The notes under the pieces: generated by a model
What the model saw: only the letters and a program-made list of their open reading frames with translations
What the model was told of the DNA's origin: nothing
The model's database searches: none
Source: an uncultured Clostridia bacterium
GTDB taxonomy: Bacteria > Bacillota > Clostridia > TANB77 > UBA1234
Length of the DNA stretch: 64,000 bases
Assembly: GCA_944393265.1 (NCBI GenBank)
Contig: CALXZO010000009.1
Span: forward strand, 1,103-65,102
Direction of reading: 5' to 3'
Translations under genes and position numbers: made by a program
Shown here: positions 1 to 64,000 of the stretch, piece by piece
How the letters are laid out: every line of letters begins with the position of its first letter
Position numbering within the stretch: the stretch's first letter is position 1

Positions 1-175
1 AAAAACTTATATGTCCGTAATGCAGGAAAAGGGATTGATAGAAAGAATTAATGAAAAAAGAAATGGAAAATGGATTGCAAAATTAAAAGAAAATATTTAA
101 TGTTTTTTTAAAGTTTAATTATATAGTATAATTTTGGTGTAATAATAAAGAGCAAATTTATAAGAGGGATGATAT

Positions 176-703
176 ATGGTTTACAAATGGACGTATGAAA
201 CATCAAAAGGATTTTCAAATATGATAATGAATAGTGACGGAGAATATTTAACAAAATTATATTTTAAAAGTTCAAAAAAATCTTTAAAACATGAGATAGA
301 TTGTGAGGAAAAGTATTTACAAATATTTGAAGAAACAAAAAAATGGTTAGATATATATTTTAGTGGCAAGGAGCCCGATTTTACACCAAGATATAAAATA
401 AATAATACTACTTTATTTAGAAAAGAAGTAATAGATATTATTAATAAAATTCCGTATGGCAAAGTAATAACATATAATGACATAGCAAAAGAAATAGCTA
501 AAAAAAGAGGAATAAAAAGAATGTCAGCACAAGCTGTTGGTAGTGCTGTTGGTTGGAATCCAATTTGCATTATAATTCCTTGTCATAGAGTTGTTGGTGC
601 CAATGGAAATCTAACAGGATATGGCGGAGGAATGAAAAACAAAGTATCATTGTTAGCACTTGAAAATAATAATATGAACAAATATAACGCAAACGATAAT
701 TAG
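176..703 (+). CDS. ogt: methylated-DNA--protein-cysteine methyltransferase (Ogt/MGMT family)
   Basis: 175-aa ORF; C-terminal IPCHRVV (PCHR active-site Cys motif) and DNA-binding helix region typical of O6-alkylguanine-DNA alkyltransferases. Confidence 0.8.
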   Translation: MVYKWTYETSKGFSNMIMNSDGEYLTKLYFKSSKKSLKHEIDCEEKYLQIFEETKKWLDIYFSGKEPDFTPRYKINNTTLFRKEVIDIINKIPYGKVITYNDIAKEIAKKRGIKRMSAQAVGSAVGWNPICIIIPCHRVVGANGNLTGYGGGMKNKVSLLALENNNMNKYNANDN

Positions 704-718
704 CAGGCTAATAGACAT

Positions 719-800
719 AAGGGTGGAGTTTTTGCTTATATTCCTTAAAATCAATCAGGCTAGGACAATAGGCTTAACCTTAGTCAAAGTTGATGTGAGT
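719..800. repeat. degenerate copy (P0) of the ~90-bp palindromic intergenic repeat family
   Basis: ggtggagtttttgcttatat arm and gctaggacaataggcttaacc core resemble the copies at 3091, 22828 and 28344; right arm decayed. Confidence 0.4.
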
Positions 801-849
801 CTAAATTTGCAAATAAGGAATCAACGAATAAAATAACATGGAAGGTGAG

Positions 850-3075
850 TTCATGAAATTAGAAATATCAAATCAAGAAATGGCCAAATATATGAGTATG
901 ATATTTAATTCAGATGCATTAAAAGAGTTGTATAAAAGATTTCCGTTAAATGCAGATGATTTATTTTGCAATCTAGGAAATGTTCTAGGAAAGTATTATA
1001 TTTCAACGGGCGATAATTCTATGGAAAGTGCTGAAAAAATTATTTCAGAGTATGTTGCGCATGAACCCAAAACTTTTTTAAGGCAGAGTTTTATGCCAAT
1101 GGTAGAAGCTAGTGTGGCAAAGGAATTAGGACTAAACCAGCCACTGTCAATAAAAGACAGAATAAGAATTGTTGAGCATGTTAGAGAAAGAAATTCTAAA
1201 AATAAGTTTTATACACATTGTTTCCCTGAGGCTATATATGATGATGTTTCAACAAATGGATTAGATATATCAAAAGAGCTGTTTCAAGAAGAATTTAGTG
1301 TACTTAGTAAAATATCAAAAACACCATTTATGACAGGGAAGCTTAATTACTGTGAATTATCAGCCGGGGCATTAGGATATGCAACGCTTGGGATACCAGA
1401 AAGAGTTCGACTAACACTTGTAAAAAAAAGCAAGCAAAATAAAGGCGAACCGATGAAAGATTTTCTTGAAAGAGCTCTTAGAGAACAAGCAGACGAAGAA
1501 ATTATAAATGGAAAAATAACTGAAGATGACCGAGAAAGTATTTTACAAGCTGGCCAAAAAATAATTGATTTTTATTTGAGACCTAATTCATGTGTTGCAT
1601 TTTTTAAGAAAGAAGACATATACGCAGATAACTCAAGAGATACACAAAAAAATGATGATAGAATTAAATCCCTATTTATTGGAAAGTTAGGGACTTTTAA
1701 TAATATTTCTTGGGGAAGGTATGTTTCAAGCATAGCCGAAGAAAGCATATCTAAAATAAAAAAGAATCCGGATATGTTTGAAAAAGTGTACGCTGAATTT
1801 TTTGAGCGAATAAAAACAGAAATTCCAAGTTTAGAAGAATATTTTGATGACTTTATCGAGGATACTTTTGCTGAAATTTTGTCTCGAGGAGCCATTAGTA
1901 ATTATGAATATTCGGGAAATGTTGATGGCTATTGTATGGAGAATGGGAAATTATCGCGTGGACATTTTGAAATCGCCACATTCACAACACCTAGAGAAGT
2001 TGCTATAGAGGGAATAAGAGAAAATGAAGGAAAAGAAACTTTGGGTAATTCTAGAGTAAAAGGAAAAAAAGAAGATTATACAAAAGAAATTGGGAATGTT
2101 AAAAAAGTTACGAGTTTTTTTGATAAAGTTATTGCAAGCAAAAGTAAAATTGAAAGAATAGAGCAGCATAATATTAGTTATCGAGATGCGAACGGAAGAA
2201 GCAAAAGTGTTTACATATTTTTAGTAACAGATGATTCAGGTGCTATAAGGCAAATAGAGCATCCTTGGACTAACCAGTTACAAGACGGCAAACAAGTTTT
2301 TATGCTAAATAGGGGGCCTTTGAAACAAAGATTAGTTTCTAGTATCGAACTTGAAATCGAAGATTATTCGTCGGAAGATAGAAAAAAAATAGTGGAAGAA
2401 TATAAAAATAGTGTTGAGGAATATGATGAAGATTATGTGGAAGATGATGCTATCTCATGGAAAGCAAATCAAATTTATGAACAAATGAGCGAAGAAGAAA
2501 GGAATATGCTTATTGCCAAACAAGACAGATTTATGATTTCTTATCTGCGTGACTGTCAAAAGATAGAAATCATTTCGGGAAGTAAAATAGTGCCAAGTAC
2601 AGATGATGTAGAAGTGTTATATAGTGAGGCAGAAGATGCTAAATATAATATTTTGTTTGAAGCAATAAGAGACAAAGATAAACCGCTAATAAATCCATAT
2701 GACACGCTTATGGATACAAGATATTACAAGCAAGAGATAGAAACAAGAAAGAAGCTAACGCCACAAAGCATTGAAGCGTTTTCACAAGCTGTGAGAAAAG
2801 TGAATTCTTTGTATCAAGAGGTAATAGGTACAGAAATGTTTCAAGAGTTGCAAGAAGGGAAAGAAATATCTGAAATAAAAGCAAGACCGAGCAAGAAGGT
2901 AGCAAATATGATTGAAGCAATGCCGAAGATGTTAGATGTTCTGAGACTGATTGCAAAATCTGAGCACCGTTCGGGATGCAATCGAATGTCATACCTAGAT
3001 GCGGCAGTGTTTGTATGTGAGCAAACCCAAATATACTTTAATAAGAACAAACGGACAAAGTATAGAAAGAAATGA
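850..3075 (+). CDS. hypothetical protein, ~741 aa, no family recognised
   Basis: long uninterrupted ORF; ATG at 850 has a GGAAGGTGAG RBS 6 nt upstream (ORF track starts 838); bracketed by palindromic repeat copies at 719-800 and 3091-3185. Confidence 0.55.
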   Translation, partial: FMKLEISNQEMAKYMSMIFNSDALKELYKRFPLNADDLFCNLGNVLGKYYISTGDNSMESAEKIISEYVAHEPKTFLRQSFMPMVEASVAKELGLNQPLSIKDRIRIVEHVRERNSKNKFYTHCFPEAIYDDVSTNGLDISKELFQEEFSVLSKISKTPFMTGKLNYCELSAGALGYATLGIPERVRLTLVKKSKQNKGEPMKDFLERALREQADEEIINGKITEDDRESILQAGQKIIDFYLRPNSCVAFFKKEDIYADNSRDTQKNDDRIKSLFIGKLGTFNNISWGRYVSSIAEESISKIKKNPDMFEKVYAEFFERIKTEIPSLEEYFDDFIEDTFAEILSRGAISNYEYSGNVDGYCMENGKLSRGHFEIATFTTPREVAIEGIRENEGKETLGNSRVKGKKEDYTKEIGNVKKVTSFFDKVIASKSKIERIEQHNISYRDANGRSKSVYIFLVTDDSGAIRQIEHPWTNQLQDGKQVFMLNRGPLKQRLVSSIELEIEDYSSEDRKKIVEEYKNSVEEYDEDYVEDDAISWKANQIYEQMSEEERNMLIAKQDRFMISYLRDCQKIEIISGSKIVPSTDDVEVLYSEAEDAKYNILFEAIRDKDKPLINPYDTLMDTRYYKQEIETRKKLTPQSIEAFSQAVRKVNSLYQEVIGTEMFQELQEGKEISEIKARPSKKVANMIEAMPKMLDVLRLIAKSEHRSGCNRMSYLDAAVFVCEQTQIYFNKNKRTKYRKK

Positions 3076-3090
3076 TAAAGATGAAATTTA

Positions 3091-3185
3091 GACATGGGGA
3101 CGAAGTTTTTGTCTATACCTTTTAAAAGCGATCAGCCTATGGCAATAGGCTAAAGTAGTATAGACAAAAACTTCGTCCCCATGTC
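3091..3185. repeat. palindromic intergenic repeat copy P1 (~95 bp)
   Basis: gacatggggacgaagtttttgtctatac ... gcctatggcaataggc ... gtatagacaaaaacttcgtccccatgtc: near-perfect 28-bp inverted arms around a conserved caatagg core. Confidence 0.65.
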
Positions 3186-3288
3186 TACAGAATTATTTGC
3201 TTTTTGTCTTGAAACTATTGAATTTTGGGGAAATTTATTTTATAATGAGCGTGTTATGTAAAGAAGAAAAGTGGGAGGAGAAAACGTA

Positions 3289-4527
3289 GTGCGTAATGTT
3301 GATGAGATAGCAGGTAATGTTGAAATGGAGATTAAGGACGTGTTTGAAAAGCATAATGAAATTGAGTTTTTGAATTCGGCTAAAGTGCTAGAGGCTTTTA
3401 GAACATTTAAGATTAGTGAGGCGCATTTAAATGGCACATCTGGATATGGATATAATGATTTAGGGCGTGAAGCGACTGAAAAAATTTTTGCTCAAATATT
3501 TAAAGCAGATGATGCGTTAGTTAGAATGCAATTTATTTCTGGTACACACACAATTGCCACAACACTTTTTGGAATTTTGCGTCCGGGAGATACAGTACTT
3601 AGCGTAAATGGTAAGCCGTATGATACTTTAGATGAAACGCTTGGAATAAGAGAAAATAAATCTTCACTAAAAGAGTTTGGTGTGAAGTACGAGCAGATTG
3701 ACTTACTTGATGGCAATAAATTTGATTATAAAAAAATTGTAGATAGAGTTTCTAAAAAAGATATTAAGCTTATAATAATGCAGCGCTCGAGAGGATATGC
3801 ATATAGAAATGCTTTCACAATCGAGGAAATTAAAGAGGTTGTTGAGAAAGTAAAATTAGCAGATAAAAATGTTTTAGTAATGGTAGATAACTGTTATGGA
3901 GAGTTTACTGAAACGCAAGAACCAACTGAGGTTGGAGCAGATGTTGCTGTTGGATCACTTATCAAAAACATTGGTGGTGGCATTGCTCCAACAGGAGGAT
4001 ATATTGTTGGAAGACAAGATGTTATTGATTTGATTAGTGATAGATATAGCGCTCCCGGGCTTGGAAAAGAAGGCGGAGCAACTTTTGATTTTAATAAAAA
4101 AGTTTTACAAGGATTATTTATGGCGCCACATATTGTTTGCGAAAGCAAAAAGATAGGCATTTTTGCAGCGAAACTTTTAGAAAAGTTAGGATATGAAGTA
4201 TCACCAAAATATGACGAAACTAGATCTGATATTGTTGAGATGATTAAGTTTAACGACCCAAATAAATTAATTAAATTTTGCCAATGCATCCAGGCGTATT
4301 CGCCTATTGATTCGCATGTTTGCCCTGAGCCATGGGACATGCCAGGTTATGATAGTAAGATTATTATGGCTTCAGGCTCATTTACATCAGGTTCTTCAAT
4401 CGAGCTTAGTTGTGACGGCCCGGTTAGACCGCCATATGTTGCTTACTTGCAGGGTGGACTTACATATAATTACGGAAAGATTGCGGTTATAAATGCTGCA
4501 AAGGAAATTTTGAAAGAGGAGATATAA
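3289..4527 (+). CDS. PLP-dependent Cys/Met-metabolism family protein (methionine gamma-lyase-like / aluminium-resistance YnbB-like)
   Basis: ~412 aa; GTG at 3289 preceded by GGGAGGAG RBS; overall resemblance to the clostridial aluminium-resistance/CGS-like family from memory, no search run. Confidence 0.55.
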   Translation: MRNVDEIAGNVEMEIKDVFEKHNEIEFLNSAKVLEAFRTFKISEAHLNGTSGYGYNDLGREATEKIFAQIFKADDALVRMQFISGTHTIATTLFGILRPGDTVLSVNGKPYDTLDETLGIRENKSSLKEFGVKYEQIDLLDGNKFDYKKIVDRVSKKDIKLIIMQRSRGYAYRNAFTIEEIKEVVEKVKLADKNVLVMVDNCYGEFTETQEPTEVGADVAVGSLIKNIGGGIAPTGGYIVGRQDVIDLISDRYSAPGLGKEGGATFDFNKKVLQGLFMAPHIVCESKKIGIFAAKLLEKLGYEVSPKYDETRSDIVEMIKFNDPNKLIKFCQCIQAYSPIDSHVCPEPWDMPGYDSKIIMASGSFTSGSSIELSCDGPVRPPYVAYLQGGLTYNYGKIAVINAAKEILKEEI

Positions 4528-4528
4528 T

Positions 4529-5761
4529 GTGAAAGTAATTGTAATTGGAGGAGGTCCCGCGGGGATGATGGCAGCAATTATGGCTGCTAGAAATGGATAC
4601 GAAGTTACATTGCTTGAAAAAATGCGTAGCCTTGGTAGGAAACTATCTATAACAGGTAAAGGCAGATGCAATATAACCAATGCCTCTGATATGGACGAAT
4701 TTATTAAAAATGTTCCAGGTAATCCTAAATTTTTATATAGTGCGTTTAGCCAGTTTACGAATATAGATGCTATAAATTTCTTTAACGAAATTGGAGTAAA
4801 AACTAAAGTGGAGCGAGGAAATAGGGTGTTCCCAGTATCTGATAATGCGCTTGAAGTTATAGATAAGCTAAAAAAAGAGCTTGAAAATAGAAAAGTGAAA
4901 GTCTATGTAAATACTGAAGTTGAGGAAATAGTTGTTAAGAATTCAAAGATTGAAGGTGTAAGAACTAAGAAAGGAACATTAGAATGCGATAAAGTGATTT
5001 TAGCAACTGGCGGTAAAAGCTATCCTACCACTGGCTCTACGGGTGATGGATATGTTTTCGCACAAAAATTGGGGCATACAATTATAGAACCTAAAGGCTC
5101 CCTCGTACCATTAGAAGTTTTTGAAAATGACATAAAAGAATTACAAGGGCTTTCACTAAAAAATGTTAGTGTTAAATTTATAGATAGTGAAAAGATTATA
5201 TATGAAGACTTTGGAGAAATGCTTTTTACACATTTCGGAGTTTCTGGGCCAATTATTCTTAGCGGAAGTGCGCAGATTTTAAGAAATAAAAATATTGTTG
5301 AAAAGATGAATAACCGAAAAATAAAATTATCTATTGATTTAAAACCAGCGCTAACCTACGAAATGCTTGATGCCAGACTAATTCGAGACTTTGAGAAATA
5401 TTCTAAAAAACAGTTTAAAAATAGTTTGAATGATTTATTACCTTCAAAATTAATTCCGTACGTAGTGAAAAAAACTGAAATTGCTGAATATAAGGTTGTG
5501 GATCAAATTACTAAAAAGGAAAGGCAAGACATAATAAATCTACTTAAAAATATGAAATTTACAATAAAAAAGTTTAGACCAATCGAAGAAGCTATTGTTA
5601 CTGCTGGTGGAGTAAGCACGAAGGAAATTAATTCTTCTACGATGGAATCAAAGCTAGTAAGCGGGCTTTTCTTTGCAGGAGAAGTTATTGATGTAGATGC
5701 TTATACAGGAGGTTTTAATTTGCAAATAGCTTATAGTACAGCGTATGTAGCTGCAAAGTAG
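4529..5761 (+). CDS. FAD/NAD(P)-binding flavoprotein, HI0933/YhiN (BaiN-like) family
   Basis: N-terminal VIVIGGGPAGMMAA dinucleotide-binding motif; 410 aa; GTG start directly after the upstream stop. Confidence 0.75.
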   Translation: MKVIVIGGGPAGMMAAIMAARNGYEVTLLEKMRSLGRKLSITGKGRCNITNASDMDEFIKNVPGNPKFLYSAFSQFTNIDAINFFNEIGVKTKVERGNRVFPVSDNALEVIDKLKKELENRKVKVYVNTEVEEIVVKNSKIEGVRTKKGTLECDKVILATGGKSYPTTGSTGDGYVFAQKLGHTIIEPKGSLVPLEVFENDIKELQGLSLKNVSVKFIDSEKIIYEDFGEMLFTHFGVSGPIILSGSAQILRNKNIVEKMNNRKIKLSIDLKPALTYEMLDARLIRDFEKYSKKQFKNSLNDLLPSKLIPYVVKKTEIAEYKVVDQITKKERQDIINLLKNMKFTIKKFRPIEEAIVTAGGVSTKEINSSTMESKLVSGLFFAGEVIDVDAYTGGFNLQIAYSTAYVAAK

Positions 5762-5888
5762 TAGTAATAGATTCTTAATTTAGGAATAAGTAGGTGTGCA
5801 ATTTATATATGAATGTCGAAAAATGGGGAACAAAAATACTTGAAAAAATGCGTGAAAAATATAAAATTTTAAAGTGTAGGGGAGAATA

Positions 5889-6509
5889 ATGATTGATAGT
5901 TTTTTGACGATTGATGATAAAACATATTTGACCGAGATTGTTGAGAAGAAATCTAGGTTTATTGCACAACTTATAAAAGTAGAATCAAAGGCAGAAGCTG
6001 TTTCTAAAATTGAAGAAATAAGAAAAGAACATAGAAATGCAAGGCATAATGTTTATGCTTATAGAATAGCAAATGATGAAGAAGGTGTAAGTGATGATGG
6101 TGAGCCGAGTGGAACGGCTGGAGTGCCATTGCTAGATATTTTGAGGGGTGAAAAACTTTTAAATATATTAGTTGTCGTTACTCGTTATTTTGGTGGAATT
6201 CTGCTTGGAACAGGTGGGCTAGTTAAAGCGTATAGTACATCTGCAAAAGAAGCAATTAAGGTGGCACAAAGAGTTAAAATGAAACTGTGTGACGAACATG
6301 AAGTTAAAGTAGATTATTGCTATCATGATATTTTACTACATTATTTTAATAAAGAGTCATTAACGATAAAAGACACTATTTTTCTTGATAAGGTTTGTTT
6401 TTACATACTTACAGAAAAGGCCAAGACGAAAGAAATTCTGGAAAAGATATTTGAGAAAACAGAAAGAAATGTCGAGGTAACTTTAAAAGGAGAATACTAT
6501 CACGAATAA
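5889..6509 (+). CDS. yigZ: YigZ/IMPACT family protein (UPF0029)
   Basis: 206 aa; N-terminal region with KSRFIA and GEPSGTAG segments characteristic of the IMPACT/YigZ N-domain. Confidence 0.7.
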   Translation: MIDSFLTIDDKTYLTEIVEKKSRFIAQLIKVESKAEAVSKIEEIRKEHRNARHNVYAYRIANDEEGVSDDGEPSGTAGVPLLDILRGEKLLNILVVVTRYFGGILLGTGGLVKAYSTSAKEAIKVAQRVKMKLCDEHEVKVDYCYHDILLHYFNKESLTIKDTIFLDKVCFYILTEKAKTKEILEKIFEKTERNVEVTLKGEYYHE

Positions 6510-6640
6510 TATGGAAATATTTTACAATTTAATATTGATTTTTCCAAAATATGGTAGTATACTTTTAAATGTAGTTAATAATTATTTGAAACATGAAGAA
6601 TGTTTGGATAAAAACAAAAAAGTAGATAGGAGGAAGAATA

Positions 6641-7438
6641 ATGCAAGAGAAAATTAGAGTCATGATAGCCGATGATAATGTTGAGTTTGCGGAAATTATG
6701 AAAGAATTTTTAGAAAAAAGTGAAGACATTGAAGTAATAGACATAGTGAAAGATGGAGAAGAGGCACTAAATATTTTAATCAAGAAAGAGCCAGACGTTG
6801 CATTAATGGACATAATAATGCCAAAACTTGACGGAATAGGTGTTTTAGAGAAAATACGAGAAGGAGCTAAGCAATTAAAAACAAAATTTATAATGTTATC
6901 CGCAATTGGTCAAGACGCTATAACACAAAGAACTATTATGTTAGGTGCGGAGTATTATATGATAAAACCATTTGACTTAAACTTACTTGAAAGACGTATT
7001 AGAGAAGTTAAGAAAGGATTAGATGCTAACCCGGTAATAAATGTGACGACATCAAAAAAGAATACATACGTCGTGGCAAACACGGAATCTTTAGAGGGCT
7101 TGATAACAAATATAATTCATGAAGTTGGTGTGCCGGCGCACATTAAAGGATATCAATATATACGTGAAGCAATTGCGCTTGCTGTAAAAGATATGGAAGT
7201 AATAAATTCCATAACAAAGCAGTTGTATCCAACTCTAGCCAAGAAGTTTAAGACAACACCATCGAGAGTCGAAAGAGCGATACGTCATGCGATAGAAGTT
7301 GCGTGGGCACGAGGAAAAATGGATGTTAATAATGAAATGTTTGGAAATACCATTTCAGTAAGTAAAGGAAAACCAACAAATTCAGAATTCATTGCCATGA
7401 TTGCAGATAAATTACGCCTTGAAATGAAGTCTGCGTGA
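6641..7438 (+). CDS. spo0A: stage 0 sporulation protein A (response regulator)
   Basis: receiver domain (IADDN ... [10 protein letters not shown]) plus the diagnostic Spo0A C-terminal DNA-binding domain ([19 protein letters not shown] ... [15 protein letters not shown]). Confidence 0.95.
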
Positions 7439-7567
7439 GTACATGAAATAATATGTGTTCATAAAGGATTGGCGAACCTTATCTGCTGTATTGGAGCAAA
7501 GATAACGGATTATTTTGAGAAAATTATTCCTTACGGCAAGATACTAAAAATTAATAATTATTTTTTG

Positions 7568-7592
7568 GCACACTGCTCAGGTGTGCTTTTTC
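7568..7592 (+). terminator. probable rho-independent terminator after spo0A
   Basis: ggcacactgctcaggtgtgc hairpin followed by a T-run. Confidence 0.5.
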
Positions 7593-7703
7593 TTGCATTG
7601 AAAGCGGAAAGTATATGATATTAGAAATAATATAGTGACTTATAATCCGTTGTCAATTGTAGTGCTATTAAATATCCTAACTTAGAGAGGAGAGGGTCGA
7701 TAA

Positions 7704-7979
7704 GTGGAGGATATAAGAGTTGCGCTAGGAAATAGAATTAAGAAGTTGAGACAAGGATTAAAAATTAGTCAAGAAGCTTTAGCATACCGTGCGGACTTAG
7801 ATAGGACGTATATTGCGTCAATTGAAAAAGGAAGGAGAAATGTATCTATAGTAAATATCGAAAGAATCGCACTTGCTTTAAATTGTACTCTTTCAAGTTT
7901 TTTTGATGCAGACGAATTTAGAGAGCGTGTACCAGATGATTATATGAAAGTAGCAGAAGAAGATAAAACTTACAATTAA
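7704..7979 (+). CDS. XRE-family HTH transcriptional regulator, small (91 aa), paralog 1 of 3
   Basis: Cro/C1-type HTH (GNRIKKLRQGLKISQEALA ... DRTYIASIEKGRRNVSIVNIERIA); GTG start after a GAGAGGAGAGG RBS. Confidence 0.8.
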   Translation: MEDIRVALGNRIKKLRQGLKISQEALAYRADLDRTYIASIEKGRRNVSIVNIERIALALNCTLSSFFDADEFRERVPDDYMKVAEEDKTYN

Positions 7980-8063
7980 TGAATTAGGAAAATAATGTTG
8001 TAAAAGAAATAGGAATAATTGATGAAATAAATATTATTATGATGAGAAAGGGCTTTAATAGAT

Positions 8064-8348
8064 ATGGAAGACGTCAAAGTGTTGGTTGGAAATAGAATTA
8101 AATATCTACGAAAGAAGTCGAATCTTACTCAATATACACTAGCAGAAAAAATAGGATTTGATAGAACATATTTAGCAGGTGTTGAAAGTGGAAAGCGAAA
8201 TGTGTCAATACTTAATATTCAAAAAATTGCAAAAGTGCTTAAGTGTACAATAGCAGACTTTTTTGATTCGGATGAGTTTAAAATAAATACTCCAAACGAA
8301 TTTGCAAAAACAGTTGATAAAGTGGCTTTTTATAGGCGACTTAAGTAG
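8064..8348 (+). CDS. XRE-family HTH transcriptional regulator, small (94 aa), paralog 2 of 3
   Basis: same HTH architecture; ~50-60% identical to its neighbours. Confidence 0.8.
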   Translation: MEDVKVLVGNRIKYLRKKSNLTQYTLAEKIGFDRTYLAGVESGKRNVSILNIQKIAKVLKCTIADFFDSDEFKINTPNEFAKTVDKVAFYRRLK

Positions 8349-8462
8349 AGGTTAAGTGCAAATGAGGATAAGGAAGGAGGAGATTTTTTTATGAGCTAAC
8401 TGTGACTTATAATCCGTTGCCTTTTATTCTACTATTTAATATCCTAATGGCAGGAGGATGCC

Positions 8463-8747
8463 ATGGAAGATATTAGGATGTTAGTCGGTAAAAGGATAAA
8501 AAGTTTGCGTAAGCAAATTAATATAAGCCAAGAAAAGCTGGCTTTCGGAGCTAATATTGATAGAACGTACCTTGCATCTGTTGAAAATGGGAAAAGAAAT
8601 ATTTCAATAATAAATATAGAAAGGATAGCTCTCGCACTAGGTTATACTTTAGCAGATTTTTTTGATTCAGAAGAGTTTAAAATAAATTTGCCAGCGGATT
8701 ATTTGTTGGTAGCAGAAAAGTTTTTTGATGAGAAAAAGTATAAGTAA
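8463..8747 (+). CDS. XRE-family HTH transcriptional regulator, small (94 aa), paralog 3 of 3
   Basis: same HTH architecture; shares a conserved ~50-nt upstream leader with paralog 1. Confidence 0.8.
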   Translation: MEDIRMLVGKRIKSLRKQINISQEKLAFGANIDRTYLASVENGKRNISIINIERIALALGYTLADFFDSEEFKINLPADYLLVAEKFFDEKKYK

Positions 8748-8925
8748 TTGAAGCGTTAAAATTGAAAATATTTCTAAAACTAAAAACAATTAACAACAAA
8801 ACCCTCATTTGATTTAATGTTCAAGAGGGTTTTATTATTGCTATATATTATCACAGACGTATTTTGAAATGAAATTTCAATAGCTGTGTTTTTATGTTAA
8901 AATATTTTCATAGGAGTGATTAAAA

Positions 8926-9450
8926 ATGAAGTATATTTTTGTATCGGATATACATGGAAGTGTTGATACTCTAGAAACGGTTTTAACTATTTTTAGAGAA
9001 GAAAACGCTGATAAATTAGTAATTCTAGGAGACACAGCTTCTTTTACAGATGCAAATGCAAATGATATTATAGCAACAACACTAAATAATATGATAAGAA
9101 AAGTAGAAGTAATACGAGGAAATTGTGACACATTAAGCTTTGAAGAAAAAATATTATTTGAGATGTATGATTATGATAATTTATATATAGCCAATAAATT
9201 TGTAACTATCACGCATGGACACTTATATAACTATAATAACTTACCAAGCAGTTGTGGAGATATTTTTATCCAAGGGCATACTCATATTCCATTACTTATT
9301 AAGCAAGAAAATAGAATATTAGCAAATCCCGGCTCTATTTCAAGGCCTAGAGGAAGTAATATAAAATGTTATATTATGATTGATGATAATGGAATATATT
9401 TAAAAACGGTTAATGGAAAGGTTGTTAAAAGGCTAGAATTTGTTAAGTAA
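8926..9450 (+). CDS. metallophosphoesterase, YfcE/MJ0936 family phosphodiesterase
   Basis: DIHG ... GDT ... GNCD ... GHTH motif series of calcineurin-like phosphoesterases; 174 aa. Confidence 0.8.
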   Translation: MKYIFVSDIHGSVDTLETVLTIFREENADKLVILGDTASFTDANANDIIATTLNNMIRKVEVIRGNCDTLSFEEKILFEMYDYDNLYIANKFVTITHGHLYNYNNLPSSCGDIFIQGHTHIPLLIKQENRILANPGSISRPRGSNIKCYIMIDDNGIYLKTVNGKVVKRLEFVK

Positions 9451-9541
9451 TATTTTAGAATAGAAAGAAGTATATGTACAGAACTGGTTGACATAAAGCC
9501 AATAATGCGATAAAATAACAAATGAACTATATTATAATGAG

Positions 9542-9823
9542 GTGAATGAAATGAGTCCACTGTCTATTGTAGAGAATGGATTAGAATGGATATTTAATAC
9601 AATTCCAGTAGATATATGGATATGGGGAAATGTTGCAGTAATGGCAATATTGTGGTTTGCAAAGGAAAAAATCACGTTTGCCTTAACTGTAGAGCTCATG
9701 TTTGTTCTTTTGTGGGGGACATGCAAGTTTGCTTGTTTTGTCCTACCACTTTGGCTAGAGTGGGTGGTAACGGTAGTGGTCGTTATCACGCTAATACGAC
9801 TATTTCGCCGGGGAGGTGCTTGA
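9542..9823 (+). CDS. hypothetical small membrane protein (93 aa)
   Basis: two hydrophobic segments; overlaps a second Cys-rich ORF (9616-9867) in another frame; ends with an in-frame CGG codon; weak. Confidence 0.3.
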   Translation: MNEMSPLSIVENGLEWIFNTIPVDIWIWGNVAVMAILWFAKEKITFALTVELMFVLLWGTCKFACFVLPLWLEWVVTVVVVITLIRLFRRGGA

Positions 9824-9832
9824 AAAAGCATC

Positions 9833-9990
9833 TCTTTTTATTGTATAGGAAAGTAATCAAAAAATAACAAATTATGTTACCAAATGCTTCCCGTATGAGA
9901 CAACAAAAATTTCATATTTAAAGTCGAGCTTTGCTCGACTTTAAAGAATCAAAAATCTCTGATTTTTTAGATTTTCATTTTTGTTCTTTA
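9833..9990. repeat. ~155-bp structured dispersed repeat, copy A (three consecutive hairpins)
   Basis: near-identical to 12001-12154, 17729-17882 and 32057-32212; internal palindromes ggaaagta...tactttcc, aagtcgagctttgctcgactt, gaaaatcaaaaatc...gattttttagattttc. Confidence 0.8.
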
Positions 9991-10164
9991 ATAGAAAATC
10001 ATCATTGTGAGAAGTGAATATTTGAAAAAACTTGAATTATGCAAAATTAAGTGATATAATATATACGTAGTTTATTGTAAGTGGAGGTGTATTGCAACTG
10101 ATTAGTATGCAGATGTGAACTGGGACTAGAACGGAATGATAGAAAAGTGAAAGGGGAAACACAC

Positions 10165-10731
10165 ATGAAACAGAAGAGAGCGGATTTCATCCGAATGATC
10201 CGCATCGAAAAGCTCTCGATAGAGGAGATTGCCAAGGTTTTGGGCGTCACTCCTTTGACCGTGCGGCGAAACATCCGCAGTAGCTACATCCGAAAGGGAT
10301 GGGCAGAGACGCTACTGGCCGAGGCTAAGGCGAACGCCAAAGCCAAGAAAGTTGAGAAGACTGAGTTGGTGTACTTGCTCGACACCTCTTATCTCCTTAA
10401 CAGGCCTGAGAGTTGTCTGAAGTTGGATGGACGACTGCTCATGCCACGTTTCTGCAGAAACGAGGTGGAACATCTCATTTCAGGAGGAACGGTCGAAAGA
10501 CCGGACCAGGTGAAGCAAGTCCTCGAGATGGCAGATCTCATCTATATTGAGGATTTGCCCCGGGTGGAACTGCCACCCGAAATGGGATTTTTAAAGAGCA
10601 GGAACATCATGTTCCTAAGGTACGCAAGTGCTTTGAGCGCTAGTACCGATAACCTTCGGATCTGCGTGAAGAGCTACGAGCTGCAGAAGCTCTTAGAACT
10701 AAGCCGGATTCACGACGTCGCCTCTCGTTGA
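10165..10731 (+). CDS. GC-rich foreign ORF: HTH plus PIN-like domain protein (putative nuclease/toxin-like)
   Basis: ~50% GC against ~29% background; AAAGGGGA RBS before the ATG at 10165 (ORF track starts 10147); N-terminal HTH (LSIEEIAKVLGVTPLTVRR) and a PIN-like LLDTSYLL ... RNEVEHL segment; contains 4 in-frame CGG Arg codons. Confidence 0.5.
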   Translation: MKQKRADFIRMIRIEKLSIEEIAKVLGVTPLTVRRNIRSSYIRKGWAETLLAEAKANAKAKKVEKTELVYLLDTSYLLNRPESCLKLDGRLLMPRFCRNEVEHLISGGTVERPDQVKQVLEMADLIYIEDLPRVELPPEMGFLKSRNIMFLRYASALSASTDNLRICVKSYELQKLLELSRIHDVASR

Positions 10732-10746
10732 GAGGCGACTTTTTTT
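10717..10746 (+). terminator. rho-independent terminator of the GC-rich ORF
   Basis: gtcgcctctcgttgagaggcgac hairpin overlapping the stop codon, followed by ttttttt. Confidence 0.7.
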
Positions 10747-10870
10747 GTGCAACAATGAAATTTTTAGTGGACGTTCCAAAAGGTTCCACATTAGGATTTT
10801 CCTACCTTGCATATTATTAATATTTGTAATATAATAAATTGGCTAAATTGTTAAAAAGGTGGATGTAAAT

Positions 10871-11935
10871 ATGTTTGATAAATTAGAAAATGTTGAGAAA
10901 AGGTATGAAGAGCTAAATCAAAAAATTAGTGATCCAGATATTATAAGTAACCAAAGTGAGTGGCAAAAACTAATGAAGGAGCATGCGGATTTACAAGATA
11001 TAGTTGAAAAATATAGAGAATATAAAAATACATTAAACTCAATTGAAGAGCTAAAGGAGATGCTAAACGACAGAGAAATGCATGATTTAGCTCAAATGGA
11101 GTTGGACGAGAATAGAGAAAAATTACCTAAAATTGAAGAAGAATTGAAACTTTTATTAGTGCCAAAAGATCCGAACGATGAAAAAAATGTTATTATAGAA
11201 ATAAGAGGAGGCGCAGGCGGAGAAGAGTCTTCATTATTTGCGGGCGATTTATTTAGAATGTACAGTATGTATGCTGAAAAGAAACGTTGGAAATTAGAAG
11301 TACTTAATTTAAATGAAACAGAGCTTGGTGGAATCAAAGAAGTAACTTTTATGATTTCAGGAAAAGGTGCGTATAGTAGATTAAAATTTGAAAGTGGAGT
11401 ACATAGAGTTCAAAGGGTGCCAGATACTGAATCTAGCGGAAGAATTCATACGTCAACTGCTACGGTTGCAGTGCTTCCGGAGGTTAGTGATGTTGAAATT
11501 GAAATTAATCCGACAGACTTAAAAGTTGATACATTTAGGTCAAGTGGCGCTGGTGGTCAACATATTAATAAGACCGAATCAGCAATTAGAATTACACATA
11601 TTCCAACTGGAGTCGTTGTTGAATGTCAAACAGAACGTTCGCAGATTCAAAATAGAGAAACAGCCATGTCGATGCTTCGTTCGAAATTGTATGAAGCAGA
11701 GCTTCAAAAACAATCTGCAGAACAAGCGGAAAAGCGTAAAAGCCAAGTTGGTAGCGGTGATAGATCTGAGAAAATAAGGACATATAATTTCCCGCAAGGC
11801 CGTATAACAGATCATAGAATTGGACTTAGCATGTATCAGGTAGATAATTTTTTAAATGGTGATATTGACGAAATGATAGACGCCTTAAATGCTGCGGATA
11901 GAGCGGCTAAGCTTGCAGCAGATGAAGAAAAATAA
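10871..11935 (+). CDS. prfA: peptide chain release factor 1
   Basis: MFDKLE N-terminus, GGQ motif ([24 protein letters not shown]), RF1-type length. Confidence 0.95.
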
Positions 11936-12000
11936 AACTACCAAAGAATAGGAGAAAATATTTTAAATTGTGCGGTTCCAAGGTTAGCTAGGAATCGCTT

Positions 12001-12154
12001 TTTTATTTCATAGGAAAGTAATCAAAAATTAACGAATTATGTTACTAAATACTTTCCGTATGAAACAACAAAAATTCCATATTTAAAGTCTAGCTTTGCT
12101 CGACATATGAAAATCAAAAATCTTTGATTTTTTAGATTTTCATTTTTGTTCTTG
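12001..12154. repeat. ~155-bp structured dispersed repeat, copy B
   Basis: ttttatttcataggaaagtaatcaaaaattaacgaattatgttactaaatactttccgtatgaaacaac...gattttttagattttcatttttgttc. Confidence 0.8.
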
Positions 12155-12279
12155 AGGGGTTGTCGCTTGAATTGAATCTTATATATGTTCTTTTAGTATG
12201 CAGATGGAGCATTAATAGCGGATAAGAAAATCATTGATTTTATAAGGAAAAACCAAGTTAAATTTTGTATCCGCAAGCG

Positions 12280-12308
12280 TTGACAAAATTATTTAAAAAT
12301 GATAAAAT
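12280..12308 (+). promoter_or_regulatory. sigma-A-type promoter of the ribosomal protein/EF operon
   Basis: TTGACA, 17-nt spacer, TAAAAT, ~90 nt upstream of the L7Ae-like gene. Confidence 0.6.
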
Positions 12309-12399
12309 CTAGTCTGCTATTATATGGATATTGGCTTGAGTGCTTGTATCCGTAAGATAACAAAAGACTTATTGCTCATAAAGGAGATTGATAGGATAA

Positions 12400-12612
12400 A
12401 TGAAATATGTCGGGGTTAAGCAAGTATTAAGAGCTGCTCAAAACGATGAGGTAAAAGTTGTGTATATTGCTAAGGATGCAGAAAAGAGAGTTACAGAAGA
12501 ATTAATTAAGGTATGTACAGAAAAGAATATTGATATAAACTATATTGAAACTATGGAAGAGCTAGGCAAACTTGCAGGTGTTGATGTTAAGTCATCGGCA
12601 GCGGCAGAATAG
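12400..12612 (+). CDS. ribosomal L7Ae-family protein (YbxF-like)
   Basis: 70-aa ORF at the conserved position just upstream of rpsL; L7Ae-like VYIAKDAE ... GKLAGV signature. Confidence 0.8.
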   Translation: MKYVGVKQVLRAAQNDEVKVVYIAKDAEKRVTEELIKVCTEKNIDINYIETMEELGKLAGVDVKSSAAAE

Positions 12613-12731
12613 ATATCTAGACTTGAATACACGGATTATGGGGGATAGAGTCTAAATTAACTAAAAGCTGATTTCAAGCGCAGTTAGCGTTGAAATATAT
12701 ATTTAAATTACAAGGAGGTGAACGAAAAGAA

Positions 12732-13145
12732 ATGCCAACAATTAATCAATTAGTAAAAAAAGGAAGAAAGTCAAAGACATCTAAATCAAAGGCTCCTGCT
12801 TTGCAAAAGGGTTATAACTCGAAAACAAAGAGAATAACGAATGCATCAAGCCCACAAAAAAGAGGTGTTTGCACAGTCGTAAAGACTACAACTCCTAAGA
12901 AGCCAAACTCAGCTTTAAGAAAAGTTGCTAGGGTTAGACTTACGAACACTCAAGAAGTAACTGCTTATATTCCTGGTATCGGTCACAACTTACAAGAACA
13001 TAGTGTTGTTCTAATAAGGGGTGGAAGAGTAAAGGACCTTCCTGGTGTTAGATATCATATCATCAGAGGAACTTTAGATACGGCTGGTGTAAAAGACAGA
13101 AAACAAGGCAGATCACGTTATGGAGCAAAGAAACCTAAGAATTAA
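12732..13145 (+). CDS. rpsL: 30S ribosomal protein S12
   Basis: [14 protein letters not shown]-terminus; [11 protein letters not shown] motif. Confidence 0.95.
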
Positions 13146-13262
13146 TTAGGAAAATTTAGAGTGCTTATTATATAGATTGTAATAAAGCACTTGCTGGGGC
13201 AACCCAGAGTACCTTGGCATACGGTATTTTATGTATGCTAGAATTACAAGGAGGGAAGAATA

Positions 13263-13733
13263 GTGCCAAGAAAAGGTTATATAGCAAAAAGAGAAATTTT
13301 ACCAGATCCTTTATATAACAGTAAGTTAGTTACTAAACTTATTAATAATGTTATGGAAAGCGGTAAAAAGCAACTAGCACAAAGAATTGTTTATGGCGCA
13401 TTTGAAATTGTTGCAGAAAAAACAGGAAAAGAACCGTTAGCAGCATTTGATGAAGCTATGAATAATATAATGCCTGTACTTGAAGTAAAAGCTAGAAGAG
13501 TCGGAGGAGCAACTTACCAAGTTCCAATGGAAATTAGAGCTGAGAGAAGACAAGCGTTAGGATTAAGATGGCTAGTAAGATACGCTAGAGAGCGTAATGA
13601 AAAAACAATGAAAGAGAAATTGGCTGGCGAGATAATGGATGCTATAAACAGCATGGGCGGAGCTTTCAAGAAGAAAGAAGATACGCACAGAATGGCTGAA
13701 GCAAATAAAGCTTTTGCACATTATCGCTGGTAA
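13263..13733 (+). CDS. rpsG: 30S ribosomal protein S7
   Basis: GTG start after a GGAGGG RBS; PRKG ... [20 protein letters not shown]7 signature. Confidence 0.95.
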
Positions 13734-13779
13734 TAAATGATTTCACAATAGATAACTAATAAAGATAGGAGGAAAACGA

Positions 13780-15867
13780 GTGGCTACCGAGAGAAAATAT
13801 TCACTTGAAAAAACAAGAAATATAGGTATAATGGCTCACATAGATGCTGGTAAAACAACAACTACGGAGCGTATACTATTTTATACAGGTAAAACACATA
13901 AAATAGGTGAAGTTCACGAAGGTGCAGCTACCATGGACTGGATGGTTCAAGAACAAGAAAGAGGTATCACAATTACTTCTGCTGCAACAACTTGTTTTTG
14001 GAAGGATCATAGAATAAATATTATAGACACTCCAGGGCACGTTGACTTTACGGTTGAAGTTGAGCGTTCGCTTAGGGTTCTAGACGGTTCAGTTACAGTA
14101 TTTTGCGCTAAAGGTGGAGTTCAACCACAATCAGAAACTGTTTGGAGACAAGCAGACAAATACAAAGTTCCAAGAATGTGCTATGTTAATAAAATGGATA
14201 CAACAGGTGCAGACTTTTTTGGCTGTGTAAAGCAAATGAGAGAAAGACTTCATGCAAATGCTATTCCAATTCAATTACCTATTGGAGCCGAGGATAGTTT
14301 TGCAGGTGTTGTTGACCTAATTAAAATGAAAGCTATCATTCATAAAGATGATTTAGGAAAACAATTTGAAGAAACAGAAATCCCAGAGGATTTGAAAGAG
14401 ATGGCTGAAAAATATCGTCAAGAGATGATTGAAGCTGCTGCAGAACAAGACGAAGAATTAATGATGAAATATCTTGAGGGGGAAGAGCTTACAGAAGATG
14501 AGATAAAGAAAGGATTAAGAGTAGGAACAATTAATGTTAAGCTTACACCTGTTTGTTGTGGTTCTTCGTATAAAAATAAAGGAGTTCAAGAGTTGTTAGA
14601 TGCAATAATTGCATTTATGCCATCACCAGTTGATATTCCAGCGATTAAGGGAATCGATCCAAATACTGATACAGAGGTGGAGAGAAAAGCATCTGATAGC
14701 GAGCCATTTTCAGCTTTAGCATTTAAGATTGCAACAGATCCATTTGTTGGAAAACTTTGTTTCTTTAGGGTTTACTCTGGAACGTTAGATGCAGGAACTA
14801 CTGTATTAAATACAAGTAAGGGAAAGAAAGAGAGAATAGGAAGAATTCTACAGATGCATGCAAATCATAGAGAAGATATCGACAAAGTATTTGCTGGTGA
14901 TATTGCTGCAGCTGTCGGATTAAAGGATGTAGCAACTGGAGATACTCTTTGTGTTGAGAACGCCCCGGTTATACTAGAATCAATGGAATTCCCAGAACCG
15001 GTTATTTCGGTTGCAATTGAGCCAAAAACAAAGGCGGACCAAGAAAAGATGGGTATTGCTTTATCGAAATTAGCTGAAGAGGACCCAACATTTAAAACAT
15101 ACACGAACCAAGAGACTGGACAAACAATTATCGCTGGTATGGGTGAGCTACACCTAGATATCATTGTTGATAGATTGAAGAGAGAGTTTAAGGTTGAATG
15201 TAATGTTGGTGCACCACAAGTTGCATATAAAGAGACGATTAGGAATAAAGTAAAAGCGCAAGGTAAATTTATTAGACAATCTGGTGGTAGAGGACAATAT
15301 GGTGATGTATGGTTCGAGCTAGAGCCATTAGAGCCAGGCTCAGGAATTCAATTCGAAAGCAAAATCGTTGGTGGTGTTGTTCCTAGAGAATACATTAAGC
15401 CAACTGAAGAAGGATTTAGAGAAGCAACTAACGTTGGTATTCTTGCTGGTTATCCAGTAGTTGATGTTAAAGCAACATTAGTCGATGGATCTTACCACGA
15501 TGTTGACTCGTCAGAAATGGCATTTAAGATTGCAGCTTCTATGGCATTCAAAGAGTGCTGCAAATTAGCAAAACCAGTACTACTAGAGCCTATTATGAGA
15601 GTAGAAATAGTAGTTCCAGAAGAATACATGGGAGATGTTATTGGAGACGTTAACTCTAGAAGAGGTAGACTAGAGGGAATGGATGACCAAGGTGGAATGA
15701 AGATAATAAGAGCGTTTATTCCACTTTCTGAGATGTTTGGTTATGCTACAGACCTTCGTTCAAGAACACAAGGTAGAGGAACATATTCAATGGAACCAAG
15801 TCACAATGAAGAAGTTCCAAAATCAATTATGGAATCTATTACAGCTCAAAGAAATAAGAAAGACTAG
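13780..15867 (+). CDS. fusA: elongation factor G
   Basis: GTG start; [21 protein letters not shown]-domain, 695 aa. Confidence 0.95.
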
Positions 15868-16022
15868 GCAAGAACACTTAAACTGATAACTTGTAAAAAG
15901 TGTTGCCAAAAAGAAAAAAGTTATATAGAATATATATTTGAAATAAGGGCGATAGACTCTTTGCAAATTTATTTTAGATATCATTATTGAAAATATAAAA
16001 AAATAAAAGGAGGAAAAATATT

Positions 16023-17225
16023 ATGGCAAAAGAAAAGTTTGAAAGAAATAAGCCACATGTCAATATTGGTACAATCGGACATGTTGACCATGGTAAAACT
16101 ACTTTAACAGCAGCTATTACAAAAGTATTATCTTTAAAAGGAGAAGCAGAATTTAAAGCTTACGATCAAATCGATGGAGCACCAGAAGAAAAAGCAAGAG
16201 GAATCACAATTAATACAGCACACGTTGAATATCAAACAGAGGCTAGACACTATGCACACGTTGACTGCCCAGGACACGCAGACTACGTTAAGAACATGAT
16301 TACAGGTGCTGCTCAAATGGATGGAGCAATCCTTGTTGTTTCAGCAGCAGATGGCCCAATGCCACAAACAAGAGAGCATATCCTACTTGCAAGACAAGTT
16401 GGAGTTCCTTATATCGTAGTATTCTTAAATAAATGCGATATGGTTGACGATCCAGAACTATTAGAACTAGTTGAAATGGAAGTTAGAGAATTATTAAATA
16501 AATATGAATTCCCTGGAGATACAACTCCAATCATTAGAGGCTCAGGATTAAAAGTTCTTGAATCTACATCAACAGATCCAAATGCACCAGAATATGAGTG
16601 CATCAGAGAATTAATGAAAACTGTTGATGAGTATATCCCTACTCCTCAAAGACCAGTTGATCAACCATTCCTAATGCCAGTTGAGGACGTTTTCACAATT
16701 ACAGGACGTGGAACAGTTGCAACAGGTAGAGTTGAGAGAGGTATTGTAAAGCTTTCTGACGAAGTTGAGATCGTTGGTATAGCAAAAGAAACAAAGAAGA
16801 CAGTTGTAACAGGTGTTGAAATGTTTAGAAAATTGCTAGACCAAGCAGAGGCAGGAGATAATATCGGTGTACTTTTAAGAGGTATCCAAAGAAATGAAAT
16901 TGAGAGAGGTCAAGTTCTTGCAAAACCAGGAACAATACGTCCACATACTTCATTCAAAGGAGAGGTATACGTATTGACTAAAGAAGAGGGTGGAAGACAC
17001 AAGCCATTCTTTAGTAATTATAGACCACAATTCTATTTCAGAACAACAGACGTTACAGGAGTTATAACATTACCTGCTGGAACAGAAATGGTTATGCCAG
17101 GTGATAACGTAACTATGGATATAGAATTAATCACACCAATAGCTATTGAAAAGGGACTTAAGTTCGCTATTCGTGAAGGCGGAAAAACAGTTGGTGCGGG
17201 TATCGTTACAGAAATTAAAGAGTAA
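16023..17225 (+). CDS. tuf: elongation factor Tu
   Basis: [33 protein letters not shown]; 400 aa. Confidence 0.95.
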
Positions 17226-17258
17226 TTTTATCATACAGATTATAATAAGAACCTCCAA

Positions 17259-17281
17259 GACTAGAAACTATCTAGTTTTTG
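17259..17281 (+). terminator. rho-independent terminator after tuf
   Basis: ctagaaactatctag hairpin followed by ttttt. Confidence 0.55.
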
Positions 17282-17289
17282 GGGGTTTT

Positions 17290-17335
17290 ATTTTTATTTC
17301 ATACGGAAAGTATTTAATAACATAATACGCTAATT
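17290..17335. repeat. partial collapsed copy (E) of the ~155-bp repeat
   Basis: tttatttcatacggaaagtatttaataacataat matches the left arm and inner inverted segment of the first hairpin of the family. Confidence 0.4.
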
Positions 17336-17362
17336 GGTAAGTATCTTCTTATGAAATAAAAA

Positions 17363-17383
17363 ACTCCCGAAAAATTCGGGAGT
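17363..17383 (-). terminator. hairpin terminator serving the minus-strand GC-rich ORF
   Basis: actcccgaaaaattcgggagt perfect stem; the U-run is on the minus strand (aaaaaa at 17357-17362 on plus). Confidence 0.55.
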
Positions 17384-17401
17384 AAAGAGCCATTTCAACG
17401 G

Positions 17402-17629
17402 TTAGTCGGGCGGGTGAATGTACGAGATCCAGCCCCTATGGAACAAGAACACATTCATACCGTCCCGCTGCAACTCGCTGGCAGAAACAATCCTCGTTTC
17501 ACAGGCATGCCGCGAAAACGGAGAGTTGCAGTTTGCGCAAAACTGCACGTCGTTACCAGTACCTTCTAGGCACAAAGCTTTGCACCTAGAACAGACTCTG
17601 AGCATCACGTTCGGTTCAGGACTATTCAT
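17402..17629 (-). CDS. GC-rich foreign ORF: small Cys-rich zinc-ribbon-like protein (75 aa)
   Basis: ~52% GC; strong AAAGGAGGG RBS 7 nt before the ATG; CxxC ... CxxC spacing (CSRCKALC ... FCANCNS); own terminator; 2 in-frame CGG codons. Confidence 0.45.
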   Translation of the reverse strand: MNSPEPNVMLRVCSRCKALCLEGTGNDVQFCANCNSPFSRHACETRIVSASELQRDGMNVFLFHRGWISYIHPPD

Positions 17630-17728
17630 TGAGGTCCCTCCTTTTTTGTTTGTTTAGCATTAACATTATATCACGACATTTGTATATAAGCAAGCAAAAA
17701 GATAGGCAAGAATTAAGGATAATGCTGT

Positions 17729-17882
17729 TTTTTATTTCATAGGAAAGTAATCAAAAATTAATGAATTATGTTACCAAATACTTCCCGTATGAAACAACAA
17801 AAATTTCATATTTAAAGTCGAGCTTTGCTCGACATATGAAAATCAAAAATCTTTGATTTTTTAGATTTTCATTTTTGTTCTC
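17729..17882. repeat. ~155-bp structured dispersed repeat, copy C
   Basis: near-identical to copies A, B and D. Confidence 0.8.
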
Positions 17883-18117
17883 TTTTAATTTGCATTTTAT
17901 GTTCTGATGTAATATAATGCCATGGTATAGTAATATATATTAGAAAAATATAATAATAATGAGATAAAGCAGTTTAGATTCTTTAATTTTAATTATTTTT
18001 TATGTCTAATAAAAATAGTAAATGGTTGAAGGATTTGAGGTACTGTTTAATATAATAAAAATTTAAAAAGGAGGGAGTTTCGTATAGTGTTTATAGTGCA
18101 TTATACGGGTAATTTTA

Positions 18118-19293
18118 ATGAAGATTTTAGTTGATGCTATGGGAGGAGATAAAAGCCCAGATGAGATCATCAAAGGTTGTGTTGATGCGATTGATGTTCT
18201 TGAGTCCGAGATAATTTTGATTGGTAATGAGGAAATTATTAATCAAAAAGTAAAGGAATTTTATGGAAAAGAAAAATTATCAGAAATTAATTCAAAGTTA
18301 TCGATAAGAAATGCTAATACTGTAATTCAAAACGAAGAAGCTCCAACAATTGCAATAAAGACAAAGAAAGATTCGTCTATGGTTGTTGGATTTAATATGC
18401 TAAAAAATGGAGAAGGCGATGCGTTTGTTTCAGCTGGCAGCACAGGTGCCTTTATGACAGGTGGATTGCTTCTTGTAGGAAGAATAAAAGGTATTGACCG
18501 TCCAGCGCTTTGTCCAATTTTGCCAACATATAACGGCAAAGGATTCATGCTAATTGATTGTGGGGCAAATACAAATTGCAGACCTATTAATTTATTTCAG
18601 TTTGCTACAATGGGAAAAATATATATGAACAAAGTTATGCATATTGATGATCCAGTGGTTGGATTACTTAACATAGGAACTGAAGAAGGCAAAGGAAGTT
18701 TGCTAACAAAAGAGGCATTTACGCAATTCGCAGAAACAGATGAGTTTAATTTTTATGGTAATATTGAAGGTAGAGAAATATTTAATGGAGATGTTAATGT
18801 TGTCGTTACCGATGGATTTACTGGAAACGTTACATTAAAAACAATTGAAGGAATGGGTTCTATGGTTAGCAAAATGCTAAAAGAAGAATTGTACGCTAAT
18901 CCATGGAGAAAGTTCTTAGCATTACTACTAATGCCAGCCTTGAAAAGATTTAAGAAAAGAATGGATTATAGTGAATATGGCGGGGCACTATTACTTGGAA
19001 TTAAGAAACCTTTAATAAAATGCCACGGAACAGCCAATGCTAAAATAGTAAAATATACATTAATTCAAGCTGAAAACTTTGCTAAAAATAGAGCGGTGGA
19101 GACGATTGAAGAAGAATTTGTAAAGCTATCGAAGTTGCAAAAAGATTCTGAAATAGAAGAAAATGTGGTAAACAATAATTATAGTAAGGAAAATCTATCT
19201 CAAAACAAAACTGAAATTCCAATAGAAGACACAAAACTAAAAAATGCGAAAGAACATGTGAAGGGTAATAGAAAAAGCAAGAAGAAAAAATGA
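18118..19293 (+). CDS. plsX: phosphate acyltransferase PlsX, with an unusual ~60-aa Lys/Glu-rich C-terminal extension
   Basis: MKILVDAMGGDKSPDEII ... PlsX signature; 391 aa against the usual ~330. Confidence 0.9.
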   Translation: MKILVDAMGGDKSPDEIIKGCVDAIDVLESEIILIGNEEIINQKVKEFYGKEKLSEINSKLSIRNANTVIQNEEAPTIAIKTKKDSSMVVGFNMLKNGEGDAFVSAGSTGAFMTGGLLLVGRIKGIDRPALCPILPTYNGKGFMLIDCGANTNCRPINLFQFATMGKIYMNKVMHIDDPVVGLLNIGTEEGKGSLLTKEAFTQFAETDEFNFYGNIEGREIFNGDVNVVVTDGFTGNVTLKTIEGMGSMVSKMLKEELYANPWRKFLALLLMPALKRFKKRMDYSEYGGALLLGIKKPLIKCHGTANAKIVKYTLIQAENFAKNRAVETIEEEFVKLSKLQKDSEIEENVVNNNYSKENLSQNKTEIPIEDTKLKNAKEHVKGNRKSKKKK

Positions 19294-19664
19294 TTATATA
19301 TTTTGGCTTTAAAATGTTGATAAATAAAATATAGCATGGAAAAAGTATGTGTATTATAGAATAGAGCTGAGGAATCATTTGTTCTATGTTGTAAAATAAA
19401 TAAAATGTATATGAGATTATGTGTATGATAATAATAAATATTGTGTTAATCATTTGCCATTTTTCTTTTATCAATAAAGCTTTAGATATACATACATTTA
19501 CGTTCTTAAGAACAAAGGATTGAAAAACATGAATTAAAATATATTGACAATTGTACAAACATATACTATTGTTAAAATGTAGAAAAACACAAGTGATTAG
19601 TTTAAGTAATTATTTGCTAAATTAACTGCTTGGAGTAAAACAAAAGTGAAAGGAGGCCATTTGG

Positions 19665-19904
19665 ATGAATCCAGATGCAATTTTTGAAAAGGTTAAAGAA
19701 GTTATAATAGACAGATTAGCAGTTGAGGAAGACGCTATTAAAATGGAAACTTCATTTATTGATGATTTGGGGGCTGATTCCTTAGATATAGTTGAACTTA
19801 TTATGGCATTAGAGCAAGAGTTTGACTTACAAATTCCAGATAGCGAAGCAGAGAAGATAATGACAGTTGGAGATGTTGTTGAATATATAAAGAACAACAA
19901 ATAA
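19665..19904 (+). CDS. acpP: acyl carrier protein
   Basis: 79 aa; [15 protein letters not shown] phosphopantetheine-attachment motif; AAAGGAGG RBS. Confidence 0.9.
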
Positions 19905-20043
19905 GTGTTAGTTTCGAAGAATTAAATGTAAATATGTAATAAGTATTTGCGAGTTTGATTTAAAATGAAAGTGGCTTCAATTATCTGAATGCCACCTTTT
20001 TTAGCGTATAATCTAAATTGTGTTATGTGAAAGGAAAGAAGAG

Positions 20044-40785: not shown

Positions 40786-42537
40786 AATGAATACAGAACA
40801 CATTATTGCAATGAATTAAGAATCAGTGATGTTGGCAAGGAGGTGCGCCTAGCTGGATGGTTACAAACAGTGAGAGATTTGGGATCCGTAATATTTATTG
40901 ATTTGAGGGACCATTTTGGAATTACACAACTTGTTATTACCGATGATGAAGAGAATATGAAGATAATTAGAAGTTTAAGCACAGAAAGTACAGTTTCTAT
41001 AACAGGAAAAGTGCGTGAAAGGTCGAACAAAAATCCTAACATACCTACTGGAGAAATTGAGATTATACCTTCTAAAATTCGTGTTTGTGGAAAAGCTAAA
41101 AATGTATTGCCATTTGAAATTAATATAGGGCAAGATGTAAGGGAAGATTTAAGATTAGAGTACAGATATTTAGATTTAAGAAATGAAAAAATACATAATA
41201 ATATTGTGCTTAGAGCTAAGATTATGAAAACAATCAGAGAGATAATGGATGATATGGGATTCATTGAAATCCAAACACCTATTTTGACAAGCTCTTCGCC
41301 TGAAGGGGCAAGAGATTTTATCGTGCCAAGTAGGCTACATCCAGGAGAATTTTATGCTTTGCCACAAGCACCGCAACAGTATAAGCAATTAATTATGATG
41401 TCAGGATTTGATAAATATTATCAAATTGCACCATGCTTTAGAGATGAAGATCCGAGAGCAGATAGATCTCCGGGTGAGTTTTATCAACTTGACCTAGAAA
41501 TGTCATTTGCAACTCAAGAAGATGTTTTCAAAGTAGTTGAAAATGTTGTACTTAATACCTTTAGAAGGCATACAACATGGAAGGTTAGTGATGATAATTT
41601 AATAAGAATTCCATATAGAGAAGCAATGAAAAAGTATGGTAGTGACAAACCAGACTTAAGAAATCCACTAGTATTAAATGATCTTACAGACATGTTTGTA
41701 AATACGACATTTAAAGCTTTTGCTGAGAAAAAAGTAATTGCTATTGTAGTACCAAGTGCGGGAAATGAAACAAGAAAATTCTTTGATAGTATGACAGAGT
41801 ATGCAGTTAACGAGTGTGAAGCCAAAGGACTAGCTTACGTAAAGATAAGTGAAAGCGGAGAATTATCAGGAGGAATTTCAAAGTTCTTTAATGATGAAAT
41901 GACAAAAGAATTATTAGAGAAATATGCTAAGCCTAACGATGCTGTATTTTTTGTAGCTGATGAAAATGAAGAAAAGGCACAAAAGCTTGCGGGACTAATT
42001 AGAAATGAGACGGCTAAGCGTTTAGACTTGTTAGAGAAAAACGTATATAAGTTTTGCTGGATAGTTGATTTCCCTATGTACGAAAAAGATGACGAAGGTA
42101 AAATTGAATTCAATCATAATCCGTTTTCTATGCCGCAAGGAGGTCTAGAAAGTTTGAATACAAAAGACCCACTTGAAATATATGCATATCAATACGATCT
42201 TGTTTGTAACGGATATGAGCTTGCATCGGGAGCCGTAAGAAATCATGATATAGAGATAATGGAAAGAGCATTTGAAATAGCAGGATATACAAGAGAACAT
42301 GTTGAGTCAAAATTTCCAGCACTATTTAATGCATTTCAATACGGAGCACCACCACATGCAGGTGCGGCACCCGGACTAGATAGAATGATAATGTTACTTG
42401 CGCAGGAGGAGAGCATAAGAGAAGTTATTGCATTCCCTAAGAACAGCAAGGCAAGAGACTTATTAATGGGAGCACCATCTACAGTATATGAATATCAGCT
42501 AAAAGATGTGCACATAAAATTAGATGTCAATGAGTGA
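40786..42537 (+). CDS. aspS: aspartate--tRNA ligase
   Basis: class II aaRS motifs (FRDEDPRADRSPGEFYQLD, GAPPHAGAAPGLDRMIMLL), N-terminal OB anticodon-binding domain; ~584 aa from the ATG at 40786. Confidence 0.9.
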   Translation, partial: NEYRTHYCNELRISDVGKEVRLAGWLQTVRDLGSVIFIDLRDHFGITQLVITDDEENMKIIRSLSTESTVSITGKVRERSNKNPNIPTGEIEIIPSKIRVCGKAKNVLPFEINIGQDVREDLRLEYRYLDLRNEKIHNNIVLRAKIMKTIREIMDDMGFIEIQTPILTSSSPEGARDFIVPSRLHPGEFYALPQAPQQYKQLIMMSGFDKYYQIAPCFRDEDPRADRSPGEFYQLDLEMSFATQEDVFKVVENVVLNTFRRHTTWKVSDDNLIRIPYREAMKKYGSDKPDLRNPLVLNDLTDMFVNTTFKAFAEKKVIAIVVPSAGNETRKFFDSMTEYAVNECEAKGLAYVKISESGELSGGISKFFNDEMTKELLEKYAKPNDAVFFVADENEEKAQKLAGLIRNETAKRLDLLEKNVYKFCWIVDFPMYEKDDEGKIEFNHNPFSMPQGGLESLNTKDPLEIYAYQYDLVCNGYELASGAVRNHDIEIMERAFEIAGYTREHVESKFPALFNAFQYGAPPHAGAAPGLDRMIMLLAQEESIREVIAFPKNSKARDLLMGAPSTVYEYQLKDVHIKLDVNE

Positions 42538-42544
42538 TTTTAAT

Positions 42545-42564
42545 GGACGGAGAATTCTCCGTCC
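42545..42564 (+). terminator. palindromic hairpin after aspS
   Basis: ggacggagaattctccgtcc perfect 20-bp palindrome; weak T-run. Confidence 0.4.
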
Positions 42565-42677
42565 TCATTGATTGAGCAAGACTCTTTTCAGCCATTTAAA
42601 AAACGGTTAAAATTTTCTACTACCATTGACAGTTTTTTTAGATAATAGTTATAATAAGTTTATGAAAGGGTGATATT

Positions 42678-43919
42678 ATGAATTTTGATGAAGCAAAATT
42701 TATCTTAGAAAAATATGGGCAAACTCATATTTTAAAGTCATACGAAAGATTAAATAGTGAAGATAAGGAAAAGTTATTAAATCAGATTTCAAAAACTGAT
42801 TTTGAAAAAATTAGTGAGCTTTATGAAAATGCTAAAAAACCGGCGGAAACAGAAAGCGCAGTTATAGAACCTGCTAAATATGTTGATTCAGCTAAATTAT
42901 CAGAAGAAGAAAAAGCAGAATATATAAGATTAGGTGAAGAGGCAATAAAAAGCGGAAAACTTGCTGTTGTTACAATGGCAGGTGGACAAGGAACAAGACT
43001 TGGTCATAGTGGTCCAAAAGGAACGTTTGATATTGGACTTGACTCACATAAGAGCATTTTTGAAATTCAAAATGATATTTTAAAAGAAGCAAATGAAAAG
43101 TATGGAGTTACTATTCCATGGTATATTATGACTAGTAAAGAAAATGATTCGGATACTAAAAAGTTTTTTGAAGAAAAAAATTATTTTGGATATCCAAAGA
43201 AAGAGGCGAATTTCTTCTTTAAGCAAGGTGAATTACCTATGATTGATGAAGAAGGAAAACTTATTATTAATGAGAATGGATTTATTAAAGAAGCTGCGGA
43301 TGGCCACGGAGGAGTGTTTGAAGCTATGGCAGCAAACGGTGTTTTAGATGACATGAGAAAAAGAAATATTGAATGGGTATTTATTGCTGCGGTGGATAAT
43401 GTTTTAGTAAAGATGGCGGATCCATTATTTATAGGATATGCTATAAAAAATAATTTTAAAGTTGCTTCAAAAACAATTCCAAAGAAAAGCCCGTCTGAAA
43501 GAGTCGGCGTTTTTTGCAAAAAGAATGGAAGACCTTATGTAATAGAATATACGGAAATTTCAGAAGAGCAAGCAAATGCTAGAGATGAGAATGGAGAACT
43601 TCTATATGGTGAGGGGCACGTTTTATTAAATTTGTTTAACATAGAGGCGTTAGAAGAAGTTGAAAAATATAAATTGCCATATCATACGGCGCATAAGAAA
43701 TCTAGTTATATGAATGAAGATGGGGAAATAGTTCAACCAGAAAAACCTAATGCATATAAATTTGAAACGTTTTTGTTTGACGCTTTTGCCAAGATGCCGG
43801 AAATAGGTTTGATTAGAGGAAAAAGAGAAGTCGATTTTTCGGTAGTAAAAAATGCTGAGGGAGATGACTCACCAGAAACAGCTAAGAGGGACTATATAAA
43901 ATTTCACAATCAGGGATAA
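42678..43919 (+). CDS. UDPGP-family nucleotide-sugar pyrophosphorylase (UDP-GlcNAc/UDP-sugar pyrophosphorylase-like)
   Basis: MAGGQGTRLG nucleotide-binding motif and overall UAP1-like architecture; 413 aa. Confidence 0.75.
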   Translation: MNFDEAKFILEKYGQTHILKSYERLNSEDKEKLLNQISKTDFEKISELYENAKKPAETESAVIEPAKYVDSAKLSEEEKAEYIRLGEEAIKSGKLAVVTMAGGQGTRLGHSGPKGTFDIGLDSHKSIFEIQNDILKEANEKYGVTIPWYIMTSKENDSDTKKFFEEKNYFGYPKKEANFFFKQGELPMIDEEGKLIINENGFIKEAADGHGGVFEAMAANGVLDDMRKRNIEWVFIAAVDNVLVKMADPLFIGYAIKNNFKVASKTIPKKSPSERVGVFCKKNGRPYVIEYTEISEEQANARDENGELLYGEGHVLLNLFNIEALEEVEKYKLPYHTAHKKSSYMNEDGEIVQPEKPNAYKFETFLFDAFAKMPEIGLIRGKREVDFSVVKNAEGDDSPETAKRDYIKFHNQG

Positions 43920-43954
43920 AATTATTTAAACCTTAAAACGAAGGAGGAGGCAAA

Positions 43955-44533
43955 ATGGTAGTGGTGTACGTCATAACTATAATTATATTTTTATTAATAT
44001 TAGTAAACTATTATTTGGGAGAAAACTTATATGTTATTCCTGAAGATAAACGTTTTTTTTATAATGTTAATGAGACAAAAATCACAAGAGAAAGGAATAT
44101 TGGTCCAGCTCCATCTTATGTAATTACAATTTCAGTTGCTACGGGAATATTAATTGGAATGTACTTGGCGTATGCATCCACTGCAAATCTAGGCAATAAC
44201 ATTATTATTATATTGGCAATAGCTGCAATATTTATTTGCTATGCAATAGAAATTACGAGAAATATTACACTAAAAGATGGAACATTGACATTATCAAGGT
44301 TTCTAGCAAAAGATAAAGTAATTAAAATAGATAACATTATGGGAATGTATATCTATAGCTATAATAAAAAGTTTTTAAATAAACATGCATATACAACCAA
44401 GCTAGTAATTACGGATATAAATGATAAAATGACTAAATTTACATTGTCTAGTATAAATAATAAGGCTGTTTTGAATATGATGAAAGAAGATTTTGGAATT
44501 ATTAATAATAAAATGTATATAGCAAAAAGATAA
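43955..44533 (+). CDS. hypothetical membrane protein
   Basis: three hydrophobic segments; no family recognised. Confidence 0.4.
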   Translation: MVVVYVITIIIFLLILVNYYLGENLYVIPEDKRFFYNVNETKITRERNIGPAPSYVITISVATGILIGMYLAYASTANLGNNIIIILAIAAIFICYAIEITRNITLKDGTLTLSRFLAKDKVIKIDNIMGMYIYSYNKKFLNKHAYTTKLVITDINDKMTKFTLSSINNKAVLNMMKEDFGIINNKMYIAKR

Positions 44534-44689
44534 TATGTAATAAAAACGATGCAGGGCTTCTTGATGTAACTTGGAGATAACTCATTCCTTGTTGTGTCAA
44601 GAAGTTCTGTTTTTTTGTGTTAGGTTTGTTGTATATTTTCTGTATTTTTTGGAAATGATTATGGTATAAATTTTTGTGTGGAGGTTTTT

Positions 44690-44998
44690 ATGATTACGGA
44701 TATTGGGAAAAAAATTATTTCTATTAAAGACATTCCTTCTAATATAATTGAAGAGGCAATTTTTATCTTAAAATCTGATGTAAATAATGTGAAAAATGAG
44801 AAGATACGTGATAAGCAAAAAGAGATTGTAAGAGCAGAAGCAGAAGATTTTGTTAAGGATTATGTTATAAAAATTCAAGAAGATACTGAAGCTAAGAAGC
44901 AAGAAAAGTATTTAAAAAATGTGAAAATAAAAGCAATGCTAATAAGCATAATTGCTGTTATTTCTTGCTTAATTATTGGAAAAATTTTTATGTTATAA
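44690..44998 (+). CDS. hypothetical protein with C-terminal TM anchor
   Basis: ORF with GGAGG-like RBS (tggagg) before the ATG at 44690; charged coiled region plus a C-terminal hydrophobic tail. Confidence 0.35.
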   Translation: MITDIGKKIISIKDIPSNIIEEAIFILKSDVNNVKNEKIRDKQKEIVRAEAEDFVKDYVIKIQEDTEAKKQEKYLKNVKIKAMLISIIAVISCLIIGKIFML

Positions 44999-45114
44999 CT
45001 ATTTTAGTTAGTATAGTGTAAGGATTGTATATTACTAGGGAAGAAATGGCTTGTCACTATTTGAGAATAAATAATGGTGGCAAGCATATATTTATAACTA
45101 GGAGGCGATAACAA

Positions 45115-45963
45115 ATGGAGATGATGATTGATCGAACTAGTTATAGAAGAAGTAACGTAAAGTGTCAAGAACCCGTAAAGCCAGCAAAAAGTAGAATTAA
45201 GGTTTTGATTTTAAATCAAATAATAATATCTATGGCTATTATAATAAGTGTTTTAATAATTAAGCTTTGCAATTTTGAAACGTCGTATAATTGGCTAGTT
45301 GAGGAGATAAATAATGGTATTCCATACAAAGTGCTATATGAGCTAACGAATACAAAAATAAATGAGATAAAATTATTTTTTGACGGTGAAGTATCGAGAA
45401 AAAATGATGTTGATGAAGCTGAAAATCAAGGAGAAGTTGTATCACCATCTGGTGAGGAAATGACAAATTTAAATAGCACGGAACTAAGTGGAGACGATAT
45501 ATCTCTTAATGTTATACCAAAATATGAAACTGCAGTTGAGGGGATTAATCAAATGGTAGACGATGCAAATTATATTAAAAATAATTATAGTATACAAACG
45601 CCTCTTAATGGAACGATAACATCAATTTTTGGAGCACGAACTAGTGATAATCCTATAGTTAGCTCATACCATACAGGACTAGATATTGCTGCAAAAACAG
45701 GCACTACCATAGTTGCGGCACATGATGGTGAGGTTATAGAAGCTAGTACTATTAGCGGATATGGCAAGTGCGTCATGATAAAGCAAGGAGAACTGTTAAC
45801 AGTTTATGCGCATTGTTCTAGCCTTAATGTGAAAAAAGGTGAAGTAGTGAAGAAAGGAAGTAAGATAGGAGAGGTAGGGATGACAGGAAATGCCACGGGA
45901 CCACATTTGCATTTTGAAGTGCGATATAACGGACGTTTTGTTAATCCTGAAGATATTATTTGA
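45115..45963 (+). CDS. membrane-anchored M23/LytM-domain protein, SpoIVFA-like
   Basis: N-terminal TM, C-terminal M23 domain (YHTGLDIAA ... GYGKCVMIKQG ... TGPHLHFEV); translationally coupled to an M50 site-2 protease gene as in spoIVFA-spoIVFB. Confidence 0.5.
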   Translation: MEMMIDRTSYRRSNVKCQEPVKPAKSRIKVLILNQIIISMAIIISVLIIKLCNFETSYNWLVEEINNGIPYKVLYELTNTKINEIKLFFDGEVSRKNDVDEAENQGEVVSPSGEEMTNLNSTELSGDDISLNVIPKYETAVEGINQMVDDANYIKNNYSIQTPLNGTITSIFGARTSDNPIVSSYHTGLDIAAKTGTTIVAAHDGEVIEASTISGYGKCVMIKQGELLTVYAHCSSLNVKKGEVVKKGSKIGEVGMTGNATGPHLHFEVRYNGRFVNPEDII

Positions 45964-46550
45964 TGGCTATAAAAGTACACATATATTTATTTTTGGTGAT
46001 GGCGTACATGTTTGCAACTGGCAAATTAAAATTTTTTATATGTTATTATATGTTTATTTTAATGCACGAAATTTCACATGTTATAGTAGCATTAGCGTTA
46101 AAGGAAGATGTAAAAGAAATAACTTTATTGCCTGTTGGTATCTATGCCTCGTTGCCTAAGAAAATAACAAATAAAAAAGAGCTAATAATTAGTCTAGCAG
46201 GGCCGCTTGCTAGCTTTTTATTTGCAAATTTATTAAATAATGAAACGTTTATTATGATGAATTTATTTATTTGCATTTTTAATTTAATTCCTATTTATCC
46301 GTTAGATGGCGGAAGAATATTGCGATGTATTCTTATGTTTTTTACAAGCTACTCTACAACTAAAAAAATTACATTTGCAATTTCTAAATTTTTTGTAATT
46401 ACATTACTTTTAATATCAATCATTTCTGCAGCGTATTTTAAAAATTATTATATGGCAATTTTGTCGATTTATATTTTTTATATTGCAAAAGATGAAATAA
46501 AAAAAGATAAATATTACGGGATAATTAACTATTTACAAATTCAGAAATAA
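45963..46550 (+). CDS. M50-family site-2 metalloprotease, SpoIVFB-like but short (no CBS domain)
   Basis: HEISHVIVA (HExxH) in a TM helix and the NLIPIYPLDGGRIL LDG motif; 196 aa; start overlaps the upstream stop (TTGATG). Confidence 0.6.
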   Translation: MAIKVHIYLFLVMAYMFATGKLKFFICYYMFILMHEISHVIVALALKEDVKEITLLPVGIYASLPKKITNKKELIISLAGPLASFLFANLLNNETFIMMNLFICIFNLIPIYPLDGGRILRCILMFFTSYSTTKKITFAISKFFVITLLLISIISAAYFKNYYMAILSIYIFYIAKDEIKKDKYYGIINYLQIQK

Positions 46551-46579
46551 ATATTAAACTAGTTATGAGGTGGAGGGTT

Positions 46580-49500
46580 ATGATAACAAAAGAGAAAGGT
46601 TACTCCCTTAATGTATTAGTAATCACTATTGCAGTAATGATTATTTTAACAACAACTGCGGTTTTAACAATGAGAAGTATGACTGCAGATAAAGAAATTA
46701 CTAATTTTATGAGTGATTTGCAAGAGACGGAGGAATTTGTAAAAGAATATTATTTAAGGAAAGAAACTTTACCGGTAGTTCTTGAGGGCAATCGACCAAG
46801 GGAGATTACAATTCCCGAAGACATGCAATCTCAAGTGGGAGAAAATGATGCTGGTGGATATTATGAAATTGATCTTGCTAAGCTAGATGGAATTAGCTTG
46901 TATGATTATGATAGATTATATTTATTGAACGAAGAATCTCTTAAAGTTTATGTTATGAATCCAGTAAAATACAATAACGTAGATTATTACACTTTAACTG
47001 ATGAACTTTTAGGAATAGAAAAAATTTATGGTATTGCAGCTCCTTTTGAAATAGTAGTTGCTGGTAATCCAGTTACATGGGTATCAGGTGCAAAACTTTT
47101 AGTTTCTATTCCAGATCATGAAGATATTGGACCATTATGGTCATTTAAGTATTATAAAGGTGGACCTATTACAGCAGAACAGTTTAAGACGATGGGAACT
47201 TTTTTTGAATATGGTGAAACCATTAATGTGACGGAGAATGATACATATAGCATATATGTAGAAGATGAAAATGGATATTCAAAAGTCAGAAATATTGTTG
47301 TAGAAAAAATAGATGAAAGAAATCCTTATGTATATGTCACTAATACGGGAGGAATAGTTGTTGGTGATGACGAGACTGGTATAAATGAAATAAGGTACAA
47401 AATCATTGATTATAGCATAGGGGAAAATGAACGTGCAACTGATGTTGAAACTTATTTTCAAGGAACACCGGATCATATACCAGATGGATTAGATGATGAT
47501 ACTTGGAGTTGGACATGCGAGGAAGCGTATACAGGAGAAAGGGTTGACGGCGTAGTTCCTAGCAAGGGAAGAGATGTTAATTCGTATAAGGCAGATTATC
47601 AAGAATATTTGGAAAGATATGCTGAAATTTCGACTGATCCGTCAGGAGATGTGTCAGTTTTAGATGATGAATTTCCACAATTTCAGCACGATGGTGTGCC
47701 ATATTCTGATAGCGAAGAAAATATTGTACTTTATGTAGAAGATTATGCGGGAAACAGAAGTGTAACAGATAGAAATCTTACTTTATGCAAAGTGTCAAGA
47801 GAAATGTTGTTGGCTAACAACCTTGTAGATATGATTGTTGTGCCACTGGGTGGAGTGAGACTTACAATTAATGATGGAGCACGCTATACAAAAAGTAGAA
47901 CAGTAGACCTTTTAATAAATTCTATGGGTGCAGAATCGATGTATATAACGACAGATGCTAGTGATGTGCCATCTGATGGAGACTGGCAACCGTTTAATGC
48001 AATTGTTAATTCATATGAGCTCCCAGATGTTAATGGAGAGGTTACAGTATATGTATATGTGACAGCAAATCAGTATGTAGATGGAAGCTTAAAGTATGAG
48101 GTAACATCAGCGCAAATTTATTTGGATACTGTAAAACCTACTAACACAGCGCCGACTGTGCAACCAGTGGAAAGTAACCTACTCCTTACAATAGAATCAA
48201 ATCAAATAGATAATGAAAGTGGAATTGAACAAATAATATATGGCTATAAATTGGTAGATGAAGTAGAATATATTTGGTCTGACACAGGAACAAATATTGA
48301 AGTAAGGCAAGGAAGCACGTATAACATAAAAACTCGTGCAGTAGATAAAGCGGGAAATGTGCAAGATTCAGAGGTAATTGAAATACAAACTCCAATACAA
48401 GAAAAACAGATAATACCAAATGAACCAGCTATGGCAACTGGTATGACAGCCATAGTTTGGGATGGGACTTTAGCGCAACCGGGAAATGAAATTGAAATTG
48501 ATTCTATAACTTGGAAAGACGAGAATGGAAATTCATATGTATGGTATGATTACAATTCTGGTGACGGAATAACAGACACGCGCAATAGTATTTGGGCAAA
48601 TGCTAAGACTGCTGGTGGAAGCTATTTTGTGTGGATACCTAGATTTGCATATAAAATAACATATTTTGAGGATGCAAATAAGACTACAATTAAAGGATAT
48701 CATAAAAATTCGATTTCAAAAGGCATTGAATATTTTGAAAGTGATGGAACGACTGTTGCTACAAACCCAGATGATGTACGAACAAAATATGTAACGATAG
48801 ATATATTATTTTTAAATGGAACTTCTAATACACAATATAAGGAAAAAAATCTTGTAACGAATGTAGTAAATATAAAAACGCTTCCGGAAGAGTATATAGT
48901 ACATCCTGCTTTCCAAAGAGTTGAGACAAGCTCGATTAATAATTCACTTGGAAAATGGGGAACGGAGCTTACTGGTATTTGGGTGGCAAAGTTTGAGGCT
49001 AGTAGGAGTGACGCGACTTTTGCGGAAGGAGGAACTTCAGACAGTATAATGGTTGTTCCTAATGTAAAGAGCTGTACAGAAATTTCTATTAGTGATGCTT
49101 ATGACTACTGTAGCGATATGAATATAGCTTTATCTTCGCATTTGATGAAGAGTAGCGAGTGGGGTGCCGTAGCGTATCTTACACACAGTGCATATGGAAG
49201 AAATGGAAATGAAGTATCAAGTAATAGATATGAAGGATATGTTACTGGTGGTGGAGGTACTACTAGCAGCTATACATGCACGGAGAGCACGTTTGAAAAT
49301 ACGTATGCTTTTGATGCAAATGACACGAATAATGGAAAGGCTGGTATGTATGCAAGCACTACAGGAAACATATATGGAATATTTGATATGGCAGGTGGTA
49401 CTGCAGAATATGTGGCTACGTATCTAAATAATTCTGATTCTAATATCAGAACGAACGGGCAAAGTTTAACACAAACTATATCGACATATTTCAGGGAAGT

Positions 49501-49780
49501 ATATTCAGTTGCATCGACTGATGCTCCAATAAATAATTATAGGAAAAATGGAGCTGATGATGGTATATACGGAAATGCTATATATGAAACATCAACAGGA
49601 TATTTAGGAGCATATGGAATTAATTCAGATATAACTAATTATCCGAGTGAAAGTACGCCTTTCTTTGTGAGAGGGGGTGCAGTATCTGATGGAACGGGAA
49701 CAGGAATATTTGCATTTGACGATTCAAATGGAGAAGGAGATATTTCAAATGGATTCCGACCAGTACTTGCCTTTAGATAA
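46580..49780 (+). CDS. giant (~1066 aa) surface protein: prepilin-like N-terminal TM segment, Ig-like repeats, C-terminal FGE-sulfatase (SUMF1-like) domain
   Basis: GAGGTGGAGGG RBS before the ATG at 46580; N-terminal KGYSLNVLVITIAVMIIL resembles a class-III/pseudopilin signal lacking Glu5; D.AGN motifs (YAGNRSV, DKAGNVQD); C-terminal WGAVAYLTHSAYGRNG ... GIFDMAGGTAEYV matches the FGE-sulfatase pattern. Confidence 0.6.
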   Translation: MITKEKGYSLNVLVITIAVMIILTTTAVLTMRSMTADKEITNFMSDLQETEEFVKEYYLRKETLPVVLEGNRPREITIPEDMQSQVGENDAGGYYEIDLAKLDGISLYDYDRLYLLNEESLKVYVMNPVKYNNVDYYTLTDELLGIEKIYGIAAPFEIVVAGNPVTWVSGAKLLVSIPDHEDIGPLWSFKYYKGGPITAEQFKTMGTFFEYGETINVTENDTYSIYVEDENGYSKVRNIVVEKIDERNPYVYVTNTGGIVVGDDETGINEIRYKIIDYSIGENERATDVETYFQGTPDHIPDGLDDDTWSWTCEEAYTGERVDGVVPSKGRDVNSYKADYQEYLERYAEISTDPSGDVSVLDDEFPQFQHDGVPYSDSEENIVLYVEDYAGNRSVTDRNLTLCKVSREMLLANNLVDMIVVPLGGVRLTINDGARYTKSRTVDLLINSMGAESMYITTDASDVPSDGDWQPFNAIVNSYELPDVNGEVTVYVYVTANQYVDGSLKYEVTSAQIYLDTVKPTNTAPTVQPVESNLLLTIESNQIDNESGIEQIIYGYKLVDEVEYIWSDTGTNIEVRQGSTYNIKTRAVDKAGNVQDSEVIEIQTPIQEKQIIPNEPAMATGMTAIVWDGTLAQPGNEIEIDSITWKDENGNSYVWYDYNSGDGITDTRNSIWANAKTAGGSYFVWIPRFAYKITYFEDANKTTIKGYHKNSISKGIEYFESDGTTVATNPDDVRTKYVTIDILFLNGTSNTQYKEKNLVTNVVNIKTLPEEYIVHPAFQRVETSSINNSLGKWGTELTGIWVAKFEASRSDATFAEGGTSDSIMVVPNVKSCTEISISDAYDYCSDMNIALSSHLMKSSEWGAVAYLTHSAYGRNGNEVSSNRYEGYVTGGGGTTSSYTCTESTFENTYAFDANDTNNGKAGMYASTTGNIYGIFDMAGGTAEYVATYLNNSDSNIRTNGQSLTQTISTYFREVYSVASTDAPINNYRKNGADDGIYGNAIYETSTGYLGAYGINSDITNYPSESTPFFVRGGAVSDGTGTGIFAFDDSNGEGDISNGFRPVLAFR

Positions 49781-49876
49781 ATTGTTGTATATTAAGTGTA
49801 ATCTTACTAAAAAAGGATGTGATGGTTTACAACTAAAAAATGAAAATCTAAAATTAAAAAGAAAAGGAGGAAAAAA

Positions 49877-50494
49877 ATGCACATAAAAAACAAAATAATA
49901 ATTGGTACACTTATCATGATGACATTTTGCACATGCGTTATGGCTGTGACATTTACGGATCTTTTAGAAGAACATTGGGCGTATCAATATGTAACTACTT
50001 TATCGGATAATAATATAATTAATGGTTATCCGGATGGAACGTATAAGCCAGAAGGCACTATATCTAGAGCAGAATTTTTAAAATTGGTAATAGCAGCGTC
50101 TATGCCAAAAGAGGTAGATATATCAGAAGTGCCACCTGCATTAGAGCACTGGGCTGGACAATATTTATTTGTAGCACAAACTTATGGTATCGTTGACGCC
50201 GGTAGCATGGATTTGACAAATATTGATGAGCCAATAACAAGAATGGAGATGGCCTTGATTATATCAAAAACGGATGTAATGCTTAGAAATAAAAAAATAA
50301 ATAGTAATACAAATGTTACATTTAATGATTATGATACAATGAATTCTGAAGAGATAAAGTGGTTAACTCATGCTGTTGGAATGAATTATATAAACGGTTA
50401 TCCGGACAACACTTTTAAACCGGATGGAAATATGACAAGAGCTGAAGCGGCTGCTGTAATCTATAGATATCAAGGAATAGAAGTAAGCCAATAA
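49877..50494 (+). CDS. SLH-domain protein (two S-layer homology repeats)
   Basis: signal peptide, then FTDLLEEHWAYQYVTTL ... INGYPDGTYKPEGTISRAEFLKLV and a second INGYPDNTFKPDGNMTRAEAAAVIYRY SLH repeat. Confidence 0.75.
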   Translation: MHIKNKIIIGTLIMMTFCTCVMAVTFTDLLEEHWAYQYVTTLSDNNIINGYPDGTYKPEGTISRAEFLKLVIAASMPKEVDISEVPPALEHWAGQYLFVAQTYGIVDAGSMDLTNIDEPITRMEMALIISKTDVMLRNKKINSNTNVTFNDYDTMNSEEIKWLTHAVGMNYINGYPDNTFKPDGNMTRAEAAAVIYRYQGIEVSQ

Positions 50495-50659
50495 GACTAA
50501 AAAGTATTACATTTAAATTATTTGAAATTTCCTTTGAATATGTGAAAAATAATATAACAGGTGTATGAAAATTAATGTTGCAAATTAACAAGCACTTTTG
50601 AAGTATTAGAGAACGCAAAATTTAAAAAGGAATATAATAGATTAAAGGAGGGGAAAAGA

Positions 50660-64000: not shown

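What the first reader, a model, noticed from the sequence alone, without database searches (positions are those of the whole stretch)
10080..10750. GC-rich (~50%) foreign islet carrying an intact HTH plus PIN-like ORF, inserted next to copy A of the 155-bp repeat
GC content jumps from ~29% to ~50% across about 650 bp. The ORF has its own RBS and a strong terminator whose hairpin overlaps the stop codon. It uses 4 in-frame CGG Arg codons, in contrast to the native genes. The spacer between the repeat and the ORF shares tagtatgcagatg with the sequence following repeat copy B at 12195. This suggests a repeat-associated insertion site with the GC-rich gene as cargo. The protein (HTH, then LLDTSYLL ... 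RNEVEHL) looks like a PIN-type nuclease with a DNA-binding head. It could be a toxin- or defence-like singleton.
Basis: partly seen in the sequence, partly recalled or inferred. Interest (0 to 1): 0.6.

Follow-up and report, generated by a model that had tools for sequence, protein, structure and literature searches.

The report
GC-rich resident HTH–PIN gene, not foreign
The GC-rich patch is a real, intact gene for a DNA-binding plus PIN-like protein, but related AT-rich gut Clostridia carry equally GC-rich versions, one at the same chromosomal spot, so it looks like a fast-evolving resident gene whose GC-rich, tightly folded mRNA is actively maintained rather than a recent foreign insertion.

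Summary
Window 10100-10700 has 47-53% GC against a mean of 32%. It holds one intact 188-aa ORF (10165..10731) with an RBS, 4 CGG codons and a terminator that overlaps the stop codon. The protein is an N-terminal HTH plus a C-terminal PIN_4-like fold.

The "foreign cargo beside a repeat" reading is not supported.
- The 154-nt repeat is a dispersed intergenic element, with at least 4 copies in the window. Here it sits between a conserved small membrane-protein gene and the islet gene's own promoter.
- Homologues sit in chromosomal, housekeeping contexts of other AT-rich uncultured Clostridia. One is at the syntenic site upstream of prfA-L7Ae-rpsL.
- All 11 loci examined are GC-enriched over their flanks, by up to 18 points.
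- Four-fold degenerate sites between homologues are saturated, so the GC-richness is not left over from one old transfer.
- No phage, plasmid or GC-rich-host copy was found.

The family also shows:
- mRNAs that fold more stably than expected: z -3.8 or lower in 7 of 10, against -0.6 for host genes;
- a conserved sigma-A-type promoter;
- a long leader with a STAB-SD-like site near its 5' end, in six loci;
- a strong terminator.

My best reading is a resident, monocistronic, fast-evolving regulator or nuclease gene whose transcript is selected for GC content and structure. The reason for that selection remains inferred.

The parts
10032..10060 (+). Sigma-A-type promoter of the islet gene: TTGAAT, 17 nt, TATAAT, with TG before the -10. 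It is AT-rich like the host. An ATTATG motif lies in or next to the promoter.
   Evidence: One search gives 10 of 12 matches to consensus. TTGA and TATAAT are invariant in 7 homologous upstream regions, and an ATTATG(T) motif recurs at or near the -35.
10067..10164 (+). Predicted 5' leader of about 97 nt, GC 0.39. It carries a 5'-proximal Shine-Dalgarno-like site, TGGAGGTGT, at 10082-10090, 83 nt upstream of the ATG. The true RBS, GAAAGGGGA, is at 10149-10157.
   Evidence: the anti-SD duplex is -13.1 kcal/mol at -83 and -10.6 at -16. An equivalent site lies 27-30 nt after the -10 hexamer in 6 homologous loci. One search finds no conserved uORF. The TSS is inferred, not mapped.
10165..10731 (+). 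ORF of 188 aa. Residues 2-61 form the HTH and its helical extension; residues 69-180 form a PIN_4-like alpha/beta domain. GC is 0.51 and GC3 is 0.64.
   Evidence: The AF2 model has pLDDT 87.9. The Foldseek PDB top hits are PIN domains. PIN_4 is hit in 7 of 16 family members. The mRNA folding z-score is -5.1 to -6.6.
10717..10749 (+). Intrinsic terminator: GTCGCCTCTC-GTT-GAGAGGCGAC plus a T-run. It overlaps the TGA stop codon.
   Evidence: All homologues also end in a strong hairpin directly after the stop.
9551..9823 (+). Conserved upstream partner ORF: a 90-aa small membrane protein, GC 0.41, with its own terminator-like hairpin at 9810-9837.
   Evidence: Homologous small ORFs lie directly upstream of the HTH-PIN gene in L028/L030 and L038. 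They share the motifs IPxDxWIWG and LPxWL.
9835..9988 (+). Copy A of a dispersed 154-nt structured intergenic repeat. It lies between the partner ORF and the islet promoter. It is not part of the gene unit.
   Evidence: Four full copies are at 9835, 12000, 17728 and 32057, with a partial inverted copy at 17288-17363. The boundaries are sharp. It is absent from the equivalent spacer in L028/L030. There is no Rfam match.

Best explanation
The segment is a self-contained, monocistronic gene: sigma-A-type promoter, a leader of about 97 nt, a 188-aa ORF and an intrinsic terminator. It encodes a lineage-specific protein with an N-terminal helix-turn-helix domain and a C-terminal PIN_4-like domain.

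It is a resident gene of a clade of uncultured, AT-rich, spore-forming gut Clostridia. It was inherited with its neighbourhood and evolves about twice as fast as its neighbours. It is not recently inserted cargo. The 154-nt repeat next to it is an unrelated dispersed element.

The GC-richness is a trait of the family, held at equilibrium in each lineage. I infer that it is maintained by selection on the transcript. The evidence for that is a coding region that folds far more stably than synonymous-codon shuffles, a Shine-Dalgarno-like site conserved near the 5' end of the long leader (like the STAB-SD stabiliser of cry3Aa), and a strong hairpin at the 3' end. Together these are the features of a long-lived, nuclease-resistant mRNA that is probably translated slowly, because it is rich in rare codons.

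The protein most likely binds DNA through the HTH. It may autoregulate at the conserved ATTATG promoter motif. It would use the PIN-like domain to bind or cut nucleic acid. The acidic residue usually found at the N-terminus of helix 4 is replaced by the conserved K144/R146, so canonical four-acid Mg2+ catalysis is doubtful.

Shown: the anatomy, the fold class, synteny, the family-wide GC excess, saturation of synonymous sites, the excess folding and the conserved leader site. Inferred: selection on the mRNA as the cause, the stabiliser function, and the biochemical activity.
For: Resident rather than inserted:
- Every same-species contig long enough to show the site carries the gene at the same place, with 0-1 mismatches. 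L027 is the one exception.
- The homologue P0007 sits in the same slot upstream of prfA-L7Ae-rpsL-rpsG-fusA. In that genome prfA is 88% identical, rpsL 93% and fusA 90%.
- Shared neighbours link the loci: the small TM ORF (window, L028, L038), GNAT (L028, L038, L045), Metallophos_2 (window, L046, with a longer Metallophos protein in L040) and HTH_3 (window, L038).

GC is a family trait. Gene GC against flank GC:

| Locus | Gene | Flank |
|---|---|---|
| window (computed on L001) | .51 | .33 |
| L028 | .49 | .32 |
| L038 | .45 | .33 |
| L045 | .45 | .29 |
| L127 | .47 | .29 |
| L040 | .44 | .31 |
| L046 | .40 | .30 |
| L041 | .37 | .28 |
| L032 | .32 | .245 |
| L036 | .32 | .244 |
| L033 | .29 | .26 |

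Saturation: four-fold-site identity is 0.26 observed against 0.25 expected.

No mobile or GC-rich source was found.

Fast evolution: the protein is 26-34% identical between genomes in which the flanking proteins compared are 57-78% identical.

Folding:
- Sense z-scores against synonymous-codon shuffles are -5.1, -4.1, -5.3, -1.6, -3.8, -5.2, -1.8, -1.4, -4.4 and -4.0.
- Thirty-two host genes average -0.59 with sd 1.46. Thirty-three E. coli genes average -0.97 with sd 1.45.
- The sense strand scores lower than the antisense strand in 8 of 10.

Leader: an SD-like site of -9.8 to -13.1 kcal/mol lies 27-30 nt after the -10 hexamer and 83-113 nt before the ATG in 6 loci. There is no conserved uORF. 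The STAB-SD precedent is described in PMC12970973.

Protein: HTH; AF2 pLDDT 87.9; PIN-domain structures lead the Foldseek PDB hits, with probability 0.97-1.0 for most of them; PIN_4 at 25.5 bits against a cut-off of 21.9 in P0015, and hit in 7 of 16 members.
Against: - No expression, half-life or activity data exist. The TSS and the stabiliser role are inferred from sequence alone.
- The folding excess is significant but not unique. One host gene reaches z -4.3 and one E. coli gene reaches -3.5.
- Three family members have z of only -1.4 to -1.8.
- No specific structure is conserved: the SCI is 0.08. Only general foldedness can be claimed.
- L045 and L127, both GC-rich, have short leaders that lack the distal SD-like site.
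- Selection on synonymous sites strong enough to lift GC3 by 40 points would be unusual.
- Repeated replacement by divergent alleles from an unsampled pool cannot be excluded.
- One short contig, L027, has an identical prfA with an unrelated upstream sequence.
Confidence: 0.55

Rival explanations
1. Recurrent allele replacement at a conserved slot. The gene belongs to a selfish or conflict-type family, such as a fused toxin-antitoxin or a defence singleton. Its divergent, GC-richer alleles would be exchanged among related Clostridia by homologous recombination through conserved flanks. Composition and rapid divergence would then reflect the gene pool rather than selection on the mRNA.
For: - The protein is only 26-34% identical where neighbours are 57-78% identical.
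- The gene is a singleton, a monocistronic cassette with sharp compositional borders.
- PIN domains are common toxins (PMC5499597).
- L027 and L006/L024 show alternative junctions around the islet-prfA block.
Against: - No GC-rich donor, phage or plasmid copy was found among 15 billion proteins or the phage and plasmid sets.
- All 11 contexts are AT-rich chromosomes.
- There is no PADLOC hit and no adjacent antitoxin gene.
- The promoter and leader are conserved with the gene.
- The same-species population is monomorphic.
Confidence: 0.2
2. A recent horizontal acquisition from a donor of about 50% GC was inserted at a site associated with the 155-bp repeat, with the repeat marking the insertion site.
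For: - GC, GC3 and codon usage deviate strongly from the host.
- Repeat copies flank the islet-plus-prfA block.
- A 14-nt identity follows both copies.
Against: - A syntenic GC-rich homologue sits in a related genome that has no repeat there.
- Synonymous sites between homologues are saturated.
- The repeat is dispersed. Its copies also lie at tuf/plsX and at 32057.
- The 14-mer is absent after the other copies.
- No mobility genes were called nearby.
- No donor-like sequences were found.
Confidence: 0.05
3. A local neutral bias, with no function at the RNA level. The candidates are GC-biased gene conversion at a recombination-prone locus or a local mutational bias. The GC rise and the extra folding would then be by-products.
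For: - Elevated GC3 together with rapid divergence is the pattern expected at recombination hotspots. This rests on general knowledge of the gBGC hypothesis in bacteria, not on a test here.
- The neighbouring small TM ORF is also mildly GC-enriched: GC3 0.36-0.51.
Against: - The shift is very large: GC3 +0.40.
- It is confined to one transcription unit, with AT-rich promoter and flanks.
- The folding excess is measured against shuffles that keep composition and codon usage, so GC alone does not explain it.
- The AT-rich members L032 and L033 also fold more stably than expected.
Confidence: 0.1
4. The GC-rich segment is mainly a structured non-coding RNA, and the ORF is fortuitous.
For: - GC-rich, strongly folding segments in AT-rich genomes are often RNA genes.
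- The z-score is about -5 to -7.
Against: - Composition is codon-periodic: GC3 0.64, GC1 0.53, GC2 0.36.
- The ORF is conserved in 16 or more homologues, with invariant residues.
- HTH and PIN_4 profile matches are present.
- The AF2 model is confident.
- There is no Rfam match.
- The structure conservation index is 0.08.
Confidence: 0.03

Closest known systems
PIN_4 (PF13638) branch of the PIN-like superfamily: PhoH2/YlaK N-terminal PIN, SMG6/Nmd4 PIN, and the YacL-type PIN of 3ix7
   Same: - Same alpha/beta PIN fold. PIN domains lead the Foldseek hits, with probability 0.97-1.0 for most of them.
- The sequence motifs LxDTSxLL after strand 1 and xPxFCxxE(L/V) after strand 2 are shared.
- The homologue P0015 passes the Pfam threshold over model positions 3-124 of 132.
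   Different: - The window protein itself does not reach any PIN model.
- It is fused to an N-terminal HTH, not to PhoH, TRAM or NMD modules.
- The position of the helix-4 N-terminal acid is occupied by the conserved K144/R146.
- The acid after strand 4 is displaced: S170-x-E172.
- The family is tiny, with about 10 clusters at 50% identity among 1.8 billion representatives.
VapBC-type PIN toxin-antitoxin modules
   Same: A small PIN-fold protein combined with a DNA-binding function. Structural hits include PAE2754 and PAE0151.
   Different: - DNA-binding and PIN parts are one polypeptide in a monocistronic unit.
- No overlapping upstream antitoxin gene is present.
- The upstream ORF is a membrane protein with its own terminator.
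- The acidic tetrad is incomplete.
STAB-SD 5' mRNA stabiliser of Bacillus thuringiensis cry3Aa (Agaisse & Lereclus 1996, as described in PMC12970973)
   Same: A strong Shine-Dalgarno-like sequence lies about 100 nt upstream of the start codon, near the 5' end of the transcript, and is not followed by a conserved ORF.
   Different: - Here it lies an estimated 14-17 nt from a predicted primary TSS, rather than at a processed 5' end.
- Its function is untested.
- It is combined with a GC-rich, over-folded coding region, which is not a described feature of cry3Aa.
Compositional genomic islets acquired by horizontal transfer
   Same: A sharp deviation in GC and codon usage confined to a single gene.
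   Different: - It is present, with the same deviation, at a syntenic site in a related genome.
- Synonymous sites are saturated.
- No mobility genes, no flanking target duplication and no donor were found.

Membership tests
PIN-like superfamily / PIN_4 (PF13638) | PIN alpha/beta/alpha fold | tested here: met
   The AF2 model has pLDDT 87.9. The Foldseek PDB top hits are 3ix7, PAE2754, Nmd4, the Rrp44 PIN, SMG6 and AF0591. Probabilities are 0.9-1.0, target-normalised TM-scores up to 0.62, and E-values only 5.6e-3 or weaker.
PIN-like superfamily / PIN_4 (PF13638) | Profile match above the Pfam gathering score | tested here: inconclusive
   The window protein has no PIN hit at E<=1. The homologue P0015 scores 25.5 bits against a cut-off of 21.9. 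Seven of 16 members hit PIN_4 at E<=1.
PIN-like superfamily / PIN_4 (PF13638) | Acidic residue directly after strand 1 | tested here: met
   D73 follows strand 69-72. The column holds D or E throughout the family.
PIN-like superfamily / PIN_4 (PF13638) | Acidic residue at the N-terminus of helix 4 (nearly invariant according to PMC5499597) | tested here: not met
   Helix 145-160 begins K144-S145-R146-N147. K144 and R146 are invariant in alignment A2. E129/D130 in the preceding loop might substitute, but they are not consistently aligned.
PIN-like superfamily / PIN_4 (PF13638) | Acidic residue after strand 4, and at least four acidic residues in total | tested here: inconclusive
   E172 is invariant but lies two residues beyond the usual position, which is S170. 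E100, after strand 2, is invariant in A2 but not in A1. The residues were mapped from secondary structure, not from a superposition.
VapBC-type toxin-antitoxin module | A two-gene operon with a small antitoxin gene adjacent to, or overlapping, the PIN gene | tested here: not met
   The gene has its own promoter and terminator. The only conserved neighbour is a 90-aa membrane protein with its own terminator, and it is present in only 3 of the loci.
Horizontally acquired genomic islet | Absent from the equivalent site in related genomes | tested here: not met
   A homologue sits at the syntenic site in L028-L031. All same-species contigs that cover the site carry it, apart from the unexplained L027.
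Horizontally acquired genomic islet | Mobility signatures (integrase or transposase, a tRNA target, flanking duplication) or a donor-like sequence elsewhere | tested here: not met
   No such genes were called within 10 kb. The flanking repeats belong to a dispersed family. There is no phage, plasmid or viral-contig match.
STAB-SD-type 5' stabiliser | An SD-like sequence complementary to the 16S 3' end, far upstream of the start codon and not serving a conserved ORF | tested here: met
   Sites of -9.8 to -13.1 kcal/mol lie 83-113 nt upstream, at a constant 27-30 nt from the -10 hexamer, in 6 loci. The possible uORFs are not conserved.
STAB-SD-type 5' stabiliser | Increases mRNA half-life | not testable with these tools
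   This needs half-life measurements with and without the motif.
Known anti-phage defence systems (PADLOC) | A match to a defence-system protein model | tested here: not met
   There are no hits for the protein or for the small TM ORF. P0007 gives only a weak HTH hit at E 0.024.

The most novel reading that the evidence does not exclude
AT-rich gut Clostridia may keep a small class of stand-alone genes in a GC-rich, hyper-folded mRNA state, maintained by selection on synonymous sites over long evolutionary times. Two examples are seen here: this HTH-PIN_4-like gene and the HD-domain gene at 28745-29275. The coding sequence would work together with 5' stabilisers (an SD-like site or a 5' hairpin) and 3' hairpins. 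The coding sequence itself would thus serve as a device for RNA persistence, or for immunity from RNases. That would let the transcript survive when bulk AU-rich mRNA is degraded or transcription is off, for example during sporulation, dormancy or activation of an AU-directed RNase, possibly the encoded PIN protein itself.
Probability: 0.25. Interest if true: 0.8.

Novelty: new variant of a known kind. Interest (0 to 1): 0.55.

Why it matters
A sharp GC and codon-usage anomaly is the textbook mark of horizontal transfer. Here the same anomaly persists in diverged homologues across related AT-rich genomes, even though synonymous sites are saturated. Composition-based island calling would therefore mislabel this gene.

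If selection on the transcript is the cause, this is a natural case in which most synonymous sites of a gene are used to build a stable mRNA. It would give a testable handle on how Firmicutes protect particular messages. The protein is also an uncharacterised HTH plus PIN_4-like fusion with an altered active site. It is restricted to uncultured gut Clostridia, and its function is unknown.

Tried and rejected
1. DNA and protein searches of the phage and plasmid collections and of IMG/VR found nothing.
2. The genome-contig scan with the neighbouring Metallophos protein returned relatives only 56-63% identical, with no synteny to the islet. It could not serve as an empty-site test.
3. The family alignments A2 and A3 were too divergent for the metagenome pattern scan.
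4. A conserved RNA structure was tested on a codon alignment of 5 homologues. The SCI was 0.08, so a specific conserved fold was rejected.
5. Rfam gave no match at gathering or at E<=1.
6. A leader peptide or uORF after the distal SD-like site is not conserved.
7. Same-species contigs are about 99.9% identical, so polymorphism gives no information on selection.
8. The 190-aa variant P0004 has DNA identical to the window. It reads both TGA codons as Trp, so I take it to be a gene-calling artefact (code with TGA = Trp); this is inferred.
9. My first impression that z of about -6 was unprecedented was toned down after the E. coli and host controls, whose tails reach -3.5 and -4.3.
11. PDB sequence searches gave only weak Nmd4 PIN and HTH-repeat hits.
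12. Serine-recombinase (IS607-like), Rae1/YacP and small-terminase readings were considered. They were dropped because neither Pfam nor the fold search supports them.
Full report
**1. Observation**

The composition jump is real. GC in 200-nt windows is 0.475-0.53 from 10100 to 10700 and 0.25-0.33 on both sides. The peak 400-nt value of 0.5275 is the highest in the 64-kb window, whose mean is 0.325 with sd 0.045.

The segment holds one intact ORF, 10165..10731, of 188 aa.
- Its GC3 is 0.64. For 43 long ORFs of the window, a set that includes the two GC-rich genes, GC3 averages 0.244 with sd 0.084.
- It uses codons that are rare in the host. CGG occurs 4 times (host 1% of Arg). CTC is 30% of Leu (host 2%). 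ATC is 62% of Ile (host 8%). AAG is 80% of Lys (host 28%).

**2. What the protein is**

Residues 5-37 match HTH models; Sigma70_r4_2 scores 25.8 bits, right at its cut-off.

The family is very small.
- A word-indexed search of 5.8 billion clusters found only the protein itself.
- An exhaustive HMMER scan of 1.84 billion representatives found 14 hits at E<=1e-3. About ten of these are full-length relatives of 187-230 aa at 29-38% identity.
- A profile search added a second subgroup, giving 16 proteins.

With those 16 sequences AlphaFold2 gives a confident model, pLDDT 87.9. It has four N-terminal helices followed by a beta-alpha domain spanning residues 69-180. Foldseek against the PDB returns PIN domains at the top: 3ix7, PAE2754, Nmd4, the Rrp44 PIN, SMG6 and AF0591. 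Probabilities are 0.9-1.0 but E-values are modest. Seven of the 16 members hit Pfam PIN_4, and P0015 passes the gathering score at 25.5 against 21.9.

I measured the active site against the superfamily description in PMC5499597.
- The acid after strand 1 is present: D73, with D or E across the family.
- An acid after strand 2 is present: E100.
- An invariant E172 lies near the end of strand 4.
- The usually invariant acid at the N-terminus of helix 4 is replaced by the conserved K144/R146.

The domain is therefore PIN-like in fold, but it may be non-catalytic or non-canonical. PADLOC gives no hit.

**3. Not an insertion next to the repeat**

The repeat has at least four full copies in the window, at 9835, 12000, 17728 and 32057, plus a partial inverted copy. 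Its boundaries are sharp and its flanks are unrelated. It folds into a two-domain structure and has no Rfam match. The 14-mer follows only copies A and B.

Contigs of the same species carry the gene at the same place and are about 99.9% identical.

The decisive result is the homologue P0007.
- It lies in a related genome in the same slot: a 90-aa small membrane ORF, then P0007, then GNAT, prfA, L7Ae, rpsL, rpsG and fusA. Identities to the window are prfA 88%, rpsL 93% and fusA 90%.
- The small membrane ORF is homologous to window 9551-9823 and to one in L038.
- The spacer between that ORF and P0007 is 182 nt in L030, with no repeat. In the window it is 341 nt, of which 154 are the repeat.
- So the repeat landed beside the gene, not the gene beside the repeat.

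Other homologues sit among housekeeping genes and share neighbours in a chain: GNAT in L028, L038 and L045; ABC-transporter genes in L038 and L045; Metallophos_2 in the window and L046, with a longer Metallophos protein in L040; HTH_3 in the window and L038; and the 345-aa and 193-aa proteins in L041 and L046. No mobility genes are nearby. No phage, plasmid or viral-contig relatives exist at the DNA or protein level.

**4. GC-richness is a family trait at equilibrium**

| Locus | Gene GC | GC3 | Flank GC |
|---|---|---|---|
| window (computed on L001) | .51 | .64 | .33 |
| L028 | .49 | .61 | .32 |
| L038 | .45 | .50 | .33 |
| L045 | .45 | .52 | .29 |
| L127 | .47 | .47 | .29 |
| L040 | .44 | .51 | .31 |
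| L046 | .40 | .44 | .30 |
| L041 | .37 | .31 | .28 |
| L032 | .32 | .27 | .245 |
| L036 | .32 | .24 | .244 |
| L033 | .29 | .18 | .26 |

All eleven are above their hosts, and every host is AT-rich.

In a codon alignment of five homologues, I looked at four-fold degenerate sites in columns where the amino acid is conserved. They are identical in 26% of cases, against 25% expected from composition. Synonymous sites are therefore saturated. An un-ameliorated remnant of one ancestral transfer is excluded. Either each lineage acquired a very different allele recently from an unseen GC-rich pool, or GC is actively maintained.

The protein is also fast-evolving. It is 26-34% identical between genomes in which the flanking proteins compared are 57-78% identical.

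**5. The transcript**

All homologues are stand-alone units with a sigma-A-type promoter. TTGA and TATAAT are invariant in the upstream alignment, and an ATTATG(T) motif lies at or beside the -35. A hairpin follows directly after the stop codon in each.

Six loci have leaders of 97-127 nt with a strong Shine-Dalgarno-like site.
- The loci are the window, L028, L038, L040, L046 and L041.
- The site lies a constant 27-30 nt after the -10 hexamer, which is 83-113 nt upstream of the ATG.
- Its anti-SD duplex energy is -9.8 to -13.1 kcal/mol. Where a true RBS passes the -8 kcal/mol threshold, the distal site is as strong or stronger in four loci and weaker in L040. No RBS passes the threshold in L046.
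- No uORF is conserved behind it.
- This resembles the STAB-SD stabiliser of cry3Aa, an SD-like sequence at -125 that is proposed to bind 30S subunits and block ribonuclease access (PMC12970973).

The GC rise starts within about 15 nt of the predicted TSS and ends at the terminator. The promoter and flanks are at 0.21 GC.

The coding regions fold more stably than expected. The test uses shuffles that keep both the protein and the codon usage.
- Sense-strand z-scores are -5.1, -4.1, -5.3, -1.6, -3.8, -5.2, -1.8, -1.4, -4.4 and -4.0. The sense strand scores lower than the antisense strand in 8 of 10.
- Thirty-two other genes of the window average -0.59, with sd 1.46 and a minimum of -4.3. The islet is the extreme at -6.6 in that run.
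- Thirty-three E. coli genes of similar GC average -0.97, with sd 1.45 and a minimum of -3.5.
- The excess is therefore real for the family but not unprecedented for a single gene.
- No common structure is conserved: the SCI is 0.08.
- The AT-rich members L032 and L033 also over-fold, so foldedness does not simply follow from GC.

**6. Interpretation**

The best-supported account is a resident, monocistronic, fast-evolving gene for an HTH plus PIN_4-like protein. Its transcript is built for structure and persistence: a 5' SD-like site, a heavily paired GC-rich body, a 3' hairpin and many host-rare codons. Selection at the mRNA level is an inference. The biochemical role is unknown. It could be an autoregulating DNA binder with a nucleic-acid-binding or cutting PIN module.

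The main rival is recurrent replacement by divergent alleles of a selfish or conflict gene at a conserved slot. A pure non-coding RNA is excluded by codon-periodic composition, the conserved ORF and motifs, and the confident fold.

**7. Loose ends**

- L027, a short Logan contig, has prfA 100% identical in DNA but an unrelated 242 nt upstream. It may be an alternative arrangement or a chimera.
- L006/L024 join prfA, through a repeat copy that differs from copy B at 3 positions, to genes that do not follow prfA in the window. Recombination or assembly collapse at the repeat is a plausible cause.
- A second gene in the window shows the same syndrome. It is the HD-domain protein at 28745-29275 on the minus strand.
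  - Its GC is 0.46, its GC3 is 0.51 and its folding z is -3.9.
  - It has its own promoter, a hairpin in its short leader and a terminator.
  - Several of its closest relatives are also GC-enriched over their flanks.
  - This hints that the phenomenon is not limited to one gene.

**8. Verdict**

The protein guess is supported. The "foreign islet" reading is not.

As a protein it is a new variant of a known kind: an HTH fused to a degenerate PIN_4 domain. The persistent GC-rich, over-folded state of a resident gene in AT-rich genomes is the unusual part and deserves follow-up. Interest is 0.55.

Noticed in passing
window 28745-29275 (-), with promoter at about 29333-29361 and terminator at about 28695-28725: This is a second GC-rich singleton gene. 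It encodes an HD-domain protein (PF01966, 38 bits). Its GC is 0.46 and its GC3 is 0.51, against a host GC3 of 0.24. Its folding z against codon shuffles is -3.9. It has its own promoter, a hairpin in its short leader and a terminator, and it lies next to a tRNA gene at 29469-29539. Three of its four closest metagenomic relatives are also GC-enriched over their flanks: L047 .54 against .39, L050 .60 against .46, L049 .46 against .38.
   Followed up: partly
window 9835-9988, 12000-12153, 17728-17881, 32057-32211; partial inverted copy 17288-17363: A dispersed 154-nt intergenic repeat, 90-97% identical between copies. All full copies are on the + strand and have sharp ends. The predicted structure has two domains, with a long closing stem ACAACAAAAAT/ATTTTTGTTCT enclosing two hairpins. 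There is no Rfam match. It could be a MITE-like element or a small-RNA gene family.
   Followed up: partly
L027:1-244 (Logan SRR14620901): This contig has prfA 100% identical in DNA to the window, with the same downstream sequence running into repeat B. The 242 nt upstream of the start codon are unrelated to anything in the window, and no islet is present. It may be an islet-free arrangement or a chimeric contig.
   Followed up: partly
L006 / L024 (ERZ28614393 scaffold_13935): After islet-prfA and a repeat copy that differs from copy B at 3 positions, the contig continues into mnmA-like, LOG-like and SLH genes instead of L7Ae-rpsL. Recombination or assembly collapse across repeat copies is a plausible cause.
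   Followed up: no
window 9551-9823 (+): A 90-aa small membrane protein with no Pfam or PADLOC hit. It is conserved directly upstream of the HTH-PIN gene in three genomes (motifs IPxDxWIWG and LPxWL). It is itself moderately GC-enriched: GC 0.41-0.44 and GC3 0.36-0.51.
   Followed up: partly
promoters of the family: window 10032-10060; L028, L040, L046, L041, L038, L045, L127, L033: A conserved ATTATG(T) motif; ACATTATGT is palindromic. In one subgroup it lies immediately upstream of the -35 (ATTATGTTGACT). In the other it lies just downstream of the -35, in the spacer (TTGAnAnATTATGTAAAC). It could be an operator that shifted by about one helical turn.
   Followed up: no
window about 7700-8750 (+): Three tandem Xre-type HTH_3 paralogues of 91-94 aa. 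The two that were compared share repeat blocks of 74-90% DNA identity. They lie downstream of spo0A, and one homologue also precedes the module in L038.
   Followed up: no
window 10102-10115 and 12193-12206: An exact 14-nt identity, TTAGTATGCAGATG. The first copy lies inside the predicted leader of the islet mRNA, and a similar TAGTATGC occurs in the L038 leader. The second copy lies 40 nt after repeat B and upstream of the L7Ae-rpsL promoter. It is absent after repeat copies C and D. Its significance is unclear.
   Followed up: partly
P0004 / L025:2221-2793: The 190-aa variant of the protein has DNA identical to the window. It reads both TGA codons as Trp, so I take it to be a gene-calling artefact (code with TGA = Trp), not a read-through allele.
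   Followed up: yes
window 49877-50494 (+) and 42678-43919 (+): Two ordinary-GC host ORFs also show strong excess mRNA folding over their first 552 nt, with codon-shuffle z of -4.3 and -3.5.
   Followed up: no

Follow-up and report, generated by a model that had tools for sequence, protein, structure and literature searches.

What kind of sequence is a short segment, about 154 nt long, that lies just behind prfA in the DNA of an uncultured Clostridia bacterium and recurs in other gaps between genes? The question raised by this locus is whether the segment acts as an RNA, belongs to a mobile-element-like family of DNA repeats, or serves some other purpose. It was followed through a 64,000-nucleotide stretch of one contig, here called the window. 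This stretch also contains a Spo0A gene and a T-box, and its host was read as a spore-forming, low-GC member of the Clostridia. A direct-repeat search of the whole window assigned the segment to one 154-nt family with four full copies, all on the + strand. Together with a decayed partial copy they are located as follows:

9834/9835-9987, + strand: full copy 1 (repeat search, alignment, BLAST)
11999-12152, + strand: full copy 2, to which the first-pass annotation refers (repeat search, alignment)
17728-17881, + strand: full copy 3 (repeat search, alignment)
about 32056-32211, + strand: full copy 4 (repeat search, BLAST)
17288-17365, - strand: solo module A, that is hairpin 1 alone, decayed (83% identical)

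The count of four full copies and one partial copy, as given in the first-pass annotation, is upheld by the repeat search, by BLAST and by comparison with shuffled sequences (four occurrences of the 19-nt core AAGTCGAGCTTTGCTCGAC on the + strand, 0.00 expected from 100 shuffles). Full copies range from 153 to 156 bp, and the GC content of the element is 24%, compared with 32% for the window. Identity of more than 90% had been reported for all copies, but it does not hold as a uniform figure: ungapped identity to the 11999 copy spans 86-97%, being 89% for copy 1, 97% for copy 3 and 86% for copy 4, and gapped BLAST alignments give 89.5%, 96.8% and 96.1% in the same order. The partial copy had been described as a collapsed fragment at 17290-17335; it is real, but it covers 17288-17365 on the minus strand and represents hairpin 1 only, equivalent to ~76 nt at the element's start, and its left arm is degraded. 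When copies were aligned together with 55 nt on each side, similarity began sharply at a T-run (TTTTTTATTTCATAGG...) and ended at ...CATTTTTGTTCT, and flanks proved to be unrelated, with no alignment between them. A second and unrelated repeat family was observed in the window as three intergenic copies on the + strand (~3087-3187, 22822-22913 and 28337-28437), each a palindrome of ~100 bp with ~30-bp arms (TAGACATGGGGACGAAGTTTTTGTCTATAC / GTATAGACAAAAACTTCGTCCCCATGTCTA) and a central hairpin (GCCTATGGCAATAGGC).

The order of substructures on the + strand is a T5-7 run, hairpin 1, AACAAAAAT, hairpin 2, hairpin 3 and ATTTTTGTT-CT, the element starting with TTTTTTATTTCATAGGAAAG at its left end and finishing with GATTTTCATTTTTGTTCT at its right end. 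In copy 2 the parts have the following positions:

12006-12065, + strand: hairpin 1, the core of module A (TTTCATAGGAAAGTA ... TACTTTCCGTATGAAA)
12066-12074 with 12142-12150, + strand: 9-bp complement formed by AACAAAAAT and ATTTTTGTT (inverted-repeat search, RNAalifold)
12086-12104, + strand: hairpin 2, with 7-bp GC-rich arms and a TTT loop
12107-12143, + strand: hairpin 3, an AT-rich stem of ~14 bp, (T)GAAAATCAAAAATC / GATTTTTTAGATTTTC(A), followed by ATTTTTGTTCT

The three palindromes noted previously are all present as described, although a fourth feature had been overlooked. AACAAAAAT and ATTTTTGTT complement each other perfectly and do not vary among the nine sequence variants examined, and for this reason RNAalifold draws the element as hairpin 1 and, after it, a closed domain with hairpins 2 and 3 inside. 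Two modules can be distinguished. Module A is a long palindrome of ~80 bp which includes the T-run and the A-run (hairpin 1 together with the 5' T-run and AACAAAAA), and it is the module found alone at 17288-17365. Module B comprises ~85 bp, with hairpins 2 and 3 placed within the 9-bp complement. Each module has inverted ends of its own, module A as a nearly full palindrome and module B through its perfect 9 bp.

Hairpin 2 with its flanks (CCATATTTAAAGTCNAGCTTTGCTCGACATAT) makes up the best-conserved block between species; a 32-nt block around it is identical in three species, whereas hairpins 1 and 3 carry deletions. Its sequence elsewhere than in copy 2 is GTCGAGC-TTT-GCTCGAC, with CATAT/ATATG on either side. 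In copy 2 one arm has a G-to-T mismatch (GTCTAGC), and in copy 1 the stem is lengthened to 13 bp (TTTAAAGTCGAGC/GCTCGACTTTAAA). Hairpin 3, which can be written as GAAAATCAAAAATC-TTT-GATTTTTTAGATTTTC, includes only two G-C pairs and has one extra A in copy 4. In some strains (L005, 11125-11285; L009, 5094-5203) copy 2 shows TTTCAT in place of TTCCAT and, linked to it, GTCGAGC in place of GTCTAGC, two changes that give it the sequence of the other copies. Such a pattern can come either from gene conversion between copies or from mixing of repeat reads by the assembler.

As a whole, the element lacks terminal inverted repeats (TIRs): the inverted-repeat search of copy 2 found no pair that joins 11999-12012 with 12140-12153, and the left end of this copy pairs with internal segments only. 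No target-site duplication (TSD) was detected in the flank alignments, where no direct repeat is common to the left and right flank of any copy. All copies begin with, or are preceded by, T5-7 followed by A, and TTTAT is located at the left edge in six out of seven. Open frames within the element are limited to 31-38 codons, mostly without a start codon, and they are interrupted or frameshifted in other copies, in accord with the earlier statement that no ORF lies inside. As no frame survives from copy to copy, an ORF is not conserved and the element is not coding; a coding reading was rejected for the same reason.

Each site was then compared among metagenome contigs of the same species, recognised by an identical or near-identical prfA or by an identical 114-aa protein. 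More than 10 contigs were available per site, every copy was found at the same place, and spacing between copies was identical on contigs that carry several of them. No empty site was seen at any of the four loci in all same-species contigs examined. Since every contig at every site carries its copy, this comparison does not show recent mobility. Assemblies often end within the repeat (L009, L011, L012, L030, L031 and L032). In two further cases a known left flank is joined to a new right flank, which leads into the mnmA region in L008 and into another gene start in L033, and because of these new flanks we count at least two further genomic copies, giving a species total of at least six full copies plus the solo module. 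The L033 copy has the loop of hairpin 2 flipped from TTT to AAA with its arms kept, an event of the DNA-palindrome type. The start of the window is matched gene for gene by assembly GCA_949289745.1 (contig CASEPC010000012.1), and the 10 kb upstream of the window contain no further copies. L021 and L022 place a TnpV gene ~1.3 kb ahead of the first position of the window.

In the three sister species inspected (prfA 91-92% identical), no copy was found in the 12-21 kb around prfA available per locus. The tuf-plsX spacer of one of them (L013) is 136 bp long and consists of a terminator and an alignable plsX promoter, in comparison with 893 bp in the window, where the spacer accommodates solo module A, a GC-rich islet and copy 3. 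The distance to the sister species is too large for exact insertion boundaries to be fixed. The gap between prfA and the L7Ae-rpsL-rpsG-fusA-tuf operon (11935-12400 in the window) varies among these species as well. It holds a Gp49/HTH_3 pair in L013, by our reading a HigB/HigA-like toxin-antitoxin pair, and ~6 kb of other genes in L018, while L016 has a different neighbour. The order prfA, rpsL operon, plsX-acpP-rnc is itself unusual for Firmicutes.

Outside this group, a pattern scan through one genome per GTDB species disclosed two genomes with one variant copy each, at unrelated loci. In L001 (uncultured Clostridia bacterium, 27% GC) the copy is inserted between convergent genes and its hairpin 3 is cut to a perfect 10-bp stem. 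In L002 (uncultured Eubacteriales bacterium) the copy follows an 876-aa ORF, and its hairpin 1 is 21 nt shorter and still pairs. Phage and plasmid collections gave no match to the copy in BLASTN, JGI metagenomes none with two different patterns, and IMG/VR none in a pattern scan; no candidate copies emerged from the protein database through spurious ORF translations of the repeat, and a literature search with the element core sequences found no paper. The view that this is not a named element is consistent with the lack of a match in the resources searched (Rfam, phage/plasmid, IMG/VR, JGI, literature).

Seven left ends could be compared (the four window copies, the copies in L001 and L002, and solo module A), and in five of them the T-run stands directly after a strong stem-loop (-13 to -21 kcal/mol) as its U-tract. 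The T5 run of copy 1 is the U-tract of the terminator stem 9810-9834, which belongs to a small membrane-protein ORF (9552-9823, 90 aa). Copy 2 is located 64 nt past the prfA stop, and its T6 run follows the stem GCGGTTCC...GGAATCGC. Solo module A is wedged between the tuf terminator (+ strand) and the terminator of a minus-strand islet, and gives U-tracts to both through its T-run and A-run. Copy 3 lies between the promoter side of this minus-strand GC-rich islet and the plsX promoter, with no terminator stem upstream, and copy 4 is 13 nt past the stop of a 114-aa membrane ORF, the last gene of a radical-SAM/SPASM cluster. The presence of the T-run in copies 3 and 4 without a convincing stem upstream suggests that the run is part of the element. 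The region preceding copy 4 (30201-32043, + strand) holds an 88-aa ORF, a radical-SAM gene, a SPASM-domain gene and the 114-aa membrane ORF, with 16-17% GC in 30201-30600; it looks like a small RiPP-type cluster, and the copy comes directly after it.

All full copies with a known left flank (n = 6: four in the window, L001 and L002) have the same strand as the nearest upstream gene, and promoter-like sites for the next gene occur just past the 3' end of the element. For plsX, the promoter was scored by the scan as TTTGCA-N18-TATAAT at 17889-17918 and by reading as TTGCAT-N17-TATAAT, 10 nt after copy 3. Placement is biased to gene 3' ends, including gaps between convergent genes (solo module A and the L001 copy). 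That copies always come after a gene is correct for three of the four full copies; the one at 17728 is not directly after tuf but upstream of plsX.

Although the element closes with a hairpin followed by T-rich sequence, no terminator starts inside any of the three copies covered by a scan of 9400-18200 in which at least three G-C pairs were needed. The sole overlap detected there is with the terminator of the upstream gene (9810-9837), the T-run of which enters copy 1. The proposal that the element is more than a simple terminator is upheld. A promoter scan found no convincing promoter inside it, only a weak 9-of-12 promoter-like match on the minus strand, and with strong terminators just upstream an independent sRNA gene is disfavoured. 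A 13-mer shared by the downstream regions of copies 1 and 2 (TAGTATGCAGATG) was judged to be due to chance; its spacing differs, and by our own estimate 64 kb should contain ~30 such pairs of 13-mers by chance.

GC-rich islets are another feature of the window. The islet in the tuf-plsX spacer (17360-17650, minus strand, ~290 nt) has 52% GC in a 32%-GC genome. By reading, it is equipped with a promoter (TTGCTT-N17-TATAAT), an RBS (GGAGG) and a terminator at 17363-17383, and it contains a 75-codon Cys-rich ORF with a zinc-ribbon-like CxxC...CxxC arrangement. The 75-aa sequence found no homologue, not even itself, in a protein database of 5.8 billion sequences, and the islet has no Pfam and no Rfam match. 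It folds better than its shuffles (z = -3.6), and could be a small foreign protein gene or a structured RNA. The islet between copy 1 and prfA (10147-10731, + strand, 46-52% GC) encodes a protein of 188-194 aa that matches Sigma70_r4_2/HTH weakly, and a strong terminator is located at 10717-10739. All same-species contigs carry this islet, but it is not beside prfA in the three sister species. The third islet (28742-29323, minus strand, 46-48% GC) encodes an HD-domain protein and adjoins a tRNA gene (29469-29539). In the same-species contig L027, DNA upstream of this islet is replaced by a VanY/two-component cluster, which may be a true difference between strains or a join made by the assembler.

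The islet at 17360-17650 is bracketed by inverted copies of module A, at 17288-17365 (-) and 17728-17807 (+), and the entire block is missing from the tuf-plsX spacer of the sister species. This arrangement raises the question of whether the repeats act as cassette boundaries or recombination sites which import GC-rich foreign genes, either as a composite element with an inverted module-A pair or in an attC-like manner. Pairs of MITEs are known to mobilise the DNA between them (PMC3184786). Copy 1 lies ~160 bp upstream of another 52%-GC gene, but the third islet has no copy nearby, and the genes next to copies 2 and 4 are ordinary AT-rich ones, of housekeeping or radical-SAM type, with promoters of their own. 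All full copies point in the same direction, as attC sites do; however, attC core sites have the form RYYYAAC ... GTTRRRY and an integron integrase nearby, whereas the 3' end of this element, GTTCT(N), misfits GTTRRRY and no integrase was present among the window proteins scanned. Considering also that no integrase or recombinase was found in the window and that the protein database holds no relative of the islet ORF, we regard an import function of this type as highly improbable.

A functional structured RNA would be a different answer. The element could then be a 3'-UTR/read-through element or a small RNA with a three-way architecture, serving as a backup terminator, insulator or mRNA-stability element for the upstream gene. 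The consensus structure obtained with RNAalifold is consistent with this: its four helices have 97% of cells paired over nine distinct variants, against 41-52% when partners are slid, and internal deletions in the L001 and L002 copies leave the hairpins intact. Thirty of the 45 pairs never vary. Four pairs are kept through compensatory changes on both sides, but all four come from the single divergent copy L002, and the RNAalifold covariation term is slightly unfavourable (+0.92). Single sequences fold better than their shuffles on both strands (z = -2.5 for +, -5.4 for -). By our reading of the pair tables, six one-sided changes produce G-U pairs on the + strand and five on the - strand, so that they carry no strand signal. 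Rfam, applied to the whole window at gathering thresholds, reported only the T-box and tRNA, and a search with the copy itself at E <= 10 gave best matches with E >= 0.86, far below threshold.

Position of the element bears on the same explanation. Co-orientation of full copies with the nearest upstream gene and the location of ATTTTTGTT directly after hairpin 3 would suit an RNA transcribed from that gene. On the other hand, as copies usually begin after a strong terminator, little transcription is expected to reach them. The internal promoter-like match is weak and on the minus strand, the scan that needed at least three G-C pairs located no terminator starting inside, Rfam offers no family even at E = 10, and a sister species does without the element in the orthologous tuf-plsX spacer. 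For these reasons we consider the structured RNA unlikely, though it deserves to be kept in mind. Hairpins are kept while the family diverges, which fits a role for them, and their upkeep would equally fit RNA structure, recognition of single-stranded DNA, or arm-to-arm correction in DNA palindromes; it does not discriminate among the three.

Conservation of hairpin 2 and its flanks, including the 32 nt identical in three species, can also be seen from the side of DNA-binding proteins. Sites for IHF and gyrase occur in BIME/RIP elements, and the perfect 7-3-7 palindrome GTCGAGC-TTT-GCTCGAC might be a putative operator of a dimeric HTH or nucleoid-associated protein, the copies forming an array of binding sites in which the rest is carrier sequence. 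Retention of both arms despite the loop flip in L033 and several small HTH genes nearby would agree with this, although one arm is mismatched in two copies (c11999 and L001), no regulator could be linked to the palindrome, and a gap between terminator and promoter is not operator-like. An operator array is, in our opinion, improbable.

Comparison with described repeat families places the element outside every named one, because the features that define MITEs, bcr1, REP, IS200/IS605, terminators/SPRITE, attC and Rfam families were not found in it; nevertheless, it behaves like the looser MITE-like/BOX-like group. Resemblance to bcr1 of the Bacillus cereus group (Okstad 2004, Klevan 2007, via PMC3184786) includes length (~155 bp), non-coding nature, intergenic location in a low-GC Firmicute, independent stem-loops, and a distribution that is not conserved between related genomes. 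Each ~155-bp bcr1 copy is flanked by 5-bp direct repeats (PMC3184786), while in this element the left-edge TTTAT has no matching direct repeat at the right edge. In addition, the host lineage is another, and transcription and compensatory changes are documented for bcr1; the comparison covers described features of the two. The left-edge TTTAT is reminiscent of the flank reported for bcr1.

Similarity to BOX of Streptococcus pneumoniae (boxA-boxB-boxC) is of a more structural kind. Both are modular, intergenic and non-coding, built of several palindromic sub-units that occur in partial combinations, and both have no transposase of their own and appear to have spread in a past burst that gave way to a static phase (PMC3184786). 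They differ in sequence family and host, and while the number of boxB units is variable in BOX, only "A alone" and "A+B" are found here. The mobiliser proposed for BOX is ISStso1 (PMC3184786), whereas for this element no partner was found in the 64-kb window. Intrinsic terminators and SPRITE-like repeats are distinguished from it by the AT-rich hairpins and the absence of a G+C-rich stem with a T-run inside; the element follows genuine terminators and does not mimic one.

Canonical MITEs (Correia/NEMIS, RUP, ERIC) share with the element a length below 200 bp, lack of coding capacity, multiple intergenic copies, long stem-loops and unrelated flanks, but the element as a whole lacks both TIRs and a TSD, and the window yielded no parent IS with matching ends. 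The initial alternative of a structured RNA or a MITE-like element can accordingly be narrowed: a dispersed, non-coding, mobile-element-like sequence stands and a canonical MITE does not, a structured RNA being unlikely but conceivable. Absence of TIRs and of target duplication, together with hairpins near both ends, is a property of IS200/IS605 and REP/RAYT, as is strictly oriented placement beside a short conserved sequence (here perhaps the T-run plus AT) with insertion next to other hairpins. In IS200/IS605, one TnpA (Y1 transposase) normally binds similar hairpins at both ends, while hairpin 1 (GGAAAGTA...) and hairpin 3 (GAAAATCAAAAATC...) of this element are unrelated in sequence, and the 64-kb window showed no Y1 transposase. 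REPs are GC-rich sequences of 20-40 bp with a GTAG or CGTC tag (PMC3733652); this element has 154 bp and 24% GC, and by reading no GTAG/CGTC tag.

We therefore favour, as the probable explanation, a non-autonomous, modular, palindrome-rich dispersed DNA repeat of the BOX/RUP/SPRITE/bcr1/REP/MITE-like kind, which spread in one lineage and is now fixed and probably dormant. The class of palindromic and MITE-like repeats is well documented (PMC3184786), and here the sequence family is new and the kind of element ordinary. Near-identical copies with unrelated flanks, their absence at and near the corresponding sites of sister species, single variants at unrelated loci elsewhere, and short-read assemblies that break or mis-join at copies all support a mobile reading. 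The decayed solo module A, the loop flip in L033 and the second palindromic family of the window also speak for a dispersed repeat. Against it stand the lack of TIRs and of a TSD, a window that holds no mobilising gene, and the failure to find an empty site within the species. Identity of the 32-nt hairpin-2 block across three species and the four compensatory pairs count against it as well, and could reflect selection for function rather than selfish spread.

According to this explanation, the repeat would have spread within one lineage of uncultured low-GC Clostridia, reached two further species by transfer or descent, and then become fixed and probably dormant. Copies would settle in neutral spacers that separate one gene's terminator from the promoter of the following gene, and with the 5' T-run usually placed directly against the upstream terminator stem, termination would be preserved. 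Co-orientation with the upstream gene may exist because only insertions that restore the U-tract are tolerated, or because a T-run after a hairpin is the target. From the lack of TIRs and TSDs we infer past spread by a hairpin-recognising enzyme acting in trans, of the sort used by IS200/IS605 or REP/RAYT, or by recombination, a cut-and-paste DDE transposase being less likely. No transposase or other mobilising gene was found in the 64-kb window, where the products of the minus-strand ORFs checked for a transposase include an HtrA-like protease and an Ig/PKD protein. Genes for a TraG/TrwB-like coupling protein and a TrbL-like protein at the window's right end (60894-63848, + strand) suggest the edge of a conjugative element.

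A more specific form of mobility is conceivable, in which the repeat is a terminator-homing, hairpin-recognised unit with the T-run as its target, and paired module A carries cargo, so that the islet at 17360-17650 would have been brought in as a composite element. We give this proposal little credence. If true, terminator homing would represent a transposition system in Clostridia without TIRs and TSDs, driven by an unknown enzyme, and only a true terminator-homing mechanism or cargo-carrying role would make the family of wider interest.

For genomics of this gut- or host-associated Clostridia lineage, the repeat family breaks and mis-joins short-read assemblies, and contigs end in its copies or are chimeric across them. 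The repeat marks sites of foreign GC-rich genes and of rearrangements, and it could be used as a strain or lineage marker. To the documented modular palindromic repeats, it adds one example that has settled between terminators and promoters.

What the first reader, a model, noticed from the sequence alone, without database searches (positions are those of the whole stretch)
17290..17882. Second GC-rich islet, a 75-aa Cys-rich zinc-ribbon ORF between tuf and plsX, bracketed by a partial and a full copy of the 155-bp repeat
The layout is: partial repeat E (17290-17335), terminator hairpin (17363-17383), a ~52% GC minus-strand ORF with a textbook AAAGGAGGG RBS and CxxC-x14-CxxC, then full repeat copy C (17729-17882). 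Being flanked by two members of the same repeat family looks like a small composite insertion in a highly conserved operon junction (tuf to plsX). The ORF contains 2 in-frame CGG codons. The alternative is a structured GC-rich ncRNA, since the segment contains several palindromes such as ctaggcacaaagctttgcacctag.
Basis: partly seen in the sequence, partly recalled or inferred. Interest (0 to 1): 0.6.

Follow-up and report, generated by a model that had tools for sequence, protein, structure and literature searches.

The report
Orphan zinc-ribbon gene, persistently GC-rich
The GC-rich patch between tuf and plsX is a real, independently transcribed gene for a 75-residue zinc-ribbon protein of an unnamed family found only in very AT-rich gut Clostridia; it was inherited vertically rather than carried in by the flanking repeats, and every intact member examined is oddly GC-rich compared with its neighbours.

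Summary
The described features are present, with two corrections. The "partial repeat" is a 72-nt copy at 17291-17362 in inverted orientation, and the two repeat copies do not form a composite element.

**The ORF is a genuine gene.**
- The minus-strand ORF at 17402-17629 has homologues of 24-34% identity at the same tuf-plsX position in related species.
- The four Cys, plus Gly, Phe and Trp, are conserved.
- dN/dS is 0.09-0.29, and its dS matches that of plsX for the same genome pairs.
- An extended -10 promoter (TGATATAAT/TGATATACT type), a strong SD and a terminator are present.
- AlphaFold gives pLDDT 85.

**The ncRNA alternative fails.** There is no Rfam hit, no conserved structure and no consistent folding excess.

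**The family is small and uncharacterised.** It comprises roughly 25-40 protein clusters. It has no name and no Pfam, NCBIfam, PHROG or PADLOC membership, and nothing from it turns up in phage or plasmid collections. Function is unknown. I infer a small metal-stabilised binding protein.

**The 154-nt repeat is younger than the gene.** It is species-specific and absent from every relative that carries the gene.

**Unexplained.** All 15 intact family members, in at least four genomic contexts, have GC3 far above their neighbours (for example 0.62 vs 0.21-0.24 here). The one decayed copy has dropped to 0.28. This suggests the composition is maintained rather than a fading transfer footprint.

The parts
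17250..17290 (+). tuf terminator-like hairpin plus T-run; not part of the islet, marks its left boundary
   Evidence: Hairpin AACCUCCAAGACUAGA...UCUAGUUUUUGGGGGUU is visible in the chance mir-2432 alignment and in the sequence. The terminator scan did not list it because it has few G-C pairs.
17291..17362 (-). Partial copy (hairpin-1 module, model positions 2-73) of the 154-nt species-specific repeat, in inverted orientation; directly follows the ORF's terminator
   Evidence: nhmmer E 9e-8 on the minus strand; exact TTTCATACGGAAAGTA match to the minus strand of copies B and D; alignment; junction with the terminator T-run.
17363..17383 (-). Intrinsic terminator of the zinc-ribbon gene (9-bp stem, 5 G-C pairs, then a T-run)
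17402..17629 (-). CDS of the 75-aa Cys4 zinc-ribbon protein (stop codon included)
   Evidence: ORF; homologues at the same locus in relatives; family alignment with 4 invariant Cys; dN/dS 0.09-0.29; AF2 pLDDT 85.
17636..17641 (-). Shine-Dalgarno GGAGGG, 6 nt upstream of the ATG
   Evidence: Sequence; equivalent GGAGG in all orthologues.
17665..17693 (-). Promoter: -35 TTGCTT (17693-17688), 17-nt spacer, extended -10 TGaTATAAT (17673-17665)
   Evidence: Read from the sequence. The consensus scan missed it because the -35 matches only 3 of 6. A TGATATAAT/TGATATACT-type extended -10 is conserved upstream of the orthologues in L019, L020, L024, L025, L028 and L115.
17728..17881 (+). Full copy (C) of the 154-nt repeat, between the divergent zinc-ribbon and plsX promoters

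Best explanation
The islet is a monocistronic, minus-strand gene for a 75-residue Cys4 zinc-ribbon protein. It has an extended -10 promoter, a 29-nt leader with a strong SD, the CDS at 17402-17629 and an intrinsic terminator.

The protein belongs to a small unnamed family found so far only in very AT-rich uncultured gut Clostridia. The family signature is CPxCgA-x-C-x-eG-hDDD-x-Q-x-x-CA-x-CG-x-sF ... GW-x-A-Y/F, in proteins of 70-92 aa.

The gene already sat between tuf and plsX, on the opposite strand, in the ancestor of this genus-level clade. It has descended vertically, evolves fast under purifying selection, was lost in several species and is decaying in one.

The 154-nt repeats are a younger, species-specific intergenic element that landed independently in the two spacers next to the gene. 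One copy is truncated, just behind its terminator. The other is full-length, between the divergent promoters.

Mechanism, inferred and not shown: four Cys hold one metal ion. This staples a small all-beta domain whose acidic knuckle loop and C-terminal GWxAY strand form a binding surface. The protein therefore most likely acts stoichiometrically by binding a macromolecular partner (nucleic acid or a nucleic-acid-handling protein) rather than as an enzyme.

Its GC-rich, rare-codon composition is a family-wide trait. It is probably maintained by selection acting on the mRNA, through stability or translation rate.

The confidence of 0.8 applies to identity and history: a real gene, an orphan zinc-ribbon family, vertical descent and younger repeats. 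The binding-protein mechanism stands at about 0.3, and selection on GC content at about 0.45.
For: **Coding**
- Homologues of 24-34% identity lie in the same position and orientation in L019, L020, L024, L025, L028 and L115.
- Cys13, Cys16, Cys31 and Cys34 are invariant, and G23, F38 and W67 nearly so, across 30 sequences.
- L024 vs L025 shows 21 synonymous and 7 non-synonymous codon differences.
- dN/dS is 0.09-0.29.
- AF2 with the 30-sequence alignment gives pLDDT 85.3 and pTM 0.71.

**Expression signals**
- The terminator was found by the scan.
- The extended -10 box and GGAGG are conserved in the orthologues.

**Vertical descent**
- ZR dS vs plsX dS is 1.23 vs 1.06 (L019/L020), 0.78 vs 0.96 (L024/L025) and 1.89 vs 1.25 (L025/L028).
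- The distribution of the gene is congruent with the PlsX tree.
- A second lineage keeps the gene in a fixed slot between an AI-2E transporter gene and dfx.

**Not mobile**
- There is no hit in viral contigs, phages or plasmids.
- The repeat is absent from all relatives.

**Composition**
- GC3 is 0.44-0.62 against 0.20-0.29 in neighbouring genes in the tuf-plsX clade. It is 0.23-0.47 against 0.09-0.14 in the other AT-rich lineages.
- The enrichment holds in all synonymous classes.
- Polarised synonymous changes are balanced, 9 S>W to 9 W>S.
- The L026 pseudogene has GC3 0.28.
- 22% of the codons are rare, against 1-3% in core genes.
Against: - There are no expression or proteomic data.
- Gene callers did not call this ORF in any same-species contig.
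- The window's copy is the most divergent member. It has TGND in place of HDDD and one residue fewer in the knuckle loop.
- The only two within-species SNPs in the CDS are both non-synonymous (V12A and N59D in L002). Relaxed constraint in this species cannot be excluded.
- No function is supported. Only sub-threshold, generic zinc-ribbon matches were found, no structural neighbour and no informative operon partner.
- Selection on GC content is not proven. Four-fold distances of 0.4-0.9 would still allow an incompletely ameliorated ancient transfer from a very GC-rich donor. The parsimony polarisation is biased, as the plsX control shows. The pseudogene is a single case.
Confidence: 0.8

Rival explanations
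1. One reading: a small composite or mobile cassette, recently inserted into the tuf-plsX junction and mobilised by the two flanking members of the 154-nt repeat family.
For: - The gene is flanked by a partial copy (17291-17362, minus strand) and a full copy (17728-17881, plus strand) whose hairpin-1 modules face each other as inverted repeats.
- The islet is absent from several relatives.
- Its composition is foreign-looking.
Against: - The repeat is absent from 78 relatives' loci, including all those with the gene at the same site.
- The gene's dS equals plsX dS, and its tree follows the species tree.
- The promoter box is conserved across the clade.
- The partial copy sits behind the gene's terminator. 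Full copies A and B sit the same way behind the terminators of unrelated genes, so that position is simply where these repeats tend to lie.
- No transposase or target duplication was seen.
Confidence: 0.04
2. The segment is a structured GC-rich non-coding RNA, and the ORF is incidental.
For: - The 311-nt transcript folds with z = -3.3, terminator included.
- A 12-bp hairpin lies at 17566-17589.
- No gene was called here in public assemblies.
Against: - There is no Rfam family at E <= 1 other than chance terminator-like hits.
- The CDS-only z-score is -1.9 here and ranges from -1.4 to +1.0 in nine relatives.
- The RNAalifold consensus energy is -3.9 kcal/mol with a negligible covariation term.
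- Conservation is at the amino-acid level, with codon periodicity and low dN/dS.
Confidence: 0.03
3. The gene is real, but its GC-richness is only the slowly fading footprint of one ancient transfer from a GC-rich donor (neutral amelioration). It is not a selected trait.
For: - Four-fold-site distances in tuf+plsX are only 0.4-0.9 between clade members. A donor GC3 of 0.7-0.95 could therefore still leave 0.45-0.6 today.
- Other accessory genes in these genomes are also GC-rich: islet 1, the HD gene, the L024 lipoprotein/TM pair and a methyltransferase.
- GC3 varies among members, from 0.23 to 0.62.
Against: - NG86 dS values of 1.0-1.9 for the same pairs predict near-complete decay.
- Sister species separated by dS of about 1 keep GC3 at 0.55-0.62.
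- Polarised changes are balanced rather than about 4:1 S>W.
- The single inactivated copy has fallen to GC3 0.28.
- The offset from host GC3 is similar in lineages with different backgrounds (logit offset 0.8-1.9).
- No family member was found in a GC-rich genome.
Confidence: 0.35
4. Functional rivals for the protein: (a) a Lar-like anti-restriction or other phage-derived protein; (b) a rubredoxin-like Fe(Cys)4 electron carrier linked to desulfoferrodoxin.
For: (a) Eleven of 30 members touch PF14354 Lar_restr_allev (best E 9e-4). Fifteen of 30 touch phrog_1568 (best E 2.7e-6).

(b) In a second lineage the gene always lies one or two genes upstream of dfx and near a thioredoxin gene. Nine members weakly touch the NCBIfam 'DVU_1557 family redox protein' model.
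Against: (a) All scores are below the curated cut-offs, and the window protein has no hit. Nothing was found in viral contigs, phages or plasmids, and PADLOC gave nothing.

(b) The knuckle spacing is 14, not about 29. hhalign probability to C. pasteurianum rubredoxin is 20%, over one knuckle only. The dfx neighbourhood is a single lineage's synteny with a variable gene in between and a separate terminator. The window clade has no such neighbour.
Confidence: 0.15

Closest known systems
Lar-family restriction alleviation proteins (Pfam PF14354, TIGR03655, phrog_6422)
   Same: - Stand-alone proteins of about 60-80 aa.
- A CPxCG ... CxxCG zinc ribbon, followed by a short segment with a conserved Trp.
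- Some family members give weak matches to these models.
   Different: - All matches are below the curated thresholds, and the window protein gives none.
- The family has a distinctive acidic hDDD knuckle loop and a longer C-terminal part that ends in GWxAY/F.
- The genes are chromosomal and syntenic, not in phages or plasmids.
Generic Cys4 zinc ribbons of the transcription and translation machinery (eS27, eL43/L37ae, TFIIB, Elf1)
   Same: Two CxxC knuckles about 14-17 residues apart on beta-hairpins. These are the best sequence hits among solved structures (E 9e-5 to 0.5).
   Different: Only the roughly 30-residue knuckle region aligns. There is no significant fold match for the whole domain. 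The proteins are bacterial, stand-alone and not ribosomal.
Rubredoxin
   Same: A small Cys4 metal site built from CxxCG/CPxCG knuckles. In one lineage the gene lies near desulfoferrodoxin, whose usual electron donor is rubredoxin (established knowledge).
   Different: The knuckle spacing is 14 rather than about 29. hhalign probability is 20% over 11 columns. No rubredoxin model appeared among the hits.
Short hairpin-rich intergenic repeats (MITE / REP / PATE-type elements), for the flanking 154-nt repeat only
   Same: - 154 nt long and non-coding, with three hairpins.
- Four full copies and one partial copy in 64 kb, all intergenic.
- Three of five copies abut a terminator stem.
- Species-specific.
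   Different: No terminal inverted repeats, target-site duplication or cognate transposase were identified. Mobility is inferred only from the distribution.
Rare-codon-dependent expression, such as bldA/TTA control in Streptomyces (my own knowledge, an analogy only)
   Same: A gene whose codons are strongly atypical for its genome: 22% rare codons, with CGG about 60-fold enriched.
   Different: The compositional direction is opposite. There is no evidence for a regulated tRNA. The enrichment covers all synonymous classes rather than one codon.

Membership tests
Cys4 zinc ribbon (fold class) | Two CxxC knuckles separated by about 12-20 residues | tested here: met
   C13xxC16-x14-C31xxC34 in the window protein; the four Cys are invariant in 30 family members.
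Cys4 zinc ribbon (fold class) | Knuckles carried on beta-hairpins that form a small sheet | tested here: met
   The AF2 model (pLDDT 85.3) has strands 7-12, 19-21, 28-30 and 37-39 around the knuckles. This is a prediction, not a solved structure.
Cys4 zinc ribbon (fold class) | Binds one Zn (or Fe) ion | not testable with these tools
   Needs purified protein and metal analysis.
Lar restriction alleviation (PF14354 / TIGR03655) | Scores at or above the curated cut-off of the family model | tested here: not met
   The window protein has no hit. The best family member reaches E 9e-4 (Pfam) and 3.4e-3 (TIGR03655), both below the cut-offs.
Lar restriction alleviation (PF14354 / TIGR03655) | Encoded in a prophage, phage or mobile element | tested here: not met
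   No relatives in IMG/VR, INPHARED phages or PLSDB plasmids. The chromosomal contexts are syntenic.
Rubredoxin | Profile similarity across both knuckles with a spacer of about 29 residues and an aromatic core | tested here: not met
   hhalign probability 20%, 11 columns, one knuckle only.
Composite or repeat-mobilised cassette | The same flanking repeats accompany the cargo wherever the cargo occurs | tested here: not met
   nhmmer finds the repeat only in the window. It is absent from L019, L020, L024, L025, L028 and L115, which carry the gene, and from L026, which has a decayed copy.
Composite or repeat-mobilised cassette | Recent arrival: cargo divergence decoupled from flanking core genes | tested here: not met
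   ZR dS is close to plsX dS for three genome pairs, and the phylogenies are congruent.
Known structured RNA family (Rfam 15) | Covariance-model hit | tested here: not met
   Nothing at the gathering threshold in the window apart from a T-box and a tRNA elsewhere. Nothing meaningful at E <= 1 in 16900-18300.
Structured RNA (any) | Conserved secondary structure or covariation among homologues | tested here: not met
   Consensus energy -3.9 kcal/mol, covariation term -0.61. CDS z-scores range from -1.9 to +1.0.
Anti-phage defence proteins (PADLOC-DB 2.0) | Match to a defence-system model | tested here: not met
   No hit for the window protein. Only E of about 1e-3 to 1e-2 chance-level hits for two relatives.

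The most novel reading that the evidence does not exclude
The GC-rich, rare-codon composition may be a selected, heritable property of this small-protein family in extremely AT-rich genomes. It is not a relic of transfer. It would then be a built-in device that sets mRNA stability or translation rate, or makes expression depend on rare tRNAs such as tRNA-Arg(CCG). The 'GC-rich islets' would in that case be functional signatures. The supporting evidence has four parts:
- All 15 intact members are GC3-elevated.
- The gene descends vertically with saturated dS.
- S>W and W>S changes are balanced.
- The only pseudogene has lost its GC.
Probability: 0.3. Interest if true: 0.6.

Novelty: new variant of a known kind. 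Interest (0 to 1): 0.4.

Why it matters
The result rescues a real small-protein gene that automatic gene callers missed in every public contig of this species. It also defines an undescribed zinc-ribbon family confined to poorly known, uncultured AT-rich gut Clostridia.

It shows that 'flanked by repeats' can mislead: here the repeats are younger than the gene.

The persistent GC-richness of the family is a compact natural test case for selection on synonymous composition. It could be tested directly by recoding the gene or by population genomics. If it is only slow amelioration, the finding is an ordinary orphan gene.

Tried and rejected
**Searches that gave nothing**
- Rfam, both at gathering thresholds and at E-value <= 1.
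- A single-sequence search of the 5.8-billion-protein set, and an exact look-up.
- A genome-contig scan with the 75-aa protein: no confirmed relative. Relatives were reached instead through PlsX synteny.
- Viral contigs, phage and plasmid tblastn, and PADLOC.
- Foldseek against PDB (two models) and BFVD: nothing significant.

**Misleading or uninformative results**
- The metagenome scan with P0001 returned one true relative (L118). The other 30 loci shared little more than a YVCPRCGA-like zinc-knuckle motif; most of the 21 I examined were N-terminal zinc ribbons of archaeal-type helicases and other large proteins, not family members.
- Literature searches found nothing specific to this family.

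**Hypotheses tested and rejected**
- A conserved antisense ORF. The long plus-strand ORFs lie in different frames in the window and in L024. The codon-complement frame is interrupted in the window. They are a by-product of GC-richness.
- A rubredoxin relationship.
- A shared origin of the three GC-rich islets. Neither the 188-aa HTH protein nor the HD protein has a homologue in the relatives' loci, so no link to the zinc-ribbon gene could be shown.

Full report
**What is there**

The window is about 32% GC. Between tuf (16023-17225, +) and plsX (18118-19293, +) lies an 892-nt spacer. In it, GC rises to 0.52 at 17400-17599 and falls back to 0.20-0.33 on both sides.

The GC-rich part coincides with a minus-strand ORF at 17402-17629. 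It encodes 75 aa with the motif C13xxC16-x14-C31xxC34. Read on the minus strand, the unit is complete:
- -35 TTGCTT at 17693-17688, a 17-nt spacer and an extended -10 TGaTATAAT at 17673-17665.
- A leader of about 29 nt carrying GGAGGG (17641-17636), 6 nt before the ATG.
- The CDS, followed by a 9-bp G+C-rich hairpin and T-run at 17383-17363. The terminator scan found this hairpin.

The promoter scan missed the promoter because its -35 matches only 3 of 6 positions.

**The repeats**

The repeat finder and an nhmmer profile confirm four full copies of a 154-nt repeat at 9834, 11999, 17728 and 32057, all on the plus strand. They also find one partial copy.

It covers model positions 2-73, the first hairpin module. 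It lies at 17291-17362 on the minus strand (E 9e-8).

It begins exactly at the T-run of the ORF's terminator. Full copies A and B begin in the same way at the terminators of unrelated upstream genes. No such terminator stem is evident upstream of copies C and D.

**Gene or RNA?**

Rfam gives nothing at the gathering threshold or at E <= 1, apart from chance terminator-like matches. The single protein has no match in the 5.8-billion-protein set. No gene was called here in any same-species metagenome contig, although the DNA in those contigs is 99.7-100% identical.

Relatives settled the question. I fetched 78 loci around PlsX homologues from species-representative genomes. About 38 of them have tuf upstream of plsX. 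The spacer ranges from 142 to 4360 nt.

In the genus-level clade closest to the window (PlsX 73-82% identical):
- L019, L020, L024, L025 and L028 hold a GC-rich minus-strand ORF of 79 aa at the same place. So does L115, which I found later.
- Each of these ORFs has GGAGG and a TGATATAAT/TGATATACT-type extended -10 box.
- Identity to the window protein is only 24-34%, and the DNA no longer aligns.
- The four Cys are nevertheless invariant. Gly23, Phe38, Trp67 and an acidic hDDD knuckle loop are nearly so.

Selection statistics agree. L024 and L025 differ at 21 synonymous and 7 non-synonymous codons. NG86 dN/dS is 0.09-0.29.

AlphaFold2 with the 30-sequence alignment gives pLDDT 85.3 and pTM 0.71. 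The model is a small beta domain with one short helix.

By contrast, the RNA evidence is negative:
- RNAalifold on seven orthologous transcripts gives -3.9 kcal/mol over 332 columns, with a negligible covariation term.
- CDS-only MFE z-scores range from -1.9 to +1.0.
- The long plus-strand ORFs over the gene lie in different frames in different species. They are by-products of GC-richness.

The ORF is therefore a protein-coding gene, and the ncRNA alternative is rejected.

**History**

On a PlsX neighbour-joining tree, the zinc-ribbon (ZR) gene is present in the window, in (L019, L020) and in (L028, (L024, L025)). It is decayed in L026. It is absent from (L021, L022, L023), from L030 and from the basal group L027, L029, L090 and L091. 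ZR sequence groups mirror that tree.

For the same genome pairs, ZR dS equals plsX dS: 1.23 vs 1.06, 0.78 vs 0.96 and 1.89 vs 1.25. The gene has thus co-diverged with its neighbours. The pattern is one gain followed by several losses, not recent or repeated insertion.

The 154-nt repeat is found nowhere in the 78 relatives' loci. It post-dates the gene and cannot have delivered it. This refutes the 'composite insertion' reading. The gene's variable presence at this junction is real.

**The family**

A profile search of 1.84 billion representative proteins finds about 25 clusters of 70-92 aa. A further profile search adds about 15 more. No source gives any of them a name.

There are two subfamilies:
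- The tuf-plsX type.
- A more populous type that always sits in one slot between an AI-2E transporter gene and a desulfoferrodoxin-patatin-thioredoxin cluster. A variable gene sometimes lies between ZR and dfx.

Pfam, NCBIfam, PHROGs, PDB sequences and PADLOC give only weak, sub-threshold, generic zinc-ribbon matches: Lar, eS27, Elf1, phrog_1568 and DVU_1557. Foldseek finds no significant neighbour in PDB or BFVD. Nothing related turns up in viral contigs, phage genomes or plasmids. Rubredoxin matches over one knuckle only, with hhalign probability 20%.

**How it most likely works**

- *Shown:* a conserved Cys4 site, a confidently predicted compact beta domain, its own promoter, SD and terminator, purifying selection and rapid sequence turnover.
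- *Inferred:* a metal-stapled mini-domain with no catalytic residues, which acts by binding a partner. The repeated weak resemblance to nucleic-acid-associated zinc ribbons makes a nucleic acid, or a protein of the transcription/translation apparatus, the best guess (about 0.25).
- *Lesser possibilities:* a Lar-like anti-restriction role or a rubredoxin-like redox role (together about 0.15).

**The unexplained part**

GC3 of the ZR gene is 0.62 here, against 0.21-0.24 for tuf, plsX, fusA and prfA. The median GC3 of 40 long ORFs in the window is 0.23.

The same holds for all 15 intact members examined:
- 0.44-0.62 against 0.20-0.29 in the tuf-plsX clade.
- 0.23-0.47 against 0.09-0.14 in the AI-2E/dfx lineage and in L117.
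- 0.53 in L116, whose flanks are 6-30% GC.

The enrichment affects Y-ending codons (0.59 vs 0.22), R-ending codons (0.38 vs 0.15) and four-fold sites (0.44 vs 0.09). In the window gene, 22% of the codons are rare for this genome. Among them are two CGG codons, and CGG occurs only 7 times in 15,868 core codons.

Several observations point to a maintained composition, not a fading footprint of transfer:
- The gene descends vertically with dS of about 1-2.
- Polarised synonymous changes are balanced, 9 S>W to 9 W>S in the two proper trios. A decaying GC-rich sequence should show about 4:1.
- The one inactivated copy, in L026 (CPNRG and a premature stop), has GC3 of 0.28.

The case is not closed. 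Four-fold distances of 0.4-0.9 would still allow partial amelioration from a very GC-rich donor. The parsimony polarisation is biased, as the plsX control shows. The pseudogene is one case. No specific RNA structure explains the composition.

**Verdict**

The ORF interpretation is right. The composite-insertion and ncRNA interpretations are wrong.

The object is a previously uncalled member of an undescribed small zinc-ribbon family. Its function is unknown. Its compositional anomaly is consistent across the family, unexplained and possibly selected. Interest is moderate.

Noticed in passing
window 10165-10731 (+): First GC-rich islet. It encodes a 188-aa protein with an N-terminal Sigma70_r4_2-like HTH and GC3 of 0.64. 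Its coding sequence folds far better than dinucleotide shuffles (z = -6.7). It has its own TGaTATAAT promoter and a terminator, and repeat copy A lies directly upstream. No homologue was found near plsX in 78 relatives.
   Followed up: partly
window 28742-29275 (-): Third GC-rich islet. It encodes a 177-aa HD-domain protein (Pfam HD, E 1.6e-9) with GC3 of 0.51 and a CDS MFE z-score of -3.9. It lies about 190 nt from a tRNA gene at 29469-29539, which is a classic integration neighbourhood.
   Followed up: partly
window 9834-9987, 11999-12152, 17728-17881, 32057-32210, 17291-17362(-): A 154-nt repeat with three hairpins, 86-97% identical between copies. It is species-specific, being absent from 78 relatives' loci. 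Three of five copies start at the T-run of a terminator. Same-species contigs L003 and L013 switch gene neighbourhood exactly at a repeat copy. This points either to recombination or to assembly breaks at the repeat.
   Followed up: partly
window 3134-3187, 22860-22913, 28384-28437: A second repeat family: three 54-nt copies, 78-83% identical, each starting with a small AGCCTAT..ATAGGCT hairpin.
   Followed up: no
L024 1681-2688 (-) and L025 8574-9583 (-): In two relatives the tuf-plsX spacer also holds a GC-rich gene pair next to the zinc-ribbon gene. One gene encodes a 191-aa predicted lipoprotein and the other a 133-aa single-pass membrane protein (GC3 0.58-0.62). Neither has a Pfam hit.
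   Followed up: partly
L026 1058-1219 (-): A decayed zinc-ribbon copy: the first knuckle reads CPNRG and there is a premature stop. Its GC3 has dropped to 0.28, so it serves as a natural control for the GC anomaly.
   Followed up: yes
window 18070-18120 (+): The plsX ATG at 18118 has no Shine-Dalgarno sequence. A strong AGGAGGG sits about 45 nt upstream and is followed by a 12-bp hairpin at 18079-18109. This may be a leader, a uORF or a translational-coupling arrangement.
   Followed up: no
L112 3609-4514; L149 4533-5435: In the AI-2E/dfx lineage, an N6_N4 DNA methyltransferase two genes upstream of the zinc-ribbon gene is also GC3-elevated: 0.39 and 0.25, against about 0.11 for its neighbours.
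   Followed up: no
P0101 (667-nt ENA contig): One family member has the zinc-ribbon part fused to a Fis-type HTH C-terminus (Pfam PF02954/PF18024). It could be a real fusion or an assembly artefact.
   Followed up: no
window 7600-8750 (+): Three tandem paralogous genes for XRE-type HTH_3 proteins of about 91-94 aa, with internal repeat families D3 and D4.
   Followed up: no

Follow-up and report, generated by a model that had tools for sequence, protein, structure and literature searches.

Glu5 is a hallmark of type IV pilins. Modular pilins, as exemplified by PilB and PilC of S. sanguinis, comprise a pilin module and grafted ligand-binding domains, and the graft of PilC is a lectin (PMC8179133). 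Class III signals devoid of Glu5, which are invisible to bioinformatics, are documented in tip subunits, where there is no subunit above that would require charge neutralisation, and PilFind misses a comparable Glu5-less signal (PMC9934059). The C-type-lectin fold serves ligand binding in general; in the Thermus aquaticus protein TaqVP (PDB 5VF4) it is of the FGE subtype, is equipped with inserts and harbours the ligand site at its C-terminal end (10.1101/432187). Finally, PMC9042235 describes the transmembrane segment of BofA as sitting in the cleft of SpoIVFB.

Here we describe a gene that belongs to an uncultured Clostridia bacterium of the gut and the product of which is predicted to be a large surface protein and, as judged from its sequence, is an uncharacterised variant of the modular pilin-like adhesins. 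The protein would be extracytoplasmic and composed of three parts, a pilin-like module, a stalk and a lectin-fold head, and we assign this reading as a whole a probability of roughly 0.55.

The gene and its upstream peptidase block

The target ORF occupies positions 46580-49780 of the window, i.e., the whole 64-kb stretch of DNA that was analysed, and codes for 1066 amino acids; this and all features described below are located on the + strand. The frame is open from 46565, and the ATG at 46580 (MITKEKGYS...) is the likely start, since translation is initiated six residues ahead of the Gly in 50/50 complete homologues. A purine-rich, Shine-Dalgarno-like element read from the sequence, GAGGTGGAGGG (46568..46578), precedes this codon. 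The ORF is a real gene: 52 homologues were recovered and the gene is present in 26 species-level genomes, which excludes a chance feature, and its chromosomal synteny is stable across the 26 species.

The target gene is the last of a four-gene block, p106-M23-M50-target. The first gene, p106 (44678..44998), encodes a protein of 106 aa that bears a transmembrane segment at its C-terminus and matches no family in Pfam or NCBIfam; a homologue is found at the equivalent position in most orthologous loci and also in distant loci. The second gene (45115..45963) codes for a membrane-anchored M23 (LytM-type) peptidase (Pfam Peptidase_M23, E=5.9e-34), which features HxxxD and HxH motifs and whose NCBIfam matches are peptidoglycan endopeptidases. 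The third gene (45960..46550), overlapping the M23 gene by 4 nt, encodes a 196-aa M50 site-2-protease core (Pfam Peptidase_M50, E=9e-17) with HEISH and NLIPIYPLDGG motifs and without a CBS domain. Among PDB sequences this protein matches M. jannaschii S2P (1.2e-16) and B. subtilis SpoIVFB (2e-12), and the NCBIfam SpoIVFB model does not match it. The stop codon of the M50 gene lies 29 nt before the target ATG with no terminator-like site in between, and the target is probably co-transcribed with the upstream M23 and M50 genes.

Besides the window, nearly every orthologous locus for which upstream sequence is available contains the block, with a gap of 14-69 nt between the M50 gene and the pilin-like gene across loci; exceptions are L012 and L013, which lack M23, and L009, which lacks the whole block. 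The block also recurs in the distant loci L045 and L047-L053, which were fetched solely via similarity to relatives of 145-260 aa in a metagenome scan using the narrow alignment A7. Its flanks vary by lineage: UDPGP or SpoIID precedes the block, and rplU, rpsF or SLH genes follow it. Many paralogues sharing the N-terminal motif of the target have no adjoining M50 gene. The tight and wide linkage of the target gene to the upstream M23 and M50 pair had escaped the earlier note on this DNA.

The pilin-like N-terminal module

The N-terminal module (aa 1-150; 46580..47029) is predicted to comprise an alpha1 helix and a small beta-sheet, as delineated by AlphaFold, HMM relatives, alignment A6 and profile matches to the PDB. 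It begins with a putative class III-type leader, MITKEKG (46580..46600), which is made up of six residues plus Gly at -1 and was assigned by family conservation and by alignment to PDB pilins; cleavage is predicted after Gly7 (MITKEK-G/YSLNV). The leader is followed by the hydrophobic helix YSLNVLVITIAVMIILTTTAVLTMRS (46601..46678), which according to the hydropathy scan, conservation and AlphaFold corresponds to pilin alpha1-N. This is the single hydrophobic segment of the whole protein in the hydropathy scan (~aa 8-33, with a core of about 22-25 residues). A cleavable Sec (SPase I) signal was also considered and judged unlikely, given the length of this core and the lack of an A-x-A site after it.

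The leader is positively charged, and its length of six residues is shared by all complete orthologues. Gly7 shows almost no variation among the family and none in the wider alignments A5 and A6; the pattern [KRNQ]-G-[YIV]-[ST]-L-x-x-L-[VI]-I is retained among proteins with only 25-30% identity. The earlier note had pointed out that the usual Glu at +5 is missing, and indeed this residue is Val in the target and A, V, S or T in the relatives; Glu occurs solely in the relative P0084.

That the N-terminus is pilin-like by homology, and not merely by the shape on which the earlier note had relied, is supported by profile comparisons. A profile of aa 1-160 matches Geopilin in the PDB with E=9.7e-5, and the wider family profile A6 matches Geopilin (4.7e-8), GspG (2.6e-4), S. 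sanguinis PilE1 (2.2e-3), MshA (9e-3) and Neisseria PilE (about 0.02-0.03). Pilins account for 13/18 of the top matches of profile A6, and all listed pilin alignments are in register: mature residue 1 of the PDB pilins falls opposite query residue 8, and the alpha1 helices coincide. With this profile, the homology reaches beyond the transmembrane part into the amphipathic alpha1-C region. The AlphaFold model of the module consists of a helix (residues 10-61) and five short beta strands (pLDDT 79); a Foldseek search with it retrieved C. difficile PilA1 at the top, with non-significant scores (E 0.4-1.2, TM 0.2-0.3).

Homologues of residues 1-~145 include stand-alone proteins of 140-160 aa, the homology spanning the full length of the module (alignment A6). 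An HMM search yielded 1,646 relatives, many of them pilin-sized, and the stand-alone 145-aa module is found in hundreds of clusters. Among 46 relatives, 25 weakly match TIGR01710 GspG, 6 match N_methyl and 1 matches TIGR02532, and two relatives are named [quoted passage not shown] and “pseudopilin PulG” in their sources. Some relatives also weakly match generic bitopic membrane proteins such as FliL and TolQ, and therefore, part of the pilin-family signal reflects transmembrane-helix composition. The signature check that the earlier note had recommended for the N-terminus came out negative: PF07963, TIGR02532 and other pilin models do not match the target protein at E<=0.01, and even at E<=10 NCBIfam, which includes TIGR02532, gave no TIGR02532 match, the sole weak match on the pilin side being PRK10506 (0.18). 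A literature search for the motif string ITLIALVITI returned nothing.

Genes for pilus machinery were sought in the window by comparing every ORF >=120 aa with Pfam, and in 26 orthologous loci, each including flanks of at most 10 kb per side. No pilus machinery was detected in the 64-kb window, in agreement with the earlier statement that neither a prepilin peptidase nor a pilus ATPase is encoded there, and phmmer searches with the Peptidase_A24 and T2SSF proteins from L035/L036 found nothing among window ORFs >=50 aa. Peptidase_A24, T2SSE and T2SSF are absent from the window, from the 26 orthologous loci and from the neighbourhoods of sampled paralogues. Throughout ~50 loci examined, pilus genes are close by only at L035/L036, beside the Glu5-bearing P0084 (GVTLLE), which has a Peptidase_A24 gene at a distance of 2 kb and a T2SSF gene at about 9 kb. 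Other family members reside in housekeeping neighbourhoods, e.g., hrcA-dnaK, ftsEX or rpsF. A six-frame motif scan of the window revealed no pilin-like start other than that of the target gene.

The stalk and the probable lectin-fold head

The stalk (aa 151-611; 47030..48412) appears to comprise about four beta-rich modules, which were placed by weak Ig/Fn3-like profile matches and by motif positions. Two D.AGN motifs reported previously were found again, DYAGN at aa 388-392 (47741-47755) and DKAGN at aa 589-593 (48344-48358). The profile matches to Big_3_2 (E=0.02) and the chitinase A1 FnIII domain (E=0.055) are sub-threshold, and the match to an OmpL47-type barrel (E=1.4e-4) falls under the cut-off of the model. 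These matches weakly suggest that the modules, described as Ig-like in the earlier note, are Ig/Fn3-like.

The remaining 455 residues (612-1066; 48413..49777), which end in ...GFRPVLAFR, constitute a TaqVP-like head, which is predicted to comprise a beta-rich N-terminal part and an FGE-subtype C-type-lectin domain. The FGE-sulfatase-type domain that the earlier note had recognised at the C-terminus is confirmed by Pfam: PF03781 matches aa 833-954 (49076-49441) with 24.8 bits for the full protein and 26.4 bits for a C-terminal fragment (gathering cut-off 23.3), and only part of the profile is matched (positions 94-198 of 255). The stretches singled out previously, SEWGAVAYL and GIFDMAGGTAEYV, correspond to aa 859-867 and 933-945. 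The proposed check of the fold by profile comparison with the PDB returned TaqVP (5VF4) as the best solved structure (E=9.7e-5), and Foldseek also ranked 5VF4 at the top (E=0.04, probability 0.63, 418 columns). The AlphaFold model of the head is poor (pLDDT 57), which accounts for the low TM score of about 0.3 and makes the fold search no more than suggestive. By the Pfam, profile and fold matches together, the head is a probable FGE-subtype C-type-lectin module.

FGE catalysis requires a Cys pair. An alignment of the head with 19 homologues contains no column in which Cys is invariant or in the majority, and the three Cys residues of the target protein are not conserved. Since no Cys is conserved, a role as a lectin or adhesin is more plausible than an enzymatic one, and the head is predicted to be a binding module rather than a formylglycine-generating enzyme.

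The head module is common to at least 4,879 protein clusters, in which it is covered over its entire length. Among the best 119 of these clusters, 59 show a start of the G-I-T-L-I-A-L type; truncated or variant forms of this pilin-like start are seen in many of the remaining clusters. In many family members, the helix is followed by a linker only and then by the head. The InterPro census of modular pilins records the combination IPR012902-IPR005532, in which a sulfatase-modifying-factor domain is joined to a pilin start, in 8 proteins (PMC8179133 Dataset S1). Contrary to the earlier view that such an architecture would be uncommon, the combination of a pilin-like start with this head module is common in gut Firmicutes.

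Proposed display of the head and rival readings

In the reading we prefer, the lone N-terminal hydrophobic helix would insert N-in/C-out, as follows from the sequence, and cleavage after Gly7 may be carried out by a prepilin peptidase from another part of the genome. The hydrophobic helix of the mature protein would either retain it in the membrane or allow it to join a pseudopilus or type IV filament. In a filament, the lack of Glu5 would make the tip or the place of the initial subunit its likely position, in line with GspK-type subunits and PilA of S. sanguinis. The stalk would extend across the wall and bring the lectin-fold head to its ligand, which by the fold family may be a glycan or a protein. 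To processing and display of the Glu5-less module, the stalk and the head along these lines we give the same probability as stated at the outset.

It is possible, if rather doubtful, that the pilin-derived N-terminus is neither processed nor polymerised and forms a plain membrane tether, i.e., an uncleaved signal-anchor for the stalk and the lectin without any filament. The family-wide lack of Glu5, the scarcity of pilus genes around the examined loci (L035/L036 excepted), the housekeeping neighbourhoods and the many members consisting of helix and linker ahead of the head all fit such a tether, and with its roughly 450 aa the stalk might be long enough to cross a Gram-positive wall. However, a plain anchor does not need a fixed Gly-[IVY]-[ST]-L behind a short basic leader at ~25% identity, nor does it explain why the module also stands alone at the size of a pilin in hundreds of clusters or why the pilin homology continues into alpha1-C. 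An unlikely reading makes the target a partner or substrate of the adjacent M50 protein, the N-terminal helix docking in the site-2 protease or being cut by it, with M23 as the third member of a SpoIVFA/SpoIVFB-like complex that controls release or activity, possibly in sporulation. The persistence of the closely spaced block while its flanks differ between lineages is consistent with this reading, as are the resemblance of the M50 protein to SpoIVFB and mjS2P and the fact that substrates and inhibitors of site-2 proteases are N-in transmembrane segments. The host has Spo0A, and in relatives rplU-rpmA-obg lie downstream of the target gene; the same genes are found downstream of spoIVFB in Bacillus. 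Yet synteny by itself is not proof of interaction, many paralogues with the same motif lack an adjoining M50 gene, and the orthologous loci without M23 or without the block depart from the pattern. Moreover, cleavage would free no signalling domain, since the cytoplasmic leader comprises only 6 residues, and a literature search linking site-2 proteases with prepilins found nothing. A more specific proposal, which we regard as quite improbable, is that M50 and M23 are dedicated partners: the minimal M50 protein, as a metalloprotease counterpart of the prepilin peptidase, would dock or cleave the conserved G-[YIV]-[ST]-L helix on the cytoplasmic side, and M23 would open the wall.

Two further readings concern the head. 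That it is a surface-tethered FGE or another enzyme of the SUMF1/EgtB type is highly improbable: PF03781 does score above its gathering cut-off, but only part of the profile is matched, the catalytic Cys pair is absent from the head and its 19 homologues, and the nearest solved relative, TaqVP, is a binding protein; a catalytic FGE was rejected on the first two of these grounds. Equally remote is a variable protein of a diversity-generating retroelement (DGR) or a receptor-binding protein of a prophage. TaqVP, the closest solved structure, is a DGR variable protein, and the last about 100 residues of the head are somewhat less conserved than its core (0.51-0.57 vs about 0.75). Nevertheless, when 48401-49790 was compared with the window by blastn, no second copy that might serve as a template repeat was detected, no reverse transcriptase was present among the window ORFs scanned, and a DGR target was rejected on these grounds. 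Likewise, tblastn gave 0 matches in 50,697 phage records and 72,556 plasmids, which led us to discard a phage or plasmid origin of the module, and the stable chromosomal synteny in 26 species also speaks against a DGR or prophage protein.

If the preferred reading of a pilin-like, lectin-bearing surface protein is right, standard pilin detectors (the N_methyl signature, and PilFind as for the comparable Glu5-less signal of PMC9934059) overlook a very large group of surface proteins of gut Firmicutes, in which a pilin-type start is joined to a lectin fold of the kind used by phages and DGRs for receptor binding. Candidate adhesins of the gut microbiome would then increase by thousands, and the concept of “modular pilins” would come to include a Glu5-less class. 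The constant association of one family member with a wall hydrolase and an intramembrane metalloprotease provides a testable lead on how such proteins may be matured and displayed; were the partnership with M50 and M23 true, it would represent an undescribed maturation or release route for pilin-like surface proteins in gut Firmicutes.

Compared with known systems, the upstream pair resembles B. subtilis spoIVFA-spoIVFB in that M23/LytM and M50 genes of the same families follow each other in the same order. In contrast to spoIVF, the M50 protein is a 196-aa core without CBS domain, M23 keeps its catalytic motifs, and a third, pilin-like gene, not described for spoIVF, is joined to the pair. 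TaqVP is the best match for the head by both profile and fold, at an identity of about 15% and with a low-confidence model; unlike TaqVP, the target is accompanied by no DGR in the window, and TaqVP lacks a signal sequence and a pilin module. With the GspK/PilX-type “K” subunits and S. sanguinis PilA the target shares a degenerate class III signal without Glu5, a likeness in the type of signal; those subunits are encoded in operons with minor pilins and machinery, whereas the neighbours of the target are M23 and M50. From the modular pilins it differs in its Glu5-less signal, which is missed by PF07963, TIGR02532 and IPR012902, the last being the formal criterion for modular pilins in PMC8179133, in being about twice as long, in its extra stalk and in its location outside a pilus operon, and its processing and entry into a filament are putative. 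Like the modular pilins, however, the target protein appears to consist of an N-terminal pilin module followed by domains from outside pilus biology, namely a stalk and an FGE-type lectin.

Pilin kinship of the N-terminal module

The open reading frame proposed in the earlier note is real and covers positions 46565..49780 of the forward strand. Read from the sequence, ATG 46580 appears to be the biologically sensible start, preceded by an SD-like purine-rich stretch (GAGGTGGAGGG, 46568-46578) and yielding a protein of 1066 aa; in every complete homologue the start codon lies six residues ahead of a conserved Gly. The N-terminus quoted in that note (MITKEKGYSLNVLVITIAVMIILTTTAV) is present, as are the D.AGN motifs (DYAGN, aa 388-392, and DKAGN, aa 589-593) and the C-terminal strings SEWGAVAYL (aa 859-867) and GIFDMAGGTAEYV (aa 933-945). 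Since the only hydrophobic segment is N-terminal (~aa 8-33), most of the protein is predicted to be extracytoplasmic.

Homologues share a near-invariant motif, M-x5-G-[YF]-S-L-x-[VI]-L-[VI]-I-[TA]-I, even where overall protein identity is only ~30%. At E<=1e-3, an HMM of aa 1-160 retrieved 1,646 cluster representatives, 368 of them at E<=1e-10; many comprise just 140-160 aa and align end to end with target residues 1 to ~145, and the N-terminal module is evidently a free-standing unit. Throughout the wider family the start reads [KRNQ]-G-[IVY]-[ST]-L-x-x-L-[VI]-I-T-I, the Gly being invariant, and fits the class III (prepilin) signal consensus at five of six positions.

Searched against PDB sequences, the narrow profile of the module matched Geopilin domain 1 best (E=9.7e-5), and a profile built from the wider-family alignment matched Geopilin (4.7e-8), T2SS GspG (2.6e-4), S. 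sanguinis PilE1 (2.2e-3) and, more weakly, MshA (9e-3) and Neisseria PilE (0.02-0.03). Pilins account for 13 of the top 18 matches of the latter profile; all of these pilins are in register, placing mature residue 1 at query residue 8, and the alignments extend past the midpoint of the helix into its amphipathic half. The AlphaFold model of the module (pLDDT 79) comprises a helix of 52 residues (10-61) followed by short beta strands. Motif, free-standing occurrence, matches to solved pilins and predicted structure agree, and together they establish that the module is homologous to pilins. Weaker supporting points are the source names of two relatives ([quoted passage not shown] and “pseudopilin PulG”) and the weak matches of relatives to TIGR01710 GspG (25/46) and N_methyl (6/46). 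In a fold search with the N-terminal model, C. difficile PilA1 ranked first, without significance, and some of the weak family matches are generic bitopic membrane proteins. The prepilin-like character claimed for the N-terminus holds as homology to solved pilins, but none of the pilin signatures matched the target protein itself.

Glu at +5 is missing, as had been noticed, and it is likewise absent in almost the whole family. The only member seen with the canonical Glu5 is P0084 (EKGVTLLELTITI), a relative from the 10001-14583 region of loci L035/L036, where a Peptidase_A24 gene follows 2 kb downstream of it; in L036, a T2SSF gene also lies at a distance of ~9 kb. Next to P0084, additional proteins with a pilin-like start and LRR_5 repeats are encoded.

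Stalk and probable lectin-fold head

The middle region (residues ~151-611) was described earlier as Ig-like modules. It is indeed beta-rich, but its matches to bacterial Ig-like/Fn3-like models are all sub-threshold, and “Ig-like stalk” may serve as a reasonable, if weakly supported, label. The Pfam FGE-sulfatase model matches aa 833-954 partially and barely over the cut-off, and a profile of aa 612-1066 found one significant solved relative, TaqVP (5VF4, E=9.7e-5). TaqVP also came first in a fold search with the head model (418 columns, probability 0.63), with a low TM-score attributable to the poor model (pLDDT 57). At the level of sequence, an FGE-type lectin affinity of the head is established. 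The FGE subtype of the C-type-lectin fold, to which TaqVP belongs, is a general ligand-binding scaffold (10.1101/432187).

The architecture had been considered uncommon, which it is not: at least 4,879 clusters are homologous to the 455-aa head module, and a census of modular pilins contains 8 proteins combining an N-terminal methylation motif with a sulfatase-modifying-factor domain (PMC8179133 Dataset S1). The best 120 of these at least 4,879 clusters cover the whole head module at 32-51% identity. Among the best 119 analysed, 59 proteins start with G-I-T-L-I-A-L-V-I-T-I... (Ala at +5 in 51/59), and the remainder are mostly N-terminally truncated calls or variants, e.g., KGSVTLIVLV. In shorter head proteins (~470-650 aa) the pilin part often consists of helix and linker only; their genes occupy ordinary chromosomal sites devoid of pilus genes, in some cases three in tandem. 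Locus L055 carries three tandem paralogues with a GITLIALVITI start and a lectin head (526, 532 and 529 aa; 7886-12809) upstream of hrcA-grpE-dnaK-dnaJ, which looks like a multi-copy surface-protein array.

Genomic setting

Directly upstream of the target gene (44678-46550) lies a block encoding a ~100-aa protein with a C-terminal TM segment, an M23 peptidase and an M50 protease. The latter is a minimal site-2-protease core of ~195 aa without a CBS domain, which resembles mjS2P (1e-16) and SpoIVFB (2e-12). The gap between block and target gene measures 14-69 nt across loci, and no terminator-like site was found between them in the window. The block is kept in nearly all orthologous loci with upstream sequence, L001-L030, except L009 (entire block missing) and L012 and L013 (M23 missing). 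It recurs in the distant loci L045 and L047-L053, fetched solely via similarity to family members of 145-260 aa, and a reduced form, M23 -> pilin-like gene -> rpsF, is found in L034, L038, L039 and L041. Other paralogues of the family show no M50 linkage. The flanks vary by lineage: UDP-sugar pyrophosphorylase or SpoIID upstream of the block, and rplU-rpmA-obg, rpsF-ssb-rpsR or SLH proteins downstream. Pfam scans revealed no Peptidase_A24, T2SSE or T2SSF genes in the window or the fetched orthologous loci, which bears out the earlier remark that the window lacks a prepilin peptidase and a pilus ATPase.

In relatives (L001, L003), rplU-rpmA-obg follows within ~1-2.5 kb 3' of the target gene, after one or two genes. 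In the window, the 3' region (49877-60192) instead contains an SLH-domain protein (49877-50494), a Cys-rich secreted protein of 380 aa with many CxxC pairs (50660-51802), a 1693-aa ORF with a weak DUF5704 match (51717-56798), which overlaps the Cys-rich gene by 86 nt in another frame, and three minus-strand genes. The region may represent either an island of surface-protein genes inserted here or one giant gene broken by a frameshift. SLH proteins are also encoded downstream of the target gene in L006 and L026, and together with a CsaB-like polysaccharide pyruvyl transferase gene (20842-21933) they suggest wall-polymer-dependent anchoring of surface proteins in the clade. A TraG/VirD4/HerA-like coupling ATPase is encoded at the window end (60894-62585), together with a TrbL-like membrane protein (62949-63848), and the pair suggests a partial conjugative element or a remnant of type IV secretion. 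Adjacent radical SAM (30606-31100) and SPASM (31124-31702) ORFs fall in the lowest-GC stretch (GC 0.24, 30-32 kb) and may represent a split or frameshifted maturase gene, possibly with a small peptide gene nearby. A 745-aa ORF (838-3075) has no Pfam match at E<=0.001.

The window (GC ~32%) is chromosomal DNA of a low-GC Firmicute. It encodes Spo0A, rpsL-rpsG-fusA-tuf, ftsEX and a PcsB-like gene, and its gene set is consistent with an endospore former. Ordinary features are the T-box leader (40522-40719) that precedes aspS (40732-42537) and, at 29469-29542, a solitary tRNA-Gly(TCC) gene. All 52 homologues of the target are metagenome- or MAG-derived and labelled Clostridia or Eubacteriales, and the 26 species-level genomes with the gene stem from the gut of roe deer, sheep, rabbit and human (Hadza).

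Interpretation and known systems

We favour, with a probability of about 0.55, a modular pilin-like surface protein, composed of a divergent, Glu5-less class III-type module, a stalk and a ligand-binding lectin-fold head. The class III-type leader would be cleaved after Gly7, and the protein would be incorporated in a filament, at the tip, and act as an adhesin, the head of which binds an external ligand. Alternatively, the protein may persist as an uncleaved membrane tether, a minor possibility that deserves consideration. A functional link of the protein with the M50/M23 pair, as a substrate, a docked partner or a member of a SpoIVF-like complex, is in our judgement unlikely, and a role for the M50 protease as the enzyme that matures the Glu5-less family is more doubtful still; a literature search found no paper connecting site-2 proteases with prepilins.

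Two further explanations concern the head and carry virtually no weight. The FGE-sulfatase-type C-terminus of the earlier note persists as a Pfam match and TaqVP kinship, but the head module contains no conserved Cys, and a formylglycine-generating enzyme is therefore ruled out. A DGR target is likewise ruled out, because the window contains no duplicate of the 3' coding region and, in Pfam scans, no reverse transcriptase; the head module also has no match in phage and plasmid collections.

Modular pilin-like adhesins with a lectin module are already known as a kind, and Glu5-less class III signals invisible to prediction tools, as in the target, are documented in the “K” subunits and in S. 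sanguinis PilA, which are tip/initiator subunits (PMC9934059). New are a very large, uncharacterised Glu5-less subclass missed by signature-based pilin searches, and, for one family member, a conserved genomic link with an intramembrane metalloprotease and a wall hydrolase. Whereas TaqVP is a DGR variable protein, the TaqVP-like head of the target is a chromosomal, non-diversified module, which is also new.
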